Virus record (IMG/VR): IMGVR_UViG_3300009159_005447
Location: 6,447 to 70,446 of that record
Strand: one strand, 5' to 3'
From: a virus
DNA length: 64,000 bases
Under the pieces are notes generated by a model, which was not told where the DNA came from, made no database searches, and saw nothing but the letters and a program-made list of their open reading frames with translations. Positions 1-64,000 of the stretch are shown here, piece after piece. Position numbers and translations under genes: made by a program. The stretch's first letter is position 1; the number at the start of each line of letters is the position of its first letter.

Positions 1-952
1 CAATCAGTTCGGCACCATCAGCCCAATCCGGACGCTGAATCACAGTGCCGTTTACCATTGTGGCAACAGCCGCAGCCTGCATATCCTGTGGCCATACACT
101 GCCAATGCTAGTTGGTACGGGATTACCTAGTCCTGCTGCCGCAGTGCCTACTATAACAATAGCACCGCCGAAGTCTTTGGGCAAGTTCATTAGACTTACA
201 CTCTTAGATTTCTGACTCCAGTCAATCCAAATACGCCCCAGGTTGTCTGTGGTAATGGGACCAAACTTTGGTATACGCATTTTCTCTACACCATTTTCAG
301 ACAACTTAACCTGAAAGGTGCTGTCGCCTGCGGCTAGTCGTAAAGTTTCCATTGCCAGGCTAGGATATAGTTTTTCTTCAACACTGACAATCAATGGTAA
401 ACGACGATTTACACCATCCACTTCGGGCAGTGTATTAACAATACCAACACCGTAGGCATTGTTTTCTAACACAGGCACGTTGGCAATCAATCCTGGATAC
501 TGAACAATTTGATCTAGAAATTCAGGGCCTAATACAGCGGCACCCGGGTTCCTTGGACTATTACGTGTACGGTCACTGGGCACACTGGGCAATATAACTG
601 GATAATGTTTTAGTGTAGATGCAAGCCGAGCATCCTGCCCGCTTCTGTCCGGGTTGGGCATAAGCACGTTAAACACAACCAAGCCAGCATTACGTGCATA
701 TAGGTCTTCAATGATCTTAGCGTATTCTCCGCGGGGCAAAGGCCATTGTCCAAATTTAGTAAGACTATCTTCGTCGATGTTTACGGTGTAGATGTTATTT
801 TCCGTGGCTTCTTTACTGACAATTAGTGTATCAAAATATCGCAGTCTTACACTTTCAATGAAAGTAGGATCTGCAATTCTAACACCCAATACCAGCGCCA
901 ATGTAAGCAATGCTGTCCAAGGACTAATTAATATTTTTTTAAGGTTGTTCAT
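1..952 (-). CDS. CHASE2-domain membrane sensor, probably an adenylate/guanylate cyclase; runs off the window edge
   Basis: Not in ORF track (truncated). Manual translation from ATG at 952: MNNLKKILISPWTALLTLALVLGVRIADP...VNIDEDSLTKFGQWPLPRGEYAKIIEDL...NVLMPNPDR, matching the CHASE2 IDExSL..G.WP..R motif. A cyclase domain would lie outside the window. Confidence 0.75.
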   Translation of the reverse strand, partial: MNNLKKILISPWTALLTLALVLGVRIADPTFIESVRLRYFDTLIVSKEATENNIYTVNIDEDSLTKFGQWPLPRGEYAKIIEDLYARNAGLVVFNVLMPNPDRSGQDARLASTLKHYPVILPSVPSDRTRNSPRNPGAAVLGPEFLDQIVQYPGLIANVPVLENNAYGVGIVNTLPEVDGVNRRLPLIVSVEEKLYPSLAMETLRLAAGDSTFQVKLSENGVEKMRIPKFGPITTDNLGRIWIDWSQKSKSVSLMNLPKDFGGAIVIVGTAAAGLGNPVPTSIGSVWPQDMQAAAVATMVNGTVIQRPDWADGAELI

Positions 953-960
953 TGATTTAA

Positions 961-1266
961 TTATATGAAGGGTTTGTCGGTGTACAAGAATTGACTTCTA
1001 TGGCCAGTGCCCAGGATACAGGCAATGCCATCACTGTACTGAATAAGACTCCAAGTTCCTGTTTTTTGGTTGTGGGTCAAATAAAAATTGCTAATATCAT
1101 CTGCGCCTGCCCAGGCCGGTTGTTCTTTGTATTGTTCTCCTGTTACTGTTTCAATGATTGTTTTTAAATCAGAACAAACAACAGGCTTGTTAAGTTGTAT
1201 AATTTCCCGGGCGTTGGCTATTGGGCTGACTAAGCAGAATAGGAACGCCAGTGCTAGGTTACGCAT
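961..1266 (-). CDS. hypothetical secreted protein
   Basis: Signal-peptide-like N-terminus; SD AAGGAG and TATAAATA upstream. Confidence 0.7.
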   Translation of the reverse strand: MRNLALAFLFCLVSPIANAREIIQLNKPVVCSDLKTIIETVTGEQYKEQPAWAGADDISNFYLTHNQKTGTWSLIQYSDGIACILGTGHRSQFLYTDKPFI

Positions 1267-1287
1267 TTCTGGCTCCTTGTAAAGTAA

Positions 1288-1295
1288 TATTTATA
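1288..1295 (-). promoter_or_regulatory. T4-type late promoter TATAAATA
   Basis: Exact T4 late consensus just upstream of the 961..1266 gene; TAAATA cores recur before many other genes. Confidence 0.6.
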
Positions 1296-1329
1296 GGCTA
1301 CTGCTCGAGGTAGTAGCACAATTAAAAAC

Positions 1330-1812
1330 TTATCTCAGAAGCATAGCAACACTAAACGCATATAGCGGTATTGCTATTGCTGAAAAACTTATAAAAATTA
1401 AGGCTCTATCAATCAAGTCAGATTGCGCTTTAATTTTAGCATTTTTAATGTCTGCTTCTATTTTAGCACGTTCTTTATACAATCTGACACGTTCAGCCAT
1501 CATATGATCCCAGACATCTTTGTTGCCTGAATATATTAACATTTCTTTAAGATCTTTTTCAGCATCACGCAAGGCTTTGCTTTGCATAGCAATTTGTATC
1601 GACATTGCCCTAATCTGTCCGTCAGTGAGAACATTTTTGCTATTCTGTGCTTTTATGTTGGCAGAGTGTATTGTATCACTGTTTTCAAAAAATTTGGCAA
1701 ATTGCCCGTAGAGGCTGTTGACATCCTTGCCCAAAGCAATGGCTTTTTTAATATAGCCCACTGATTGCTGTGCGGCTGTAAACGCAATACCAATGGTGAC
1801 AGGATCAAGCAT
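1330..1812 (-). CDS. hypothetical coiled-coil protein with C-terminal transmembrane helix
   Basis: 160 aa; MLDPVTI start, hydrophobic C-terminus; overlaps upstream ORF. Confidence 0.7.
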   Translation of the reverse strand: MLDPVTIGIAFTAAQQSVGYIKKAIALGKDVNSLYGQFAKFFENSDTIHSANIKAQNSKNVLTDGQIRAMSIQIAMQSKALRDAEKDLKEMLIYSGNKDVWDHMMAERVRLYKERAKIEADIKNAKIKAQSDLIDRALIFISFSAIAIPLYAFSVAMLLR

Positions 1813-1963
1813 TTTTCTTGGGCTCCTTATCCTTGGGCGGAGGTTTAGTCCATTCTAAACATACAACTCTACGATTATAAACATCGCCTGACCACGTCCA
1901 CTTTACACATCTAGGCTGATCTAGTACTGCACCAAGCATTATTAATAGTCCAGAAAACATCAT
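1805..1963 (-). CDS. small hypothetical protein (likely start MMFSGLL)
   Basis: ATGA overlap with upstream curlin-repeat gene; hydrophobic N-terminus, one Cys pair. Confidence 0.55.
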   Translation of the reverse strand: MMFSGLLIMLGAVLDQPRCVKWTWSGDVYNRRVVCLEWTKPPPKDKEPKKNA

Positions 1964-3087
1964 TGGCCTTGTACCACAGTGATCTTGGCACATCCGCCGG
2001 CAGTGGCACAATTAAATTGGATGGCGTATGTTTGTGGTGAGGACCCAGACTGTGACAATGACAAATCAACTGGCATTCCAGTTAATCCTATTTTAGTTGA
2101 ATGGTTCCCTGAACCTTGTTGTAGCACATCTACATTTTTTTGGCCGCCAGTCAACGTAATCTCGGCATAGTGATTACCAGAGTCTTTTTGCTGTAGCAAC
2201 ACACTATTGTTGTTGTCTTGGATCTTTACGTAGGCGCCCTTATAACCGCCGGTACTTTGCTGTGTAATGTTGGCATTATTTCCATTGCCTGTTATAGCAA
2301 GTTCGGTATAGTTGACCATTGTGCTAGCATTGCCTGTTTGATTTATGCTAACGTTATTATTAGAACCGTTGCCTTCGTAACGAACAGCATTGTTTCGGGT
2401 GCCAGATTGATTTACCGAAATAGTATTGCCATTGCCAATTTGTTCTATATAGACCTGAGTGTTATTGGTAGTACGATTAACAAAGGTATTACGTCTAGTA
2501 GTCCATTGTGTATCTGGGGATATTGCCACACCCGACTGTCCACCACAGCACAGACTAGGTGCCGCAGGTGCCGCTGTTTGTCCAGCAGTCAGTGGCTCAG
2601 TGGAATAATTACTAGCATAACTATTAGCTTGTGCCATTGTGGGGTTCAGTGTGCCAGTCCAGGTCACCCCGCTGGTGTTAGCCATACCAGAACTACCGCT
2701 GAATAGTTGTCCTGTATCGTTGTCATTGCCTACAAAGAAGAAATAGTCTGAGCCCATATTGACAATATGACCAGTGCCCATATTTGTTTTGGCAACACCA
2801 TTACTGCCATATTGTACAGCCAGCCACGGATTGTTAGCATCTTTATGTTCGTTAGACTGGAACTGTATATAATCACCTGCGGCCCATTGTATTTGTCCAC
2901 TGGTCCACGGTATTTTATACGCCGTTCCTGGATTCTTGCTGTAGATTTGACAGGTGCTTGTAGTAGTACAAGCACTAACATTCCATTGACTATCCGCAAT
3001 CTGGTATCTGCCAAACTTAATATCAGTGAGTGCGGCAAAAGCATTACCGCATAACAATAGTAGCAATAAGAATATTGTTTTCATCAT
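1960..3087 (-). CDS. secreted curlin-repeat protein (CsgB/CsgA-like C-terminal repeats, distinct N-terminal domain)
   Basis: Signal peptide; repeats of type QxGxxNxxxxxQ (YIEQIGNGNTISVNQSG, SINQTGN, DVLQQGSGNH). Confidence 0.75.
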   Translation of the reverse strand: MMKTIFLLLLLLCGNAFAALTDIKFGRYQIADSQWNVSACTTTSTCQIYSKNPGTAYKIPWTSGQIQWAAGDYIQFQSNEHKDANNPWLAVQYGSNGVAKTNMGTGHIVNMGSDYFFFVGNDNDTGQLFSGSSGMANTSGVTWTGTLNPTMAQANSYASNYSTEPLTAGQTAAPAAPSLCCGGQSGVAISPDTQWTTRRNTFVNRTTNNTQVYIEQIGNGNTISVNQSGTRNNAVRYEGNGSNNNVSINQTGNASTMVNYTELAITGNGNNANITQQSTGGYKGAYVKIQDNNNSVLLQQKDSGNHYAEITLTGGQKNVDVLQQGSGNHSTKIGLTGMPVDLSLSQSGSSPQTYAIQFNCATAGGCAKITVVQGQ

Positions 3088-4184
3088 TTAACATTTCTTC
3101 GCAGTCCCGAGTTTTGCTTTATGTAAACAACATTGCCACCGGGCGATCCGTCGCCAATCAATTCAGACGCCGCAGAATCATTGTGAACTACAGTGATTAA
3201 AGTATTTGATGAATAACCTTGTGTTTTTACTTCGGCATAATGTTCGTTTTCTGTGTTACGGTATGCTATGCCCTTACCTCTGGCTGACAATTCGCCTTCG
3301 CTTTTTTCCCACAGAACGCAAACAGTTGTTGTGGCGTTACAACTTGTATCTATTTTGTAACTGTTGGCTGCAATAATCTTTGCTTGCTCTTCGGTATCTT
3401 GTTTTTTGATTTTCTCACCTAGTCTACGTGCTTGCTCTTGCTCTTCTTGTTCTTGATCTTGATCTTTTTTAGTTTTACCACTTTGCGTATTAATGGCTCG
3501 CACAATCTCCATTGGCTTTACAATGATTAAGTTATTTGATATTTTTGATTCAGTCATATTCATTACCACAGGCGGCGTAGGCGGCAAATTGCTACTTGCC
3601 ACAAACGTTCCTTGGAATGCGTGATCCAATACAACCTTGCCCGCTGATGTTTCTACTTCAATACTGCCCACACGGCATTTGTTTTCTTCTAGTTCGTATT
3701 CTTTTACTTTTTCGCCTTCTTTACAACTAGGAACTAACACTATCAATGACTGTCCTGTTTCGTCAACTGTCATTGTAAAATCTGTGCCGCGAACGGCAAC
3801 ACTGGCGGTGGGTGTTTTTATTGCTACCTGCTGTGCATTTGTTTTTGCTATTTGACCGCTGGCATAGCGGACGGTGCCCATACCCACTTTAAGTGCTAAC
3901 TTACCTGCATCGCTTTTCTTTGGATCAAAGACAAAATCATCAATTAGAAGGCGACTGTTTTCTGTTATTTTTACTTTTGTATCATCTACAAAGGATAATT
4001 GAACACTGCCATTTTTTGTAGTGTAGATATCGTTACTTTCGATACCGGCGCCTTTGGTACCCGCAACTTTATCTTTGCCGCGAGTTATTTCTCCGGGTGC
4101 CCCTGTTGATTCGGCCACATTGCCAATGCCCGCCCAGGCACTAGCACTTGCAAATAAGCACAAAAATAACACAAGACTACGCAT
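3084..4184 (-). CDS. secreted FecR-domain protein
   Basis: Signal peptide; FecR-like motifs 'LSFVDDTKVKITENSRL' and 'IKTPTASVAVRGTDFTMTV'. Confidence 0.8.
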   Translation of the reverse strand: MRSLVLFLCLFASASAWAGIGNVAESTGAPGEITRGKDKVAGTKGAGIESNDIYTTKNGSVQLSFVDDTKVKITENSRLLIDDFVFDPKKSDAGKLALKVGMGTVRYASGQIAKTNAQQVAIKTPTASVAVRGTDFTMTVDETGQSLIVLVPSCKEGEKVKEYELEENKCRVGSIEVETSAGKVVLDHAFQGTFVASSNLPPTPPVVMNMTESKISNNLIIVKPMEIVRAINTQSGKTKKDQDQEQEEQEQARRLGEKIKKQDTEEQAKIIAANSYKIDTSCNATTTVCVLWEKSEGELSARGKGIAYRNTENEHYAEVKTQGYSSNTLITVVHNDSAASELIGDGSPGGNVVYIKQNSGLRRNVK

Positions 4185-4185
4185 A

Positions 4186-4953
4186 TTACCTTGCTATTGC
4201 GGTTCTTGGATTTGTTATTGTACTGGCACTGCTGGTACGAACAGTGATGGTGTTATTGTCACCGGTGGTTTTAATGTCAATAGTGGTATCGTTAGTACCT
4301 TGCTGTTGAGTCATTATGCTGTTGCTACTACCACTGATTATTTGTTTTAAGAAATGTCCATTGGCACCACTGGCATCAAACTGTTCAATGTCAAGTTTAT
4401 TGCCACCGCCCGTGATACTAATGTCACTTATACCATTGGAACTTTTTAAGTCTTTGGTAATAACGTTAGTGCTACCCGTAATAGCCAAAGTACTTTGGAT
4501 ATCACTGCCAATGATATTTTGAACAACGGTGTTACTATCACCAGTGATAGTTTCAGTGATTTTGTTACGCAAATTACTTGCGTTGGTACTATCGCCCACT
4601 GTTAACTTAGTGCTATTGTTATTGCCGGTAACAGTACTGGTATACTCGTTATTATTACCTTTAATATTGTATTGGCCTAAATTGTTATCGCCCTTTTGAA
4701 TCATCGCGACGGTATTGCTATTACCGTTGATAGTAGCATAGTTGGTATTACTTGCTGTGACATTGGCAATACCGCCGACAGTGTTAGTGCCGCCGGTTTG
4801 CTCTATTGTCACAGTATTGGTGTTACCAATCTGTTCAATGTAAACTTTGTTAGGGCCCGTGGAAGTATTTAATACTTGCGCCATACCTGATCCTGTTAGC
4901 AATAGTAATGCTAACCCTGAAAGCACCTTATTATATTTTTTATAATGCTTCAT
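4186..4953 (-). CDS. secreted curlin-repeat protein (CsgA/CsgB-like)
   Basis: Signal peptide; about 9 N/T/G-rich repeats (YIEQIGNTNTVTIEQTG, IQKGDNN, QQQGTND). Confidence 0.8.
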   Translation of the reverse strand: MKHYKKYNKVLSGLALLLLTGSGMAQVLNTSTGPNKVYIEQIGNTNTVTIEQTGGTNTVGGIANVTASNTNYATINGNSNTVAMIQKGDNNLGQYNIKGNNNEYTSTVTGNNNSTKLTVGDSTNASNLRNKITETITGDSNTVVQNIIGSDIQSTLAITGSTNVITKDLKSSNGISDISITGGGNKLDIEQFDASGANGHFLKQIISGSSNSIMTQQQGTNDTTIDIKTTGDNNTITVRTSSASTITNPRTAIAR

Positions 4954-4961
4954 CTAATTTC

Positions 4962-5085
4962 AATAATTAGTTATTGTTCCTAATTATTCTCCTTGGGTTG
5001 TTTGCTACCTGCAAACCTAACTTTCGACCTACTACGCTTTTAGATATTTGCCAGACTGTAGGTCACTTGTCATCTGGCAAACATA
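4962..5085 (-). promoter_or_regulatory. structured intergenic leader of the curlin gene (H-type pseudoknot plus SD-bridging hairpin)
   Basis: Stem TTTGCCAGA/TCTGGCAAA; loop GACCTAC pairs with downstream GTAGGTC; 9-bp hairpin AATAATTAG/CTAATTATT between AAGGAG and ATG. Confidence 0.55.
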
Positions 5086-5087
5086 TT

Positions 5088-6113
5088 TTATTTTTCTTCT
5101 TCTCCAAAGATTTTAACTGCAAGTCCTGTGACTTCGTCTTTAATTGTGTATGTGAGTCCTGTGACTCGCTTAGTAAATTTTCCCCAGAAACCTTCAGTTT
5201 CAGTTCTTTCATTATTTTTGCTGACGTTGGGCTTAGGTGGTGGGGCTGTAACTTCGGTGGTGTCTTTAGGTGGGGCTTTCTCTTGAACCAACTCATTCTT
5301 TTTCTCCTCCTGTTTAAAGTTCCAGTGCCCTTTACGAGCACCTTCGCGAATGGTATCTACAACGGCTGCCTGTATAGCCAGGCTAGTTGCTTTGTTAATG
5401 CTTTCATTGATGCTTGCTCCAATCTCAGCTTCAACTGCACTGGTGCCATCTTGGGCAAATCTCAACAAGCCTGCTTTGTCCATATAACTTAGTACCGTCT
5501 TTGTGACGGTTACACTGGTTAGTACTTCTCCGGTGCTAACACTTACTGTTCTTAAATTAACTGTAACAGTATCGCTTTGGTATTGTGTACTAGTACCAAT
5601 GCCCAATACCCTTACACCACTGCCACCAGTTAAGGTATTCGAGTCATAGCCAACGATGCCGCCTTCAACAATGACGCCGGCAAATACCATTGGTGGTAAA
5701 GGTTGAGCATCGCGTCCTTGGTATTGCTCACGTGCTTGGCGTATCATCTGTCTTTCTTTAATGATATTATCCAAGCCAACTCTTTCTAGTACAAGAAACC
5801 ATTTGGCGTCGCCTACATCTTGTAATGCTTTGATTAAATAACTTTCTGCACCTTGTGTGACTGCTGAACTTAAACTGGCAATGTTTTGAATGCTTTTACG
5901 CTGGCCTGTTTTGTCTGTAAATCCGTAGACAGCAATAGTAATTGGACCACCTGCAGGCGCAAGCAATTTGTTGTCATCTTTTTTTAGATAAACATTTTGC
6001 TCCACAATCGGTTCGTCAAATTGGTTGCCCGTAATTAACTTACGAGTACTGCTACTTATAGCACACCCCGATAATATTGTCACCGCCAGTAATAGAAATA
6101 ATATTTTTTTCAT
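5088..6113 (-). CDS. csgG: curli secretion channel CsgG-like lipoprotein
   Basis: Lipobox LSGC; AVYGFTDKTGQRK, SSAVTQGA, WFLVLERVGLDNIIKERQMIR, GGIVGYDSN, VTVNLRTVSVSTGEVL. Confidence 0.9.
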   Translation of the reverse strand: MKKILFLLLAVTILSGCAISSSTRKLITGNQFDEPIVEQNVYLKKDDNKLLAPAGGPITIAVYGFTDKTGQRKSIQNIASLSSAVTQGAESYLIKALQDVGDAKWFLVLERVGLDNIIKERQMIRQAREQYQGRDAQPLPPMVFAGVIVEGGIVGYDSNTLTGGSGVRVLGIGTSTQYQSDTVTVNLRTVSVSTGEVLTSVTVTKTVLSYMDKAGLLRFAQDGTSAVEAEIGASINESINKATSLAIQAAVVDTIREGARKGHWNFKQEEKKNELVQEKAPPKDTTEVTAPPPKPNVSKNNERTETEGFWGKFTKRVTGLTYTIKDEVTGLAVKIFGEEEK

Positions 6114-6604
6114 TAGAAATAGAACGTCCCTGCTGGTACTTTCATAGTAGTATTTTGTGAAGGGTTGCTATTATTTGTAATATTAATAATAATCAGACCG
6201 TTGTCAGATCCGTCACCTAATTTCCAAGTAATAGTGTTGCCTCCTAAATCCGGAATAGACCCACAAACAATACCTTTGGTTGTACAGGTTGATCCTTCAC
6301 CAAACATACTGTCTGTTAATTGTTTTGCTAATTGGCTATAAATCCTTGCTTCTAAATTAGCCAAGAATTTTGCTTGGGGAGTGTTTAATGCTTCAGCTTC
6401 TACCTTTGCTTTTAGTGTGTCGGACAGTGCTTTATTTTTATCTTTTTGTAGATCTTCTAATTGTTTTAGTGTTAGTACGTGACTACTGTACCCTGATCCA
6501 CTGAATGCAGGACTATTAAACTGATGTGACAATTCGGCTCCGTGACTACACACGGCAACTAATAGCGCAGCCGAAATGAAAAGTTCTTTGACTTTTTTGA
6601 TCAT
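6113..6604 (-). CDS. csgF: curli assembly protein CsgF-like
   Basis: Signal peptide followed by 'ELSHQFNSPAFSG' (CsgF FxNPxFGG-like); adjacent to csgG. Confidence 0.75.
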   Translation of the reverse strand: MIKKVKELFISAALLVAVCSHGAELSHQFNSPAFSGSGYSSHVLTLKQLEDLQKDKNKALSDTLKAKVEAEALNTPQAKFLANLEARIYSQLAKQLTDSMFGEGSTCTTKGIVCGSIPDLGGNTITWKLGDGSDNGLIIINITNNSNPSQNTTMKVPAGTFYF

Positions 6605-6671
6605 TGTACATCTCCTTACACTTATTTACTAGTACTTCGTCCGAAATTCTAATGTATTATTGTGCTAGATC

Positions 6672-6700
6672 AAAAAAAAGCCCTACAATGTAGGGCTTTT
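6672..6700 (-). terminator. intrinsic terminator
   Basis: AAAGCCCTACA/TGTAGGGCTTT hairpin with U-tract, after ahpD. Confidence 0.75.
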
Positions 6701-6722
6701 ATACAGTATAAAGTAGGTTAAT

Positions 6723-7229
6723 TCAACTGTTTAATACCTTAGCAACACTATTCATTACGCTGGCAATACGACCAATGTCACGAAGTTGTTCCACAGTATA
6801 GCCTTCCTTTTTGAGTGTTTCATAATGTGCTTTCACACAGAAATGACACTTTCCAACAATACTAGCTGCCAGACTAAATGCTTCAAAGTTTGATTTGGTA
6901 GTTCCACCGTGGCTTGCAATGGCATTCATACGCAACTGAGCAGGCAATCCCTTAAGGGCAGGATCATCGGCCATTTCAACGTAGGGATACCATACGTTGT
7001 TCTGTGCCATAATGCTAGCGGCTGTCATTGCACTGTCAGCAAACACAGGAGCATCTGCTAGCAAGACTGCAAGGACTTTACCGTTGCCGGTTGCGGCCAA
7101 TGCGGCTACAGCACAGCCCATAGCAACATCCGTATCCAATGTACTACGCACCAGAACAGCATCAAGATTTAACTTGGTGTCCTTTGCGTAGTCGGGCAAT
7201 GCACCTTTAATTGCATCAATAAATGACAT
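6723..7229 (-). CDS. ahpD: alkylhydroperoxidase AhpD
   Basis: LPDYAKDTKLNL, MAQNNVWY, SIVGKCHFCVKAH (CxxC). Confidence 0.9.
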   Translation of the reverse strand: MSFIDAIKGALPDYAKDTKLNLDAVLVRSTLDTDVAMGCAVAALAATGNGKVLAVLLADAPVFADSAMTAASIMAQNNVWYPYVEMADDPALKGLPAQLRMNAIASHGGTTKSNFEAFSLAASIVGKCHFCVKAHYETLKKEGYTVEQLRDIGRIASVMNSVAKVLNS

Positions 7230-7771
7230 TATAGCGTCTCTCCGCCTACAGTACGGTTACAAGCACATAGTTCGCCAGTTTGTAGTGCATCCAATACACG
7301 AAGTGTTTCTTCTGGGCTACGACCAACGTTCAAGTTGTTGACAGTAACGTGTTGGATAACGTTATCTGGGTCAACGATGAATGTGGCACGTAATGCCGCG
7401 CCTGCTGGAGCATAGAATACACCAAGCTGGTCAATCAGTGACTTGTTCCAATCGCGAGAGGTGTCTGCAAACTGATTGTGTGTGATCTTAATAAGATCTG
7501 GATGACTTTTTTGCCACGCAACTTTGCAAAACTCGTTGTCTGTGCTGCCTGTTAACAGAACTGCGTCACGGTCTTCAAAGTCTTTAGACAATTTGTCGTA
7601 GGCCACAATTTCTGTAGGGCAGACAAAGGTAAAGTCTTTAGGATAATAGACAATCACTTTCCATTTGCCCGGGAAGCTGTTTTCTGTAATGTCAAAGAAT
7701 GCATCTTCTGGCTGGCCTGGCTTAACGCCTGTGACTGTAAATTCGTCTAATTTATCACCAACTGTTTTCAT
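7229..7771 (-). CDS. ahpC: peroxiredoxin AhpC
   Basis: YYPKDFTFVCPTE peroxidatic motif; GRSPEETLRVLDALQTGELC. Confidence 0.95.
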   Translation of the reverse strand: MKTVGDKLDEFTVTGVKPGQPEDAFFDITENSFPGKWKVIVYYPKDFTFVCPTEIVAYDKLSKDFEDRDAVLLTGSTDNEFCKVAWQKSHPDLIKITHNQFADTSRDWNKSLIDQLGVFYAPAGAALRATFIVDPDNVIQHVTVNNLNVGRSPEETLRVLDALQTGELCACNRTVGGETL

Positions 7772-7846
7772 TTTGTTTTTCCTTCAAGTTAAGTTATTCT
7801 TAAATTGTACACTACTAGTGCAGGAAAAACAACTTTTTTGGAGAAA

Positions 7847-8029
7847 TTACTCAATGACTTCGGGGCAACAATGATAAAACCTTAATAAGAATTCTGTCAT
7901 TATTATCCCATTTGGTACCCAAAATCGTATCCGGTTTAAATGAAATTCACATCTCAGCTGATTTTCAACTATCCATTCGACAACAGCGATGCGATTTATA
8001 TCGTGTGTGTAAATGCAATATTGTTTCAT
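7847..8029 (-). CDS. small hypothetical protein (resembles the FxL(K/R)W family)
   Basis: 60 aa; VVEWIVEN...TEFLLRF. Confidence 0.55.
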   Translation of the reverse strand: MKQYCIYTHDINRIAVVEWIVENQLRCEFHLNRIRFWVPNGIIMTEFLLRFYHCCPEVIE

Positions 8030-8050
8030 AAAACGAAACTATTTGCAAAT

Positions 8051-8665
8051 TTATTCCGTTTTAAAGGTACCGTTGAACATAGGGTGATTGTATTCGGCTG
8101 GAGTGCTACTAAAAACGTGCAACGGTAATACAAACAAGTCGGAGTCGCCGGTACTAAAATGATGCGGAATCATCTTATCTAGTAGAAGTACCATCCCGGG
8201 TGTTAGATCGTAATCTACAGTACGACCCGATGCTCCAATGTGACTTGTACCTTGCCCTGCAAGAACATAAACTACTCGAACTGTAGAATGTATGTGGTGA
8301 GCTTGCTCGCTGGAGTGTGGGGGAATCATTAACATTTGCCAGGTTGGGTCACCGATACGATTTGGGTTAATCAATTGCTTAGAACTGCATCCATTAATAT
8401 AGGGCAAGTCTGTATATCTGCTAAATGTGCTGGATCTAGTTTCTGGACGATAGCCAAAAATTTCAATGCATACGGTGTCGCTGTAGAAATCTGCATCTTG
8501 CGTTCCGGCATATACTGTGTTGTTATCTTTGATAAACCAGTAACTATTGTATTTGTTAACAGGTATGTTATGTTGCCCTACATATACTCTATAGGCGTAA
8601 AGATCGTGGTCCTTTGACTCGATAATTTCGGGCGTTGAAATGTTGTGAAACGTGTAACCTAGCAT
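8051..8665 (-). CDS. cupin-domain protein
   Basis: HHIHSTVRVVYVLAGQG and LTPGMVLLLDKMIPHHF cupin motifs; likely start MLGYTF. Confidence 0.75.
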   Translation of the reverse strand: MLGYTFHNISTPEIIESKDHDLYAYRVYVGQHNIPVNKYNSYWFIKDNNTVYAGTQDADFYSDTVCIEIFGYRPETRSSTFSRYTDLPYINGCSSKQLINPNRIGDPTWQMLMIPPHSSEQAHHIHSTVRVVYVLAGQGTSHIGASGRTVDYDLTPGMVLLLDKMIPHHFSTGDSDLFVLPLHVFSSTPAEYNHPMFNGTFKTE

Positions 8666-8726
8666 TGTTCTTTCCAATCTAAAATAATATTTACCATAGT
8701 GAAGTTTGGGCAATTTTTTTGGGTAG

Positions 8727-9371
8727 TTATTGTTCCATTAGCTGGTCAACAAACTCTAATAGAAGTTTATGATGTCTAGTTTCGTGCCACTTTGATTCTA
8801 GAAAAGGTTTGTTATACCAAAACTTTTCGCTTTCTGGGTGTGGCCCGATTAATCCAATCCGTCCTTGTATTACTGCGGCAGGATCCCCGTTGGCGTAAGA
8901 GCCTATTGTGGTGAATTTAGTTGAATCCCCAAGTATTGAGCAACCATCATAAAAGAACATTTGTTGCTTAGTTCCTTGCCAATCGATGTCTGCTGTGGTC
9001 CCAAAACTACGACGAATATCAGCAGTAGGTTGTTTAATGTATTGTTCTATTTCTATACCATCTAGTATATCAAAATAGTTTGGGCCTGCCCAGTAAGCAC
9101 CCATACAAATGCCTAAATACCGCCCGCCTCTTTCAATATAGTCGGCCACGTGATTGGCAGTCTTGCGCTTAAAAAATCCAAAGTATGTGTCTGCATCTCC
9201 AATACCACCGGGAAATGCTATCATATCTATATCATCAAAGAATTCTTTATTGATTTGCTCTTCGTTAAAGAGTTTAAAACTGTAGTGCGGATAAAGCGCA
9301 GACAGCATTCCGTTGCAACATTGAACGGAGCACATTGGATGTCGAACATATAGAGCTATTCGACCCTTCAT
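8727..9371 (-). CDS. BPL_N / class I glutamine amidotransferase-like protein
   Basis: FPGG, GGRYLGICMGAY nucleophile elbow, GPHPE. Confidence 0.8.
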   Translation of the reverse strand: MKGRIALYVRHPMCSVQCCNGMLSALYPHYSFKLFNEEQINKEFFDDIDMIAFPGGIGDADTYFGFFKRKTANHVADYIERGGRYLGICMGAYWAGPNYFDILDGIEIEQYIKQPTADIRRSFGTTADIDWQGTKQQMFFYDGCSILGDSTKFTTIGSYANGDPAAVIQGRIGLIGPHPESEKFWYNKPFLESKWHETRHHKLLLEFVDQLMEQ

Positions 9372-9401
9372 AGTGATATTTTCATAACAATGTTATTTAA
9401 C

Positions 9402-9430
9402 AAAAAAAAAGGCCCCGGGGGGCCTTTTTT
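9402..9430 (-). terminator. intrinsic terminator
   Basis: GGCCCC/GGGGCC hairpin flanked by A and T tracts. Confidence 0.7.
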
Positions 9431-9440
9431 AGACTTAAAA

Positions 9441-9890
9441 TTAGAAACTAACTTTTAGTCCTGCTGTAGCACGGTTACCATCAAATTGGCTAACACGATC
9501 TTGACCCATTTGACGTGTTAGGTCTAAGCCAAGGCTAACAGTTTTAGTAACTGGAAGACTAGCGCCAGCGCCAACAACTAGAGCGTAGCCATCGGCACCG
9601 CGTTGGTTGTTAATAAAAGCACCGCCGCCTTTGACAGCAAAAGAAACTGCACCAAGTTTGGCAACTTCACGACTAGCAATTAGGCTATAACGATCTTGAT
9701 CGTTTGTGCCTTTAGTAGCACGATCAAAACCAGCTGTGACACCCAAGGCGCCAAGTTTTGTTCCGACGGTGATACCAGTGGCTTCTCTATCGTTGCCTGC
9801 ATAATCGCGAGCATAATTTAAGCCAAGTTCAGCGGCACTGGCTACACCAGCTGCCAATGCAATCGTAGTTGCAATAACAAGTTTTTTCAT
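9441..9890 (-). CDS. outer-membrane beta-barrel protein (OmpA/OmpW-like, probably 8-stranded)
   Basis: Signal peptide, alternating beta-strand pattern, C-terminal beta-signal AGLKVSF. Confidence 0.75.
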   Translation of the reverse strand: MKKLVIATTIALAAGVASAAELGLNYARDYAGNDREATGITVGTKLGALGVTAGFDRATKGTNDQDRYSLIASREVAKLGAVSFAVKGGGAFINNQRGADGYALVVGAGASLPVTKTVSLGLDLTRQMGQDRVSQFDGNRATAGLKVSF

Positions 9891-10012
9891 ATATTTCCTT
9901 TTAAAAAGTTACACGGGTTTAACCCCGATGCAACCTTATTATATATGCAACATTTGGTAAAGTCAATGAAAAAGTCACCAAAAAATAACAATCTTTAAAG
10001 TTATAACCCTAG

Positions 10013-10906
10013 TTAAACAGGGATATACTCAATACCTGTAGTGGCCAATCCTACCAAACCAATGGCAGTCTCAAACGATGGTAACTCGCTGGCAGTTAGC
10101 AATACGTCTGCTTGACTGTATTTGTTAGTGCTCATCCAGGTTAACAAACTTTGTGTTTCGGCATAGGTAGCATTTGTACCCATAACGTTTTTGTAAACGT
10201 GCTTGATGAATGTCTCATCGCTAACGCCACCAGCGTCTGCTTTGTAAACATCTGTGGCCAATAATGCTGTGGCCAATTGTTTGTTGGTCCAGCCCGCATC
10301 GGCTAAAGCAATACCAATTCCTGTGTAGGCTTTGGTAACGTCAGACACGCCCAGCGCGGCTGCCAACAATGCATAAACATCACCGGCACGACCTGTGGCA
10401 TCAAAGGCAATAGCCTTGTCGGTGAACACAACACGTTCGTGGTTGGCAAGATTAAACTCAACGTTAGTGGCCAACGTGCTGTCTAATTCAATTTTACCGG
10501 CAGTTTTAGTTACAGTATATTCTGTACTGGCACCGCCCATTGTATAAGTGTCAACGCCTGTGGTACCAGTAACATCTACAGTAACATCCACAGTGCCGTC
10601 GCCAACACGACCTGTGCCCACTACGCCAAATGTAGCAATCTTACCCAGCGTACCCACAGTGGCCACTGTAACAATTAAGTTATTAGTCGAAGTACCACCC
10701 AGTGATGTACCTGCTAGTGTAATGGTGTCACCGGCCGCATAACCGCGACCGGCACTGGCGGCTAGTTCGTCTAATACCACGGTGTAAACACCATTGGTTT
10801 TCGTTACATCAAAAACTGCGCCATCTCCCGATCCGCCGGTTAAACCTGAAACGTTTTGATACGTTGCGTTAACGGGCTTATCTTTAATTGTAATAGTTGT
10901 AGTCAT
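10013..10906 (-). CDS. S-layer/RTX-associated protein with DUF4214-like C-terminal domain
   Basis: Thr/Gly-rich N-terminus; ERVVFTDKAIAFD...VYALLAAALG...SDETFIKHVYKNVMG. Confidence 0.6.
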   Translation of the reverse strand: MTTTITIKDKPVNATYQNVSGLTGGSGDGAVFDVTKTNGVYTVVLDELAASAGRGYAAGDTITLAGTSLGGTSTNNLIVTVATVGTLGKIATFGVVGTGRVGDGTVDVTVDVTGTTGVDTYTMGGASTEYTVTKTAGKIELDSTLATNVEFNLANHERVVFTDKAIAFDATGRAGDVYALLAAALGVSDVTKAYTGIGIALADAGWTNKQLATALLATDVYKADAGGVSDETFIKHVYKNVMGTNATYAETQSLLTWMSTNKYSQADVLLTASELPSFETAIGLVGLATTGIEYIPV

Positions 10907-11010
10907 AGGTTTTCCTTTTTAATCATATGATCCTACGATTATACACACTTTGGCAAACAAAACTTGTGCGTGTACGCACAAGTTTGACACGATAGTTTGG
11001 AAATTTACCC

Positions 11011-11035
11011 AAAAGAAAACCCGCCAAGGCGGGTT
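11011..11035 (-). terminator. intrinsic terminator
   Basis: AACCCGCC TT GGCGGGTT followed by TTCTTTT. Confidence 0.75.
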
Positions 11036-11080
11036 CACTGCTGGTTACGCAAATCCAGCGACACGTTATCTTGTGCCCGA

Positions 11081-11803
11081 TTAATCCCAATATTTACTGT
11101 TGTCTAGACTGTCCCAATACTTTTTGTTGTTGCGATTAATGAAATTTTTAGTAAGATATTTGGCCATTCCCATATATCCCATCTTTTTAAATCTACGACT
11201 GTCTTGACCAAAGTGATGTCTGACAATCTTAAATTTTCTAGGGCTATACATCCTTGATAGAAAATAATCTTCTGAGGTCGAAAATTGTTCAGGGAAGCCG
11301 CCGTATTCTTCAAAACGATCTCGACGTGTTAACATAAATGCTCCCACAGCAAAAGGACTAAAGAACTTTAAGGTGTGATTAATTAGATTAAATGCAGTGA
11401 ACCCAATCTTTGCTCTCGGGTCGCTATCGTAACATTTAATATTCAACCCCACAAGATCCAAGTTCTTAGATTCAATTGCATCAACGGCATCTTGAATAAC
11501 TGTGTTCTTAAAGAAGCGAACATCGGCATCAATGAATAAAATATACGGAGTAGTAACCAGACGTGCTCCGTTGTTCTTGGCAATGGAAACAGGCCCGCCG
11601 TCAATGATTTCAATATTTAATCCAGCACTATTATCCTGTATGACTTGTCTGGTATTGTCAGTGGAGCAATCAGCAATGATGATTCTGGTATTACCAATTT
11701 TTTGTTCGCGTAACGAGTCTAACAAATGATGAATATAATTTTCTTCATTCTTGCAAGGCACTACAATAGTAATTTTGTCACTGAGGGTTATTGTCTTATA
11801 CAT
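11081..11803 (-). CDS. glycosyltransferase family 2
   Basis: IVVPCKNEE, IADCSTDNT, FIDADV (DxD), SED. Confidence 0.9.
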   Translation of the reverse strand: MYKTITLSDKITIVVPCKNEENYIHHLLDSLREQKIGNTRIIIADCSTDNTRQVIQDNSAGLNIEIIDGGPVSIAKNNGARLVTTPYILFIDADVRFFKNTVIQDAVDAIESKNLDLVGLNIKCYDSDPRAKIGFTAFNLINHTLKFFSPFAVGAFMLTRRDRFEEYGGFPEQFSTSEDYFLSRMYSPRKFKIVRHHFGQDSRRFKKMGYMGMAKYLTKNFINRNNKKYWDSLDNSKYWD

Positions 11804-11824
11804 CGTCCTTCTACCTTAAAATTT

Positions 11825-12706
11825 TTAAACTTTAGATTCCACTTGATCGTGCTTAGGACTTGCTCGCAGGTTTTTTGATCCGAGAACTGTAGCTCTATTC
11901 TTCCCGGTTGATCCTGTGGATCCGTTAGGTGTACTGCTATCAATATCATCAGCCACATTATCCTTCTCCTTAGTCCAAGTTATGATCTCCCAACTACCGT
12001 TCCAGTGTTCTACCAGTGCGGTACACGATTCAACCCAGTCGCCATCATTCATATAGACAACACCGTCTATCATTTTTATTTCGGCGTGGTGTATGTGTCC
12101 GCATATCACTCCATCAAATCCACGCTTCTTACAATATGCCGCTAGATTTTTTTCAAATTGGAATATAAAATCTACGGCTTTTTTAACTCTGTGCTTAAGA
12201 AACTTGCTAATGCTAAAGTAACCAAAACCCATACGATGACGTATCCAATTATACCTGGAGTTGAGTGTAAGAACAAAGTCATATGCTTTATCTCCCAAGA
12301 ATGCTATCCACGGCGCCAATCTTGTTATGCCATCGAATAAATCTCCGTGGGTAACCAAGTAGTGTTTGCCATCGGCACCTATGTGTTCAATTTGATTATG
12401 TATTTCCACCAAACCAAAACTGAAACCGTAGGGTATCATTGGTCTTAGAAATTCATCGTGGTTACCTGCTACATATACAACACGAGTACCGCGCTTGGCG
12501 TGACCTAACACCCTGCGAACAACATTGGTGTGACTTTGTTTCCACCGCCATTTGTTTTGTTGTATGCGCCAAGCGTCTATAATATCACCTACTAGGTATA
12601 GTGTATCACAGGTATTATGCTTGAGAAAATTATTGAGTTTATCCGCTTGACAGTCTTTAGTTCCGAGATGCACATCACTAACAAAGATTGAGCGGTATGT
12701 TTTCAT
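11825..12706 (-). CDS. UDP-2,3-diacylglucosamine diphosphatase-like metallophosphoesterase (LpxH family)
   Basis: SDVHLG, GDIID, GNHD, HGD, GHIH, NDGDWVE. Confidence 0.85.
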   Translation of the reverse strand: MKTYRSIFVSDVHLGTKDCQADKLNNFLKHNTCDTLYLVGDIIDAWRIQQNKWRWKQSHTNVVRRVLGHAKRGTRVVYVAGNHDEFLRPMIPYGFSFGLVEIHNQIEHIGADGKHYLVTHGDLFDGITRLAPWIAFLGDKAYDFVLTLNSRYNWIRHRMGFGYFSISKFLKHRVKKAVDFIFQFEKNLAAYCKKRGFDGVICGHIHHAEIKMIDGVVYMNDGDWVESCTALVEHWNGSWEIITWTKEKDNVADDIDSSTPNGSTGSTGKNRATVLGSKNLRASPKHDQVESKV

Positions 12707-12761
12707 ATATCATATTTACCGCCCAATACGTTGCAATTCCGTTACAGTTTTATTACACAGT

Positions 12762-12787
12762 AAAAAGAAAACCCGCCGAAGCGGGTA
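12762..12787 (-). terminator. intrinsic terminator closing the tmRNA gene
   Basis: ACCCGC TTCG GCGGGT followed by TTTCTTTT. Confidence 0.8.
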
Positions 12788-12789
12788 TC

Positions 12790-13145
12790 TGATTTTCTGT
12801 TACGAGGTATGTCTTACCCTAGGCTGTGTTTTCACGCGGCCAATGCGAACTGTGAGTCGTTTGCGGTTACTTTGTTTTGCTTCTGCGGCCGGGAATCCCC
12901 AACCCTAACGGCTTCTACATTGCCGGACTGTCCATTTCATTACTCTTGACCCAATCGATATCTATGTCAGGCCCATCATAAAAAGACTATGTAACATACT
13001 ATTGCCAGTATACTTACAAAGTTAAAAACACCACATACTACTTGGTATACGTATTCTTCGCCTTTGTTACCCATAATATCTCCTTATGGTGGACCTGCCG
13101 GGAACTGCCCCCGGGTCTTGAATCCTTTTCAATCTACTTCATACA
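12790..13145 (-). ncRNA. ssrA: two-piece (circularly permuted) tmRNA; tag ANDSQFALAA
   Basis: Acceptor piece ends CCGGG-GGCAGTT-CCCGG-CAGGTCC-A-CCA (3' end 13087). Coding piece starts GGGCCTG at 12974 and gives a G3.U70 alanine identity pair. Resume context TAACC-GCA; tag ORF 12864..12832. Outer ends approximate. Confidence 0.9.
12976..13074 (-). CDS. putative 32-aa membrane peptide inside the tmRNA intervening segment
   Basis: TAAGGAG-6 nt-ATG; MGNKGEEYVYQVVCGVFNFVSILAIVCYIVFL*; fills 99 of the 112 intervening nt. Confidence 0.55.
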   Translation of the reverse strand: MGNKGEEYVYQVVCGVFNFVSILAIVCYIVFL

Positions 13146-13166
13146 GTCTTAAACTACATTATATAT

Positions 13167-13340
13167 TTATTTTTGGGCGGCGTCAATCGCTTTGGTGACA
13201 ATGTTGTAGACCTGTGCATACGTATCTGTAATTTGATCCAATTGTTGTTCTGTGACCAAATCATTATCCTCTAGTAGAACCAGGTCACGAGCTAGATTTT
13301 CTTGAAGATTTTTTAGTTGGTTTTGATCAGGTTGAGACAT
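13167..13340 (-). CDS. small hypothetical protein (likely start MSQPDQ)
   Basis: ATG 1 nt after the radical SAM gene stop; helical acidic composition. Confidence 0.5.
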   Translation of the reverse strand: MSQPDQNQLKNLQENLARDLVLLEDNDLVTEQQLDQITDTYAQVYNIVTKAIDAAQK

Positions 13341-13341
13341 A

Positions 13342-14868
13342 TTATGACCACATAACCATATCGTAATAGTCTTTAAACAATTCAATTGATTGTTCTTTAA
13401 CCAAAGCAAAATGCTCAACGGACCTAGGATTGGTCATTATATCTTCTGCAGACTCCCCGTACCATAGACGAGCCGGGGAGAACCAAGTATTTGGCTTTCT
13501 ATATTTTTTCATTTCTTCTGTTAACTTGGCAGCAACTCGCTTAGCCGATGCTGTAGTCCAACAGTCGTTGCGCCAGGTCTTTTCCACAGAGTCAAAGTTT
13601 TCTGCAGGATTATCATCAAATACAAACCCATATTTTTCTGCATTTTTGTCAAACTCAGACTGTATGGTATATTTAGATTTTTTGTCTCCGGGGCCAAATA
13701 GCCCCAATGGCACAAAATTAATAGAGTGCAATTTATTTTCAACAAACCATCTAGCGGTTGTCACGACGTGATTTTTTGTTTCGTGTGGCAGGCCAACAAT
13801 AAAATTGGTATGCATCGGAACCTTGTTTTGCCATATGTTGTGATATAATTCAGGTATGTACTCTCTGGCGTGTTTACCGCTCCAGGCCTTGCCTACAATT
13901 TTACTGGCCTCGGGGTGCAAACTTTCAATTCCGTGATAGGCACCAAACAAGCCAGCCTCCTGTAACATATAAGGAACGTCTGGATATCTTTGCAGTAAAT
14001 CTGCTCTTAGGTATGTAGCAAAGTTAATTTTAAAAGGCAACCGTTGTGTCATAGCGTGGAACGCCGCCATCTTGGTTTCGGTATCATTGAATGTGTCATC
14101 TAAAATATAGTAGCCAGTAGTCTTAAACTTTTCGTAGTTGTTTCGCAACTCGGCCTCTAGTCGATCCATTGATCTGATATAATCTAGTTTTCCTTTTCCA
14201 AGGTGTGGGTACTGGCAAAATCTACAGGCAAAAATACAACCCCTGCTCACATCCAACGGTAATGGTTCCCCGGGTAATATAAAATCTTGTTCAATGAACA
14301 TAAAGTCATCCGACTCAATGTTATACGTGGGGTTTCTAGCAGTGTCATAAACCATTCTAGGTTTTGCAATGTCCCCGGGAAACTCGGGCCAAGGAAACTG
14401 CAATGATCCAATTGGGGCGGGACCTTTTTCTTTAATATAGTTAAGGTACTCTAAAAAGATATCTTCACTGGCCGCAGTGTAGCTCATAACTGTAGCATCT
14501 ATTAGTCCGTAACCAGATATCTTGTCACTCATATATCCACCAATGACAAATTTAATCTGTGGATTTTCTTTTTTTATCAAATTGAGCACACTTAACAAAT
14601 CTTCAGAAATACGCTTATGGGTTCCGTCGCTGTGCTCTGTTGTAGTCTGCATCAAGAACGTCGAAGACAGCGCAATAATTGATGTGTCTTTTGTGATAAA
14701 CTTATTAATTAGTTTGTACAGTTTCTTTTCTCTAAAATGGGTTATAAAATCCAATACTTGACACTGGTATCCATTTTTTCTAATCCAGTGTGCAACCTTG
14801 TACGGGCCAATATACCGCATTAAATATTTTACATCTCGCGGTTCGCCGTTCAGAAAAATTACATCCAT
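13342..14868 (-). CDS. radical SAM protein (B12-binding-domain-like architecture)
   Basis: SRGCIFACRFC (CxxxCxxC), LDDTFN, GIESL, NFIVGLPHET. Confidence 0.85.
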   Translation of the reverse strand: MDVIFLNGEPRDVKYLMRYIGPYKVAHWIRKNGYQCQVLDFITHFREKKLYKLINKFITKDTSIIALSSTFLMQTTTEHSDGTHKRISEDLLSVLNLIKKENPQIKFVIGGYMSDKISGYGLIDATVMSYTAASEDIFLEYLNYIKEKGPAPIGSLQFPWPEFPGDIAKPRMVYDTARNPTYNIESDDFMFIEQDFILPGEPLPLDVSRGCIFACRFCQYPHLGKGKLDYIRSMDRLEAELRNNYEKFKTTGYYILDDTFNDTETKMAAFHAMTQRLPFKINFATYLRADLLQRYPDVPYMLQEAGLFGAYHGIESLHPEASKIVGKAWSGKHAREYIPELYHNIWQNKVPMHTNFIVGLPHETKNHVVTTARWFVENKLHSINFVPLGLFGPGDKKSKYTIQSEFDKNAEKYGFVFDDNPAENFDSVEKTWRNDCWTTASAKRVAAKLTEEMKKYRKPNTWFSPARLWYGESAEDIMTNPRSVEHFALVKEQSIELFKDYYDMVMWS

Positions 14869-14894
14869 TTAAATATACCTTGTTAATGATTTAT

Positions 14895-15812
14895 TTATAG
14901 TGGATTACTTCGGGCCGGTGTTTTCCATTTTTCAGCTAACGCGGCAACCAATTCTTTAACTGTTGCCAGTTTATGCTGTCGCATAAATTTAATAATCTTA
15001 ATGGCGTGTTCTCTATCAGGGCCTGCACTGGGTTTACGTGCATTGCTCAATTCGTTGGCCAATCCCTGTGCGGCATTTTCTCGATCGTAGTCATAGCTCA
15101 GACCATATCTAATCTGGTCTGCTTTCTTGCTTAATTGACTTTTATCATTGGCACTGAGCAATTCCATCCAAGGCATTAAATATCCTCGGTGTCTGCTGAC
15201 ATAACCTTTTGAAGTATCTGGTCCAGTTAAAACAGAAACATCGCCTTGGTGCCTTGGGTCAAAGTTTCTCCAGGCTACAGGGTCGGTGTAAAAATGTGTT
15301 TGAATACCTTGTCGTTTGGCTGCAATTAAAGTTTTTCTACCCCAGGCACGTACATCTGTGCTGGCTTCAGGTTTAACATAAACGTGTATGGCGGTAACAC
15401 CACCAATTGAGATACTAGGATCTTTGCTAAACACACGATCTTCTGCTTCGTGTGTCCTGTGTGATGCTTTTGCTGGATCACGGTTCTCCCAATAATCCAC
15501 AGGCTTGGAAATATAATGATTATTAAACCAATTGCCATCTAGTACAAACAAGACAGCAGAGTCGCCTATGTAGTTGGTGTGATATCCACCTTGGCGTGTT
15601 CTGGTTGTGCTTAAAAAGTAATGGTAATCCTTGGGTGCATATTGTTGCTCAATACTGCCCAATGTGCTACTTAATTGAAACTGCCCTGAAGTCAGAATCT
15701 TTAAAGCAGATGTAATATTGGTGTAGTGGAAAGCAGTCCTGCTCAGGCTTTCAGAGACTGGCCTACGATCCTCTACTTGTCCATCTAATTCAAAAAGTTC
15801 GTTAACTCGCAT
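14895..15812 (-). CDS. hypothetical protein, possible ADP-ribosyltransferase fold
   Basis: Start MRVNELFE after TAAATA; FHYT..ALKIL..G, FLSTTR, EAEDR. Confidence 0.5.
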   Translation of the reverse strand: MRVNELFELDGQVEDRRPVSESLSRTAFHYTNITSALKILTSGQFQLSSTLGSIEQQYAPKDYHYFLSTTRTRQGGYHTNYIGDSAVLFVLDGNWFNNHYISKPVDYWENRDPAKASHRTHEAEDRVFSKDPSISIGGVTAIHVYVKPEASTDVRAWGRKTLIAAKRQGIQTHFYTDPVAWRNFDPRHQGDVSVLTGPDTSKGYVSRHRGYLMPWMELLSANDKSQLSKKADQIRYGLSYDYDRENAAQGLANELSNARKPSAGPDREHAIKIIKFMRQHKLATVKELVAALAEKWKTPARSNPL

Positions 15813-15979
15813 CAAGTATTTACCGTTTGGCACACTTGAGGCAATCAACAAATTATTTGTCGTAGGGCTTTAAAAAGTCATCGTTGGCACTGTCTTCTTC
15901 AAATTTGGACCAATCGTATGTGGCCACGGCGTGTGCCCAAAAACCGATTAATCCAAAAATCAAAACCAACAGTAATAGA

Positions 15980-16321
15980 TTACTGAGCGCAGGTACGAGT
16001 TCTTGTAATTGTGCCATCTGAATGTTGTGTCTCTGTCCACGGAGTACAATTTTGGCTAGTGCCGTAAACTTGACCGGGCTGTTGTTGTATAATCACCGGG
16101 GGTTGTTGCACAATAACAGGGGTTTGGTTACGAGCTATTTCATAGCCAATTACGCCACCAATAATAGTCGGGGCAATCCACATCCAACCATTACTTCCTC
16201 TGTGCCAGTGACCGTGGTGACCGTATTGGGCACGATACCCGTGGTGCGGTGACATTGTGGCATACTGCGCCATTGCTGGCACACTTGTCAAAAGAGCCAA
16301 GGCTAATACAATTTTTCTCAT
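15980..16321 (-). CDS. hypothetical secreted/membrane protein
   Basis: Signal peptide, His/Gly-rich stretch, TM segment, PVIVQQPP repeats; AGGAGG SD. Confidence 0.7.
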   Translation of the reverse strand: MRKIVLALALLTSVPAMAQYATMSPHHGYRAQYGHHGHWHRGSNGWMWIAPTIIGGVIGYEIARNQTPVIVQQPPVIIQQQPGQVYGTSQNCTPWTETQHSDGTITRTRTCAQ

Positions 16322-16386
16322 TGAAACCTCCTAAGGTATACTAATATAACGTATTTATAGCACACTTGGTTGACAACTGCAGAGAT

Positions 16387-16414
16387 AAAAAAAGCCCAGA
16401 CTAGCTGGGCTCTT
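16387..16414 (-). terminator. intrinsic terminator
   Basis: AGCCCAG/CTGGGCT hairpin with U-tract. Confidence 0.7.
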
Positions 16415-16431
16415 GTCTTGCACTAACGCAA

Positions 16432-16782
16432 TTACTCTGCCACTGCGTCTTTGGCGCGGGCTTTGATAGCGTCCAGGCTTGGCTTGGTAGCCTTAGCAGG
16501 CTTTGCGGCCTTGGTTACCTTGACAACAGAAGCACCGTTGTACTTGGCGTCGGCAGCGTCGATGGCCGCTTTGTAGTCGGCACGAGCATACAGCTCAGTA
16601 CCTTTGAGGAAAGTTGCACACTCGCCTTTGCTAACAGCCGAGGGCATCTCCACGAGCTCGATCTCATCGTGACCGGTTTTTTGCAAAACCTTAACACGAG
16701 CCATATCGTTTGCAAAGCGAACTTTGAAGTCGCCACCGCAACGTGAAACACCAGTAACTTTGAAAGATTTGTCATTTGACAT
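16432..16782 (-). CDS. hypothetical protein with Ala/Lys-rich tail (start MSNDKS)
   Basis: AGGAG SD before ATG at 16782. Confidence 0.7.
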   Translation of the reverse strand: MSNDKSFKVTGVSRCGGDFKVRFANDMARVKVLQKTGHDEIELVEMPSAVSKGECATFLKGTELYARADYKAAIDAADAKYNGASVVKVTKAAKPAKATKPSLDAIKARAKDAVAE

Positions 16783-16882
16783 AACGCACACTCCTATGAG
16801 TTTAGTTGATAAAAATGTTGCTAGTTGCAACGTACTCAAATTATAGCTGACTTTACTTCGAATGTCAACCACTTTTTGATCT

Positions 16883-17062
16883 TTAATAGCCCGATTTTTC
16901 CCGAATAGCCAACACTTGGCCAAACGCTTCAAACACGGCCTTTGCGGTTGCAAAGTTGTCAGGGCCGGGCATAGTCATTGTGGTGACTTGACCGATGGTG
17001 GCATTAGAACCGCCGCCCAGAGGACGATTAACGCGAATTGTAACTTCCCACAGCTTAGACAT
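16883..17062 (-). CDS. 59-aa hypothetical protein, not in ORF track
   Basis: MSKLWEVTIRVNRPLGGG...REKSGY*, directly behind a promoter-RBS repeat. Confidence 0.7.
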   Translation of the reverse strand: MSKLWEVTIRVNRPLGGGSNATIGQVTTMTMPGPDNFATAKAVFEAFGQVLAIREKSGY

Positions 17063-17067
17063 ACTTT

Positions 17068-17124
17068 ACTCCTTTTTGCTTACTATGCTAGTATTATAAC
17101 ACACTTCGAACTTCTGGTCAACCG
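17068..17124 (-). repeat. early promoter-RBS cassette, copy 1
   Basis: CGG TTGACC-17-TATAAT ACTAGCATAGTAAGCAAAAAGGAG. Confidence 0.85.
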
Positions 17125-17146
17125 TTTTATTGTTGTTTTTACAACA

Positions 17147-17551
17147 TTATTGGATGGCCTTGCGTAGCACAATTTCTTGTTTGGCAAAGGCCTGAATCTC
17201 CCAGGGCTGTTCTAGGTAAGGGTAGTTGGTGGCGTAGAACTTGCCTTTCCACTTTTTACCTTTGGGTGTGACTTTCAAAATACCTTTGGCAAATTGAGAG
17301 ACGTGGGTCAACTCGTGTGCCAGGGTAACACCCATTGCTACTAAATCCTTAACAGGCCTAATCACAACCAGGTACGTGTCAATTCCTGTTAAGGGAACGG
17401 TGGTGCCTTGGTCTTCCAAATCACTGTCCAATATAATGTGCAACAATTTTTTACTTTTTGTAAGTTTCAATTGCTCCAACATTGAGGGCAAAAGAGCCTC
17501 TACAAACTTTTTGTGTTTTGTACTACCCTCAACATAAAATTGCATCATCAT
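17147..17551 (-). CDS. zincin-like metallopeptidase
   Basis: TLAHELTHVSQ (HExxH) and PWEIQA. Confidence 0.7.
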   Translation of the reverse strand: MMMQFYVEGSTKHKKFVEALLPSMLEQLKLTKSKKLLHIILDSDLEDQGTTVPLTGIDTYLVVIRPVKDLVAMGVTLAHELTHVSQFAKGILKVTPKGKKWKGKFYATNYPYLEQPWEIQAFAKQEIVLRKAIQ

Positions 17552-17605
17552 CCTTTTTGCTTACTATGCTAGTATTATAGCACGTTTGGGCGGGTTGGTC
17601 AACCG
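17551..17605 (-). repeat. early promoter-RBS cassette, copy 2
   Basis: Same TTGACC-17-TATAAT ACTAGCATAGTAAGCAAAAAGGA. Confidence 0.85.
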
Positions 17606-17649
17606 AAATTTTGTTGTTTTTTTGCAACACCAAAAGTAGTACTAAAGTA

Positions 17650-17898
17650 TTACTTTTTTAGTCGGAATTTTTGTAGTACTTTATTAGCATCAGAGGTATC
17701 ACCGACCCCTTCGCTGTCAATGATGTCTAGTACCTGCTGTTCAAGTTCTGCACGGGCACGGGCAATCAGCTCAAGTGCGTAGGCCATATCATCACTGTCA
17801 CTTTGGTCCCAGAATCGCTCGAGTTCTTCGTTGCTGGTGTTGAGAATGAATTGCAGATTGTTGCGATCCCAATCATTGAATGACTTAAAGTTTCCCAT
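17650..17898 (-). CDS. hypothetical protein (start MGNFKS)
   Basis: GGAG SD; ATG at 17898. Confidence 0.65.
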   Translation of the reverse strand: MGNFKSFNDWDRNNLQFILNTSNEELERFWDQSDSDDMAYALELIARARAELEQQVLDIIDSEGVGDTSDANKVLQKFRLKK

Positions 17899-17899
17899 A

Positions 17900-18393
17900 T
17901 TAACTCCCTGTGGACAAAAATAGAATTGCCGGGTTGATTGAACTTTGCGTAAACGCCTCAATAAAAATATGATGGTTGTCTTTGCTGTTGCGGATCGCAG
18001 AGTCCGCGGCTACATACAATGCCTCCCAAGTGTTGCCAGTAACTGGAACAACAACGTCTTCACCGCCCAATGGTCTTTGTACACAACTTCAGTGGCACCG
18101 GTGTAAGGATGTTGGGCCTTAAGGTCGTCAACTTCGTAAACACTCCAGACGGCGCTCGCACCCAATTCTTGGCTGACATCACTGTAGTGATTGCTCTTAG
18201 CGTCAAAGTCTTGGTTGTCTTGTTGGTATGCACCAGCTAGGCCTTGCTCCATATCTCTAATGGCCGCGGCCAACTTGTCTGTGATGGGCTCCCGCACCAC
18301 ACCGCTGAGTGTGTCGTGGACACCGCGCATCTCACACAAGGCGTTATGAATGGCAGTAAACTCTTTGGCAGTTAATTTGACATCAGCGTACAT
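17900..18393 (-). pseudogene. hypothetical protein interrupted by an apparent 1-nt frameshift near 18066
   Basis: MYADVK...YKDHW continues in the -1 frame as GGEDVVVPVTGNTWEALYVAADSAIRNSKDNHHIFIEAF...STGS*, ending 1 nt before the next ATG. Confidence 0.55.
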
Positions 18394-18395
18394 AA

Positions 18396-18767
18396 TTAGG
18401 CCACCTTCTTGAAGTAACCGTAGGGCAGACCTACGCAAAAACAGAAATACTCAAAATCACCATTGGCGCCTTCGGCGTCCATCAACCAGGCAATCACTCG
18501 CTCGCGGTTGGTACCGGTGTGCATCAGGTTGGTAACACGGTCTTCAAAATCTACAATGGCTTTAGCCTCGGCGGCCCGGCGCTGGATAGCTTCGCGCTCG
18601 ATCACAAGGTTCAGATAGCCAAACTCCTTGAGGAAGTCAGCTTCGGTCCAAGTGGAGGTATCAACGCCACGTGGGCGAACACCGTAGGCATCCTTGTACA
18701 TATCCCAAAATTGGCACTGCATCTGTTCCAACACGGACATCTCTTCCCAGCTTTTGAAATCTTCCAT
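18396..18767 (-). CDS. hypothetical phage protein
   Basis: WDMYKDAYGVRPR motif; follows a promoter-RBS repeat. Confidence 0.75.
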   Translation of the reverse strand: MEDFKSWEEMSVLEQMQCQFWDMYKDAYGVRPRGVDTSTWTEADFLKEFGYLNLVIEREAIQRRAAEAKAIVDFEDRVTNLMHTGTNRERVIAWLMDAEGANGDFEYFCFCVGLPYGYFKKVA

Positions 18768-18772
18768 TTTGA

Positions 18773-18829
18773 ACTCCTTTTTGCTTACTATGCTAGTATT
18801 ATAGCACTTTCGGGCAGTTTGGTCAACCG
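18773..18829 (-). repeat. early promoter-RBS cassette, copy 3
   Basis: TTGACC-17-TATAAT ACTAGCATAGTAAGCAAAAAGGAG. Confidence 0.85.
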
Positions 18830-18844
18830 TTTTTTGTTGTTTTT

Positions 18845-19072
18845 TTACAACCCTACGCTCTTTTTAATTACGTAACGGGCAATTTTCTCGTCAAAGTACA
18901 TACGAACGCCATCTTTAACGGGATCTTGTACTACGATCTCACCTAGCTCTGTGGCAAGAGCTTGAGTGAAATTAAGTAGGATAGACCGAGTGTCTTCCAT
19001 TTGATCCAGTGGATCTCGGTCTAGAATCGCTTGGTAATCGTTGATTAGTTTTTCTATGTTTTGATGAATCAT
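18845..19072 (-). CDS. hypothetical protein
   Basis: AGGAG SD; tight packing. Confidence 0.6.
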   Translation of the reverse strand: MIHQNIEKLINDYQAILDRDPLDQMEDTRSILLNFTQALATELGEIVVQDPVKDGVRMYFDEKIARYVIKKSVGL

Positions 19073-19074
19073 TA

Positions 19075-19218
19075 TTAGACTCCTGTGTGAAAAGGATTAC
19101 GTCGACGCAAATGAGCCACAGCGGCTTCTTTGGTTTCAAAACGTCCACTGATGGGCGTTTGGTGTGCGCCACGTACAATGTACCAACCACCCAATAAACC
19201 GTTATAGATAACTTTCAT
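19075..19218 (-). CDS. small hypothetical protein (start MKVIYN)
   Basis: GGAG SD; tight packing. Confidence 0.6.
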   Translation of the reverse strand: MKVIYNGLLGGWYIVRGAHQTPISGRFETKEAAVAHLRRRNPFHTGV

Positions 19219-19219
19219 A

Positions 19220-19498
19220 TCAATTGCTCCAAAATGCTTCGCTGTCAACCCGGCAAGCCCAAGGTGTGTCAGCATCAATTTCTACGTCTTTACCTGTCAT
19301 CAAATTGCGAACAGTGATCTTGGGTGCAACATAAGTATCACGAGCAACAATGCTCAGGTCACCAGCTGACCAACCTGCCTTTTTGCAAAGACGAGTGCGA
19401 GTAGCACGGGCGGCACCATAGCTCTTGTATGCACGGCTCTTGTTAGGACCGTCTGTAACAATAAGACCGGTACCTTTTGCGACGATTACGTATGACAT
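19220..19498 (-). CDS. hypothetical protein (start MSYVIV)
   Basis: Behind promoter-RBS repeat; VRNLMTGKDVEIDADTPWAC...SEAFW. Confidence 0.7.
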   Translation of the reverse strand: MSYVIVAKGTGLIVTDGPNKSRAYKSYGAARATRTRLCKKAGWSAGDLSIVARDTYVAPKITVRNLMTGKDVEIDADTPWACRVDSEAFWSN

Positions 19499-19504
19499 AT
19501 TTGA

Positions 19505-19560
19505 CTCCTTTTTGCTTACTATGCTAGTATTATAGCGCATTTCGGGCTTTTGGGCAACCG
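19505..19560 (-). repeat. early promoter-RBS cassette, copy 4
   Basis: TTGCCC-17-TATAAT ACTAGCATAGTAAGCAAAAAGGAG. Confidence 0.8.
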
Positions 19561-19592
19561 AAATTTTGTTGTTTTTTAGCAACAAACTGCTA

Positions 19593-19850
19593 TTATTCTG
19601 CGGTGTTGTATTCAAACAACACCCATTTAGCACGATTTAGCAGTTGACGCTGGCTTTCGATGGTTTCAAAAGATGGTTGCTTATAGGCCATCATTTCTTG
19701 TGCATCGCTGAGCAGGCTGGCTACAATCATTGACGGGCCTGACAATTTAAAAGTGATCGACGATTCGATGTTTCTACGCATATCTTGCTCGGTGCAACCA
19801 TACATAGAAACTTCACGTTTTTCGCGTTCTGTCAAAATAACTTTAGTCAT
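19593..19850 (-). CDS. hypothetical protein
   Basis: AAGGAG SD and its own sigma70 promoter (about 19858-19915). Confidence 0.7.
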   Translation of the reverse strand: MTKVILTEREKREVSMYGCTEQDMRRNIESSITFKLSGPSMIVASLLSDAQEMMAYKQPSFETIESQRQLLNRAKWVLFEYNTAE

Positions 19851-19946
19851 TTACTAGCTCCTTTTTGTTAACGTATGCCCATATTATAGCAGGAAACGGA
19901 TAACCCTGTCAACCGAACGGGTATTGTCAATATCAGTACTAAAGTA

Positions 19947-20159
19947 CTACTTTTTGTGATTTGCCGCTAGTAGCGCAATAATATCCTGTTGCAAAAAAGC
20001 AACATCCTCGTTACTGACGTAAAAATCAGTAGTAGGATCGTAGTACTGGCCCTCTTTTGGGTCATAATACAGTACTTGGCCGTTGGGATAATGAAACGGG
20101 CCTTCTAACCCTTTGCGGGTGCCATACTCTTTTTCATTTTTAAAAACGACATAGGACAT
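19947..20159 (-). CDS. hypothetical phage protein (start MSYVVF)
   Basis: GLEGPF...LYYDPKEGQYYDPTTDFYV; GGAG SD; sigma70 promoter upstream. Confidence 0.7.
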   Translation of the reverse strand: MSYVVFKNEKEYGTRKGLEGPFHYPNGQVLYYDPKEGQYYDPTTDFYVSNEDVAFLQQDIIALLAANHKK

Positions 20160-20211
20160 AGCGGACTCCAAAGTGGTTAAGCCCGTATTATAGCAGAAAC
20201 GAGTAGCTCTG

Positions 20212-21114
20212 TCAACCTCGGGGTTTTGTCACTGTCCAAGCCCGGAATTCTTGCTTTTGAGGCTCTAAGTTTTCGGGTCTGACCGTACGCCAACCGGGCT
20301 CTAGTCGCTCACTTTGATCGCAGTCTTGACGCCAGGCAGTTTCCCAAACGCCGCTGTTTACTTCCCACGCTTCATTTGGGTAATCAAGATCTTGATATTT
20401 AAACACGTGGCAACGAGTGGTTGCATCATCGACGGGTCTGTTGACCATAACAAATACTGCACCCGGTTGCCATTCAAACATAGTGCCATCGTATTGTGCA
20501 AGCCAGGCCGCAGAGCAGGCTAGGTTTCTATGTTTAGTGTACTGTGTCCATTGGCTATCTTCTGCTGGTGCACCGGGAACATATTGTATGCTACCGCCAT
20601 TCCAAGTTGACCACTTAATCTTTCGCACATCGGGAACATCAATTTTATCGTACAATCCAGGATGCACCATTGGAATATGATCTATGTCTAAAAATAGATC
20701 CATAATTGGAGTGGAATTACTTTTAACAATGTCTTGTCGATATTCAACCAGCTTGTAGTTCCCAGTAACATTGAAGTCTACAGGTACTGGCTCACTGAAC
20801 AAGAATCCGGACCATTCGTATACTTGTTGTGTTGACAACGTATCTTTGTTTTTACATTTAATTGTAGATTCTGCGTGACCTACTGTGCCGCTGCCAACGG
20901 GTGCGCCATCTTTGGACCAGCTATATCCGTGATACGGGCAGACTGGGGCTAACCCGCGGCCCAGGCCAGATCGTATACGGCTCCCTTGGTGAGTACACAA
21001 ATTGCTTTGTAATTTAAAAACGCCATCATCATTTAACAATGCCTGTGTGTTTTCTGTTTGTTCAAGTACTTGCCAGTGTCCAGTTTCAATATCGTTCTTG
21101 TGTGATAAGAACAT
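20212..21114 (-). CDS. Rieske non-heme iron oxygenase, alpha subunit-like
   Basis: CTHQG...CPYHG [2Fe-2S] ligands; DIDHIPMVH mononuclear Fe motif. Confidence 0.85.
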   Translation of the reverse strand: MFLSHKNDIETGHWQVLEQTENTQALLNDDGVFKLQSNLCTHQGSRIRSGLGRGLAPVCPYHGYSWSKDGAPVGSGTVGHAESTIKCKNKDTLSTQQVYEWSGFLFSEPVPVDFNVTGNYKLVEYRQDIVKSNSTPIMDLFLDIDHIPMVHPGLYDKIDVPDVRKIKWSTWNGGSIQYVPGAPAEDSQWTQYTKHRNLACSAAWLAQYDGTMFEWQPGAVFVMVNRPVDDATTRCHVFKYQDLDYPNEAWEVNSGVWETAWRQDCDQSERLEPGWRTVRPENLEPQKQEFRAWTVTKPRG

Positions 21115-21136
21115 TTACACCTCTTTGTTTATGTAT

Positions 21137-21844
21137 TTATTTGAGCGACAAAGTGGCGTCTACGAACCGGTCATAGCCCTTGCGTAGATTATCAATATAG
21201 CCTAAGTTTCTAAGTACTTTAAAGGCTAAATTTTCAGTGCTAAATTCACCAGCGGCCTCTAAGCCGTTTTGGCGCATACGATATACTTTCTCAATGGCCT
21301 GTTTGTAATCGTCGGGGTTTCGTGCAGATCTAACAGTCTGAGTGATTAGGTCCATCATTACTTGTACCTTGCGATCTACGGCACGTTTGTCCACAGTGGG
21401 CGGCATATACCCTGGTTTAGTAATCCATTGATTATCCAGAACACTAAACATACCAGCACTATGTGGTGGCTTGGCTGTGTCTTCGATATACAGTTCTACA
21501 TCGTGTCCGTTGATGGTTATATCGTGATTGTCGTTCCAAATTGTTTTCTTTGCCTTGTACAATGCTTCGGCAATGTTATCGCAATTTAATTTGCTATAGT
21601 CTGTGACAATGTGCAAATCAAAGTCGCTGAATTTGGTCCAATTGAAATTGGCCAGGCTTCCGGTTAATCTAACGTCGTCGACGTCAAAGTCGGGCAAGTC
21701 CAAGTAGTCAACAAAGAGTTCAGCAATGTCTAATAATCGCTCGTGAACTTTGGGCAACATTGTCCACTCGTCCCAGGCCGCCGGGCTTAGGTGAGGATGG
21801 TACTGTATGTTGCCTTTTAATAAATCAAGTTCTGTCAATTTCAT
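21137..21844 (-). CDS. Pol-beta-superfamily nucleotidyltransferase
   Basis: LTGSLANFNWTKFSDFDLHI (GS..DxD), VELY. Confidence 0.75.
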   Translation of the reverse strand: MKLTELDLLKGNIQYHPHLSPAAWDEWTMLPKVHERLLDIAELFVDYLDLPDFDVDDVRLTGSLANFNWTKFSDFDLHIVTDYSKLNCDNIAEALYKAKKTIWNDNHDITINGHDVELYIEDTAKPPHSAGMFSVLDNQWITKPGYMPPTVDKRAVDRKVQVMMDLITQTVRSARNPDDYKQAIEKVYRMRQNGLEAAGEFSTENLAFKVLRNLGYIDNLRKGYDRFVDATLSLK

Positions 21845-22896
21845 TGTGGCATTCTATTGGCTATAACAGTGCCAACGTCCAAGTAGTCAGCTAACCATTC
21901 TGGATCTCGTTCGACTTCAAAGCCTTTAAAATCAAAGGGTTTGCCAGTATTGGTTTTACTGATCATTAAGTCTCCTGGGTCTGCATCCTCGGGTAATCTT
22001 ATCAGCATAGGCATAGTGTTACTGGTGTACTTTTTGCGATAAGGCAATACGTGACCAAAGCAAGGTCCGGTGGCGGCTCTGTATAAAGAGTCCCATTCAA
22101 ATCCTAGTATAACGCCGGATTGATATCTATTACCATCAATGATACTGGGTATTGGGCCAAATGATTCTACAAAAACAGTTGCATTGCGATCGTTGGGAAA
22201 CTGTGGATATACCATTACAGGCATCTCTCCAAGGAATCCTTCTGCGGCTTTGGTAACAATCAAATATCGACCTTTCATACCAGTACGAAACTCTATGGGC
22301 AACAGTCCCAGTCCAGTAGGATCTTCTATAGTGTCTTCTTGGAATCCTGGCATATCTTCAAAGTAGGCACTGGCAAATCCATAGTCGGTCATTAATCCGT
22401 TGGGGAAATTTTCTCCCGGGCGATATATAGTGCCTGGTAATCTTTTGTTGTAGTAGTTGGGGATATAACCAGATGAAAGTTCTATTTTAATTTCTTGGCT
22501 TAATCTTTCTATTCCCACACTGTCTTCTTCAGAAAAATCAAATACAAAAGGATGATGCTGTCGTTCGTTGCTTTTACCCACGTACAAATCGGGTCTTGGA
22601 TCGTAGGTAGTATAAGCAAATTCGTATTCATTAATGTCAACAATGTCTGTTGCTACCTTGTTAGGATAACCGGGCATACGTCCCTTATACTTTACTGTAA
22701 TACTGCAATTGGTTGTTTCGGTTACCTCGTGGTCACCGCCAAAGCTGGTATTACTAAGAATAGAATACACACCCGGCGGGTATGCTCCTAGGCACTCAAG
22801 AGTATAAGGAGCATAGCTGGTATCTCCACCAGTCCAGTGTAGATTGCGGACTACCTTAACTCTTGGGGGTAAACGATATTGTACAATTAAGCTCAT
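21841..22896 (-). CDS. hypothetical protein
   Basis: 351-aa ORF translationally coupled to its neighbours. Confidence 0.7.
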   Translation of the reverse strand: MSLIVQYRLPPRVKVVRNLHWTGGDTSYAPYTLECLGAYPPGVYSILSNTSFGGDHEVTETTNCSITVKYKGRMPGYPNKVATDIVDINEYEFAYTTYDPRPDLYVGKSNERQHHPFVFDFSEEDSVGIERLSQEIKIELSSGYIPNYYNKRLPGTIYRPGENFPNGLMTDYGFASAYFEDMPGFQEDTIEDPTGLGLLPIEFRTGMKGRYLIVTKAAEGFLGEMPVMVYPQFPNDRNATVFVESFGPIPSIIDGNRYQSGVILGFEWDSLYRAATGPCFGHVLPYRKKYTSNTMPMLIRLPEDADPGDLMISKTNTGKPFDFKGFEVERDPEWLADYLDVGTVIANRMPQ

Positions 22897-22897
22897 A

Positions 22898-25465
22898 TTA
22901 ACTCATTATTGGCACAACTTCAACATCTGTTCCGTGCTCGTAGTCGTGGTCTCTTTGCCAATTTTCAGCAACACGATTGGCGTCTGATTGATTGTTGCCT
23001 ATGCCACTGAAGCGATGTACTTCTTCACCATCAACTAATACTTGCCAGGCGCCTGTGAATGCACCGCCAGCGGCACGTTGTTGCGCTAGGTCTGTTGTGC
23101 TTCCTGGAGTGGGTGTTGTCTGAGACGTTGGAACTAATGCATAACCTCGGCGATCACCGCCCATTTGTTCTAACCATCGATCAAACTTCATACCTGCTTG
23201 CATTGCACCGCCTGCCTGGAACGTATGCACTACACTACCATCTGCTCTTCTTATAATCTTATAATTATCGGCTGGTGTGGGAGTTCGAGCAAGTTCTAAA
23301 TCTGGCTCAATGTCAGTTATGCCCGCAGACTGCCCAGGCTGACCAAGGCTTTGATTTGGATCAGACACAAAGTTCCACTCAATGCCACTTCCGCGATTAG
23401 CTTCAATCCACTGTCTTAGTACTAGTAAAGCGTCGTTATTGTCAAAAGCCATATAACGATATACTGGTGTTCGTGGCGCCCGATTATTAACAATAACCCA
23501 GTTTCCATCGGGGTTACTTCGACGGCCGCCGAGTGTCGGGCCCTGCGATTGGCCAACTGCGCCAGCTGGGACAGGTTCACCTGCTCGGGCACTAACCGGC
23601 TGGTTGCCAACTTGTCTAATGCCAAACATATCGGCTGCTTGGAACCGTAGTAAACGGTGAGGGCCGTGTGCAATATAATCCTGCAAGTATTCTGTTGCCG
23701 TGTTGTCATCGGTGACAAAATTTGGTGGAATACTTTCCACAGCATTGCCAGTCTGTTTGTTGTAAATTTCGTAACGCGGTGCTTCGTATGGACGCAAAGG
23801 TGTTGCAGTTATGTTGGTTGCACGAGCCCAGTCTGGGTATTCTGAACGACCTTTTTCTATTGCTTCTTGTTCGCTTGACGCAACAACCTGTACACTAGCA
23901 CCAAATCCGGGACGACCCACCGACCACCACATTTTTTTACCGTTGGGTTCTTTCTTCAAACTACGTTCGAGTTGTGCCTGTTTAATAAAACTCTTTAATG
24001 CAGCCTGCGGTAATTCTCCAGCGGCATACTTGGCAAAATAAGCCAATGTATTTGTGCGGTCCAAATCGTTGCCAGCCAACAACTTGTAAAGTTTCTTGGC
24101 GTATTCTTCTTTGTATTTTGTTTCATCTACTGCGGCGTCCATTGCAACAGCAAAGCGCAATAGTGTATTTTCAATTTTGCCTTGACCTGCGGCTAGTTCG
24201 CCTAGCCAATCGCCACCAGGGCTACGAAATTCAATATAACCATCCTTGGTGTTGATACTGGTATACTTGCTGGTACTACCACTGTGGATTAATTTTGCGG
24301 CACTGGTATTTAAGTGCCCTTTCATTTTATCTAATAGCAGTTTAACATCTTCTGGACGCTGTTTGATATTGTCTTTGACAATCTTCAGAGCACTCTTGCA
24401 GTAGGTATTGCCTGCACGGCCAAATTGGTCTAGAACATATTCATCGCCCATTAGTATAGCAAGTTTAACATAGTCTAAGTTTTCTAATCCGCCTTGCCAT
24501 TTTGGAACGCTGACGTTGATGTGTAGACCAGTGCTGTCATTGGTATAGCAACCTGTTTGTGCCGCCCACTTTTCAACCTTCTTCAAGTCACTTAATAGTT
24601 CGTCTAAGGGCAACGCTGGACTAACAAATTCTAATCCGCCATCGCCGGGTTCATCAGCTTCGAGGCTACCGTCGGGTTCTACTAAGTAGTGCAACTCTGT
24701 GGCGCTGGGTCTTGTTACGCTACGACTATGGTAGTTGCCACTAGCTTCAACAGCTCGGCCAATGGCACGACCAAAACTGTCTGCGGTGTCTTCGACGCTG
24801 ACTCCGCCCCCTGAACTCGGGGTATAGTAATGTGGCCAAGAGATAGTGTAATTGTTAGCAACATCTTGCATAGTAGAAAGTCCTGCGTGTTCTAACCATT
24901 CGTCTTCTTTGTCGGAGTCGTTGAAGTAATCTCCCTGTGCGTCCTCACGGGCCTGATCGTACCAATAATTTCCATATCCTTCGCCAATGATTACATCCAC
25001 AGCTTCAGCAACTTCTTTTTTACCATAATTATCTTTGGTATCTTCGTCGTCTTCTTCTCTGCCTAGAATTTCTGCAATCTCGTCGTTGCTGGCATTTTCT
25101 TTGAGATAGTTATATATAAACTCTGCTTCGTCACTGTCCCAGCGACTATCAAAATCTTCTCCTAACCACTCGGTGTATTGTTCGCGCATTGCGTTAACTA
25201 AGTCTTGGCAATCCCTACGACTATTATAATCGCCATCGTAGAAGAAATCATAAGCATCTTGAATACTGCGTATACTTTCGTCTGAGTCATAGTCCGGCTC
25301 TGGGTACTCATCCTCGTCATCTTGTGCGGCGCCGGGAACAATCATTTCAAATTCCATACCTGCTCTAGCGCCAATTTGGCTAGCGGCACGACGAAGCCCT
25401 GTGGGGCTCATATTGATTTCAAATAGATCCTGGTCTTCGTTAATTAATAAATCTGTAGCTCTCAT
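22898..25465 (-). CDS. putative amidoligase (Amidoligase_2-like) with repeated C-terminal modules
   Basis: GMEFE, DGSL, GLEFVSP, STGLHINVS, KYTSIN, IEFRSPGG. Confidence 0.75.
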   Translation of the reverse strand: MRATDLLINEDQDLFEINMSPTGLRRAASQIGARAGMEFEMIVPGAAQDDEDEYPEPDYDSDESIRSIQDAYDFFYDGDYNSRRDCQDLVNAMREQYTEWLGEDFDSRWDSDEAEFIYNYLKENASNDEIAEILGREEDDEDTKDNYGKKEVAEAVDVIIGEGYGNYWYDQAREDAQGDYFNDSDKEDEWLEHAGLSTMQDVANNYTISWPHYYTPSSGGGVSVEDTADSFGRAIGRAVEASGNYHSRSVTRPSATELHYLVEPDGSLEADEPGDGGLEFVSPALPLDELLSDLKKVEKWAAQTGCYTNDSTGLHINVSVPKWQGGLENLDYVKLAILMGDEYVLDQFGRAGNTYCKSALKIVKDNIKQRPEDVKLLLDKMKGHLNTSAAKLIHSGSTSKYTSINTKDGYIEFRSPGGDWLGELAAGQGKIENTLLRFAVAMDAAVDETKYKEEYAKKLYKLLAGNDLDRTNTLAYFAKYAAGELPQAALKSFIKQAQLERSLKKEPNGKKMWWSVGRPGFGASVQVVASSEQEAIEKGRSEYPDWARATNITATPLRPYEAPRYEIYNKQTGNAVESIPPNFVTDDNTATEYLQDYIAHGPHRLLRFQAADMFGIRQVGNQPVSARAGEPVPAGAVGQSQGPTLGGRRSNPDGNWVIVNNRAPRTPVYRYMAFDNNDALLVLRQWIEANRGSGIEWNFVSDPNQSLGQPGQSAGITDIEPDLELARTPTPADNYKIIRRADGSVVHTFQAGGAMQAGMKFDRWLEQMGGDRRGYALVPTSQTTPTPGSTTDLAQQRAAGGAFTGAWQVLVDGEEVHRFSGIGNNQSDANRVAENWQRDHDYEHGTDVEVVPIMS

Positions 25466-25656
25466 TATCGTTTAACCTGATGTTGTCTTTTGCCTATGGG
25501 CTTGGTGGGAAAATATGCCGCAATTTGTTTAGCAGGAGTGTTGGGTCGCACATCAACAGTCAAGCTGGTGCTGTAACGTGGATCGTTTTTTTGTTTATTA
25601 TTTGCAATTACGCCCACTCCTGCGGCGTCTTCGCGCACGATTTCGTTAACTCGCAT
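25465..25656 (-). CDS. small hypothetical protein (start MRVNEIVRE)
   Basis: TAAATA upstream; stop overlaps the amidoligase start. Confidence 0.6.
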   Translation of the reverse strand: MRVNEIVREDAAGVGVIANNKQKNDPRYSTSLTVDVRPNTPAKQIAAYFPTKPIGKRQHQVKR

Positions 25657-25699
25657 TGGTATCTTTCCTATATACCTAGTATTTAGTGCGAGTACGAAG

Positions 25700-26311
25700 T
25701 TAGTCTTTTGATGTATATTTGTAGTTAACCATCCAACCGTAGCTTTGCTCTTGACGCATATCGCTGTCATCTGCGTTGGGAATGATTCTGTAAACAGTTG
25801 CGCCGTTGCCTAAATGGAACTTGGCCACAGGATCTCTGCCGCGTTCTAGCAGTGCTTTTATCTGGTCTTCTTCTGTTGGGGGCTCTGGGAAATGACGCTT
25901 TAAACTAGGAATAGGACTCATTGTTACAAAGTTAGTGACGCTGGGTAAATTGGTGCGAATCCATTCCCCAGCGGCATTGATTAGTTCTGCACCTACATTT
26001 TTAATTTCGGAAACAACATCAGTTCTAAACACGCTGTAAAAGATGGCGTGAGTTGCTTCGCGCAGGCTTACCAAGGGCTGATGGATGTCAAACAAATGGT
26101 TAATGTTACCTGGCAGTCCGTTGGTAAATGCAACACACAGTACGCCAACAATGGCTCCATTGGCTACCAAGAAAAAGATGTTACGATCTTCTCTGGTACG
26201 AACATCAATTGGTCTAACTTCGTAATCGTGCACCGGATCCTGCTTGACATATTCAAGCATATCAATTTGAAATTTTGGATCACGTAAGTGTAGAAGTTCT
26301 TTGCCGGTCAT
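25700..26311 (-). CDS. malonyl-CoA decarboxylase catalytic-domain-like protein
   Basis: AIFYS, FVTMSPIP, DPVAKFHLGNGA, SYGWMVNY. Confidence 0.75.
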   Translation of the reverse strand: MTGKELLHLRDPKFQIDMLEYVKQDPVHDYEVRPIDVRTREDRNIFFLVANGAIVGVLCVAFTNGLPGNINHLFDIHQPLVSLREATHAIFYSVFRTDVVSEIKNVGAELINAAGEWIRTNLPSVTNFVTMSPIPSLKRHFPEPPTEEDQIKALLERGRDPVAKFHLGNGATVYRIIPNADDSDMRQEQSYGWMVNYKYTSKD

Positions 26312-26407
26312 AAAAATACCTGTGTTTTGAGATGTACACAGGTATTTATTATAACAGCTTATTTTAACATTTAAAAGAAGATAATTACTCGACTGAAGTA
26401 TTATGCG

Positions 26408-27223
26408 TTAATCAGCTTTGCCACATTTAGCACGTTTAGCATTGGTCAATGCACCGTAGTCAACTGGCCACTCTGCGCCTGGGTTAACCTCTTTAGCACC
26501 GGCAGGAAACTTATATGCCACACCTGCTTGCTTCATAATGTCTGCCACAGGCATACGGAATTTAGTCAAGTCATTGCCTAGATTAACATAAGGTTTAGTG
26601 TGTGGGAATCCCCAACCTGCTATTTCTTTAGTGGCATTGTTGATTACAATTTTATAGTAACCGTGTGGAACAATAACTCCATTGCCAATGGTAAGATCAC
26701 CAGCGCCATAGAATGCGCCAACGTATATGGTAAAAGGCTGGTTGAGTTGGACTGCCCAGCCTCTGACGGACGTCTCTAATAATTTCCATATTCCCCGATT
26801 TAAAGAGCCGTGCTGAGGATACATATTTGTCATTAAAAAACTTTCGTATTCCACTTGTTGGCTCCAGGATAAATCCCCGTCGGGCGCGGCGTGTCCTTTG
26901 TCATAGCCAGTGCCGGCATAATCATCCGGACGGGCGCCTGTGCCGCCTAGGCTTTGATCAGCAACAAATGCATTGGTGCGGGGAAAGCACCCTAATGCGT
27001 TTTGTGGTAATAGTGTGTAGGCAACATAAGCAGGGATCTTAACAGGTGCATCATATGCAACCAAGTATGCTTCACGGCAAATAGGCAGTGCTGGTCGTGC
27101 TGTTTGTGCAAAGCCGTAAGGGCTATGAACTTGGCAATTTTGTACGGGTAGCGGTGCTCGTTGATCCCAGGCTTGAACTTGAAACGCAACGACCGCTAGA
27201 ATAATCGATAATAATTTTTTCAT
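26408..27223 (-). CDS. secreted DNA/RNA non-specific endonuclease
   Basis: Signal peptide; YDKGH active site, SFLMTNMYPQ..LNRGIWKLLE. Confidence 0.9.
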   Translation of the reverse strand: MKKLLSIILAVVAFQVQAWDQRAPLPVQNCQVHSPYGFAQTARPALPICREAYLVAYDAPVKIPAYVAYTLLPQNALGCFPRTNAFVADQSLGGTGARPDDYAGTGYDKGHAAPDGDLSWSQQVEYESFLMTNMYPQHGSLNRGIWKLLETSVRGWAVQLNQPFTIYVGAFYGAGDLTIGNGVIVPHGYYKIVINNATKEIAGWGFPHTKPYVNLGNDLTKFRMPVADIMKQAGVAYKFPAGAKEVNPGAEWPVDYGALTNAKRAKCGKAD

Positions 27224-27260
27224 CTAGGGTCTCCTACGAGTATTTATGGAGACCCTAGAT
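27222..27260 (-). promoter_or_regulatory. RBS-sequestering hairpin with a late promoter in its loop
   Basis: 13-bp perfect stem ATCTAGGGTCTCC/GGAGACCCTAGAT around ATAAATA. Confidence 0.7.
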
Positions 27261-27265
27261 TCAAT

Positions 27266-27856
27266 TTACCGTTTGTCTACTACTTTATCTGCTAACCCGT
27301 ACTCTACGCTTTGAACTGCACTCATAAAGTTATCGCGATCCATATCTCGCTCAAGCTCTTCGTAGGTCTTATTTGAGGTATTGTGCTTGACGTAAAGGTT
27401 GGTCAAGTTGCGTTTCATAATCAAAATTTCTTCAACCTGGATTTTCATATCAGATGCTTTACCGCCTGCTCCGCCGCTGGGCTGATGAATCATATGTCTT
27501 GCACTGGGTAACATTAAACGTTTACCCGGTGCTCCTGCTTGTGCTAGCAAACTGCCCATAGAGCAGGCCTGCCCCATAACGATAGTTGACACATCAGGTT
27601 TGATGAACTGCATAGTATCGTAGATGGCCATACCAGCAGTAACAACCCCACCGGGACTATTGATATAAAAAAGAATATCTGTATCCGGATTGTCGCTTTC
27701 CAGAAATAGCAGTTGTGCAACAATTAGACTAGCACTGTGATCATTGACATCGGTGTCCAGCATAACAATGCGGTCTTTAAGTAAACGACTGTATAAATCG
27801 TAACTGCGTTCGCCTTGGCTGGTTCGTTCCAGAACCATTGGCACTAAATTTGGCAT
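27266..27856 (-). CDS. clpP: ATP-dependent Clp protease proteolytic subunit
   Basis: [40 protein letters not shown]. Confidence 0.95.
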
Positions 27857-27895
27857 AATACTCCTTGATAGTTATAAGAGTATTATAACAGAAAA

Positions 27896-28384
27896 TTAGG
27901 ATAAGAACAAGTCTTGTGTTTTAAACCAACGACGTCGGCTATGGCTAACTTTGAGAGGAACACCATACTCTATTAGACGTTCTCGGTGTTCAAAGAAACT
28001 TGGACCGTGACTCATCAACCAATTCTTGCCGCCTTCTTGGCGCTCGGGTCCTCGGACGTCCCACTGATATTGGTGGCACATTTCGTGTGCTAAAGTTGCA
28101 ACCATCCATTGGGTGCTGTACCATTTATTCATTAGACGTATTTTACAATGACTTCCAGTATTTTCGTCTACTTGAAGTAGTCCATAACACATACCCCAGG
28201 CTTTTTGTATTGTACACAGTTGTAGTTCCGGTCTATATAACGCATTGTCAAATACGTAACGATTCAGAATGTTATATGTAGATACAACTTCTTTCATTGT
28301 TGGACGATAGCACAATCGTCTCTGAAGTGTCTTGGGCGGCAATGGTGTTGCCATTAGAACTCTAATTGGATTTGGTCTTGCCAT
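27896..28384 (-). CDS. SprT-like zinc metalloprotease
   Basis: TLAHEMCH, SHGPSF. Confidence 0.75.
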   Translation of the reverse strand: MARPNPIRVLMATPLPPKTLQRRLCYRPTMKEVVSTYNILNRYVFDNALYRPELQLCTIQKAWGMCYGLLQVDENTGSHCKIRLMNKWYSTQWMVATLAHEMCHQYQWDVRGPERQEGGKNWLMSHGPSFFEHRERLIEYGVPLKVSHSRRRWFKTQDLFLS

Positions 28385-28484
28385 AGTACACTACCCTTTA
28401 CTGTTATAGATATTTATTATACGTTAGTAGAATAAAAAAAACGACACTGAATAGTGTCGTTTTCTGGGTAGTTAATTACCTAAA

Positions 28485-28799
28485 TTAAGCGGCTTTTTTG
28501 CTGGCAGCTTTGGCAACAGGGCTCATAACAGATTTAGTTAAATCGGTGTAGACCTTGGTAAAAGTTTCGGACATTTTTGTGTAATCAGCTTTGGCAGTTT
28601 CTGCTACTGTTTTGGCAAATTCTTGTCCAACTGTGGTCATTGTGTCTGTGCTAGTCTTCAATGCCTTGCGTGTGTAATCAGTTTGAGCATCAATGAAATC
28701 ATTGAATGCTTTGGCAAGCACTTCATTTTGAACGAATGTGCTGACTACTTGTTTTTTGCTGTTTTGTACTGCTTCGATGGTGCTATCTAGTGTAAACAT
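28485..28799 (-). CDS. phasin-like helical protein (start MFTLDS)
   Basis: AAGGAG SD; amphipathic Ala/Lys/Thr-rich helices. Confidence 0.5.
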   Translation of the reverse strand: MFTLDSTIEAVQNSKKQVVSTFVQNEVLAKAFNDFIDAQTDYTRKALKTSTDTMTTVGQEFAKTVAETAKADYTKMSETFTKVYTDLTKSVMSPVAKAASKKAA

Positions 28800-28968
28800 A
28801 GTTTCTCCTTTAGACGAAAGTTTACTATTGTGACCCGCCCTGTGCGGCATCCCAATTCTTACATTGTACACTTATTTATGTTGCGATGCAACATATTTTT
28901 TAATTTTTTCTAGTGAGCTGTCACTAAGTAAATACATAACATTCAAGTTAACTTGCAAGGAGAAAAGA

Positions 28969-29283
28969 ATGGAATTTTTATTATTATTAGCAGCCGTAGC
29001 AATCGGTTACGTAATTTGGACCAACGTAAAAAAGTCCGAAGAAGTTGTAAATGAAGTCATTGAGCAGGCTCCACCTTACAAAGTGGAAGCACCGGCTCCT
29101 GCGGTAACTGAAGCAGTTAAGCCTGCGGAAGTTGTTGCAGAACCAGTGGTTGAGGCCAAGAAACCAGCTGCCAAAAGAGCACCGGCTAAAAAGCCAGCTG
29201 TTCAGAAAGCCCCAGCTAAAACTACAGCGGCTAAAAAGCCAGCTGTTAAGAAGGCACCAGCCAGAACGACTAAGAAGATTTAA
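28969..29283 (+). CDS. membrane-anchored protein with PAKK histone-H1-like tail
   Basis: AAGGAG SD, TAAATA upstream; N-terminal TM helix; KKPAAKRAPAKKPA repeats. Confidence 0.7.
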   Translation: MEFLLLLAAVAIGYVIWTNVKKSEEVVNEVIEQAPPYKVEAPAPAVTEAVKPAEVVAEPVVEAKKPAAKRAPAKKPAVQKAPAKTTAAKKPAVKKAPARTTKKI

Positions 29284-29298
29284 TAGTTTTTGAACTCG

Positions 29299-29325
29299 TT
29301 AAAAAAGGACCCTAGGGTCCTTTTT
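29299..29325. terminator. bidirectional terminator
   Basis: AAAAAAGGACCC TA GGGTCCTTTTT between convergent genes. Confidence 0.8.
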
Positions 29326-29328
29326 CTA

Positions 29329-30360
29329 TTAGAGCACACCTAATTTCTTGGCGTGCTCTGCAAAAGCAAAACTGGCTAAATTTTTACCTTTAGCTTCACA
29401 CATAATATCGTGTGTGGCTAAGAATCCAACAGCCCAATCATTGACAGCATCGTTCCAAAAGAAATCAGAATGTGCTCTAAGTTTTTGTTTCTTATACCCT
29501 TGCTCAATCAGCGCATCACGGGAGGGATGTTGGTCACGGGGGTATTGTTCAATATAATCGTCCCTACTGACACTGTAATGTAAAGTAGGACGCACACCGC
29601 GCCAGCTATCCATAACACGTTTAACGCGATCATCAGACGGTTGTATATATTCACCTTCGCGGATCCAATGATGATGTATATCAAGCACAATAGGTACAAT
29701 GTCAGCAATAGAAAGGCAATCAAGTATTCCATAAGTTATTTCTTCGTTTTCGATAGTAATTGTATTACGTGCCTCGGCACTTAATCTAGGGTAGACTTTT
29801 CTAATGCCAGCAGTACCGGCTCTGCCGGAGATGTGAACATTGACTTTAAAGTCTTGAAAAGTTTTGCCGTAGCCCATCCATCGGACCATATCGGCGTGAT
29901 ATTCAAATTCTTCTACACTGCGCTCAACTATTTCAGGGTTCTCACTAGCAAGAACAGTAAACTGGCCAGGATGAAAACTAAGCCTAACCCCAAGAGCTCG
30001 AGCACGAGCACCAACGTGCCCAAAGCCACGTTCGCAGTAAGCCAAAACATCAGGGCGATGGTAAAAATAACCCCAAGTAGGCTCGGTATATACAGGCAAA
30101 AGATCGCTACTAAGGCGGACCATACGAAGATGCGTTTCAAGTTGACCAACTCTTTCTACTAGCTGACTAGTAGCCTCAATGTTTTGGACCATTAGGTCCC
30201 ATAACTTTTGTTCTGCTACTGCCTTGCTTTGCCTATTTAGCCAAGCCACGGTAGTTGCACCGGTATTATATTTTTTGCAGTCGTCTTTGGGTTTAATACC
30301 ATTGACTTGGTCAGAATGATCGATCCACTTGCAGGCAAAACCAATTCGAGGAGTAGTCAT
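29329..30360 (-). CDS. uvsE: UV DNA damage endonuclease (UvsE/UVDE)
   Basis: RIGFAC, RLSSD, RLSFHPGQF, IENEE, LDIHHH, HYS, AHSD, MCEAKGK. Confidence 0.9.
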   Translation of the reverse strand: MTTPRIGFACKWIDHSDQVNGIKPKDDCKKYNTGATTVAWLNRQSKAVAEQKLWDLMVQNIEATSQLVERVGQLETHLRMVRLSSDLLPVYTEPTWGYFYHRPDVLAYCERGFGHVGARARALGVRLSFHPGQFTVLASENPEIVERSVEEFEYHADMVRWMGYGKTFQDFKVNVHISGRAGTAGIRKVYPRLSAEARNTITIENEEITYGILDCLSIADIVPIVLDIHHHWIREGEYIQPSDDRVKRVMDSWRGVRPTLHYSVSRDDYIEQYPRDQHPSRDALIEQGYKKQKLRAHSDFFWNDAVNDWAVGFLATHDIMCEAKGKNLASFAFAEHAKKLGVL

Positions 30361-30414
30361 AATATAATAGCTAAAAACTAAGTTAAGCTATTATAGCAAA
30401 CTTTTTGGTTTAGG

Positions 30415-31494
30415 TCAAGCCGTTACTGTTCCGAATTTTGCCCAACGTGCGCCACCTAAACTTACCCATCCAATTGGGCTACCGATTTCGGGTTCGGTAT
30501 TCCAGACAATAGTTCCCATTGCGCGATCGTCGTCGGGTACTTGGTTTCCGCTGGTATGGCGGATTGAACCAATCTTAATGACGTTAACCGAAACACTGCC
30601 ATCTGGATTGATGACCAGATTGTGTTGTTTGTTGGAACTTAACACCATACGCTGTGCCTTTGGCACACCAACTATAGCATAATCTTTTTCCAACTTGCCC
30701 AATACAATTTGGACTTCTTGGTCCCAAACGTCCAGCACAGATTCTGGATCCATAGTGTTAATGCCAACACGATTTTGGCTTACATAAACTGTTTCGTCTA
30801 GTAGAGTTTCGCCGATTACTTGTAGCTCTTTTAGTGCGCCAACTTTTTGTAAGTTACTGTTCAAGATTCCGGGTGCCAACGCACCGTCACGTACAATACG
30901 GATTCCTTGATGTTTAACGTAATCAGAATTAATACCATTGATCTTGATGTGTTCCATCATATGATTTTGAAAGTTTTCCAATAAGCCAACAGTTAATTCT
31001 TGCTGTACCTTGGCCATTGTTGCATCGGAAATATCCCGGAACAACTTACTGTCTGCGGATATGCTACCACTTAAAGTTAAATCGCCTTCAATGACAGCAT
31101 TACCAGCAACACGTAGTTCTTTGGTTACCAATTGATTTTCAAATACAGTAGCTTGATCTAAAATTGTTAGTTGTGTTCCAGTGGATTGATCCTGTATACC
31201 AGTAGATTCAAAATTACGTAGCGTTCCGCCGGCGATCTGATCTGCCTTGATCCATAGACCTTCGGGATCAATGGCACGGCCCGGAACGCTACGATCAGGG
31301 AACCCAAACGTCTTAGTTTTGGAGTTTAAAACATTGCTCACGTGCTCACGTACAACTGTGGCAATGTCAATTTTGCCCAGTTGTTCATTTACATTGTTTA
31401 GTACAGAGCGAGTGACCTGCGCCTGTAACTCAGATAGAAAGTTGTCGGTAACCGACTTGAATAGTACTTGTGTAGTTTCGTTCAATTGACTCAT
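30415..31494 (-). CDS. hypothetical protein (possibly structural)
   Basis: 359 aa; RVGINT..P motif and C-terminal GWV..G.W..FG as seen in fibre-like proteins. Confidence 0.6.
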   Translation of the reverse strand: MSQLNETTQVLFKSVTDNFLSELQAQVTRSVLNNVNEQLGKIDIATVVREHVSNVLNSKTKTFGFPDRSVPGRAIDPEGLWIKADQIAGGTLRNFESTGIQDQSTGTQLTILDQATVFENQLVTKELRVAGNAVIEGDLTLSGSISADSKLFRDISDATMAKVQQELTVGLLENFQNHMMEHIKINGINSDYVKHQGIRIVRDGALAPGILNSNLQKVGALKELQVIGETLLDETVYVSQNRVGINTMDPESVLDVWDQEVQIVLGKLEKDYAIVGVPKAQRMVLSSNKQHNLVINPDGSVSVNVIKIGSIRHTSGNQVPDDDRAMGTIVWNTEPEIGSPIGWVSLGGARWAKFGTVTA

Positions 31495-31501
31495 AGCATC
31501 C

Positions 31502-32227
31502 TCAGAATTTAATAGTAATCACGTGCTCATAATTTTTCTTAATGATACTCTTGTACATAAGGTTTTTATGAACGTAAAAATTGCTAGCCCCAGCGTCGAT
31601 GCTGAATTTGGCTAACTGTTTAAAATACATATTTCGTCTAGCAAAAGGACCATACGTGGCACAGCTCAAATCATTGATTACATAATTTTTACTGTCGGCA
31701 CTGTTCTTGTCCTTTAGGCTATAATTGTAGTGTTCTAGATATATTTTATTTTCTTGGTTGCCGCGAATCATTATAGGTTGGCTGAACTCGCGGTCTTTAA
31801 AATCTTGATTTTTGTAATCTCTTAGGGTAGTAATGATTACATCAGCAGTGACAGCGGCTAGTTGATTTACTAAATCTCTTTGCTCTTGATCGCTATTGGC
31901 AAATGTGAAATATTCATCTGCGGCAATGACTACACTGTATTTTTTTGATTTGCTGGCAGTGGCAAGATCTATGTGAGTGTATGCACATTTTTGTGCATCT
32001 AAGAATGTAAGTACTTCGACACTTACTGATGTGATATTAAAGTTTTTTGAACCTAACCCTAAGCACCAAGGACTAAAACCCACAAACAATATATCGGTAT
32101 TTGCAAGTCCGTAGTGGTCTAGTACTTCTTGAAGAAGATCTTGTTTTTTGCTGATTACGTCAGATGGTTTTGTGTTGTGAACAAACCCGTCTAACAAAAT
32201 GTCGCTGTATTGGGTAAAGGTTGTCAT
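31502..32227 (-). CDS. hypothetical protein (degenerate methyltransferase-like fold possible)
   Basis: 241 aa; DILFVG segment; TAAATA upstream. Confidence 0.55.
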   Translation of the reverse strand: MTTFTQYSDILLDGFVHNTKPSDVISKKQDLLQEVLDHYGLANTDILFVGFSPWCLGLGSKNFNITSVSVEVLTFLDAQKCAYTHIDLATASKSKKYSVVIAADEYFTFANSDQEQRDLVNQLAAVTADVIITTLRDYKNQDFKDREFSQPIMIRGNQENKIYLEHYNYSLKDKNSADSKNYVINDLSCATYGPFARRNMYFKQLAKFSIDAGASNFYVHKNLMYKSIIKKNYEHVITIKF

Positions 32228-32291
32228 TATTGTTGTTTGTTACGGAAACTCTTTGTATTTATGAGTTCCGTTGCTTCACAACTAACAACGA

Positions 32292-32600
32292 TCAGCTGAC
32301 CTTTAATCTTTCCAGGATGATTTGATAGAAACTATCTAATTCCCCGCCAAATCTGCCTACTAAATGGCCGATAAGTTCTTCACAAGGGGCATAGTTCTTC
32401 TGTTTTATATGTTCTACTAAAGTCTGATGTAACTTAGTATATCTATCTATTGATGGTAGCTCATTGGCAGGAATAAGGTCACCGGGTACTAGACAAAAGC
32501 ATTCTAATTTTTGTCCATCAACATCAAAGGTTTCTAGTTCTAATACTATATACCGTTGTGCCAATTCCTCGGCCGACTTCCTGTTAAAAATTATATTCAC
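32292..32600 (-). CDS. hypothetical protein
   Basis: 102 aa, coupled to the upstream exonuclease gene. Confidence 0.65.
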   Translation of the reverse strand: MNIIFNRKSAEELAQRYIVLELETFDVDGQKLECFCLVPGDLIPANELPSIDRYTKLHQTLVEHIKQKNYAPCEELIGHLVGRFGGELDSFYQIILERLKVS

Positions 32601-33142
32601 TTGCGTTCAAATCTAGGTTTAACACCTTGTTGTGCATAAATCTCTTGCACACCTATTGCTTGGTAAACACAATCCATTAAAGCATTGTGTGCATTTTTTC
32701 TATACTTGTCTCGTGGGTCACCAAAGACACCAAACAAAGTTCTACTGTCCCGTACTTGGTAAAATTGCCAAGGGGTGGGTTTACCTATTTGTCTATATAA
32801 GTCTTCGATGATGACCATATCAAAGGCAGGACCTTGACACCAAATTTGGTCCACACCCACCATCATCTTATTAAGAACTTTTGTAAACTGATCGATGCTG
32901 ATACGCCCGTCAATGCCCAGTGCAGCCTCCCGAACTTCTTCAGGTTGTTTGGCCCACCAATCTAGTGTTTCATCTTGGACGTGGCGCCCAAGAGCAGTTT
33001 GCTCATCAACATCAATCTTAACATCCAATCCCTCCTCAGCATCAATTCGTCCGCTAAAAGGATCAAATTTAACAGCACCCACACTGAGTATAACTGCATT
33101 AGGTTTTGTACTTAAAGTTTCAATGTCAAGCATCAGGTCCAT
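32597..33142 (-). CDS. DEDDh 3'-5' exonuclease (DexA/RNase AS-like)
   Basis: MLDIETL, WCQGPAFD, RDSRT, HNALMDC. Confidence 0.85.
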   Translation of the reverse strand: MDLMLDIETLSTKPNAVILSVGAVKFDPFSGRIDAEEGLDVKIDVDEQTALGRHVQDETLDWWAKQPEEVREAALGIDGRISIDQFTKVLNKMMVGVDQIWCQGPAFDMVIIEDLYRQIGKPTPWQFYQVRDSRTLFGVFGDPRDKYRKNAHNALMDCVYQAIGVQEIYAQQGVKPRFERK

Positions 33143-33596
33143 TTTTTGCTTCCGCTTCTGCTACACGTTTGCGTAGACTGGAACTACTAAAGGAATGATC
33201 TCGTCCATTGTAGACAATTTCGATTCCGCGTCTGTGACAAATTTCTTTACCAGTAAAGTCTTTGTCTTTGTATTCTACACCTAGTATACGCACATCCACA
33301 GGCAATGTCAAAAGAATGTCTTCCAAATCTTTTTCTCTGTTGTAAACAACTATTTCGTCTACAAAACGAGTAGCACTTAATTGGATCTGACGCTCCACGA
33401 TACTTTGAATTGGAGAATTCTTTTCCGGACGATCCCAGCTGGCATTGTTTTGTAATCCTGCAATCAAATAATCACAGTGGTTCTTAGCTTCTGCCAACAT
33501 AGCAATATGACCGGCGTGTAACATATCAAATTGGCTAAAAGTGATACCAATTTTCATTCCCTGATCTTTGAGCTCTTTAATCTTATTAAATATCAT
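33126..33596 (-). CDS. cytidylyltransferase (TagD/RfaE-like)
   Basis: FDMLHAGH, DYLIAGL, SSSSLR. Confidence 0.85.
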   Translation of the reverse strand: MIFNKIKELKDQGMKIGITFSQFDMLHAGHIAMLAEAKNHCDYLIAGLQNNASWDRPEKNSPIQSIVERQIQLSATRFVDEIVVYNREKDLEDILLTLPVDVRILGVEYKDKDFTGKEICHRRGIEIVYNGRDHSFSSSSLRKRVAEAEAKNGPDA

Positions 33597-34102
33597 TAGT
33601 TACTGTCCACAAAATCAATTACATTACCTTCTTCGTCGGCGCAGATAATACGAACATTGCCTTCTTCGTCTTCAACCTCCAACGGTCCCCAAACCCATAC
33701 TTCCGTATCGCTTAGGTACCAGTCACCGTCCCCATCTTCTTCTACAGCATACGAACCGTCTTCTTCGATAAGAGCCGTTAAACGGGCAACTTCGTCTTCG
33801 TCCTCGATTCCTTCAATTTCAATATCTCCCCAGCAACCACCATCAAACATTTCAATAAGCTCTGAGCTTTCAATGTTGTTGCCGTACAGGCTGTTTAAAT
33901 CCAGGCTGTCTTTTTTACCATCCCCGCCGGGTACTTCTGTAAATTCAATCTCAGGGAAATTATCGTCACTGGTCTCAATTGAATATTCTGCAAAACGATA
34001 ACCATCTCGCACAATAATTTTACCATCGGTTTCACGATTGTAAAAGTATTCAATTTGTTCGCAAGATTTTTTGTAGTGAGTTCTGATGGTCCATAGTGCC
34101 AT
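33596..34102 (-). CDS. acidic hypothetical protein
   Basis: 168 aa; AAGGA SD. Confidence 0.65.
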   Translation of the reverse strand: MALWTIRTHYKKSCEQIEYFYNRETDGKIIVRDGYRFAEYSIETSDDNFPEIEFTEVPGGDGKKDSLDLNSLYGNNIESSELIEMFDGGCWGDIEIEGIEDEDEVARLTALIEEDGSYAVEEDGDGDWYLSDTEVWVWGPLEVEDEEGNVRIICADEEGNVIDFVDSN

Positions 34103-34175
34103 TATAGTTCCTTTAGAAAAACTTAATTTTACACTATTTTTTTAACAATGCCAAGTATTTCGGCAAGAGTCAGTG

Positions 34176-34280
34176 TTATTTGGTGCCGCAGTTACAACTG
34201 CGTCCTTGGACACAGTTTTGGTTACAGTGTGGGTTTGGTTTGAAGAATTCTTTAAAGAATCCTAGTATAGACTTGATCAT
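34176..34280 (-). CDS. 34-aa Cys-rich peptide, not in ORF track
   Basis: MIKSILGFFKEFFKPNPHCNQNCVQGRSCNCGTK*; ATGA overlap with the clpS stop. Confidence 0.55.
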   Translation of the reverse strand: MIKSILGFFKEFFKPNPHCNQNCVQGRSCNCGTK

Positions 34281-34591
34281 TCTGCTTCAAGTTTAACTTG
34301 TAGTGGGAACCCGTGACTACGGGCTAAAATGGTAACTTCAATGCCTTTTTGCTCAGCTAATTCATAAGGCATAACAGCAACTACAGCAGATCCATCATCG
34401 TGAATCTTTTGAGTTAATTGCATCGCAGATTCTCTGGATATATCAAACACGCTAACTAAACTTTCAACCACAAATTCCATTGTAGTAGTGTCGTCATTAA
34501 GATATATAACTCGAAACAAACTAGGCTCCTTAAAGTCAGTGTTTGGGTTAATTTTTGGTTTTATAATAGTGTCTGTGATAGCATCTGTCAT
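34277..34591 (-). CDS. clpS: Clp protease adaptor ClpS
   Basis: VIYLNDDTTTMEFVV, IHDDGSAVVAV, AEQK, FPL. Confidence 0.9.
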   Translation of the reverse strand: MTDAITDTIIKPKINPNTDFKEPSLFRVIYLNDDTTTMEFVVESLVSVFDISRESAMQLTQKIHDDGSAVVAVMPYELAEQKGIEVTILARSHGFPLQVKLEAE

Positions 34592-34630
34592 TAATATCTT
34601 TCAAAATGCGGGGTTTCCCCCGCATTGTAT

Positions 34631-35083
34631 TTACTTGTCGGCTGAAGTGATTGCAATTTTACGTGGTTTCAATCCCTCGGGAATTTCGCGTTCAAGATTG
34701 ATAATTAGCATACCGTTCTTGATTACTGCATCCTTGACAATTACGTGATCACCCAACGGAATGGTACGTTTAAAGCTACGGGTACTAATACCCTTGTAGA
34801 TATAATTTACCTCATCTTTGTTGGCAGATTTTTCCCCGGTAATGGTGAGGTTATTACCTGCTACGTCCACATCAATCTCATCCAATTGAAAACCGGCAAC
34901 TGCAACCTCTAGGGCAAAGTTGTTGTTATCATATTTGATAATATTGTATGGAGGGTAGTTAGTACTGGTGTTTGATAATTGTTCGTGTGTACGAGCCAAT
35001 TGTTCAAATACCTCGTCAAACCCTACGGTAAAACGAGTTAGTGGTGAAAAGTCTATACGACCTATTGTTAGTCTTTCTGTCAT
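34631..35083 (-). CDS. small heat-shock protein Hsp20 (IbpA-like)
   Basis: YPPYNI, LEVAVAGF, YKGISTRSFKR, NGMLII. Confidence 0.9.
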   Translation of the reverse strand: MTERLTIGRIDFSPLTRFTVGFDEVFEQLARTHEQLSNTSTNYPPYNIIKYDNNNFALEVAVAGFQLDEIDVDVAGNNLTITGEKSANKDEVNYIYKGISTRSFKRTIPLGDHVIVKDAVIKNGMLIINLEREIPEGLKPRKIAITSADK

Positions 35084-35171
35084 TTTTATCTCCTTATTAA
35101 GCAAGACTTGTGTAGGGCCCGATTATCGGCACCCTACATTTAATTATACTAAATTAGCTAGCATTTGTCAA
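35084..35171 (-). promoter_or_regulatory. sigma70 promoter plus ROSE-like RNA thermometer leader of hsp20
   Basis: TTGACA-17-TATAAT; hairpin TGTAGGG..CCCTACA; TCTTGCT-TAATA-AGGAGA anti-SD hairpin. Confidence 0.65.
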
Positions 35172-35173
35172 CA

Positions 35174-36799
<1,626 letters not shown>

Positions 36800-37081
36800 T
36801 TACTCGATGATTGCCAACACATCTTCTTCTTTTAAGACGATATGTTCTTGATTATTGATTTTGACTGTTTGTCCAGCAAATTTGCTATACATAACTACGT
36901 CGCCTTGTTTAACTTCCATTGGAATGACAATACCCTCATCGGTAACTCTGCCAGACCCAGCTGCCACTACAGTACCCCTTAGGGGTTTCTCTTGTGCATT
37001 GTCTGGGATAACAATGCCAGACGCTGTTACGCTTTCGCCTTCTAGCGGTTTGACTAAGATTCTATCTCGAGTTGGTTTCAT
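36800..37081 (-). CDS. groES: co-chaperonin GroES (start MKPTRDR)
   Basis: [26 protein letters not shown]. Confidence 0.95.
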
Positions 37082-37085
37082 AATT

Positions 37086-38984
37086 TTAATCCTTCTTGAC
37101 TTCTTTAACTTCCGCATCAACTACATCAGCTGGTGCTTGTGCTACTTCTGGACTGGCTTCTGGCTTTTCAGCCTCAGACTTGACCTGCATAAGTGGGCTA
37201 GTAGTTTGTACGTATTCTCCAATCTTAGCATTGATATCATTGGCGTCGTCTGCCTTCATTGATTCCTTAAGAGCAGTCAAGGCCTCATTGATTTTAGTCA
37301 ACTCTTCCACTTTGATCTGACTTCCGTATTTTTCAATGTCTTCGTCAAATTGATTGATTACACCTTCTGCGCTGTTACGTGCTTGTACCAGCTCAATGTG
37401 CTTCTTATCGGCTTCGGCATTAAGTTCAGCATCCTTGACCATTTGCTGAATTTCAGCTTCGGTTAGTCCACTGTCGCTTTTAATGGTAATATTATTAGCT
37501 TTGCCAGTGGCTTTGTCTGTGGCACTAATCTTCATAATGCCATTGGCATCAATGTCAAAGGTAACTTCGATTTGTGGTTGGCCACGACGTGCAGGTGCAA
37601 TTCCATCTAACTTAAACTCACCCAATACTTTGTTGTATTGGAATAGTTCACGCTCACCTTGTGCCACTTTAATATCAACTGCTGGTTGATTGTCGTCGGC
37701 GGTGCTAAACACTTGACTGTGTTTGGTTGGAATGGTTGTGTTCTTGGCAATCATCTTAGTCATTACACCACCAAGAGTTTCAATACCCAAGCTCAATGGT
37801 GTAACATCAAGTAATAGAACGTCCTTACGATCGCCACCTAGTACAGCACCTTGTACAGCGGCACCAGCGGCCACTGCTTCGTCTGGATTAACATCCTTGC
37901 GCGGCGCTTTGCCAAACAGTTTCTCAACGACTTCTTGCACCTTGGGCATACGTGTCATACCACCAACAAGGATAACTTCGTCAATGTCGTTGGATGTAAC
38001 GTTTGCATCTTTCATAGCAATCTTGCAGGGCTCTAAGCTACGTTGAATCAATTCGTCAACTAGGCTTTCTAGTTTGGCACGTGACAACTTAATGTTCATA
38101 TGCTTGGGACCAGTAGCATCTGCGGTGACATAAGGCAAGTTAACATCGGTCTGTGCGCTACTTGACAGCTCAATCTTGGCCTTTTCTGCGGCTTCTTTCA
38201 AACGTTGCAATGCTAGAACATCTTTACTTAGGTCAACGCCCTGGTCCTTCTTGAATTCATCAATCAAGTAATCCATAATGCGTTGGTCAAAGTCTTCACC
38301 ACCTAGGAATGTATCGCCGTTGGTGCTTAATACTTCAATTTGCTTGTCGCCATCTACGTTGGCAATTTCAATGATGGATACGTCAAATGTACCACCACCC
38401 AGGTCGTATACAGCAATCTTACGATCTTTCTTGTCTGCTTTGTCTACGCCGTAGGCTAGAGCGGCCGCAGTGGGCTCGTTAATAATACGCAATACTTCCA
38501 GACCTGCAATCTTACCTGCATCCTTGGTAGCTTGACGTTGGCTATCGTTAAAGTAAGCAGGTACTGTGATCACAGCCTGTGTTACTTCGTGACCCAAATA
38601 GTCCTCGGCAGTTTTCTTCATTTTACGAAGAACTTCGGCACTGATCTGTGGGGGTGCTAATTTATTGTCGTTAGCTTCAATCCAAGCATCTCCGTTATCT
38701 GCCTTGATAATTTTATAAGGCATTAAGTTGATGTCTTTTTGTACAGCCTCCTCAACAAACTTACGACCAATTAAACGCTTGGCCGCATAAATTGTGCTTC
38801 TGGGGTTAGTAACTGCTTGGCGTTTTGCACTTGCACCAACTAGTATTTCGTCGTTAGTATACGCAACAATACTAGGTGTGGTTCTAGCACCTTCGCTGTT
38901 TTCAATTACTTTGGGGATTCCGTTTTCTACAACGGCTACGCAAGAGTTTGTGGTACCCAAATCGATACCAATGATTTTGCTCAT
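37086..38984 (-). CDS. dnaK: Hsp70 chaperone DnaK
   Basis: [27 protein letters not shown]. Confidence 0.97.
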
Positions 38985-39040
38985 TTTGTTTCTCCTATGT
39001 TAAGCAAGAATGATGTAAGACCCAATGGCATCTTACAAAA
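38985..39040 (-). promoter_or_regulatory. ROSE-like leader of dnaK
   Basis: Hairpin TGTAAGA-TGCC-ATT-GG-GTCTTACA, then TTCTTGCT-TAACAT-AGGAGAA. Confidence 0.6.
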
Positions 39041-39044
39041 TTAT

Positions 39045-40262
39045 TTATACCTGATCTTTAGTTTTTTTAAATTTTGTTCTAACAATTTCTTCCGTAATTT
39101 CAAGTTTACGTTCGGGCGATTTCTTTAACTTTTCAATGTCAAACAAATACGGTTGTACTATCTGCTCTAGTATACCCTTTAATGCCCTTGCACCACTTTC
39201 TAATTTAAGTGCTTCTTCTGCAATGGCTAATATTGCACCATCTGTAAAACTCAATTCTATGTTGTCAATGTTAAAATAAAATTGTGTCTGTTTAATTAAG
39301 TTATTTTTGGGTTCTACTAGAATACGAACCAGTCCGTCGAGATCTAAATTATCAACCTGTGTGATGATTGGAAAGCGTCCTGTAAACTCGGGAATCATTC
39401 CAAATTTAATAAAATCTTCTTGTCGGAAGTTACTGCGGTCAGTTTTACCTGATCCGGTAACGCTGTTAAATCCAATCTTGGATCCGCCAGCTAACCTTTT
39501 ATCAATGATATTGTCAAGGTCAGTGAACGCACCGGCAGCAATAAACAGAATATTTTTAGTGTCTATTTCCACAGTATCGTTGGCAACGTTTTTGCGATTG
39601 TTGCTAAGTTTAATTTGACACTTTGTACCTTCAACCAGCTTGAGCAGGGCCTGTTGCACACCTTCGCCGGATACATCACGCACCAATGGACTTTCACTGC
39701 GCCGTGCAATTTTATCAACTTCGTCAATGAAGACGATGCCTTGTTCGCATTTTTCTATATCGTACTCGGCTTCGGCTAGCAGCCTACTGATCATACTTTC
39801 AACGTCTTCGCCAACATAACCAGCTTCTGTCAGAGTAGTAGCATCAGCAATAACAAATGGAACTTTAAGGTAGCCTGCAATCTTACGGGCTAACAATGTT
39901 TTGCCTGATCCAGTGGGACCAAAAATTAAGATATTTGACTTTTCAACTTCTGCCTGTGGTTTGAAATATATGCGCTTATAATGATTTACAATGGCTACGC
40001 TGAGTGTAATCTTTGCGGCATCTTGCCCAACAATGTGCGTATCTAAATAACGTTTAACCTTGACTGGATCTAAAACTCCGTTGAGCTTCTTTTCCTTTTT
40101 AAGTTCGTCATTCTTTTCTTTGGTTAAGATATTGCTACAAAGGTCAATGCACTCGTCGCAAATACCAGCGTCATTGGCCACAATAAGTTTGTGTACTTCG
40201 TTGCGGTTCTTTCCGCAGAAGTTACAAAATACAGGTTGTGATGCTTGTAATATATTAGTCAT
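39045..40262 (-). CDS. clpX: ATP-dependent Clp protease ATPase ClpX (start MTNILQ)
   Basis: CNFCGK..CDEC zinc finger, [34 protein letters not shown]. Confidence 0.95.
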
Positions 40263-40581
40263 TCTTTGAAAAATATTCCATTGCAGTAGCGTAAGGTTGA
40301 TCCTTACCAACCCACGTTATTTTACCCAGGACATCGTATAGTGGGATCAACCCTACTGGCTCGGTATTGTCTCTATTAATTATAATATGACTGCACTCAA
40401 GTGCAACCTCGCTTGCCCATTTATTATCTTGCATACCATCGTGATAAAGATATATTGTATACTCTTTATCACAGATACGCAACCAGCGCATTACCATATC
40501 AATGTCGATGGTTGTTGCGTTGAAAATAAGATATGCGTTGGGGGTGTTTGATTTATCCGGGGGTGTTATTACCGTACTCAT
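40255..40581 (-). CDS. hypothetical protein
   Basis: 108 aa, overlaps both neighbours. Confidence 0.6.
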   Translation of the reverse strand: MSTVITPPDKSNTPNAYLIFNATTIDIDMVMRWLRICDKEYTIYLYHDGMQDNKWASEVALECSHIIINRDNTEPVGLIPLYDVLGKITWVGKDQPYATAMEYFSKND

Positions 40582-42508
40582 TGCCTAGAAATTCTGCTAT
40601 TTGTTGACGTTCGGTGTCGCTTAGATCGTCAGGATCATAACGGCCGGCTTCGATCTCAACTACAAGATACTTGATATACTCTTCGTTGTACACATAAGTG
40701 TCGGTTAACTCTTTTTCTACTTCAATCCACTTTGACCCATTGTACTTAAACAAACGATTGGGTTTGTAGTCTACTCGTAGATATAGTTCACTGCGCTCTG
40801 GGGCAGGCGGAAATGATGTGCCAAAGTGTGCTTTAACTTCACGAGGCACAGCTTGATCATTGTCAGCTGTTAATTGCGTGTCAGCTGTGATTTCTTTAAT
40901 CTTTGGATCAAATGTTTCAACAACGTCTGTTTTAACTTTTGGCGGTGGTTCTGCCGCTTCGGCCATCACTACAGTTTTAGCTTTTCGGGGTGCCGCTGCC
41001 TCGGTGTTGTAATTAACAGGAGCAGGTACTTCTGGAAACAATGTGCTAACGGCAACAACTGGGCCTGTGGGTAAGAATGCCTCTACGGACTTTTTAAGTT
41101 GCTCAACTTGCTCATCAGTTAACGGACCGTCGTCTGGTTCGTATGCTGGTACTGGTTCAGATATAATTACGTTTGGCAATCCTTCGAGACTCTCTCCAGC
41201 ATCCAATCTACGTGCCACTTCCTTGCCATTGGCCAAGAATTCCTGTAATTCTTGTTCTTTGGCTTCTTCGTCTTCTATGGCCTGCAATGTTTCTTCGCTA
41301 ATGCGATACACATCTTCTTCGGTCCAATCTTCGTCGCCAAACTTGTAATCGTACTCTGGTTTAACGGAAAGCGGTGCCGGCGGAATGTATGTTATCTCAA
41401 TGGGTTCTTCATCTAAGAACGGACCATCTATTACATCACATTCTTTGTTAGGACAGAAAGGACCAATGCCCGGGGCCATTATCAATGGAGTTTTGCATTT
41501 GTAGCAAGGATCTAATTCAGCGTCGCTGGGTTCCTCGGGCTTATGCACCATTGGAGTCAAATTTTGAAAATGTGCAAAAGGTACATTTAAATAAGGGTGC
41601 TTGCTAGTGTTAAAGTCGTCAGGTGGTGCTGGGGGAACTTCGAGTACAGCACTTTCTCCCTGTTCATCCTGGACGGTAACTTGTTCATCTGCTCGGCGTG
41701 CCGCTTCTTTTGCTTGATCAAAAAATGCATTGATCTTTTCTTGTTCTTTATCTTCTCTAGCCCATTCTAATTGCCTGGATCCTGCCAAGATTAACACCAG
41801 TGCCAGTGGATCAAATACAACCACAATAAGAATAATAACCCAACGTACTGCACGTTCTAGTAGATCAGCATCGGGATTGTCGCCATAGGCGAATGCCGCA
41901 ATGTATTTTATCGGCCCAACTTCTGCTTCAACTTTACGTACTTCAGCGGCAATAGGCGCCCTTTCTTCAGATAATTGACTAATAATTTTCTGTTCGGCAG
42001 TGATCTCAGATTGGAGACGAGCACGTTCTTTTTGTTGTCCTCTTCGAATCGCAACTGCTTTGTCAGCACCCTTTTCATCTTGGCTTCGGCCCATAACTTG
42101 GTCCACAGCCTCATCCATCTGTTTAAGCGCCTTACGGTTCGCATCTATATTGTCCTTTGCAGTTTTGATTTTCTCATCATATATTGCAATCTTACCTTGT
42201 ACATCACCCGATACTAAACTCTGGTCACTGTGAGCCTTACTTAGGAATCCAAAAATACCCATAGAAGTCAGCAACATTAAAAACAGTACCGCGGGTATCA
42301 AATATGCTTTATATAAAAAAGAGCTTCTGCTCCAATTCTTGTGTAACCAAACTGTTGCAGTAACTTTGCCAACTTCTAGTGCGCCACCCATAACCACAAC
42401 AGGCAAAACGGCCGCGGCAAAGATAGCCGTCAGACCTAGTACAGAATAATATGCGGCAACTAAACTTAATGTTAGTGCCACAAATAATGTGAGATAACCA
42501 AATAGCAT
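40553..42508 (-). CDS. multi-pass membrane protein with coiled coil and long acidic Pro-rich tail
   Basis: Three N-terminal TMs, coiled coil, fourth TM (IVVVFDPLAL), CxxC..CxxxxC motif; start MLFGYL after TAAATA. Confidence 0.7.
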   Translation of the reverse strand: MLFGYLTLFVALTLSLVAAYYSVLGLTAIFAAAVLPVVVMGGALEVGKVTATVWLHKNWSRSSFLYKAYLIPAVLFLMLLTSMGIFGFLSKAHSDQSLVSGDVQGKIAIYDEKIKTAKDNIDANRKALKQMDEAVDQVMGRSQDEKGADKAVAIRRGQQKERARLQSEITAEQKIISQLSEERAPIAAEVRKVEAEVGPIKYIAAFAYGDNPDADLLERAVRWVIILIVVVFDPLALVLILAGSRQLEWAREDKEQEKINAFFDQAKEAARRADEQVTVQDEQGESAVLEVPPAPPDDFNTSKHPYLNVPFAHFQNLTPMVHKPEEPSDAELDPCYKCKTPLIMAPGIGPFCPNKECDVIDGPFLDEEPIEITYIPPAPLSVKPEYDYKFGDEDWTEEDVYRISEETLQAIEDEEAKEQELQEFLANGKEVARRLDAGESLEGLPNVIISEPVPAYEPDDGPLTDEQVEQLKKSVEAFLPTGPVVAVSTLFPEVPAPVNYNTEAAAPRKAKTVVMAEAAEPPPKVKTDVVETFDPKIKEITADTQLTADNDQAVPREVKAHFGTSFPPAPERSELYLRVDYKPNRLFKYNGSKWIEVEKELTDTYVYNEEYIKYLVVEIEAGRYDPDDLSDTERQQIAEFLGNEYGNNTPG

Positions 42509-42602
42509 ATCTGTATTTACCGAAAATATGTGAGTAGAATTAGAACTGTCGTGTAGTATAACACAACAGGTCAACCTATGTCAACAATTATTGGATTTAA
42601 AT

Positions 42603-44243
42603 TTATCCTTTATAACCACCACGATAGGGATTATAAAGATAATTGTTTGGCCCACCAAGTAGTGCAGTGGAATTGTACCAGTCGTCGTCTTTGGCAGAAG
42701 TGGAGATTTGATTTTTAATACCAAAATTTTGAATCCATTTTTTACAATTAGCTGGTGTTGTTTTGGGATTCTTAGAAAGATATAATGCCAGTACACCAGT
42801 TACCTGTGGAGCAGCCATACTAGTTCCACTGATCTTACAAACATAATGATTTTGAGCAGGATCTGTAGAAGGCGGCCTGCCAAACATATAAGGGTTTAGT
42901 GGTCTGAATCCCGATTGTGCTGGATCGGAATTTGACGCGGCACGACTAGTGGCAGCAGTAATCATAGTTCCGGGTGCAACAACATCACAGCCTGGTCCTC
43001 TTTCACTGTACGTTCCTAATACTTCTAACAACAAATTGCCTCGGTATATTGGACTCTGGGAAGCGGCGCTGACAGTGATAACGTTAGTAGATCTTGGGCT
43101 ACCACCCCTGTGATAATAGATAGGGGAACCTGGTGGGAACACTCCGGCATAATAGTTATTAGTGGTGTAATAGTTATCGTAGTCTTTGCCACGGGCCACA
43201 TCAATTTTGTTTCCGTAGTTTCCAGAACTGTGTACAAAAATTACTCCTTCTTTTTCTGCGTCAGTAACTTCAGCGTCAACAGAAGGAATTTCCAATCCGT
43301 GTATCCCATTATACCCTGGTTGCATACCATATCGTTGTTGTGGTTCAACTGGCGTATTGTATGTGTTTAATGTACCCCTGTACTTAATGGAATTTATAAT
43401 ATTGTAATTTTTATTATCGTTGTAATACCAAGCGTACCCCCAACTCATATTAACTACAGTGGGTCGTCGTGCTCCAGTCTTTGGATCAATGGGTTTCTTT
43501 TTGTGCCACACCCGAATAAGGTCAAATTGATCATCAGAATCAATGGCCTGAGAGGTATCGCCAAATACTCGTATTGAATATAATCTTGCATTTTTTGCCG
43601 CGCCAAATGTTTTGCCAGCGGCAGTTGAAGCTACGTGTGTTCCGTGTTGACCTTGACTATCACCACCAGTAGTTCTGCAAACATAGTGGTTTGGTGGCAT
43701 AGTGCCGGGAATACCAGTGGCAGCATACCAGTCTATACGCCGAACACGGCTAGCACCAGTTGAATCTAAAAATTCCGGGTGTTCCCAGTCTATACCATCA
43801 TCCATAATTATGATGTCAACACCAGCGCCATCATTGTCGTACTCATATGAATTGCCTGTTGCTGCCTCAGCTTTTAACAAAGATGACCTACGTAATCCCC
43901 AATTGACATTGTATTTGTCGTCTGCACTATTCCTATTAAAATTTCCATTGGTTCCGTCATATGCTCTATTACGCTGAACAGCGTGATGCATACGTGAATC
44001 GGGATTTGGTGGACGGTGTACTGCCACTACCCTGGTATCTTTGTCAAGGTCGGCAGCTTCTTGATCAGTAAGGTAATAATGTGTAATTCTTGGATTGCCC
44101 AGTCTAGGATTTGCAACACCCACGGGCCTATCTGGAATAGTCCTATGATTCACACCGTTGCGGCCAGTAGTATCCAACGTGAGATCTACGTGCAGACTAT
44201 CAATGTCTGTCTCACTGTTAGCTACAACTATGTATTCATTCAT
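42603..44243 (-). CDS. subtilisin-like (S8) serine protease
   Basis: IMDDG, HGTHVASTAAG, SGTSMAAPQVTG catalytic triad motifs. Confidence 0.9.
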   Translation of the reverse strand: MNEYIVVANSETDIDSLHVDLTLDTTGRNGVNHRTIPDRPVGVANPRLGNPRITHYYLTDQEAADLDKDTRVVAVHRPPNPDSRMHHAVQRNRAYDGTNGNFNRNSADDKYNVNWGLRRSSLLKAEAATGNSYEYDNDGAGVDIIIMDDGIDWEHPEFLDSTGASRVRRIDWYAATGIPGTMPPNHYVCRTTGGDSQGQHGTHVASTAAGKTFGAAKNARLYSIRVFGDTSQAIDSDDQFDLIRVWHKKKPIDPKTGARRPTVVNMSWGYAWYYNDNKNYNIINSIKYRGTLNTYNTPVEPQQRYGMQPGYNGIHGLEIPSVDAEVTDAEKEGVIFVHSSGNYGNKIDVARGKDYDNYYTTNNYYAGVFPPGSPIYYHRGGSPRSTNVITVSAASQSPIYRGNLLLEVLGTYSERGPGCDVVAPGTMITAATSRAASNSDPAQSGFRPLNPYMFGRPPSTDPAQNHYVCKISGTSMAAPQVTGVLALYLSKNPKTTPANCKKWIQNFGIKNQISTSAKDDDWYNSTALLGGPNNYLYNPYRGGYKG

Positions 44244-44257
44244 ATATTACCTTTTTA

Positions 44258-47200
44258 TTAGAACGTAGTCTCCCAGCCAACTATGCGGATCCAAATATTA
44301 GCTGATCCGTCGTAATTTGCTGTACAATAATAGAAATAAGTCGATCCATCCCAGGCCACATCGCCAGCTTGGTCGCCTACGCCGCCAACACTAGAAGCTG
44401 GTATGCTGGCTACGTACCTGCCAGGCGTTCCGGGGAACCCACTAGGACCAGTTGCACCAAGGCTACCAGTATATCCATATCCGCCCTGTGGACCAGCTGA
44501 TCCAGCAGGCCCAGTTGCCCCATTAACGCCAGTTGCCCCAGCAACGCCAGTTGCACCTCGCACGCCAGTGGCACCAGTGGCGCCCGCTGGGCCAGTGGCA
44601 CCTGTAATACCAAACGGTCCAGTAGCACCAGTTAAACCAGTGGTACCAGTAGTACCTGCAGGTCCAGTGGCACCTTGGTTGCCTTGCACACCAGTGGCAC
44701 CTTGTCCACCAGCTGGTCCAATTGGACCACTAGGTCCAGTAGAACCAGGAGGACCAACTAATCCTTGTACGCCTGTGGGACCAGTGGAACCCACACGATC
44801 AATGCCTGTAGCACCAGTTAAACCAGTAAGTCCAATTGGGCCTTCTGGACCAGTTGCCCCAGTTGTACCAAAGCTGCCAGTATATCCTGTATCACCACGA
44901 TCGCCTTTACTGCCTATGTATCCAATTGGGCCTGTGGAACCCTGTGGCCCAACAACAGTACCAGCACGGTACCAGCCCGATGATATAGACCAAACATATA
45001 ATCCGCGGTCTGCGTCAACAATCCAAGCATCGCCGGGTAAGTTATTCACTGTTGGCAATTGACTGGCTAATGCCAATGATCCTTGGATGTTTAAACTAAC
45101 ACCAGTAGGTCCAGTTGCGCCCTGAGATCCTGTAAAGCCAATATCACCTTTAACGCCAGTTGCGCCAAAACTTCCTGTGTACCCATATGGTCCAGTTGCG
45201 CCTTGGGATCCGGTGTAGCCTGTGGCACCAAATACACCAGTTGCGCCTGCAAGACCGTTTGGTCCTCTAGCACCAGTGGCACCTGTTGGCCCTTCTAATC
45301 CCTGTGTACCTTGGTTGCCCTGAATACCTTGGTTACCCTGCGGACCTGTGGCACCCGATGGCCCAAGTGGACCACTTGGGCCTAATAGACCGGTTGCGCC
45401 AACTACACCTTGTGCGCCAGTTAAACCTGTGGCACCCGTTACGCCAGTAGCCCCAGTGGCACCAAGCTCGCCAATTAAACCAGCAATACCTCTAGCACCG
45501 GTGGCGCCTTGATTACCAATTGGGCCAGTGGATCCCTGACTGCCTGTGTATCCAATTGGTCCGCTGGGACCAGTGGATCCCACACCAGTGGCACCTAAAC
45601 TACCTGTATATCCCTGTATTCCTCGGGGACCTGTTGCACCCAGCGGGCCCGAAGCACCACTCGGTCCTGAAATATTTCCAACATTGGTCCAGGTAGTACC
45701 GCTCCATACCCACAAATTATTAGTATCGGCAGTGATATACGAGTCACCAACAGCGCCAGTGTACGGTGCGGGCAATGCGGTGCTGTTAGCCAACGAGCCA
45801 ATAATTTTAACGCTGGTTCCATCAGATCCACGTGGGCCTGTACTACCCTCTGGCCCAGTAGCGCCTGTTGCACCATCGGGTCCTGTTGCACCCTGTATAC
45901 CTGTGGCACCAGTATCACCAACGCCCGTGGGTCCTTGACTACCAGTGAAACCAATGTCGCCTGTTGCGCCAGTGGATCCTGTTGCGCCAGTGTCACCAAT
46001 AACACCCTGACTACCTGCATATCCAAGTGGGCCTGTAGCACCTGTTTCGCCTTGGCTACCAACATATCCGTCTACGCCTTGACTGCCAGTATATCCAATG
46101 CTGCCAGTATATCCAATTGGGCCTGTGGAACCAGTATTACCAGACATACCAGTGGCACCGGGAACACCGGTAGCCCCTTCGATGCCCCGATCACCTTTAG
46201 CACCAGTTGCACCTAAGTCTCCCTGTGGCCCAACAACACCAGTGGCACCAGTTAAACCGTTTGTTCCACGTAGTCCTGTAGCACCTGTTTCGCCACGAGC
46301 ACCAAATGGTCCAGTTGCACCGATTACGCCAGTTGCACCAATTACGCCAGTTGCACCAATGGAACCTTGAGGTCCTTGATTTCCAGATATGCCACGTGGG
46401 CCGGTGGCACCAGTCGCACCGCCTGGGCCGCTAGCACCAGTAGGACCACCCGACGGTCCAATTGGACCTTGCGGACCCGTGGCGCCCTGTGGACCAACTA
46501 GTTGTCCTAAATCTACCCACTCTGCACCAGAGTAGGCCCAGATACTTTGACCAATAATGTAGGCATCTCCAGCATCTGCGCCAACTGGCAACCCAGACTG
46601 GTTATTCAGAAGTCCTAGCATACGTAGCATACCAATTGGCACGCCATTGATTGTAGTGCCAATCGGTAAGGAGATCTGTCCACCCACAGTTGTGTTTATA
46701 ATATTTTCACCAATGCCCAGTGTATCATTTACACGCAAGTCGCTAATGTAAATCTTACCATCGTTGCCGGTAACTGGAACATTGTCTAAGTAAAGAGCAC
46801 CACTGGCTCCTAGATATAAATCTTTAAATTGTTTTGACGTGCTACCAATGCTGTAAGTTTCGGTGCTTAATGGTAAAATGTCTGTGTTAACTTTGGTTAA
46901 GTCAACATTGCTGTTGCCCCCGCCCCCACCACTGGCTAATAATGCGTCAATCTGTGACTGTGTATAATAGTCATCTATAATGAACGCTGTATTCTGTTCT
47001 GTGCTGTCCGGAAACCGTATTGCCCCGGAAGTTTTAAAAATCCAGGTTTTATCTCCGCCACCATTGTAACCGGCAACAATAGATGCATTCTCGGGGCTCT
47101 GTACACTGTTGCCCGAGAATGTGATTAAACTATCGTTAAAGGAATCATCCCCGCCAACTGCTATATTGCCGTCGATGAGGTCCTGGAAATTTGAGTTGAT

Positions 47201-47281
47201 CTTTGTAAAAGCCGTGCGTAGCGAATCGCCATCTCCACTACTTGGCCCAGATCCTGTGTCTACAAGTCTAATGTTACCCAT
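44258..47281 (-). CDS. collagen-like (Gly-X-Y) virion fibre protein
   Basis: N-terminal [17 protein letters not shown] attachment-type motif; long GAT/GPT/GYT triplet runs; TATAAATA at 47302-47309. Confidence 0.8.
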
Positions 47282-47326
47282 ATATTGTGTCCTATAAACA
47301 GTATTTATAGGATATATGCGATTAGG

Positions 47327-47650
47327 TCAGATGCTAAAACTGCTACCGCAACCGCAGGTTGACTGTGCATTTGGGTTTGTTATAACAAATTCCTTGGCCC
47401 AAAGTTCGTCTTTAAACCCTATGGAAGAGCCGTCTAAGTACATTGCACTCATTGAGTCAACTAGTATTTTAAACGTTGCACAGTCAATGACGTGATCGTC
47501 TTCGTTGGCTATTTCGTCTAGTGTAAATCCATAACTAAACCCCGAACAGCCACCACCTTGCACAAATATGCGTAGTTTAAGATCGGGGTTGCCTTCATCT
47601 GCCAGGATATCGCGTATTCTTTCCTGTGCTGTATCTTGTACTGTGATCAT
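47327..47650 (-). CDS. erpA: A-type Fe-S carrier ErpA/IscA (HesB family)
   Basis: GGGCSGFSY, NPNAQSTCGCGSSF. Confidence 0.85.
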   Translation of the reverse strand: MITVQDTAQERIRDILADEGNPDLKLRIFVQGGGCSGFSYGFTLDEIANEDDHVIDCATFKILVDSMSAMYLDGSSIGFKDELWAKEFVITNPNAQSTCGCGSSFSI

Positions 47651-48207
47651 TTAATGCCGCCGTAGATTCTGCGATTGATTTTTTCCCAATCAATACAACG
47701 CCATATATTGTCTAGATATTTTTCTTTATTGCTGGCATAATCCAGGGCCCAGGAGTGTTCCCACCAGTCAATAAGTAGAGCTATATCCTTTTTAATCACG
47801 TGATTACGAATGGTTTTGATTTCACCACTGCGTGACATATAGACCCAACCCGAACCTTGTATACCCATTGCTGTTTTTTTAACTTCATCTTTGAAGCGAT
47901 CAAAACTGGTCCAGCGACGGTTAATAAGTCCAAGACTGGTGCCGTGCGGTTTATTACCATTGCGAGGATTCATTAATTGTGTAAAATAAACGTTGTGCAG
48001 GTAAGCGCCAGCTTCATTAAACGCAGGATCTCCCTGGCCTGCATTGTAACGATCAACATAGCCTTTATATAACTTGCCGTAATGATAATTCACAGCGGCC
48101 ATACTTAAAACAGGAGACAGTCCGTCTCTAGGATAAGGTAATTTTGCTTGTTCCAACGTTGGTCCGCTTTTAGCTTCGACCAAATTAATTGCTCTACGTA
48201 AATCCAT
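47647..48207 (-). CDS. Fe/Mn superoxide dismutase-like protein
   Basis: LPY...YHYGK, LHNVYF, QGSGW, DWWEH. Confidence 0.85.
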   Translation of the reverse strand: MDLRRAINLVEAKSGPTLEQAKLPYPRDGLSPVLSMAAVNYHYGKLYKGYVDRYNAGQGDPAFNEAGAYLHNVYFTQLMNPRNGNKPHGTSLGLINRRWTSFDRFKDEVKKTAMGIQGSGWVYMSRSGEIKTIRNHVIKKDIALLIDWWEHSWALDYASNKEKYLDNIWRCIDWEKINRRIYGGIK

Positions 48208-48431
48208 TACTTATTACGGTATACCACTCGACCACGATGCATATCATACGGACTCATTTCAATATCAACACTGTCCCCTAATAGGATTTGAATATTGTGT
48301 TGACGTAACTTTCCGCCGATGGTGGCAATAATCTTATGATTTTTGTTATCGTTTAATACTACTCTAAACATCGCATTGGGCAATACTTCCTCAACTTTGC
48401 CTTGTGTGCGAATCATATCTTCTTTAGCCAA
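48207..48431 (-). CDS. infA: translation initiation factor IF-1
   Basis: TTG start; AKEDMI..GKVEEVLPNAMFRV, GD.V.IEMSPYD..RGR. Confidence 0.93.
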   Translation of the reverse strand: MAKEDMIRTQGKVEEVLPNAMFRVVLNDNKNHKIIATIGGKLRQHNIQILLGDSVDIEMSPYDMHRGRVVYRNK

Positions 48432-48457
48432 GTGGCACTTCTCCTTTAAAAATGTAT

Positions 48458-48805
48458 TTAGCGACTATCTAGCTCAATTACCGTTGACTCCACGACTTTA
48501 GCTAGGTTTAAAGCCGCTTGTTTGTTTAAAATGATGTGATGTTCTTGGCGGTTAACACCGTTGACTAAGACATTCCACGCTGTTCTGAAACGATTAAATT
48601 TTTTGTCCCAGAACGGTGTCCACGTATCAACGTAGAAGCCAACTTCTACATCCTGTGTTTCTTTGTCGCCATTAACTTCAATCCACATTTTTACACTGTG
48701 CTCGGTACTGCTACAATCACATTCAATGTGATAGTTTTTAGCATCACCGTAATCCCCAGCTAGAGAAATACCACGAGCTGGTGTTTGTGCCTTGAGTGCG
48801 GTCAT
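48458..48805 (-). CDS. hypothetical protein
   Basis: 115 aa; CDC...H; AAGGA SD. Confidence 0.65.
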   Translation of the reverse strand: MTALKAQTPARGISLAGDYGDAKNYHIECDCSSTEHSVKMWIEVNGDKETQDVEVGFYVDTWTPFWDKKFNRFRTAWNVLVNGVNRQEHHIILNKQAALNLAKVVESTVIELDSR

Positions 48806-48966
48806 TTTTTTCCTTGTTGATATTTAAATTCGCGCTTTAACCAGTACTTGTACCTGTCCCAATACTCTTTTATAGAATAGGGCAATTCGCGGTGCATAAG
48901 TCTTTCTTCTGCATTGTCTATCCAAATATTTCTAACCCAACCACGAAATTTGGTATCTTTTTTCAT
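48802..48966 (-). CDS. 54-aa hypothetical protein, not in ORF track
   Basis: MKKDTKFRGWVRNIWIDN...WLKREFKYQQGKK*; fills the gap exactly with coupled ends. Confidence 0.6.
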   Translation of the reverse strand: MKKDTKFRGWVRNIWIDNAEERLMHRELPYSIKEYWDRYKYWLKREFKYQQGKK

Positions 48967-48967
48967 T

Positions 48968-49804
48968 TTAAGTCCACAGGCTTTGGCGAATCTTAATAAG
49001 ACGAATCATCATACGTTCGTCTTCGTCTTCGTATTGCTTTTCAATCTTTGCAGAAAGTTTAAGTGCTCTGGTAGATTCTGCACGTTCCTTGGCATTGGCA
49101 TCATCAGCGCCAAGTATTGCGTCAGGATCTGCTTGACGTCGACGCTCGCAGACTGCACTCCATCCGCTGACATCGTGTACATCTGGTCTGTTAGGATACT
49201 CTTCTTTCCACCAATAGTACAAATCAAGAATCTCACGTGCCGACACTGCCTGTTGAGTTGGTTTGTTGTAGTCTTTGTGTGTGGGTAAGTAGCTGAAACT
49301 AGAACCCATAGTTAGACTGGATGCCCATTCTAAATATTCAACACCGGCTTCGGGATTACGCCAAGTTCTCCAACGTAGCCAACCACTGCGCCACCAAGGT
49401 ACATTGTACTTGGTCTTAGCCTCGTCACTCCACAAACAGTGATGCCACGCTTGTTCTATTTCAACAAAATCTACTAACTCGTTAAAAAGACAAGGGAGAA
49501 AGCGGCTGCCAACATCTGACCAAGTACCAGGCTTGATATCCCTAGGGTGAGCAGTAAGGCTATGACTGCGACTAATCCAACGGTTATTAATATAGTAACG
49601 TACATCATTTAATCGATCCGGAATGTAGTAAACAGTTTTTTGAAGGTAGTCCAATAGCTCTTCGGCAATCCAGTATCGAACAGGATGTTCCGCTTTAGCA
49701 GTTCGTGTCCAGTTTCCCCAGCCTTGGCTGGTTAAAGCACCGGGCTTGGGAGTCTTTCTTATCCAGTCCGCAAAGGCACTGTTTGACCAATAACTACTTC
49801 TCAT
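48968..49804 (-). CDS. Trp-rich hypothetical phage protein
   Basis: 278 aa, coupled to neighbours. Confidence 0.7.
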   Translation of the reverse strand: MRSSYWSNSAFADWIRKTPKPGALTSQGWGNWTRTAKAEHPVRYWIAEELLDYLQKTVYYIPDRLNDVRYYINNRWISRSHSLTAHPRDIKPGTWSDVGSRFLPCLFNELVDFVEIEQAWHHCLWSDEAKTKYNVPWWRSGWLRWRTWRNPEAGVEYLEWASSLTMGSSFSYLPTHKDYNKPTQQAVSAREILDLYYWWKEEYPNRPDVHDVSGWSAVCERRRQADPDAILGADDANAKERAESTRALKLSAKIEKQYEDEDERMMIRLIKIRQSLWT

Positions 49805-50160
49805 TTCTTTTCCGTGTATGCGTCTAGTAGAGCCGCCATAAAATCAGTTCTTTCAACTTCACTGAGTGCTGTTGAATCTTTATCCACTGCAAATCTTGTA
49901 ACAGAGTTGTTAGATTTAATTCCTACTACCAAATCTTTAAAAGTTTTGGCCTGGGCAACAAATTCTCCACCAACGTAGGCATAATAGACGTTGTCAATTT
50001 TTTCTACCTTTAGCTCAACTGCTTCATCAGAATCAGTTTCTTTATTGTGTTCATCGATTACGGCATCAATGATGCTGTGCATCATTGTTATTTTACCCAA
50101 CCAATAGCATACAATGCCGTAGACAAGAAGTGCAATGATTGTCAGCCAATCAAACTCCAT
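49801..50160 (-). CDS. hypothetical membrane protein
   Basis: N-terminal TM helix; AAGGAG SD. Confidence 0.65.
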   Translation of the reverse strand: MEFDWLTIIALLVYGIVCYWLGKITMMHSIIDAVIDEHNKETDSDEAVELKVEKIDNVYYAYVGGEFVAQAKTFKDLVVGIKSNNSVTRFAVDKDSTALSEVERTDFMAALLDAYTEKK

Positions 50161-50161
50161 A

Positions 50162-50668
50162 TCACTCTCCTTGGTTATATGCTACAATGAAATCCCTTAA
50201 CGCTTGTTCAATGTATCGATTGAGTGTAATGTCTTGCAAGTGTGCATTCTTCATTGCGGCAAACAGCAAGTCATCTTCAAGATCCAATTCAATTTGAACA
50301 CGGGTATCGTATTCAGTGCCGGCAACAATGGCTGTGCATTTTTCTATGTAGTCTGCTGCCACATCTAATTCGATGAATTTTTTATCATCATAGGACGTCA
50401 ACGGATCAATGCCACGTTTGGCTGCTTCGGCAAAGTACGATTCCTTGTATTCGGGGTTAAACCAAACGTAGGACCTTTCGTTTTTGTAGTCGTGTACTTC
50501 GGCAATGTATACGTTGTCGGGGCCATCAAAAACAATGTTGGCAGAATACAAATCGGGGTGGTCGCTGTCTAACCATCTTGCGTCGGGACTAAAACAATCC
50601 CAACCGTAGGGGCTGCCTCCGGTAATACGATGTCCAATAGCTGTGTTAAAACGTTCCACGGTAACCAT
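50162..50668 (-). CDS. hypothetical protein (C-terminal ribbon-helix-helix-like segment)
   Basis: AGGAG SD; AHLQDITLNRYIEQAL. Confidence 0.65.
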   Translation of the reverse strand: MVTVERFNTAIGHRITGGSPYGWDCFSPDARWLDSDHPDLYSANIVFDGPDNVYIAEVHDYKNERSYVWFNPEYKESYFAEAAKRGIDPLTSYDDKKFIELDVAADYIEKCTAIVAGTEYDTRVQIELDLEDDLLFAAMKNAHLQDITLNRYIEQALRDFIVAYNQGE

Positions 50669-50734
50669 TTTTTACTCCTAGTAGGTTAATTGATAGCTGT
50701 ATTTTACTTGAAAATTTGCCCGATGTCAAGCAAG

Positions 50735-50908
50735 TTATGCCCATTTTAGTCTAAATAATGTGGCGTGTTCGTCGTCGTTGAAAATAAAACGGTAATTTTG
50801 AGCAGGCCAGTCGGTTTCAACAGTCCATATGGATCTTGGTAAATGTTCCAGGCACCAGGTGATGGCGCCAGCGGTACGTTTAGACTCCTGAATATGGATT
50901 GTAATCAT
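50735..50908 (-). CDS. 57-aa FxL(K/R)W-family protein, not in ORF track
   Basis: MITIHIQESKRTAGAITWCLEHL...FIFNDDEHATLFRLKWA*. Confidence 0.65.
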   Translation of the reverse strand: MITIHIQESKRTAGAITWCLEHLPRSIWTVETDWPAQNYRFIFNDDEHATLFRLKWA

Positions 50909-51722
50909 AATTGATAATTGGACCTTTTTGATCTAAGGGGTTAACATAGGTGTGAATTAAATTTCTAGCTTCGTAATCTCGTCGTTGCTTGCTGGGTTCC
51001 CCTAGGATAACAACTGCGTATTGATGGCCAGCACGTTCGACTAACATAGCCAGGCACCGGCCGGCACGGTTGGTGAATCCTGTTTTACTAACAACAATAT
51101 TATCAAACTCGTCTAAAATAACTTTGTTGGTATTACTGATGCTGACAGTTCGAATTTTCTTTCCCTGTAGAGTTTCTAACTCTACTTCGGGGCGACTACT
51201 CAATGCACGAATGTCGGGGTATGTGCCGGCGGCCGCAACCATTTTTACAATGTCTCGGGCTGTGGCACTGTTGCCAGCACCAAGACCGGTTGGGTCTTGA
51301 AATTCTGCTGTCCACATTCCCAGACTACGTGCTTTGTCGTTCATCGAACGAATAAAGGTTTGACGATCACCTAGAAAGTTCTTGCTGAGTAATTCAGCGG
51401 CATAGTTGTCACTGCGAACTAATGTTAGCTTCAACAATTCGCCTACAGTATACTCCCTGCGTCCCATATACGGAGACTTCAATGAAATCTTACGAAGGGG
51501 ATTGGGCATCTGATCCAACACAACCATTGCTGTCATCAATTTGGTAATACTGGCCATACTACGGACAACATTGGCATTTTTCTCAAGGGCCACTGAATTT
51601 GTGTCAGAGTTCATTACTACAATACTATGTTCGGGTACTGGCACAGCCGCTTTTTGTTTCTTTGCGGCTTCTGCGTTAAAGATCGAAATGCTTATTAATA
51701 TTGTTATTATAAATCTTTTCAT
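50880..51722 (-). CDS. peptidase S11 D-Ala-D-Ala carboxy/endopeptidase (PBP7/DacA-like)
   Basis: Signal peptide; ASITKLMTA (SxxK), SDN, KTG. Confidence 0.9.
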   Translation of the reverse strand: MKRFIITILISISIFNAEAAKKQKAAVPVPEHSIVVMNSDTNSVALEKNANVVRSMASITKLMTAMVVLDQMPNPLRKISLKSPYMGRREYTVGELLKLTLVRSDNYAAELLSKNFLGDRQTFIRSMNDKARSLGMWTAEFQDPTGLGAGNSATARDIVKMVAAAGTYPDIRALSSRPEVELETLQGKKIRTVSISNTNKVILDEFDNIVVSKTGFTNRAGRCLAMLVERAGHQYAVVILGEPSKQRRDYEARNLIHTYVNPLDQKGPIINYDYNPYSGV

Positions 51723-52048
51723 ATGTAAGTTAACCTGAATAACGTTATAGCACCTTCATCATAAAAATCAAGATGGATCTGTTCTTCATAGTATCCCCCG
51801 GACATTTTTGGAACATATTCTCTATGCCGCCTGACTGTAAATCCCAATGTGCGTTTCATCTTGTCACGGACTAACAACACACTAGGACTATCTCTATAAC
51901 GGTTAGCGATCTTATTATAAATTACTGCCCATTCCTGCTCAGTGAACTTGATAGTGCTAGATATCGCCTTCTCGTTCTCTATACTCTCGTCTTGCTTTGG
52001 CCAATGTAAAGATTTTACCATTGTCATCTTCCCATTCTGCTGGTACAC
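51719..52048 (-). CDS. hypothetical protein, FxL-family-like C-terminus; start uncertain
   Basis: Ends HLDFYDEGAITLFRLTYI; the 5' part overlaps the upstream gene. Confidence 0.5.
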   Translation of the reverse strand: MYQQNGKMTMVKSLHWPKQDESIENEKAISSTIKFTEQEWAVIYNKIANRYRDSPSVLLVRDKMKRTLGFTVRRHREYVPKMSGGYYEEQIHLDFYDEGAITLFRLTYI

Positions 52049-52487
52049 CGTTAATAGTATGTGGCTCTTGTTCGTCGTAGAGCCAGCCTAACACTCGCAT
52101 CATTTTGTGCTTGACTAGCAGATTTGGACTGCGAAATGCTTCACAATCGTCAAAGCCCATCATAACACCAATTTCACAAACTGCACCACTACGGCAAACA
52201 CCTGCGTGACAATGTACAACTACATTCATTCTATTTAGTAGGGCGTGTTGCAGTAATTCTACCAGCCGTTGTGCTTGCTCATCACTGCATCTGAATGCTT
52301 CGTCAATGGTGTAGTCGTTGGCTTCGATATCAAGGAATTCAAATTGATGAGTTTCTTTGAATTTGTGCATAGGGACGGGAAACTCCATACACGGGTCAAC
52401 AATTTGAATCAACATACTATTTTCGCCAGCATTATGGTGACGTCCTCTTGGGATATCAACAAGTGCTACGTTTTCGATCCAGGGCAT
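51957..52487 (-). CDS. dual-specificity/tyrosine phosphatase-like protein
   Basis: VHCHAGVCRS (HCx5R). Confidence 0.8.
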   Translation of the reverse strand: MPWIENVALVDIPRGRHHNAGENSMLIQIVDPCMEFPVPMHKFKETHQFEFLDIEANDYTIDEAFRCSDEQAQRLVELLQHALLNRMNVVVHCHAGVCRSGAVCEIGVMMGFDDCEAFRSPNLLVKHKMMRVLGWLYDEQEPHTINGVPAEWEDDNGKIFTLAKARREYREREGDI

Positions 52488-52545
52488 AATTACTCCTATG
52501 TGATAATATATTATACACTATTTCAGTGTGTTTGTCAATGGGGTA

Positions 52546-52896
52546 TTACGCTACCCATTTTAGTGCAAAATAAACTGCATCTTCTTTACTTTCGAATAAA
52601 AATTCCCGCCCGTTTCTTTTAAACTGCTGTTGGCAATGTTCTTCCAACCAAACAGTAATATCAACGGCGTGTCGGTTATCCTGCAGTCTTGACAAGGTCA
52701 CAGGTGTCCAACCGGATTGTTCCAACATTGACCATAATATTCCGCGGTCTATTTCCTTGGCCATCCGTTCGGCTGCTTTATTGGCTATTGCTTGTTCTAA
52801 AGTGTCACGATCTAAAGACTCACGAGACCAAGCCATTGCACGTTTCTTTTGCACAATTATTCCTCCGACCAACGTAGCATAAACATAGTTAGACAT
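52546..52896 (-). CDS. FxL(K/R)W-family protein (true start probably MAWSRE)
   Basis: WLEEH...FLFESKEDAVYFALKW. Confidence 0.6.
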   Translation of the reverse strand: MSNYVYATLVGGIIVQKKRAMAWSRESLDRDTLEQAIANKAAERMAKEIDRGILWSMLEQSGWTPVTLSRLQDNRHAVDITVWLEEHCQQQFKRNGREFLFESKEDAVYFALKWVA

Positions 52897-53099
52897 TGTG
52901 GGTTATGTAGTTGCCAACCATTGTAGGCTGTTCTTCGACCTACCTGATGTTCTTCAACCCACTGATCTATCTCCAACAATACCGAATCGTCGGGCGCAAA
53001 GGACCAGCTGGCCACACCAAGTTGATCTTTGTCTACCCAAATTTCCACGTAATTTTTTACGTGTTTTCGGGTAATAACTTTTAAGCCCATTTTAAACAA
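52857..53099 (-). CDS. FxL(K/R)W-family protein
   Basis: WVEEH...NPQCLTMFMLRW. Confidence 0.6.
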   Translation of the reverse strand: MFKMGLKVITRKHVKNYVEIWVDKDQLGVASWSFAPDDSVLLEIDQWVEEHQVGRRTAYNGWQLHNPQCLTMFMLRWSEE

Positions 53100-53329
53100 A
53101 ACAATGTGAGGGATTCGTGGTTGGGAATGTCCACTGTCATTCCTTCTTTTTTACAATTATGTTCTTCACACCAATGGACTAGTTCTTCGTAATGGTTATA
53201 CCAATACGAAATATCAGTTAGCACAATCAAATGGGAGTTGGGTGATTCTTGAAGTCCGTCTGCCAAGTACGCCGGGGCAATTATAAATCGCTGTTCTTTC
53301 CAGCTTTGCATTATGTCTGTCATTGCCAT
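53081..53329 (-). CDS. FxL(K/R)W-family protein
   Basis: WCEEH...NHESLTLFCLKW. Confidence 0.6.
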   Translation of the reverse strand: MAMTDIMQSWKEQRFIIAPAYLADGLQESPNSHLIVLTDISYWYNHYEELVHWCEEHNCKKEGMTVDIPNHESLTLFCLKWA

Positions 53330-53502
53330 CTCAACATAAACATCAGTGCTTCTTTTTCGTCACCAAAGAAGAAATCAATTTTTGTATTGTCATAGGTATT
53401 GTATCCGTCTTGGTGCATATCGTTAGTGATGTAACTTGGACAATTTTCTTTTGCCCAGGTCATTGCTTCCCAGACTGGATCATAGGGTAATGTAACAATC
53501 AT
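53320..53502 (-). CDS. FxL(K/R)W-family protein
   Basis: WAKEN...FFFGDEKEALMFMLRW. Confidence 0.65.
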   Translation of the reverse strand: MIVTLPYDPVWEAMTWAKENCPSYITNDMHQDGYNTYDNTKIDFFFGDEKEALMFMLRWQ

Positions 53503-53741
53503 CTATATTTTAACAAGAAGTAGGTTGCATTTTGTTCAGAAAATTTAGCACGTATACTGATGCGGTATCCCCAAGACTTGTGATCAATTGCCCTCCCCCA
53601 AATTGGCTCTTCTACGCAATTTTCCATTACCCATTTTCCAGAGTCTGACTGTTGCCAGTCATAGATAGGGCCCGCGGCATAAATTTCAGGGTCATCTACA
53701 TCGCCTAATCTAAATTCGTGTACGGTTAAAGTAACAGTCAT
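53499..53741 (-). CDS. FxL(K/R)W-family-like protein
   Basis: WVMEN...SEQNATYFLLKY. Confidence 0.6.
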   Translation of the reverse strand: MTVTLTVHEFRLGDVDDPEIYAAGPIYDWQQSDSGKWVMENCVEEPIWGRAIDHKSWGYRISIRAKFSEQNATYFLLKYR

Positions 53742-54217
53742 TATGTTTTTTTAAGTATGTCCCAGACTTTCATCTTGTCCCGAATATCTGCTTCCAGTGC
53801 CCTATACTCATCGCCTAGGCGTTTGAGTTCATCCCATTCTTTTTCAAGTTCCAGGGAAGGTCGTAACAGCCCCAGTCTTTGCTCAACTGCGTCAAGTGTG
53901 CTTTGAATGTTTTCCAGCGTGGTTTTGAGGCTTGTTCCATTGACCACAACATCTGCATTATCGCCGGTGAGTTGCAGAGTCCCGGACGCCGAAGATGTTA
54001 GCCACGGGCTGGCACTGGTCCATTGGGTAGCAGATCCAGAACTTGTTAACCATTGGTTAGAGGTCCCACCGTTGGCAATTGATACGTTACTGACGCTGTA
54101 TGTAGATCCAACTGCTCCTACCATTGTACCCGAGTAGCCTGATATGGGTAATGTTGCTGTTGTTGTTTTAGACATAGGTAAAGTTATTTTTAAAAATTTT
54201 AACGCATTGCTAGACAA
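53741..54217 (-). CDS. hypothetical protein, Ser/Thr-rich N-terminus and coiled-coil C-terminus (start probably MSKTTT)
   Basis: ORF track; stop coupled to the next gene. Confidence 0.65.
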   Translation of the reverse strand: MSSNALKFLKITLPMSKTTTATLPISGYSGTMVGAVGSTYSVSNVSIANGGTSNQWLTSSGSATQWTSASPWLTSSASGTLQLTGDNADVVVNGTSLKTTLENIQSTLDAVEQRLGLLRPSLELEKEWDELKRLGDEYRALEADIRDKMKVWDILKKT

Positions 54218-54239
54218 ATGTCAAGATAATTTAGTCAAG

Positions 54240-54265
54240 AAAAAGCCCGCCTAAGCGGGCTTTTG
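54240..54265 (-). terminator. intrinsic terminator ending the tRNA transcript
   Basis: AAAAGCCCGC..GCGGGCTTTT. Confidence 0.75.
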
Positions 54266-54267
54266 TT

Positions 54268-54342
54268 TGGTACCTGGTCACGGTTTCGAACCGCGGACCC
54301 TTTCCGTGTAAAGGAAACGCTCTCCCCCTGAGCTAACCAGGC
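54268..54342 (-). tRNA. tRNA-Val(TAC)
   Basis: Cloverleaf, loop TT-TAC-AC, encoded CCA. Confidence 0.9.
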
Positions 54343-54350
54343 AATTGTAA

Positions 54351-54424
54351 TGGAGCGGGATAGGAGAATCGAACTCCTGACTAAACCTTGGCAAGGTTTC
54401 GTTTGACCATTAAACTAATCCCGC
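54351..54424 (-). tRNA. tRNA-Gly(GCC)
   Basis: Cloverleaf, loop TT-GCC-AA, U73, CCA. Confidence 0.9.
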
Positions 54425-54431
54425 ATATAAT

Positions 54432-54515
54432 TGGTGCCCCAGGGGAGACTCGAACTCCCACGCCTTTCGACAATGGCTTCTAAGACCATCGTGTCTACCA
54501 TTCCACCACCAGGGC
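54432..54515 (-). tRNA. tRNA-Leu(TAG)
   Basis: Long variable arm, loop CT-TAG-AA, CCA. Confidence 0.9.
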
Positions 54516-54590
54516 ATATCTAACAGGTTAATACCGGTTTAATGACCCGGCAGTCGCCATATGTTTATATCGCTGTAATTAACCTAAATT

Positions 54591-54665
54591 TGGTTGCGGG
54601 GGAAGGACTCGAACCTCCGGCTCCCGGGTTATGAGCCCGGTGGTCTACCACTGACGTACCCCGCG
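54591..54665 (-). tRNA. initiator tRNA-fMet(CAT)
   Basis: C1:A72 mismatch, GGG/CCC anticodon stem, CT-CAT-AA. Confidence 0.9.
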
Positions 54666-54670
54666 ATATT

Positions 54671-54856
54671 TTATTTAACCTTTAACAAATACTCAGTACC
54701 AATTTTTCCTTGTTCAATTTCTTTGATTGCTGTTATTGCTTCTTTGTTGTTGGTATCTATCATCGGCCGATGACCGCGCTTTAGTTCTCTAACTCGGACC
54801 GATGCCGCTAGCACTATGTCGAATCTATTTGTTAATGGTTCTTTTTTAAATGTCAT
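54671..54856 (-). CDS. rpoZ: RNA polymerase omega subunit-like protein
   Basis: NRFDIVLAASVRVREL, K..ITAIKEIEQGKI. Confidence 0.8.
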   Translation of the reverse strand: MTFKKEPLTNRFDIVLAASVRVRELKRGHRPMIDTNNKEAITAIKEIEQGKIGTEYLLKVK

Positions 54857-54865
54857 TTTATTCCT

Positions 54866-54940
54866 TGGTCCGGCGTACAGGAATCGAACCTGTATTGATA
54901 GCTTAGAAGGCTACTGTTCTGTCCATTGAACTAACGCCAG
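54866..54940 (-). tRNA. tRNA-Arg(TCT)
   Basis: Cloverleaf, CT-TCT-AA, CCA. Confidence 0.9.
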
Positions 54941-55096
54941 CTAATGTTGCTATTATACAGTATTTAACCTAGCTTGTCAATTAAAATGATGGTTTTTTTG
55001 TGTCAGGATAACCAACAACCCCGGATACACAGCCCATCCCACGTTTCGTGTATCGCGGACGCTGATTCTCAACCTAGGCGGAGGTGGGTCAGCGGT

Positions 55097-55699
55097 TTAC
55101 ATTGTAGGACCGTTGCCGTTCCTAAATCCGATCTCACCGCCTTCGTTGGCGATGCGCTTGTAGACATCCTCCAACAAGATAGGAGTGAAATCTGTTTGCT
55201 CCACGCAAACACAATGGTAACGGACATCGTTTTCGTCCCCGTACAAAATAGCACCAGTACGAGCATCAACGCCACGTGCCTTCTTGACACGATTTGTGTG
55301 CAAGTGACCGTGAATGTTAACACCAAACCGCCCCAATGATGCTTCGTGTACAGGAATATGACTCAAGATCATTCCGTTCAATACGTGATATGCTCTCAAT
55401 TCACGAAAGTACCTGCGGTACTCCTCATCACGGAAGATGTCGTGGTTGCCACGGATCAATACCTTGTCACCGTTCAATCGATGCAATATGGGCAAGGCCT
55501 TGCGGTTGATCACAACATCACCCAAGTGATAGACCTTGTCGTTGGGACGAACTGTGTCGTTCCACCGGCGTACCATTTCCTTGTCCATTTCGTCAGGGTC
55601 GGTCCAGGGACGGATCTTTGTAACTCCATCTTCTTCGGTAAAGCGGCACACACCGGCGTGACCGAAATGCGTATCACTGACTAAAAATGTTGCTGGCAT
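55097..55699 (-). CDS. calcineurin-like metallophosphoesterase
   Basis: SDTHFGH, HLGD, RGNHD, SH, HGHLH. Confidence 0.85.
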   Translation of the reverse strand: MPATFLVSDTHFGHAGVCRFTEEDGVTKIRPWTDPDEMDKEMVRRWNDTVRPNDKVYHLGDVVINRKALPILHRLNGDKVLIRGNHDIFRDEEYRRYFRELRAYHVLNGMILSHIPVHEASLGRFGVNIHGHLHTNRVKKARGVDARTGAILYGDENDVRYHCVCVEQTDFTPILLEDVYKRIANEGGEIGFRNGNGPTM

Positions 55700-55714
55700 T
55701 GTGTACTCCTTTCT

Positions 55715-56188
55715 TTAATTAAACCAAATCTCATCAAAGCCTTCCTCAACAGTGGGTGGCTCCACGCTTAAATCAATTGCCATCTGTTCTACTACATTCT
55801 GCGGAATAACTTTGCCTGGACGGCTGGCCAATCTACGAGCAAGTTCTTCTTTTTCAGGTGTCTTGAACACCACGGCAATTTTGTAGTAGTCGGGTAGCAT
55901 ACGAAACTTTCTTGCACGACTTGCAATAGAGGTACTGGTTTGATCCCAGATAATATCTTTACCTGCATCACGTGCGCCATTTACTGCACCAGCCATTTTG
56001 GCCACTGCAACAGGCATATATTCTTCAAATACTTCGCTGTAGGTTTTACCCACAGTCTCGGCCCATTCCTCCACGTACTTGTCTGTGGATACGTATGCAC
56101 AATCGTCAAACCATTCTTGCGATTTTGCCCAGGTGCTTTTACCCGAAGCAGGCACGCCAACCAGTACATAGAGTTTTCTTTTTTCCAT
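55715..56188 (-). CDS. P-loop kinase (AAA_33 / polynucleotide-kinase-like)
   Basis: GVPASGKST, STD, WDQT, EEGF. Confidence 0.8.
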   Translation of the reverse strand: MEKRKLYVLVGVPASGKSTWAKSQEWFDDCAYVSTDKYVEEWAETVGKTYSEVFEEYMPVAVAKMAGAVNGARDAGKDIIWDQTSTSIASRARKFRMLPDYYKIAVVFKTPEKEELARRLASRPGKVIPQNVVEQMAIDLSVEPPTVEEGFDEIWFN

Positions 56189-56247
56189 AGCTGTATTATA
56201 GCAGATACCTGCTGGTTTGTCAACCGAAAATTATGTAGTAATTAGTA

Positions 56248-57426
56248 TTACCTGCAGAATTCGCTGAGATCGACGCGATATCCGTCAATGTATTCACGCA
56301 TTAACTCGCGACCGTGAAAGGCATAGCCTGCAGGTCCGTTGTGAATCACGTGCCGTGACCAATTGACAAATCTATCTGAACTGTGCAATCTCTTTTTGCC
56401 AGCTTCAATGGCATAGCGCCAGAATGGTGTGTCCAATTTGTTTTCGCCTACGTAGTTGATGGCAATCAAATCCTGTATGTACTCCACGTGGTCCAAGTAC
56501 ATACGATTGACTATGTTCTCAACACCCCAGGCATTGTCTGTGTTTGCCAACGCTTCGCAAAAACGTTTGGTTAATAACATATAAAAATGCAAAGGGATAG
56601 CCTGGTGCGGTTCAAAGAAATAAAGCCTATTGCCCATAGACAATATCCTACCAGCTTGTGCCTGTGTTTTGTAGTAAGGCGCCCAGGAGAACTTGCGTAG
56701 CGGTTCTGTGTCAATGTCTTTGATAGCGGCAAACTTGGCCTTGGCTTCGTCTAGGCTGGTAATTGCGTTATTGTACAAATAGCCCCAGGCTTTTCTATGC
56801 TGTAAGGGTACACCAAACATCCATCCATTGTCGTGGATGTAGCTGGATGTATAAGGTTCATTGTAGCGTTGAAAATCAGGATACAGTATAACAGAGTTAA
56901 CAGAAACAAACTGTGGTTTATTGTATTCTACACTGTTTAATTCTTCTGCCGAAGGCGTTCCGCGGCAATCAATTACATAGTTAAAGGAGTAAGCATCTTT
57001 ATCACCTCTAATGGTGGCCGCATATTCAACCTGCGTGATACTTTTAACATTCTCTGGAACCATTGTAAAATTCTCGTAGAGTTGTTCAAGTCTTTCAAAT
57101 ACAAAGGCACTGAATTTCTCGCTGTTGACGTGCAATCCCGGTGCGGCATAGCGTATGGTAAAATCTTCACCGTGTGCCGCAGTCCAATTGTATTTGGTAC
57201 AATATCTTAAGGTACCATCGATCTTGTCTAGGTCTGTTAAAGGATCAAAACGAATAGCTTCGTACATCAGACCGTATATAGCGGCACTGGCGCTTTCGCC
57301 TACGTGAGTAATGGGGATATCAGGATTGTAAAAACAAGTTACCTCAACGGACTTGGGTAAGTTTGTTAATAAAGTTGAAACGGCAACTGCACTGGCGGTG
57401 CCAACGCCTACTATTCCAATTTTCAT
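56248..57426 (-). CDS. tryptophan-halogenase-like flavoprotein (divergent)
   Basis: IVGVGTAS, VGES, IDCRG, GWMFGVPL, FFEP. Confidence 0.75.
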   Translation of the reverse strand: MKIGIVGVGTASAVAVSTLLTNLPKSVEVTCFYNPDIPITHVGESASAAIYGLMYEAIRFDPLTDLDKIDGTLRYCTKYNWTAAHGEDFTIRYAAPGLHVNSEKFSAFVFERLEQLYENFTMVPENVKSITQVEYAATIRGDKDAYSFNYVIDCRGTPSAEELNSVEYNKPQFVSVNSVILYPDFQRYNEPYTSSYIHDNGWMFGVPLQHRKAWGYLYNNAITSLDEAKAKFAAIKDIDTEPLRKFSWAPYYKTQAQAGRILSMGNRLYFFEPHQAIPLHFYMLLTKRFCEALANTDNAWGVENIVNRMYLDHVEYIQDLIAINYVGENKLDTPFWRYAIEAGKKRLHSSDRFVNWSRHVIHNGPAGYAFHGRELMREYIDGYRVDLSEFCR

Positions 57427-57440
57427 AATTTATAATTTGT

Positions 57441-57517
57441 TGGTCGGAGTACGAGGGATCGAACCTCGGACCTCCTGGTCCCAAACCAGGCGCACTACCA
57501 GGCTGTGCTACACTCCG
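57441..57517 (-). tRNA. tRNA-Pro(TGG)
   Basis: Cloverleaf, TT-TGG-GA, CCA. Confidence 0.9.
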
Positions 57518-57541
57518 AAATTGTTCTGTTGTATAATGTAT

Positions 57542-58159
57542 TTAAGTAAGTTGACGTTTGAAGGGAATATAATGATTGTAATTTGTATTTACTACACGGT
57601 CAATTGGCACAATATCAAATGCAATAGTAATGCGTTGGCCTGATTGCATCCATTCACTGCTACGATGCTCGTCTCCGGCGCTACGACCAAACACCAATAA
57701 GCCGTTTTTATTATCTACATTGTAGACAACGTTTTTGTTGTTGACAAATCGATAACTGGTTGTGGTGTTGTTGGCATTGACACAATAATATCCGTGAATA
57801 ACGGAATCGCTTTCTTCCCAATGCCCGTGCCAGTCAATGAATTCACCAGATCTAAAAATGTTGGCCCAGGCCTGTATAACGTAAGACTTGTCTTTATGTA
57901 AAAACGGTTCTATGTTGTCCAGTAAACAATAGTATAATTTAAAAAAGTTTTTATCAGTAAATGTGAGTATGTTGTACTCTTTAAAGATAGAAGTCATATA
58001 TGACCCAAAAAAACTAAGATCCTGCGGCTCGGGAAATCGTTTTTTTAAAATTGATTCGGCCTGCAAACAAAGATTATACAGTGCTTGGTTATCATTGTTG
58101 TGACCTGTATCAATGGTCCAAAGATAATCTGGTATAATTGTTTTGGTGTCTACTGACAT
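57542..58159 (-). CDS. 2OG-Fe(II) oxygenase-like protein
   Basis: AWAN...WHGH, GYY, H, RITIAFD. Confidence 0.75.
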   Translation of the reverse strand: MSVDTKTIIPDYLWTIDTGHNNDNQALYNLCLQAESILKKRFPEPQDLSFFGSYMTSIFKEYNILTFTDKNFFKLYYCLLDNIEPFLHKDKSYVIQAWANIFRSGEFIDWHGHWEESDSVIHGYYCVNANNTTTSYRFVNNKNVVYNVDNKNGLLVFGRSAGDEHRSSEWMQSGQRITIAFDIVPIDRVVNTNYNHYIPFKRQLT

Positions 58160-58163
58160 AAAG

Positions 58164-58237
58164 TGGAGCGGGGTAAGAGAATCGAACTCTCAGCATTAGC
58201 TTGGAAGGCTAAGGTATTACCACTATACGAACCCCGC
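58164..58237 (-). tRNA. tRNA-Gly(TCC)
   Basis: Cloverleaf, CT-TCC-AA, CCA. Confidence 0.9.
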
Positions 58238-58288
58238 ATAAGTTATCTTGTAAAATATTTATTAATTAATTATTGATGTGATTTAATT

Positions 58289-59086
58289 TTATTGGACCGC
58301 CCACTGTTGCATCATTGGAAACACATCTGTGGTCCAGAACTTTGGACTGTTGTGTACAACGTGATGAGAATCTTGGTAGAAATTATTTTTGTATTTTAAA
58401 AACTTTAAACCAGACTGGGTAGCAGTATCTTCAAGCCATTCGTAATTTGGGTCTCCAAACCTGTCAGAGCCAAAAAATGTATCGCCAAGTACATACACCC
58501 AGGCCTGGCGAGTAAACTTAGTAGATTTTTCAAAATAATATCTAGTAAACTTTGTTCTCTGCTCGCACTTGGCGCTCCAGACTCCCACTAGATTAATTAC
58601 ACCGTGAACATCTTGTGGGTACTGCGATGAGTATACTGCACTTAAGAATCCACCACGACTATGCCCCATTAAAAAAACTTTGTTAACCTTGTACGATACC
58701 TTGGCCTGTCTAATAACTTCTTTAAGTTGGTCTTCGGCTTCAAGATATTGTTCTTCTAAGTTGCGTATGCCACAGCCTTGTTTTTCTTCTGTGTAGGCGC
58801 CTTCACTACCGCCCCGACCTTTACGCATATAGGTTAAAAAGATGTAACCTGCATCAGTCATTTGTCTTGCAATGTCAACAAATTTTAGCACATCACGAGG
58901 ATACGGGCCGGCACTGCCGTGATTCATAATAACAACTTGTCCGTTCCATTTTGCAGGACGGTACTCAAATGCCTGTAGGTTGTACGTGGAGTCTGCATCT
59001 TTGTACTTAATAACCATTTCGGTTTGGGCCTGGCTTTGTGCAGTTAAAAAAAGTAATACTAAAGTACTAATAATTTTAGTTAACAT
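58289..59086 (-). CDS. secreted alpha/beta hydrolase
   Basis: Signal peptide; NHGS, RKGRGGS, GHSRGG nucleophile elbow. Confidence 0.8.
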   Translation of the reverse strand: MLTKIISTLVLLFLTAQSQAQTEMVIKYKDADSTYNLQAFEYRPAKWNGQVVIMNHGSAGPYPRDVLKFVDIARQMTDAGYIFLTYMRKGRGGSEGAYTEEKQGCGIRNLEEQYLEAEDQLKEVIRQAKVSYKVNKVFLMGHSRGGFLSAVYSSQYPQDVHGVINLVGVWSAKCEQRTKFTRYYFEKSTKFTRQAWVYVLGDTFFGSDRFGDPNYEWLEDTATQSGLKFLKYKNNFYQDSHHVVHNSPKFWTTDVFPMMQQWAVQ

Positions 59087-59145
59087 TTCTTACCTAAAAG
59101 TTGTTGGTAGAACGTATTATACACTATTTTACACGGTTTGTCAAT

Positions 59146-59221
59146 TGGTGCTCCTAGATGGAGTCAAACCATCGTCTCCTCCATACCAAAGAGGTGTTTT
59201 ACCGTTGCAAACTATGGGAGC
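59146..59221 (-). tRNA. tRNA-Thr(GGT)
   Basis: Loop TT-GGT-AT; atypical T-loop TTTGACT; 5' end overlaps the halogenase stop. Confidence 0.75.
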
Positions 59222-60396
59222 TTATTAGCCATTAAACGATCAATAACAGGATACAATTCCATACCTTCTAAGTTTTGATAGAACGAATGTTCGGACCAAG
59301 AACCGTAGGGATTGTGTTTTAAAAGACTTTCTATTTCCAGGTGCTGTCTAGTACCTAGTGTACGAGATCTTTCAATGAAATTTCGTAACGCTGGCGTTCT
59401 GTACAACTCTCGTTGAAAACATCTCTCTGCACGTTCTTGTGCAAAGTCCCAGAATTTATTTTTGTACACAGAGCCGCCTAGATAATGCAACATAATCATA
59501 CCTTCAATTTCTTGAATAGTATTTAGGTATCCTGCGTTGGCCTGCTCTGGGCTGACAGTGCCGACTATTACATCAAAGGCTATACGATGTACAATGTCTG
59601 CAAAGTCCAATGACGTTGCTTCCAATGGTTCTAGAAAGAACGATGAATTGCCATTGTGTGCAACACGGTCTGTAAAATTCTGTCGTCTAAAATAATTATC
59701 AAATTCAATATAGTTGGTCGTATCGCTGGCGGTTAATCCAAACTCTTCAAATACTTCCTTTACATCTTCTTTGATTTCGTCTAGGCTGTTGATGTCTCTG
59801 TTAAACAGATACCCTATAGAGCATCTATTCTTTAAAGGAATACCAAATATCCATCCATAGGGTCTGGCCACACTCAGCGTATGATTGAACTTTGGACCAT
59901 CCCAGAAGCACTGTGTAACATAACAACTGTTAACTGGAATAAACTCCGACCTATGAAAGTCATCAAATTGCCTAGGTGATCCTGTGCAATTTAGCACATA
60001 GTCTGCGTCAACTTGATCGGGCGTTACTGCACGTTCAATGACATTGATCCTTGGATCATTTTTAAACTTGTCAAATATAAAGTCTTGCAATTTAACTGCA
60101 TTGATATGGTAGCCAATGCTGGGCGGTAAGAATGCGTGTAAAAATGTTTTACCTGTGTTCCAACCTTTTTTGTATATGCCCAACTTTGCGGTGCCATCGA
60201 TCCTATCTAAGTCGGTATAGATAAAACCAGTGTTGGCATACAATGCTGTACTAACTCTGATTGTGCCGCCTTCACCGACTGCCACAGGCTTGGTGTTAGG
60301 ATCGTGGTACCAATCAATTTCAAAATTACTCCAGCGCCAAAAATGTGCTAGAGTCAATGCACCTGCGGTGCCTCTTCCAATGATTGCTAATTTCAT
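59212..60396 (-). CDS. tryptophan-halogenase-like flavoprotein (start MKLAII)
   Basis: IIGRGTAG, VGEG, GTAKLG, GWIFGIPL, FLEPLEATS. Confidence 0.8.
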   Translation of the reverse strand: MKLAIIGRGTAGALTLAHFWRWSNFEIDWYHDPNTKPVAVGEGGTIRVSTALYANTGFIYTDLDRIDGTAKLGIYKKGWNTGKTFLHAFLPPSIGYHINAVKLQDFIFDKFKNDPRINVIERAVTPDQVDADYVLNCTGSPRQFDDFHRSEFIPVNSCYVTQCFWDGPKFNHTLSVARPYGWIFGIPLKNRCSIGYLFNRDINSLDEIKEDVKEVFEEFGLTASDTTNYIEFDNYFRRQNFTDRVAHNGNSSFFLEPLEATSLDFADIVHRIAFDVIVGTVSPEQANAGYLNTIQEIEGMIMLHYLGGSVYKNKFWDFAQERAERCFQRELYRTPALRNFIERSRTLGTRQHLEIESLLKHNPYGSWSEHSFYQNLEGMELYPVIDRLMANKLP

Positions 60397-60408
60397 ATTG
60401 TATTTAAG

Positions 60409-60483
60409 TGGTGGTAATGGAGAGAGTCGAACTTTCACCGGGCACCGTATGAAGGTGTTGCACTACCGTTATGCTACATTACC
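60409..60483 (-). tRNA. tRNA-Met or Ile2 (CAT), elongator type
   Basis: Loop TT-CAT-AC; paired G1-C72. Confidence 0.8.
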
Positions 60484-60560
60484 ATATGGAAACACACTAG
60501 CCTGCAGGACTACTAATAGCTCACGGGTACGCCGCTACTATTAGGTAATGTGTTTTCATA

Positions 60561-60634
60561 TGGTAGGGGTGCTCGGGAACGATCCGAGTTTTACTGGTTA
60601 AAAGCCAGTTACTTCACCTTAAAGTTTCACCCCC
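60561..60634 (-). tRNA. tRNA-Lys(TTT)
   Basis: CT-TTT-AA; atypical T-loop ATCGTTC. Confidence 0.75.
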
Positions 60635-60637
60635 ATA

Positions 60638-60712
60638 TGGTCCCTCCGGTGAGATTTGAACTCACACTTCTCGGATTAAGAGTCCGGTATGCTACCGTAA
60701 CATCTCGAAGGG
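60638..60712 (-). tRNA. tRNA-Lys(CTT)
   Basis: CT-CTT-AA, CCA. Confidence 0.8.
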
Positions 60713-60817
60713 ATGGATCGTAAATGTTTGTCTTTTACGTGCCATCCAGGACCATACGGGGTCTAGGATGACACTAGAGTTTACCTCGTTTCATATCATA
60801 TCCTTGTTTAAAAATGT

Positions 60818-60846
60818 ATTATAGCATCCTTTTAGTTGATTGTCAA
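60818..60846 (-). promoter_or_regulatory. consensus sigma70 promoter with extended -10
   Basis: TTGACA-17-TATAAT with TG at the extended -10 position. Confidence 0.8.
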
Positions 60847-60877
60847 CTAAAGACCCTGATGCTGGTAGGGTCAAATT

Positions 60878-60952
60878 TGGCCGGCTCTGAGAGGATCGAA
60901 CTCCCACCCTCTGTTTCGAAGACAGAGATGATATCCATTTCACCAAGAGCCG
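60878..60952 (-). tRNA. tRNA-Arg(TCG)
   Basis: CT-TCG-AA, CCA. Confidence 0.85.
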
Positions 60953-60956
60953 AATT

Positions 60957-61556
60957 TCAGCGCCAAGAGAAGTTAAGTACACTACGAACTTTTTTCGTAG
61001 GTAAAGTACTGCTGTGGTACTGGCTTCCGGGAAACATTACAGCTGATCCTCTGACAGGGTTAACACGTTGTATTTCTGTAAAAGATTTGTATTTTTCTTT
61101 TACTTGGTCCGGAGGAACATTGTAAAATGTTTCATTAAAAATAACTGTGTCGCCATCACAATTGTCAGTGACATAGTATACACCAGTATGGTATGGTACA
61201 GGATCTTCTAAGTCAGTGTGAATCAAATTGTGTTTGCGGCTGGTAATAATTGGAAACTGACAAATAGCCCGCACCTGAAGAAATTCTGTAAATGGCGTGC
61301 CGCTTAATTGGATTAGTTCATATAGCAAAGGTTTGACAAAATCAAAATGTGGGCTAACGTTGCTACCCCAGGCCTTATACTGGAACATATGAAACATCAC
61401 ACTAGATGTTTCTACACGTTCATCTTCGTGCGTGGTTTCATAGGTAAAATGCCAAGGCATAGTGTTTTCACCAACAAATCTATGCTCTAATTCTGCTTGA
61501 TATTGTTTAGATATTACATTGTGAACCACTAAGGGTTTATCTAGAACCTGACTCAT
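60957..61556 (-). CDS. 2OG-Fe(II) oxygenase
   Basis: IHTD (HxD), YY...DGDT, YHSS, RSVLNF. Confidence 0.8.
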   Translation of the reverse strand: MSQVLDKPLVVHNVISKQYQAELEHRFVGENTMPWHFTYETTHEDERVETSSVMFHMFQYKAWGSNVSPHFDFVKPLLYELIQLSGTPFTEFLQVRAICQFPIITSRKHNLIHTDLEDPVPYHTGVYYVTDNCDGDTVIFNETFYNVPPDQVKEKYKSFTEIQRVNPVRGSAVMFPGSQYHSSTLPTKKVRSVLNFSWR

Positions 61557-61573
61557 TGAATATTACCTTAAAT

Positions 61574-61649
61574 TGGCTCCCCGACCTGGGCTCGAACCAG
61601 GGACCTGCGGATTAACAGTCCGTCGCTCTACCGGCTGAGCTATCAGGGA
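61574..61649 (-). tRNA. tRNA-Asn(GTT)
   Basis: CT-GTT-AA, G73, CCA. Confidence 0.92.
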
Positions 61650-61699
61650 ACATTAACAAGTATATATGCCAACAGTGGGTGCTGGCAATTAAATAAGCA

Positions 61700-61912
61700 A
61701 TGAGCCTAAAGAACAACATTCAGCTCATCCAAGAAATTCTCAACAAATTACCCAAGGATGGCAGAGATACACCTAAGCAAACAATCTATGAGCTGGGATA
61801 TCTCATTGGTATGTTAGCCAGGCTGGCTAACGAAGATCATTTTGTATTTGGCTCACTTAAAAGAGAACACGAGAAGCTTGAAGAAAAAAACAAAAAAGAT
61901 GGCGCACCGTAG
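61700..61912 (+). CDS. hypothetical protein antisense to the tRNA cluster
   Basis: TAAATA at about 61690; 70 aa helical; stop overlaps the 3' end of tRNA-Asp. Confidence 0.5.
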   Translation: MSLKNNIQLIQEILNKLPKDGRDTPKQTIYELGYLIGMLARLANEDHFVFGSLKREHEKLEEKNKKDGAP

Positions 61913-61976
61913 GGGACTCGAACCCCTGGCCTCTTGCGTGACAGGCAAGCGATCTAACCAACTGAGCTAACGGTGC
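61900..61976 (-). tRNA. tRNA-Asp(GTC)
   Basis: CT-GTC-AC, G73, CCA. Confidence 0.92.
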
Positions 61977-61981
61977 CAAAC

Positions 61982-62058
61982 TGGAGCACAGGGTGGGACT
62001 CAAACCCACGGCTTTACGGATTTGCAATCCGGTACATTGGTCGCTCTGTCACCTGTGC
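61982..62058 (-). tRNA. tRNA-Cys(GCA)
   Basis: TT-GCA-AA, U73, CCA. Confidence 0.85.
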
Positions 62059-62066
62059 ATAATACT

Positions 62067-62156
62067 TGGCGGAACGACTGAGACTCGAACTCAGAAAGCG
62101 GCTTTCACCACTCGACGGATTAGCAATCCGCTCCAATACCATTATGGGACCGTTCC
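62067..62156 (-). tRNA. tRNA-Ser(GCT)
   Basis: Long variable arm, TT-GCT-AA, G73. Confidence 0.88.
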
Positions 62157-62372
62157 AAAATTAGTGTCTAGCTACTTGTCACCACAACAAGCCCTAGACT
62201 GAGCAGTTACTCTGTCCATAACATTTATTCTTCTGGGAAGGTTGTTAGTCCTCACCCTAGGCAGTTTCCAGTATCCCTTAAATAGGGGCTGTGAGGTCAG
62301 GTCCTAGTGTACCCCCTGTTCTATCGTTTCAGGGACGCTCTTATTATAACGTAAAAGAGTAAACCGGGTTTT
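62157..62372 (-). ncRNA. candidate structured ncRNA A (paralogue of B)
   Basis: No credible ORF; multiple stems; 3' ~75 nt similar to 62459..62534. Confidence 0.55.
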
Positions 62373-62458
62373 TGGTGGAGACGGATGGATTCGAACCACC
62401 GCGCTTTTTAGGGGCGAGATTTACAGTCTCGTGCAATCAACCACTCTGCCACATCTCC
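62373..62458 (-). tRNA. tRNA-Tyr(GTA)
   Basis: Long variable arm, CT-GTA-AA. Confidence 0.9.
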
Positions 62459-62729
62459 AAAATTAGTGTCAAGCTACCTGGTTCCCACCATTAGCCCTTG
62501 ACGCGAGCTGTTACTCTGACCATTCCGTTTATTCTCAAGTCTGTGTGCAGTTGGAATTCTGCCTATCAGAGTCTGAGTATTTCTCTCGCTAACGGTTTTC
62601 TGCCACCGGATCTCTCTCGTTAATCAAACGCCACTGTAACAGAAGTGGTACCGGGATAGGGTTGGGCCAAGATTGCAGGACCTAGTGTCTCATTGCTGAG
62701 AGAAGTATCCAGGCGGTATGGCCCAAATT
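62459..62729 (-). ncRNA. candidate structured ncRNA B (paralogue of A)
   Basis: Shares the 3' domain and ACACTAGGWCCTG with element A, with a compensatory change. Confidence 0.55.
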
Positions 62730-62804
62730 TGGAAGAGCTACGGGGAATCGAACCCCGCTTTACGGGATGAAAACCCGCTGTCCTAACCGATAGACGATAG
62801 CTCC
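62730..62804 (-). tRNA. tRNA-Glu(TTC)
   Basis: TT-TTC-AT, CCA. Confidence 0.88.
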
Positions 62805-62811
62805 ATTTAAA

Positions 62812-63035
62812 CTAACACATTGAAGCATATAAGGGAACCATTGCGGATCTTATTCTACACGACTTGCGAGGTCGGGTCACCGCGGTCATTACGTTGCAGA
62901 TTGCTCCATCGTCCTCCTGATACGATCTCAAGGTTTCGTGTAGCCCAGAGTGGTGTACGGCGCCCCGTATCTTTGTTGAACCCTCTAGTACCACCTAATG
63001 GATCTGCCAACCCATAATACACTTCAATGTGTTAG
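62812..63035 (-). ncRNA. candidate structured ncRNA D
   Basis: 14-bp perfect closing stem; sigma70 promoter at 63083-63111. Confidence 0.5.
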
Positions 63036-63145
63036 CTTATTAAATTTTTTAAAGAACATAGTTAATTGCTTAACTAGTCTCTATTATATACGAAAACCAA
63101 TACCCTGTCAACCTCAACGGGTATTGTGTACTTTTGTTTGCTGTT

Positions 63146-63220
63146 TGGTCCCGCCACCAAGAATCGAACTTGGACCTAGGCGTTAGGAGTGCCTTGTTCT
63201 GTCCATTGAACTACAGCGAG
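63146..63220 (-). tRNA. tRNA-Arg(CCT)
   Basis: CT-CCT-AA, CCA. Confidence 0.88.
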
Positions 63221-63222
63221 CT

Positions 63223-63299
63223 TGGTACCCCGTGTCTGATTCGAACAGACAGCCAACAGATTTTGAATCTATCCGCACTACCGATTAGCGTAACGGGGC
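63223..63299 (-). tRNA. tRNA with CAA anticodon (Leu) but short variable loop
   Basis: ATAGA-TTCAAAA-TCTGT; 5-nt variable region; A73. Confidence 0.75.
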
Positions 63300-63304
63300 A
63301 TATA

Positions 63305-63455
63305 GGTTTTTGAGAGACCAACTATCTTTCTCAAGGACTCACTGGCTTGTCTCGATTGAAGGAGTTTAACTACCTTGTGTTGCTACTGGTGTGTCAGTCT
63401 CAAGAATAGGGACCTAGCGCACAAGGGACTCAACTTTATCGTCTATCTCAAAATT
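63305..63455 (-). ncRNA. candidate structured ncRNA C
   Basis: Closing stem TTTTGAGA/TCTCAAAA; inner CCTTGTG/CACAAGG. Confidence 0.5.
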
Positions 63456-63531
63456 TGGTGCCGCCTCCAGGGATCGAACCTGGTTCCTCGGTGCTTCAAA
63501 CCGGTGCTATGACCACATCAGCTAAAGCGGC
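63456..63531 (-). tRNA. tRNA-Phe(GAA)
   Basis: TT-GAA-GC, CCA. Confidence 0.85.
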
Positions 63532-63535
63532 AAAT

Positions 63536-63609
63536 TGGCACCCGGAGTAGGAATCGAACCTACAATAGCAGAGTCAAAGTCTGTTGTGTTACCACTACAC
63601 TATCCGGGA
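63536..63609 (-). tRNA. tRNA-Gln(TTG)
   Basis: CT-TTG-AC, G73, CCA. Confidence 0.88.
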
Positions 63610-63619
63610 ATAAATTGAA

Positions 63620-63835
63620 TTTGTAAGTAGTTGCGTCCCTCATATCGCAACCATTTTCCCTTGTAATTAAGCCGGCAGGGTCAAGATACGTCACTTGGAA
63701 TACTTAACCAGTACAGTCTCCTTTACAGACCTCCGCGGTTCCCCGCGGGTGGGAGTTGAACCCATTAACCTTCTACTATATCAGTCCTTCGAAGAAACCT
63801 CTATAGCGTGTTGTTCTCTTGCTGACACTTACAAA
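63620..63835 (-). ncRNA. candidate structured ncRNA E with an embedded T-arm
   Basis: Closing stem TTTGTAAGT/ACTTACAAA; internal TGGG-TTCAACT-CCCA. Confidence 0.5.
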
Positions 63836-63838
63836 ACT

Positions 63839-63913
63839 TGGTGCCCCAGGAAGGAATCGAACCTCCACACCCTGATTACAAAACAGGACCTCTACCACTA
63901 AGGATACAAGGGC
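63839..63913 (-). tRNA. tRNA-Thr(TGT)
   Basis: TT-TGT-AA, CCA. Confidence 0.9.
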
Positions 63914-63918
63914 AAAAC

Positions 63919-63994
63919 TGGTCTCCCTACTAGGATTCGAACCTAGACCACACGGCCCCAAACCGTGTACGCAACCAGATAACGCTTTAGAGAG
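63919..63994 (-). tRNA. tRNA-Pro(TGG), second divergent copy
   Basis: CACGG-TTTGGGG-CCGTG; A instead of U at position 8. Confidence 0.8.
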
Positions 63995-64000
63995 ATAAAC

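Follow-up and report, generated by a model that had tools for sequence, protein, structure and literature searches.

The 112-nt intervening segment of a two-piece tmRNA gene, located on the minus strand of the window (the whole stretch of 64,000 nucleotides of viral DNA that was analysed), holds a 32-codon open reading frame (ORF) which, judging from its homologues, is not a chance frame. We propose that this ORF is probably a genuine gene whose product, a small peptide, would be anchored in the membrane by its C-terminus, and that it is nested in the part of the tmRNA gene that lies between the two mature pieces. A region of the two-piece tmRNA that has been treated as spacer appears here as a recurrent and exchangeable site for protein genes, whose ribosome-binding site and stop codon would be fused, exactly to the nucleotide, with the signals for RNA processing.

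The tmRNA gene and its intervening segment

On the evidence of its sequence, the host locus is a functional two-piece tmRNA gene, which belongs to an uncultured jumbo phage of fresh water (Table 1). The Rfam model RF04321 matches positions 12832-13148 (-) with 97.9 bits, its gathering score being 47 (E 8.6e-18); the alignment covers the model in full (1-213 of 213), with the intervening segment as an insertion between CCA and G1, and the same match was recovered when the whole record was scanned. The order of the gene is permuted, the T-arm, CAGGTCC and ACCA lying upstream of the coding piece, whose GGGCCTG pairs with CAGGTCC, and reading of the acceptor stem places G12972 opposite T13093 as the G3:U pair. 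A promoter and a terminator bracket the unit. The promoter lies partly within the 3' end of the preceding ORF and is the sole promoter-like site that a consensus scan found upstream of the 32-codon ORF on the minus strand. An ARAGORN scan of the window called no tmRNA at this locus; among 15 relatives tested the program called tmRNA* in nine, and in the relatives L119 and L166 it also reported the tag ANDSQFALAA. In two sets of ORF-bearing loci, RF04321 matched at full length and above gathering at 15 of 16 and at 11 of 11. A blastn search in 'distant' mode with the 421-nt tmRNA region gave no match in the GenBank phage collection.

Table 1. Features of the two-piece tmRNA gene and of the ORF in its intervening segment, in window coordinates
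Feature	Position	Strand	Basis
Sigma-70-type promoter of the tmRNA gene: TTGACG, 17-nt spacer, TATAAT	13158..13186	-	11/12 consensus matches
Acceptor piece: T-arm, acceptor-stem 3' strand, ACCA	13087..13148	-	RF04321 alignment and sequence reading
CAGGTCC, acceptor-stem 3' strand	13097-13091	-	sequence reading
ACCA (final A of CCA = 13087)	13090-13087	-	sequence reading
Intervening segment, 112 nt, between CCA and G1	12975..13086	-	sequence and RF04321 alignment
5' arm of the stem extending the acceptor stem; contains the Shine-Dalgarno sequence	13075..13086	-	covariation register and fold
Shine-Dalgarno sequence TAAGGAG, directly after CCA, 5 nt upstream of ATG	13080..13086	-	sequence reading
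ORF: ATG 13074-13072, 32 sense codons, TGA 12978-12976	12976..13074	-	ORF list
3' arm of the stem (anti-Shine-Dalgarno); also encodes the last residues (..IVFL)	12979..12990	-	covariation register and fold
Conserved leader TGAT, directly 5' of G1 and opposite ACCA; its TGA is the ORF stop	12975..12978	-	segment comparison
GGGCCTG, acceptor-stem 5' strand (G1 = 12974)	12974-12968	-	sequence reading
Coding piece of the tmRNA, from G1 (12974)	12787..12974	-	Rfam RF04321 and RF01849
Tag frame GCA..TGA, encoding ANDSQFALAA and stop	12832..12864	-	sequence reading; Rfam alignment ends at 12832
Intrinsic terminator: hairpin then T-run, end of the transcription unit	12771..12786	-	sequence scan

The intervening segment is absent from the mature tmRNA by definition of the permuted tmRNA family. 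The initial annotation had described in it a Shine-Dalgarno (SD) sequence, an ATG at 13074 and 32 codons that stop 1 nt before G1, and this geometry, with the segment length of 112 nt, proved base-exact on re-reading: T12975 alone separates the TGA of the ORF from G1 (12974). The product, MGNKGEEYVYQVVCGVFNFVSILAIVCYIVFL (32 aa, identical to the peptide given in that annotation), has a polar N-terminus, where the motif E..YQ..CG is conserved, and beyond it a hydrophobic helix as far as the C-terminus. The SD motif of this ORF recurs ahead of other genes in the window, where an SD-like pentamer is found upstream of 15 of the 50 long ORFs against a background of 2.8%. The peptide matches no Pfam family at E<=1 and falls below the curated cut-offs of DUF2061 and DUF6356, and its best score in the ESM Atlas (0.82) is under the level that the tool regards as meaningful. 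Recoding of TGA was considered because four library proteins (P0001-P0004) read this codon as W; it was rejected for the window, whose own tag frame ends in TGA and whose 24 tRNAs include no suppressor tRNA.

Conservation of the ORF

Homologous 112-nt segments are present in the loci L238/L302, L300/L309 and L312. The ORF of L312 differs from that of the window by four changes, of which three are synonymous and one is V>I, and L300 adds G>D to these; in L238/L302 the segment is equal in length at 112 nt with 50% amino-acid identity of the peptide. Relatives of 27 and 26 aa occupy segments of 97 and 94 nt, so that every length difference is a multiple of three. In an alignment of nine sequences M1, E7, Y10, Q11, C14, V26, I29 and F31 are invariant, and a profile search of 1.84 billion representatives recovered six clusters at E<=0.001, all of which contain YQxVCGV. 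The library entries P0001-P0004 run through the TGA. Spacer ORFs would add to the known phage proteins a class of small membrane peptides that gene-calling programs overlook or delimit wrongly. Within the window's own subfamily pN/pS is a weak 0.60, calculated from four unique DNAs only and with little signal in the most distant pair. The homologous segments keep the SD, the ATG and an in-frame hydrophobic ORF, with changes biased towards synonymous and conservative ones, as the initial annotation had proposed to look for, and its reading of the ORF as protein-coding is supported, the gene in the excised segment being a conserved one.

The intervening segment as an exchangeable slot

Segments of relatives were collected with a regular expression written for this purpose, and all counts of segments refer to the matches listed. 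Among these, spacer lengths within a clade of uncultured jumbo phages run from 24 nt to about 490 nt, and the cargo extends from hydrophobic peptides of 20-39 aa to proteins of 50-152 aa, some in Pfam families and others not, soluble ones included; much of the cargo is not hydrophobic. DUF2061 proteins are encoded in the slot of L138/L016 and of L117 (E 3.7e-21 and 3.5e-20, profile 1-52 of 52, above the curated Pfam cut-off), a DUF6356 protein in that of L134 (E 7.3e-10, also above the cut-off), and L127 carries a protein that is 57% identical (E 7e-19) to the product of the ordinary gene lying upstream of the tmRNA in the window. About two thirds of the segments listed have no convincing ORF and hence the cargo is optional. 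Searches of PHROGs with ten cargo proteins found nothing below E 0.001, and Pfam gave nothing significant for eight of ten proteins in a first batch and again for eight of ten in the next. Six other small slot peptides (22-39 aa) matched no Pfam family at E<=1, and a weak match to FixQ (E 0.17) was obtained for the small peptide of L205 alone; nuclease families were absent among the slot cargo in the Pfam searches. A seeming second element (CATCTCC-ACCA, 185 nt, GGGGATG), found in six loci, proved to be a normal tRNA followed by a fortuitous match and was filtered out.

Pairwise identities were used to trace the history of the slot, as a FastTree of the concatenated mature parts was too poorly resolved for counts of gain and loss. 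The window and L312 are 95.5% identical in the segment as against 80% in the acceptor piece and 82% in the coding piece, and for L300 the corresponding values are 94.6% as against 70% and 68%. In L121, L129 and L016 the flanks are 83-90% identical and the segments unrelated. These identities show that cassettes have evidently been swapped between diverged tmRNA genes. Comparison of the loci further shows a slot that is bounded by the two halves of the acceptor stem and a covarying stem of 10-12 bp; its ORF-bearing versions place the SD in the 5' arm of this stem, immediately after CCA. Most of the ORFs take their stop from the U(G/A)A of a 4-nt leader that is itself conserved, which leaves 1 nt between stop and RNase P site. 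The earlier suggestion of a particular tie between this peptide and trans-translation found no support. The same slot carries unrelated cargo: the DUF2061, DUF6356 and soluble proteins and the homologue of a neighbouring gene argue instead for a general gene slot.

Coding signal across the slot ORFs

The substitution pattern of protein-coding genes recurs in several families of slot ORFs. Counting variable columns at codon positions 1/2/3, we obtained 4/2/7 for a 26-aa group (8 unique DNAs; pN/pS 0.26), 11/4/19 for a 24-aa family (12 unique DNAs; 0.20), 6/2/10 for a 22-aa family (0.16), 10/7/33 for the DUF2061 pair (0.21) and 16/16/49 for a 101-aa family (0.24). The small families, summed by hand, give 44/17/57 (chi-square p 2.5e-5), and one further slot family has a pN/pS of 0.82. 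A 21-aa ORF of L147/L187 (pN/pS 1.32) was discarded as the wrong frame, the SD-proximal frame giving a conserved 29-aa peptide.

Hydrophobicity is likewise tied to the frame, with a 15-residue Kyte-Doolittle mean of at least 2.0 in 21 of 23 peptide groups, compared with 1 of 45 translations in alternative frames and 7.7% of shuffles. Because the 3' arm is U-rich, the final two or three residues have to be hydrophobic, and the ORF interiors are 39% T compared with 27% in ORF-less segments, so that the hydrophobicity, though frame-specific, could partly reflect composition. Considered one by one, the small ORFs lack significance, their frame being open in 6-32% of shuffles. For the window's ORF alone, 5.3% of 20,000 interior shuffles leave the frame open up to the terminal TGA and 0.035% are both open and equally hydrophobic. 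Among 58 unique segments of at least 60 nt, sampled from the matches listed irrespective of segment, an ORF spans 18 of the 21 that have an SD versus 9 of the 37 that lack one (Fisher p 7.3e-6), and a strict SD-ORF is found in 9 of the 12 segments longer than 150 nt among the matches listed. In a hand tally, 19 of the 28 families listed have a start codon that shares its frame with the leader stop, where one third would be expected (p 2e-4).

The processing stem and expression of the ORF

In the minimum free energy (MFE) fold of 12968-13096 (z -4.59, none of 200 shuffles being as stable), CAUAAGGAGAU pairs with GUCUUUUUAUG. The same pairing emerges from comparison, as in 117 unique segments among the matches listed position +i of the stem pairs with -(4+i), positions 1-10 are 93% paired against 45-65% in shifted registers, and 2-6 types of pair occur per position. 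Folds of five relatives have z-scores of -3.8 to -6.35. The covariation register and the folds of the window and its relatives agree that the flanking stem buries the SD, as had been proposed. The further proposal of a stem purpose-built to gate the ORF did not hold, in that ORF-less segments have the same covarying stem, which is therefore better regarded as a processing stem that the ORFs have borrowed; the leader T[GA]A, too, is found at this place in nearly all segments listed, with or without an ORF. Sequestration of the SD by the borrowed stem may nonetheless act as a translational gate, and with SD and start locked in a structure as stable as -42.1 kcal/mol translation may be rare.

Lacking a separate promoter, the ORF would have as its sole message the pre-tmRNA transcript or a piece excised from it, and the single promoter and terminator of the unit likewise point to expression via the pre-tmRNA transcript. 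Once transcribed, the 3' arm would sequester the SD and the start codon, restricting translation to a short co-transcriptional window or to molecules in which the stem has been opened. A ribosome that reads as far as the terminal stop has to open the stem and occlude G1, so that translation and RNase P processing would be mutually exclusive on any one molecule. The peptide would perhaps be made early, in step with transcription of the tmRNA and at a low level. Such a gene would offer a natural system in which translation competes with tRNA-type processing on one transcript.

RNA libraries and bacterial genomes were also searched. Twenty sequencing runs share words with the stretch, six RNA runs among them with small shares of 0.09-0.14. 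At 85% likeness, contigs of relatives from four RNA runs match the mature parts of the tmRNA, with 12994-13056 left uncovered, and one contig (X18 record 23) joins the acceptor and coding pieces of a relative across its own 70-nt segment, these being assembled contigs of RNA libraries, in which precursor RNA is inseparable from DNA carry-over and RNA ends are not visible. In bacteria, each species being represented by a single genome, a scan for the pattern T-loop, TCCACCA, any base, AAGGAG returned seven stretches. None is a permuted tmRNA; each is a normal tRNA gene, its 5' strand lying 76-77 nt upstream. So narrow a pattern leaves room for ORFs in cellular permuted tmRNA genes.

Alternative explanations

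A doubtful reading is that the slot ORFs are arranged to finish where RNase P cuts, the spacer RNA serving as a near-non-stop or non-stop message and hence as a built-in substrate or timer of trans-translation. After cleavage at G1 the stop codon of the message would lie 1 nt from its 3' end, and the messages of four families (L103/L167, L147/L187, L223 and L229), which have no in-frame stop before the cut, would have none at all. A race between the ribosome and RNase P would then decide whether the peptide is released intact or is tagged with ANDSQFALAA and destroyed. None of five near-complete relatives has a gene for SmpB, and the phage must thus rely on SmpB of the host. If this reading were true, it would describe the first tmRNA gene that bears its own substrate.

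It is also conceivable, though unlikely, that the ORF is a regulatory leader in which the act of translation matters and not the peptide. A ribosome at the stop 1 nt before G1 would melt the processing stem and block RNase P, and the availability of ribosomes would in this way tune the rate at which the phage tmRNA matures. The position of the stop next to the RNase P site, that of the SD within the stem arm, the preference for starts in frame with the leader stop (19 of 28 families listed) and the great diversity of the peptide families would all suit a leader. However, the window's peptide family retains E..YQ.VCG over six clusters at 50% identity, hydrophobicity follows the frame in 21 of 23 groups, a leader has no need of full-length Pfam proteins or cargo of 100-150 aa, and many tmRNA genes of the clade have no ORF at all.

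Equally improbable is a selfish toxin cassette, in which membrane poisons resembling type I toxins travel on a mobile cassette parked in the tmRNA spacer, and the fold-back sequestration of the SD silences the peptide until the RNA is processed or trimmed. The hok and tisB type I toxin mRNAs inhibit their own translation by folding back, their SD being sequestered through pairing of the RNA ends. The slot ORFs would resemble them in the small, hydrophobic peptides and in this manner of control by 5'-3' pairing, and near-identical cassettes in diverged tmRNA genes would fit a mobile element. The stem is present in ORF-less segments and thus predates the ORFs, unlike that of hok and tisB, and much of the cargo is not hydrophobic. 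Moreover, the polarity of the window's peptide, with a polar N-terminus and a helix reaching the very C-terminus, differs from that of type I toxins such as those of hok and tisB, Pfam gives it no toxin-family match, and no antisense RNA is evident from a consensus promoter scan, in which no + strand promoter-like site faces the segment (other promoter types being beyond its reach) and the one + strand site, at 13138-13167, is directed away from it. Finally, a chance ORF in a disposable spacer, its SD-like purine run being merely an allowed stem-arm sequence and its frame open by luck, would agree with the shuffles that leave single frames open and with a stem and leader that exist irrespective of any ORF, but is made very unlikely by the comparative data, namely the conserved motif, length changes of 3n, codon-position bias, frame-specific hydrophobicity, the association of SD and ORF, and Pfam cargo in the same slot.

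Comparison with known systems

Two-piece tmRNA genes were reportedly described by Keiler et al. in 2000 and by Sharkady & Williams in 2004. The gene of the window resembles them in its order of acceptor piece, intervening segment and coding piece, and in the T-arm, ACCA, G3:U and a tag ending in ..ALAA. Such genes occur in Alpha- and Betaproteobacteria, Cyanobacteria and some aquatic phages (Rfam families RF04321 and RF01849-51), and the descriptions consulted treat the intervening segment as a spacer (PMC11915505 and PMC9004378). As contents of such segments PMC11915505 singles out a single tRNA-Ala gene and a single repetitive element, and its main text does not use the word ORF. The segments described here differ in carrying ribosome-binding sites and protein genes, and the main texts searched hold no earlier description of spacer ORFs. 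Long intervening segments would therefore be worth inspecting in tmRNA annotation pipelines.

Other tmRNA genes contain group I introns, some of which bear homing-endonuclease genes (PMC11915505), and these are alike in having a protein gene within a part that is removed from the mature RNA. The present gene differs in that it has neither intron nor endonuclease and would depend on the tRNA-type end processing of a permuted gene and not on splicing; the Rfam matches of the window include no intron family, the RF04321 alignment shows a continuous T-arm and the T-loop is intact. RNAIII/hld is a dual-function RNA that encodes a small protein. Similar combinations of a structural or regulatory RNA and a small-protein message in one transcript are SgrS/SgrT and SR1/SR1P, both named in PMC5521070. 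In these dual-function RNAs the message is part of the mature RNA, whereas here it lies in the discarded part and has its SD and stop within the processing signals.

Phage tRNA clusters such as that of T4 contain small ORFs that are co-transcribed with the tRNA genes, so that an mRNA and tRNA-like RNAs share a precursor that is cut by RNase P and other tRNA-processing enzymes, much as proposed for the slot ORFs. In contrast to those clusters, the ORF in the window is flanked by the two halves of a single molecule, which have to pair with the ORF between them, and the boundaries of the ORF match the CCA end and the RNase P site to the nucleotide.

The permuted tmRNA gene and its setting

The window carries a full-length permuted tmRNA gene, in which the RNA between the CCA of the acceptor piece and G1 of the coding piece (the mature 5' end, cut by RNase P) holds a Shine-Dalgarno (SD) sequence and a 32-codon ORF. 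The tag frame of this gene ends in TGA, while most relatives have TAA and some a double stop. The source virus record is 70,446 bases long and 19% complete according to CheckV, and the relatives found via neighbouring genes are phage genomes of 330-525 kb (95-100% complete); the window is thus one part of the genome of a jumbo phage that has not been cultured. It also codes for collagen-like tail fibre genes, a GroEL-like chaperonin and 24 tRNA genes. Runs sharing words with the window are labelled freshwater or lake metagenomes, which is a label only. A suppressor tRNA is absent among the 24 tRNAs; in one relative, ARAGORN calls a possible suppressor tRNA, which is labelled tRNA-Pyl and whose CTA anticodon would read amber; it lies downstream of the tmRNA gene at a distance of about 600 nt (L077:3584-3659, + strand).

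Features of the window in and around the permuted tmRNA gene
Feature	Position	Strand	Remark
Promoter TTGACG-17-TATAAT	13186-13158	-	
Permuted tmRNA, full length	12832-13148	-	Rfam, 97.9 bits vs gathering score 47
Acceptor piece end CAGGTCC-ACCA	13097-13087	-	sequence reading
Intervening segment, 112 nt	13086-12975	-	sequence reading
SD TAAGGAG	13086-13080	-	inside segment
ORF, 32 codons	ATG at 13074; TGA 12978-12976	-	then single T before G1
Coding piece start GGGCCTG	from 12974	-	with G3:U; sequence reading
Tag frame ANDSQFALAA	12864-12832	-	sequence reading
Stop of tag frame, TGA	12832-12834	-	
Terminator hairpin	12786-12771	-	
Small gene directly upstream of promoter	13167-13340	-	3' end overlaps -35 box
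GroEL-like chaperonin gene	35174-36790		
tRNA gene cluster	54268-63994	-	all 24 tRNA genes

Conservation of the ORF among relatives

Relatives' tmRNA loci (L-numbers) were collected through the neighbouring metallophosphoesterase gene (80 loci kept), a 21-nt coding-piece pattern blind to the segment (at least 120 stretches), the CCA+SD junction (79 stretches) and a search of metagenome contigs for the 3' junction of the window segment (23 stretches). Taken alone, the window ORF is only suggestive of more than chance, its frame being open in 5.3% of 20,000 shuffles and both open and equally hydrophobic in 0.035%; it is the comparative evidence that decides the question. L312 differs from the window ORF by four changes, three synonymous third-position changes and V>I, to which L300/L309 add G>D. 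The peptide of L238/L302, likewise from a 112-nt segment, shares 50% identity with that of the window, while a 27-aa version (L301/L310) and a 26-aa version (eight DNA variants) occupy segments of 97 and 94 nt, respectively, such that the lengths differ by multiples of three. Residues M1, E7, Y10, Q11, C14, V26, I29 and F31 are kept in the family alignment. Variable columns at codon positions 1/2/3 number 4/2/7 in the 26-aa group (pN/pS 0.26) and 13/5/9 among the four 112-nt sequences (pN/pS 0.60), the latter signal being weaker and due mostly to a single distant pair. The initial annotation, whose coordinates and peptide all proved correct on sequence reading and ORF listing, had proposed to look for a kept ORF in homologous segments, and the homologues do lie in the same slot, with length changes of 3n, an E..YQ motif and a synonymous or conservative bias. 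When 1.84 billion representative proteins were searched with a profile, six clusters were retrieved at E<=0.001, all containing YQxVCGV; in four of the six, the gene call ignores the TGA and extends into the tmRNA, and thus pipelines mishandle this gene. No family match to the peptide was found in Pfam or the ESM Atlas.

The segment as a slot for diverse cargo

The intervening segment is a general slot for cargo, and the window is not a single case. In a scripted census, segments range from 24 nt, a bare hairpin where the CCA is incompletely encoded, to about 490 nt. The segment-blind sample gave, among the matches listed, 74 unique segments, 58 of them at least 60 nt long; of these 58, 18 fall in the strict class (SD within the first 9 nt and an ORF over at least 60% of the segment), three have an SD and no such ORF (two being ORFs that continue beyond G1), nine an ORF and no SD (five being short, chance-like GTG/TTG frames) and 28 neither (Fisher p 7.3e-6 for SD-ORF association). 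Above 150 nt, nine of 12 segments are of the strict class, and two of the remaining three (L134, L101) have an ORF that fails the strict test. The CCA+SD scan added 76 new loci with 61 complete tmRNA contexts, in 50 of which (hand count) the SD-proximal ORF finishes no more than 15 nt from the end of the segment. According to Rfam, the cargo is enclosed by a full-length permuted tmRNA at 15 of 16 loci (L101 being missed) and at 11 of 11 in a second set; ARAGORN makes tmRNA* calls in nine of 15 relatives.

About a dozen sequence families of cargo are hydrophobic peptides of 20-39 aa, usually built from a short N-terminus, polar or acidic, and a helix that reaches the last residue. Their hydrophobicity is frame-specific: a 15-residue Kyte-Doolittle mean of at least 2.0 is reached by 21 of 23 peptide groups, whereas one of 45 translations in alternative frames and 7.7% of shuffles reach it. 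Other cargo matches DUF2061 over the full profile (Pfam; L138/L016, E 3.7e-21; L117, E 3.5e-20) or DUF6356 (Pfam; L134, E 7.3e-10), and a 52-aa protein at L127:10082-10240 shares 57% identity with the product of the ordinary gene that directly precedes the tmRNA promoter in the window. Further proteins of 64-152 aa are without assignment, several with a common MRI(K/N)E.. N-terminus. The cargo of L101/L217/L276, L118, L170, L257, L249 and L150 (101-152 aa, otherwise dissimilar) has MRI(K/N/Q)E(L/I).. in common, as if cassettes recombined just within the ORF start.

Coding signal in further cargo families
Family	Variable columns, codon positions 1/2/3	pN/pS
24-aa	11/4/19	0.20
22-aa	6/2/10	0.16
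DUF2061 pair	10/7/33	0.21
101-aa	16/16/49	0.24

One 23-aa family has a weak signal (pN/pS 0.82); the small families pooled give 44/17/57 (chi-square p 2.5e-5; hand-summed, with one 1/0/0 pair omitted).

A full-text search of the literature, covering open-access main texts, found no report of a permuted tmRNA gene with a protein-coding ORF in its intervening segment. The main text of a 2025 tmRNA database paper (PMC11915505), from which the word ORF is absent, describes a tRNA-Ala gene and a repetitive element inside intervening segments, and homing-endonuclease genes within intron-form tmRNA genes. The main text of the Melnitz phage paper (PMC9004378) puts the number of two-piece phage tmRNAs at 53; what it describes is a riboswitch rather than an ORF. 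The nearest concepts are intron-borne ORFs of RNA genes, dual-function sRNAs, type I toxin messages under fold-back control and small ORFs of phage tRNA clusters; the ORF in a tmRNA spacer is a new arrangement of known ideas, not a new principle.

The processing stem, the SD and the stop codon

Comparison of 117 unique segments shows pairing of position +i with -(4+i); in this register 93% of the cells in the first ten positions are paired, versus 45-65% in registers shifted by 1-3, with two to six pair types per stem position. The acceptor stem is thus followed by a 4x4 internal loop (ACCA opposite T(G/A)AT, the conserved leader directly 5' of G1), a covarying 10-12-bp stem and a variable loop. 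The initial annotation had suggested that tmRNA maturation could gate translation of the ORF, whose SD the stem buries; a conserved protein-coding ORF and a stem that pairs the SD stand, but the stem was not made for the ORF, since the stem and T(G/A)A are alike in ORF-less segments. The ORFs have thus taken over pre-existing processing signals, where the SD is a purine-rich form of the 5' arm of the stem and T(G/A)A the stop codon. Many peptides end in FL, LL or SL because their last residues are encoded by the pyrimidine 3' arm, and the start is in frame with the leader stop in 19 of 28 families versus one third expected (p 2e-4; hand tally). The window segment is predicted to fold at -42.1 kcal/mol (z -4.59) with SD and AUG paired, and similar folds are predicted for five relatives, four with an ORF and one without (z -3.8 to -6.35). 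SD-like pentamers precede 15 of 50 long window ORFs versus a 2.8% background, and TAAGGAG is the normal ribosome-binding motif of this phage.

Among ORF-less segments, the 98-nt segment of L063 (L063:4449-4546) and L129 forms a T-arm-like hairpin with GGTTCGATTCC between paired bases, at which ARAGORN finds no tRNA, and the 62-nt segment of L075 and L021 is a tandem duplication of a unit of about 25 nt.

Expression and a possible link to trans-translation

The tmRNA unit is bracketed by one promoter and one terminator, and the 112-nt segment has no room for a promoter; the pre-tmRNA, or else the piece excised from it, must therefore serve as the message. As the stem would shut about 100 nt after transcription of the SD, initiation would be confined to a brief co-transcriptional window or to opened molecules. 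A ribosome terminating at the ORF stop would cover G1, such that translation and RNase P cleavage would alternate on each molecule. Each of five near-complete relatives has one permuted tmRNA locus and none has an SmpB gene; the phage depends on host SmpB.

In L103/L167, L147/L187, L223 and L229, the SD-proximal ORF passes G1 without meeting a stop codon in frame and continues into the mature coding piece. The products are 30 aa with CPSC..HKC (L103/L167) and 29 aa, hydrophobic and conserved between both loci (L147/L187); in two of the stop-less families the peptide is conserved between variants. If RNase P cuts first, these ORFs would become non-stop messages beside tmRNA, and the window ORF would keep a single base beyond its stop. 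Ribosomes with so little mRNA past the A site are substrates of tmRNA-SmpB. The stop-less ORFs and the one base after the window stop thus hint that the RNA of the slot ORF is a non-stop or near-non-stop message, a built-in substrate for the phage's own trans-translation, though we consider this improbable.

Exchange of segments and loci with several tmRNA genes or pieces

The segment of L312 is 95.5% identical to that of the window, versus 80% for the acceptor piece and 82% for the coding piece; the corresponding values for L300 are 94.6%, 70% and 68%. Conversely, L121, L129 and L016 have flanks that are 83-90% identical and segments that are unrelated. Thus, the spacer moves between tmRNA genes, presumably via recombination in the conserved flanks.

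At L238:9850-10260 (+), the acceptor piece is doubled in near-identical copies 273 nt apart with one coding piece downstream, and the ORF-bearing segment follows the second copy only. On the L260 contig, about 7 kb separates two permuted tmRNA genes that differ from each other (L260:146-303 and L260:7195-7260, +) and have unlike tags, one with a 146-nt segment holding a 39-aa ORF and the other with a 54-nt, ORF-less segment. L210 has two acceptor/coding pairs about 2 kb apart.

Follow-up and report, generated by a model that had tools for sequence, protein, structure and literature searches.

Results

Two noncoding elements occupy a viral tRNA array

The window, as we call the whole 64-kb stretch of viral DNA analyzed here, contains 24 tRNA genes, all of which were placed on the minus strand by ARAGORN. 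Read along that strand, the part considered here consists of tRNA-Glu (62804-62730), element B (62729-62459), tRNA-Tyr (62458-62373), element A (62372-62157), and tRNA-Ser (62156-62067). These coordinates bear out the original prediction that each element lies directly 5' of a class II tRNA gene, B of tRNA-Tyr and A of tRNA-Ser. Neither element had been expected to encode a protein, and no open reading frame (ORF) of more than 41 amino acids overlaps either one. A sigma-70-type promoter match is the nearest one upstream and is therefore the likely start of a transcript carrying tRNA-Glu, B, tRNA-Tyr, A, and tRNA-Ser.

63083 to 63111, minus strand: perfect sigma-70-type promoter match, TTGACA-17-TATAAT (12/12 consensus positions; a consensus match only)
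62730 to 62804, minus strand: tRNA-Glu(ttc), directly 5' of B
62373 to 62458, minus strand: tRNA-Tyr(gta), between B and A
62157 to 62372, minus strand: element A, a 216-nt subtype-1 member between tRNA-Tyr and tRNA-Ser, placed by the tRNA coordinates and model R1
62067 to 62156, minus strand: tRNA-Ser(gct), directly 3' of A

A kinase and a phosphoesterase, a pair of the RNA-repair type, are encoded in the same array. No toxin gene was seen adjoining A or B, and an unsystematic look revealed no protein gene that travels with the RNA. The phage's own permuted tmRNA is located away from both elements, at 12832-13148. Separately, a 9-mer match to AUGGACAGA is present in two tRNA-Arg genes, by eye in the D-arm region; about 0.5 chance occurrences would be expected in the window.

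A and B share a 3' domain and a helix plan

The last ~80 bases of A and B align as had been described, including a T-A to A-T swap in the terminal stem, and the 19-mer ATGGWCAGAGTAACWGCTC occurs twice in the window versus 0.04 times expected. The elements are near-identical in this 3' domain, but their likeness is not limited to it: one helix plan is common to ~200 bases of A and of B. Both contain serial H-type pseudoknots (pseudoknots 1, 2, and 4, the last formed by a hairpin loop pairing just before ATGG), followed by the invariant core ATGGNCAGAGTAACNGCTC and a two-step hairpin with a GG/TAG internal loop. ACACTAGGWCCTG, which had been regarded as a further shared 5' feature, does occur in two exact copies in the window, but at non-equivalent sites, one within pseudoknot 3 in A and the other within the extra module in B. 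Judged by their sequences, A and B are two old, co-occurring subtypes of one family, with no recent duplication. The earlier term "paralogous" is apt for membership in one family and less so for two old subtypes whose sequence match is confined to the 3' domain.

Element A

Model R1, which covers the 3' domain, scored A at 88.2 bits and B at 57.5 bits, the two strong matches in the window (next best, 6.9 bits). Over its full length, A is 85 to 92% identical to subtype-1 loci of other phages (L039, L031, L072, L064, and L043).

62338 to 62366, minus strand: pseudoknot 1 (stems a and b)
62314 to 62337, minus strand: pseudoknot 2 (stems c and d, A-rich linker ATAGAA)
62254 to 62307, minus strand: pseudoknot 3 (stems e and f enclosing hairpin g, 62269-62291)
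62219 to 62257, minus strand: pseudoknot 4 (hairpin h, 62235-62257; A-rich linker AGAAGAATAAA, 62224-62234)
62201 to 62219, minus strand: core ATGGACAGAGTAACTGCTC, invariant in 83 to 84 distinct sequences except for two W positions, which the search pattern used for recruitment left open
62166 to 62199, minus strand: 3' hairpin (outer stem GTCTAG/CTAGAC, internal loop GG/TAG, inner stem CTTGT/ACAAG)
62157 to 62165, minus strand: 3' tail ACTAATTTT, ending at base +1 of tRNA-Ser

Stem a of pseudoknot 1 pairs CG (62365-62366) with CG within 62350-62352, and stem b pairs CTCTT (62355-62359) with AAGAG (62338-62342). The sequence of stem b varies among members (CACTTT/AAAGTG, CCCTT/AAGGG, CTATTTC/GAAATAG, and GATTGTTT/AAACAATC). 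Pseudoknot 2 combines stem c, CGT (62335-62337) with ACG (62325-62327), and stem d, CCCTG (62330-62334) with CAGGG (62314-62318). Stem d covaries, reading CCCTG/CAGGG, CTCTG/CAGAG, GGAGG/CCTCC, TTGGTAT/ATACCAG, or TGTCT/AGACA.

The two stems of pseudoknot 3 pair CTAGG (62303-62307) with CCTAG (62257-62261) (stem e) and ACC (62295-62297) with GGT (62254-62256) (stem f); ACACTAGGACCTG, singled out in the original prediction, is the 5' strand of stem e. Both sides had changed at 5/6 pairs of stem e and 5/5 pairs of hairpin g in the subtype-1 alignment, and stem f was 100% paired. For pseudoknot 4, the loop TAACA (62243-62247) of hairpin h pairs with TGTTA (62219-62223), a pairing that was also examined by an own-versus-swapped partner test and that reads ATCAC/GTGAT or TACCTTA/TAAGGTA in other subtypes. 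Helix i of this pseudoknot was 93% paired in the subtype-1 alignment, with 3/5 pairs changed on both sides. The core itself, which never varies, may form a 4-bp mini-hairpin, GAGU-AACN-GCUC, as predicted by RNAalifold.

Element B and its extra 5' module

Element B is composed of a separate ~66-base 5' module and a ~199-base core that is 76 to 88% identical to subtype-2 loci over 62657-62460.

62662 to 62727, minus strand: extra module, a ~66-nt hairpin motif in which both stems covary
62459 to 62657, minus strand: B core, a subtype-2 member of ~199 nt, ending at base +1 of tRNA-Tyr
62609 to 62653, minus strand: pseudoknots 1 and 2 (stems a to d)
62522 to 62608, minus strand: middle part (hairpin CGGT..ACCG, 62593-62608; variable hairpin g, 62575-62587; further stems)
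62467 to 62523, minus strand: invariant core ATGGTCAGAGTAACAGCTC (62505-62523) and 3' hairpin (62467-62503)

The module has an outer stem, TTGGGCC/GGCCCAA, and an inner GNRA hairpin, TCTCA-GCAA-TGAGA, and it also contains the CACTAGGTCCTG of the earlier description. L028 carries the same module too, and in L049/L118 and L095 it occurs by itself, immediately 5' of a tRNA.

In the B core, the paired strands are CGG (62651-62653) and CTG (62640-62642; position adjusted by hand) for stem a, CCACT (62644-62648) and AGTGG (62631-62635) for stem b, CGTT (62627-62630) and AACG (62618-62621) for stem c, and GATT (62622-62625) and GATC (62609-62612) for stem d. These four helices were 97 to 100% paired in 37 subtype-2 sequences, with pairs changed on both sides in b (two), d (two), and a (one). 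The middle part includes a TCTG/CAGA stem (62567-62570 with 62540-62543) and hairpin h (GCAG..CTGC, 62547-62562), with pairing between its loop, ATTCC, and GGAAT (62522-62526). The latter pairing matches the family pattern, exemplified by CCCT/AGGG, CTCA/TGAG, and ATCTTT/AAAGAT. Three of the four pairs in hairpin g had changed on both sides in the subtype-2 alignment, and the remaining stems of the middle part were without variation.

Covariation supports a chain of pseudoknots

We compared pairing in three alignments with that in 500 shuffles of each. In the 3' domain (84 sequences), 91% of cells were paired and 8/11 pairs had changed on both sides (217 cells). In the 37 subtype-2 sequences, with pseudoknot stems a and d counted, pairing was 98.6% and 11/44 pairs had changed on both sides; in the 44 sequences of subtype 1, where stems e, f, g, i, j, and k were scored, pairing was 92.5%, with 21/33 so changed. 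None of the 500 shuffles was as high in any alignment, and slid controls were only 31 to 42% (subtype 2) and 31 to 43% (subtype 1) paired. Pseudoknots 1 and 2 could be read in nearly every member, with differing helix sequences. Covariation in the aligned sequences supports the serial H-type pseudoknots, the invariant AUGGNCAGAGUAACNGCUC segment, and the two-step 3' hairpin; several helices and the whole invariant core lack variation, so covariation gives no support there. Nested minimum-free-energy folds, which leave out pseudoknots, were no better than those of shuffled sequences (z of -0.16 for A and -0.89 for B), and it is therefore covariation alone that carries the structure.

Comparative analysis shows an RNA in which H-type pseudoknots, their crossing loops rich in A, follow one another and lead into a ~19-nt segment that hardly varies and then a two-step 3' hairpin. 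We are nearly certain that this is a real structured RNA family, as the original prediction had proposed.

Several other pairings were considered. Naive column-pair scans on MAFFT alignments were too noisy, and an alternative subtype-2 pairing from an automatic pseudoknot finder was contradicted by covarying alignment columns. Pairing of a 5' GUUAC with the core GUAAC is possible in subtype 2 and some of subtype 1 and is absent in L056 and others. A GUU/GAC closing stem from RNAalifold has a single informative change, UA to GU in 2/37 sequences. The A-rich linkers were also considered as Hfq (ARN)n sites; in our structural model, they would make better sense as the loops that cross the minor groove in H-type pseudoknots.

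The family is widespread in uncultured phages

The 19-base core was found in at least 118 viral stretches of IMG/VR. All members that we found came from uncultured viral contigs, among them phage records of 235 to 364 kb; all five such large records examined, one of them complete, contained copies detected by model R1 (1, 1, 2, 1, and 1). Among 185,579 prokaryote genomes, there were 18 exact matches to the core, none of them (0/18) with family flanks, and by our own estimate this number is no more than chance.

tRNA genes were present on both sides at 43/120 family sites (within the pieces scanned), upstream at 54/85, and downstream at 39/85, and the gap to the next tRNA was 0 to 10 nt. Subtype 2 abutted a downstream tRNA at 31/37 sites and had an upstream tRNA at 32/37. 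For subtype 1, a downstream tRNA follows directly at only 6/40 sites, which excludes RNase P cleavage as a general way of making the 3' end. The 39 abutting downstream tRNAs were mostly tRNA-Asp (22), and only 6 were tRNA-Tyr or tRNA-Ser, so the class II association is local to the window and not a family trait. Subtype-4 copies have no nearby tRNA and are embedded in >600 nt of conserved noncoding sequence.

An RNA that fills "tRNA slots" at such short distances might be a passive spacer or folding insulator that prevents misfolding of neighboring tRNAs, exposes their processing sites, and has no role once excised. We consider this very unlikely. An insulator would not need an invariant 19-mer across subtypes whose helices have all changed sequence, there are one or two copies per genome versus dozens of tRNAs, and the RNA is also found without tRNA neighbors.

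A promoter match of at least 11/12 positions was present in the available flank of 46/68 loci, at 9 to 1,321 nt (median, 558 nt) and with 0 to 8 tRNAs between. In L017, L045, and L046, the RNA starts 9 to 14 nt behind a strong match, which in L017 is a 12/12 match ending 14 nt before the RNA. In these phages, the RNA would have a promoter of its own immediately upstream, which suggests that conservation falls on the RNA rather than its flanks. These three loci, together with A and B, which lie 422 and 708 nt behind the 12/12 match in the window, might instead point to a cis-acting transcription element, in which the nascent knotted RNA would bind RNA polymerase and carry it through the untranslated, hairpin-rich tRNA array. 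The put RNAs of HK022 bind the transcribing RNA polymerase, tRNA arrays are long untranslated units, and an invariant segment would suit binding to a highly conserved polymerase. We nevertheless regard a cis element as unlikely, given that a promoter-proximal position is not the rule across the 46 loci, that subtype 4 occurs apart from tRNAs, and that no similarity to any Rfam antiterminator family was found. We return below to the reading we prefer, a stable RNA acting in trans.

Matches in RNA libraries

Lake-water metatranscriptomes from two studies contain contigs that are identical to 62313-62615, 62586-62796, and 62468-62647, and RNA libraries from two further studies contain contigs 90 to 99% alike to A. 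These matches are contigs without strand, ends, or abundance, from libraries of a kind that can hold DNA. One of them (62313-62615) spans B, tRNA-Tyr, and A, and it would be expected from an unprocessed precursor or from DNA no less than from processing. In two RNA runs, cover was absent from 63078-63193, shortly before the predicted start, and present downstream of that start, which is a hint only. Likewise only a hint, since gaps in cover and contig depths do not in themselves count as evidence, is a depth of 3 on the neighboring 61736-61972 versus 21 to 26 on contigs of the array.

A and B do not match known RNA classes

No Rfam 15 family matched A or B at its gathering score. Even at an E value of ≤10, the only hits near them were sX4 (19.5 bits; gathering, 70) and permuted tmRNA (17 bits; gathering, 47), both centered on tRNA-Tyr. 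Searches of 22 related loci returned only tRNAs for 20 and nothing for L044 and L081. The classes without a match included GOLLD, ROOL, group I intron, RNase P, T-box, HDV-like, hammerhead, 6S, and Y RNA-like. A blastn search of 50,697 cultured-phage records matched 194, none covering 80% of the query; the 40 rows listed were all restricted to two short stretches of the query where tRNA genes lie, some in records lacking tRNA annotation there. We found no description of the motif in the literature, including the portion of the PMC10690425 supplements that was searched; the full supplements may list the RNA among their 8,495 IMG/VR candidates. The family is uncatalogued in that it is absent from Rfam, in line with the suggestion of a possibly undescribed class.

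By inspection, the partner strands required for group I P7-P3-P8, RNase P J2/4-P4, and the T-box AG box and F box were absent, and Rfam was silent on these. The hammerhead core words CUGAUGA and GAAA occur 3' of the subtype-4 element in L044, L055, L081, and L088; no stem I/III partners were found by eye, and there was no Rfam match at an E value of ≤10.

A ribozyme that excises itself from the precursor or acts on tRNAs in processing or repair would suit an RNA of ~200 nt with several pseudoknots around an invariant ~19-nt core, in direct contact with tRNA ends and in the same array as an RNA-repair-type kinase and phosphoesterase. Theta ribozymes beside phage tRNAs, as described in PMC10879173, offer a precedent. 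We think this improbable, however, since no Rfam ribozyme family matched at an E value of ≤10, the pseudoknots are serial, unlike the HDV-like nested double pseudoknot, and tRNA neighbors are not universal.

We assign a similarly low probability to a self-assembling architectural RNA, a small counterpart of ROOL and GOLLD. The family shares its genomic niche with these RNAs (PMC12286853) and is modular in build, as seen in the added module of B and the long conserved surroundings of subtype 4; moreover, AGGACCU of A and AGGUCCU of the B module are mutually complementary. However, AGGACCU overlaps the covariation-supported stem e, and the RNA is three to four times smaller than ROOL and GOLLD, without sequence or model similarity to them.

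The original prediction had also proposed roles as an anticodon-nuclease decoy, scaffold, or RNA antitoxin mimic, none of which gained support. Phage tRNAs counter tRNA-cutting defenses, and the tRNA-array context would be appropriate for a decoy or mimic. However, neither ARAGORN nor the Rfam tRNA model called a cloverleaf, anticodon-stem-loop-like, or other tRNA-like shape in A or B, and the tandem short repeats of RNA antitoxins are as absent as a neighboring toxin gene. We give the decoy and mimic roles hardly any weight.

Discussion

We propose that A and B are genes of a widespread RNA of ~195 to 215 nt and that each yields a stable RNA, cut from a tRNA precursor, that acts in trans; we hold the whole of this chain to have about an even chance of being correct. 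The elements would be transcribed with the tRNAs from the sigma-70-type promoter at 63111-63083, as their geometry and the consensus match suggest, and would be freed by the enzymes that trim the neighboring tRNAs. At this locus, RNase P would make the 3' ends by cutting at +1 of tRNA-Ser or tRNA-Tyr, and cleavage and trimming behind the CCA of tRNA-Tyr or tRNA-Glu would make the 5' ends. Excision from the precursor is probable on geometric grounds, since the elements abut mature tRNA ends. More speculatively, a compact knotted RNA with both ends tucked into helices could resist nucleases and accumulate, offering its invariant 3' domain to a conserved partner.

Action in trans rather than in cis seems to us an evenly balanced matter. 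The partner would most likely belong to the translation or tRNA machinery (the ribosome, RNase P, or a tRNA-acting enzyme) or to a tRNA-targeting host defense, and any one named partner is a doubtful guess. A bolder version, which we consider rather unlikely, is a new giant-phage machine built of RNA alone: pseudoknots joined in a closed chain, presenting an invariant active or docking site to the host translation or tRNA apparatus, either as a new class of tRNA-acting ribozyme or as a regulator binding the ribosome or RNase P, and kept in fixed proportion to the phage tRNAs by being cut from the same precursor.

To our knowledge, large, strongly conserved, multiply knotted RNAs are rare, and so far most have been ribozymes, riboswitches, or RNP cores. 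The present family is abundant, yet absent from Rfam and so far seen only in uncultured viral contigs, giant-phage records among them. Its function would bear on the long-standing question of why phage tRNA islands carry elaborate non-tRNA RNAs, and the window, in which the two main subtypes are neighbors and a detachable module is present as well, is a compact test piece.

Consecutive pseudoknots joined to a tRNA or tRNA-like unit are known from tmRNA and from the 3' upstream pseudoknot domain of tobamoviruses; here, in contrast, the tRNA is a complete, separate gene. Spacers of bacterial tRNA operons, such as the leuZ 3' external transcribed spacer, which sponges small RNAs, are likewise released as functional RNAs by tRNA processing, but these are short, weakly structured, and base-pairing, whereas the present RNA is large and knotted and has an invariant core.

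The niche in phage tRNA clusters is that of T4 RNA C/D, GOLLD, and ROOL. T4 rnaC and rnaD (species 1 and 2; annotated at 70908-71171 in NC_000866) are likewise stable non-tRNA RNAs adjoining tRNA genes inside a phage tRNA cluster. They are shorter (139 and 119 nt), and rnaC ends in a tRNA-like T-arm sequence that the present family lacks; model R1 over 69500-72500 of NC_000866 gave at most 3.6 bits, with no match inside either gene. GOLLD and ROOL, according to PMC12286853, are structured RNAs of phages and prophages that contain several pseudoknots, are frequently encoded close to tRNA islands, and assemble into RNA-only cages. At >800 nt in many cases for GOLLD, they far exceed the present RNA in size, and cage formation is a feature that the present family is not known to share. 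Theta ribozymes, as PMC10879173 describes them, are minimal HDV-like ribozymes that cleave next to phage tRNAs and have a link to the formation of tRNA ends. No HDV-type Rfam match was found in A or B, and whereas theta ribozymes fold as a nested double pseudoknot, the present RNA is ~200 nt long and places its pseudoknots in series, in the order a b a' b', c d c' d'.

A and B within the tRNA array

All 24 tRNA genes that ARAGORN calls in the window are on the minus strand, and the two structured-RNA elements, A and B, lie among them at exactly the predicted coordinates. In minus-strand order:

62804-62730, minus: tRNA-Glu, first in this order
62729-62459, minus: element B, between tRNA-Glu and tRNA-Tyr
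62458-62373, minus: tRNA-Tyr, between B and A
62372-62157, minus: element A, between tRNA-Tyr and tRNA-Ser
62156-62067, minus: tRNA-Ser, directly 3′ of A, then Cys and Asp

The predicted alignment of A with B holds nearly base for base over the last ~80 bases, including a T-A/A-T swap in the terminal stem. The 19-mer ATGGWCAGAGTAACWGCTC, the near-invariant core of the 3′ domain, is found twice in the window (chance expectation, 0.04). As predicted, neither element is coding: ORFs overlapping A or B are all at most 41 aa. A second sequence, ACACTAGGWCCTG, is indeed common to both, but not at equivalent positions, falling in an extra module of B and in pseudoknot 3 of A.

A and B are diverged subtypes

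Core-flanking sequence divides the sites of this family into four subtypes. A belongs to subtype 1, with 85-92% full-length identity to related loci in other viral stretches (L039, L031, L072, L064, and L043), and the core part of B (62657-62460) belongs to subtype 2, with 76-88% identity to subtype-2 loci. On these identities, A and B are old diverged relatives that co-occur; the original prediction, which called them paralogous, was right about relatedness but not if recent duplication is meant.

The extra 5′ module of B (62662-62727, minus), separate from its core, is a ~66-nt hairpin motif with an outer stem and a GNRA-capped inner stem, each covarying, and the internal loop CCTGG/CTAGG. 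The module-plus-core arrangement is also present in L028. In L049/L118 and L095, the module occurs by itself, immediately 5′ of a tRNA, and it appears to be an independent RNA motif, small and uncatalogued. AGGACCU in A (62299-62305, minus), which overlaps stem e, and AGGUCCU in the module (62677-62683, minus) are perfect mutual complements over 7 bp, and each is near-palindromic, with a central mismatch when paired to itself. Contact between A and B through these sites is only an idea, read from sequence.

A shared pseudoknotted fold

Covariation bore out the predicted structure in three alignments, for each of which 0/500 shuffles scored as high. Some subtype-3 rows were misaligned by MAFFT.

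Table. Pairing in the three alignments
3′ hairpins, all subtypes: 84 sequences; 91% of cells paired (slid controls, 15-42%); 8/11 pairs vary on both sides (217 cells)
Subtype 2, including crossing stems a and d: 37 sequences; 98.6% paired (slid controls, 31-42%); 11/44 pairs vary on both sides
Subtype 1, stems e, f, g, i, j, and k: 44 sequences; 92.5% paired (slid controls, 31-43%); 21/33 pairs vary on both sides

Two consecutive H-type pseudoknots are legible in the 5′ third of nearly all members, with widely differing helix sequences: CACTTT/AAAGTG, CCCTT/AAGGG, CTATTTC/GAAATAG, or GATTGTTT/AAACAATC in stem b and CCCTG/CAGGG, CTCTG/CAGAG, GGAGG/CCTCC, TTGGTAT/ATACCAG, or TGTCT/AGACA in stem d. 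Pseudoknot 1 scored at least 8 with a simple pseudoknot finder in 89% of 80 sequences versus 32% of 240 shuffles. Closer to the 3′ end, the hairpin just 5′ of the core has a loop that pairs with the bases immediately preceding ATGG; this duplex scored at least 4.5 in 71% of 70 own pairs versus 21% of swapped pairs. Crossing loops are A-rich throughout, fitting loops across a helix groove. Covariation cannot speak for the core and several stems, which are invariant, and nested energy folds of A and B gave no signal versus shuffles (z of -0.16 and -0.89). These results demonstrate a common fold and establish the family. That such a body serves as a self-assembling architectural RNA seems to us quite doubtful.

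A large family in viral contigs

The exact 19-mer occurs in at least 118 viral stretches in a scan of IMG/VR. A shorter core matched exactly 18 times in 185,579 prokaryote species (one genome each), with family flanks at 0/18. In a blastn search of 50,697 deposited phage records, no record reached 80% query cover, and all 40 matches listed fall in two short query ranges, both tRNA genes. R1, a covariance model built from the 3′ domain, scored 88.2 bits for A and 57.5 bits for B, the third-best match in the window reaching 6.9 bits. Five large records (235-364 kb), one of them complete with terminal repeats, hold 1, 1, 2, 1, and 1 R1 copies. The knotted RNA family is large and found only in viral contigs.

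Genomic neighbors and promoters

Table. tRNA neighbors at 85 distinct sites with sufficient flank
Subtype 1: downstream tRNA abutting, 6/40; upstream tRNA in range, 21/40 (14 are tRNA-Thr)
Subtype 2: 31/37; 32/37
Subtype 3: 2/5; 1/5
Subtype 4: 0/3; 0/3
All subtypes: 39/85; 54/85

By identity, the 39 tRNAs directly downstream are Asp (22), Tyr (5), Met (5), Ala (2), Gly (2), Cys (1), Ser (1), and Asn (1). Since they are mostly Asp, the class II neighbor noted for A and B is a local accident of this window; only 6/39 are Tyr or Ser.

Many subtype-1 copies (L012, L016, L023, L031, and others) are followed 3′ not by a tRNA but by one of two recurring sequences of ~60-130 nt, ACTTTATAAAAGCTCTTTGAG..GCTACAATGGAAC.. 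or ACTTTATTAAAATACATTTAAC.., which precede the next tRNA or gene and may be further conserved elements. For subtype-4 copies (L044, L055, L081, and L088; core at ~1501-1519 of the locus), the nearest 1.5 kb is free of tRNAs, and conserved noncoding sequence surrounds them for more than 600 nt, from ~170 nt upstream to more than 330 nt downstream; this sequence may represent a larger modular RNA. Hammerhead-like words (CUGAUGAG..CGAAAC) open its downstream part, for which Rfam gives no hammerhead match. We consider it improbable that the family is a ribozyme.

Five perfect (12/12) minus-strand matches to TTGACA-17-TATAAT lie in the tRNA and gene array (54952-63111):

63111-63083, minus: consensus match, upstream of tRNA-Glu
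60846-60818, minus: consensus match
59144-59116, minus: consensus match
56223-56195, minus: consensus match
54980-54952, minus: consensus match

Promoter-like sites in this interval number 33 versus 20.4 ± 5.5 in shuffles. At L017, a perfect match ends 14 nt 5′ of the RNA, and in 46/68 loci the available flank contains a match of 11/12 or better. In those 46 loci, the promoter lies 9 to 1321 nt from the RNA, with 0 to 8 tRNAs between, a variability that speaks against a strict leader role. That the RNA is a cis antiterminator is unlikely, and a passive insulator is very improbable.

Presence in RNA libraries

Assembled contigs from metatranscriptome studies were compared with the array. A lake-water library (X1) holds contigs identical to 62313-62615, 62586-62796, and 62833-63057, and one from a different study (X2) holds contigs identical to 62468-62647 and 62832-63003. 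Contigs from two further studies (X4 and X5) are 90-99% alike to A. This shows no more than presence in RNA libraries, where DNA carry-over is possible.

Proposed mode of action

In the best-supported account, whose full chain we rate at about an even chance, the knotted RNA would be transcribed as part of a tRNA precursor, fold to a compact knotted body, and be released by tRNA-trimming enzymes or, in copies not flanked by a tRNA, have its ends set by a promoter of its own and a U-rich terminus. The invariant 3′ domain would then act in trans on a conserved partner. We infer release by trimming from geometry; the trans action and its partner are guesses.

Other features of the window

The window is the final 64 kb of a 70,446-base IMG/VR record with a completeness rating of 19%. 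Its genes, including those for DnaK, GroEL, ClpX, ClpP, curli export, and superoxide dismutase, look like a giant-phage set. Further features are as follows:

63610-63838, minus: 229-nt spacer between tRNA-Thr and tRNA-Gln
62805-63145, minus: long non-tRNA spacer
63300-63455, minus: long non-tRNA spacer, 156 nt
12832-13148, minus: permuted (two-piece type) tmRNA gene (Rfam tmRNA_permuted, 97.9 bits; gathering score, 47)
55100-55699, minus: calcineurin-like phosphoesterase
55718-56188, minus: P-loop AAA_33 kinase
56251-57426 and 59215-60438: tryptophan-halogenase-like genes among the tRNAs
1963-6604, minus: curli-type genes for CsgG (E, 1.6e-51), CsgF, two curlin-repeat proteins, and a FecR-domain protein
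27269-40310, minus: chaperones and proteases, namely ClpP, HSP20, GroEL-type chaperonin, DnaK (E, 2e-254), and ClpX

The first spacer is kept in relatives (L028, 90% over 127 nt; L063, 77% over 261 nt; also L010 and L047), includes the T-arm-like GGGTTCAACTCCC, has a fold z of -1.83, and drew no call from ARAGORN or Rfam; it probably represents a further non-tRNA RNA. The second holds the promoter match 63111-63083 (sigma-70 type), then a ~270-nt leader to which contigs from two RNA libraries are identical (62832-63057). The adjacent phosphoesterase and kinase genes, within the tRNA array, resemble polynucleotide kinase-phosphatase RNA-repair enzymes.

Comparison with known RNAs

In line with the earlier suggestion of a possibly undescribed class, Rfam 15 holds no family matching A, B, or related copies, whether judged by gathering score or by E of ≤10. 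We found no description of the core motif in the literature, including the part covered of the supplements of the IMG/VR structured-RNA survey. T4 rnaC and rnaD occupy the same niche but differ in sequence and fold. GOLLD and ROOL (PMC12286853) are likewise pseudoknot-rich and occupy this niche, but they are much bigger and, by model, unrelated. Theta ribozymes (PMC10879173) also adjoin phage tRNAs but, unlike the present family, are minimal nested pseudoknots.
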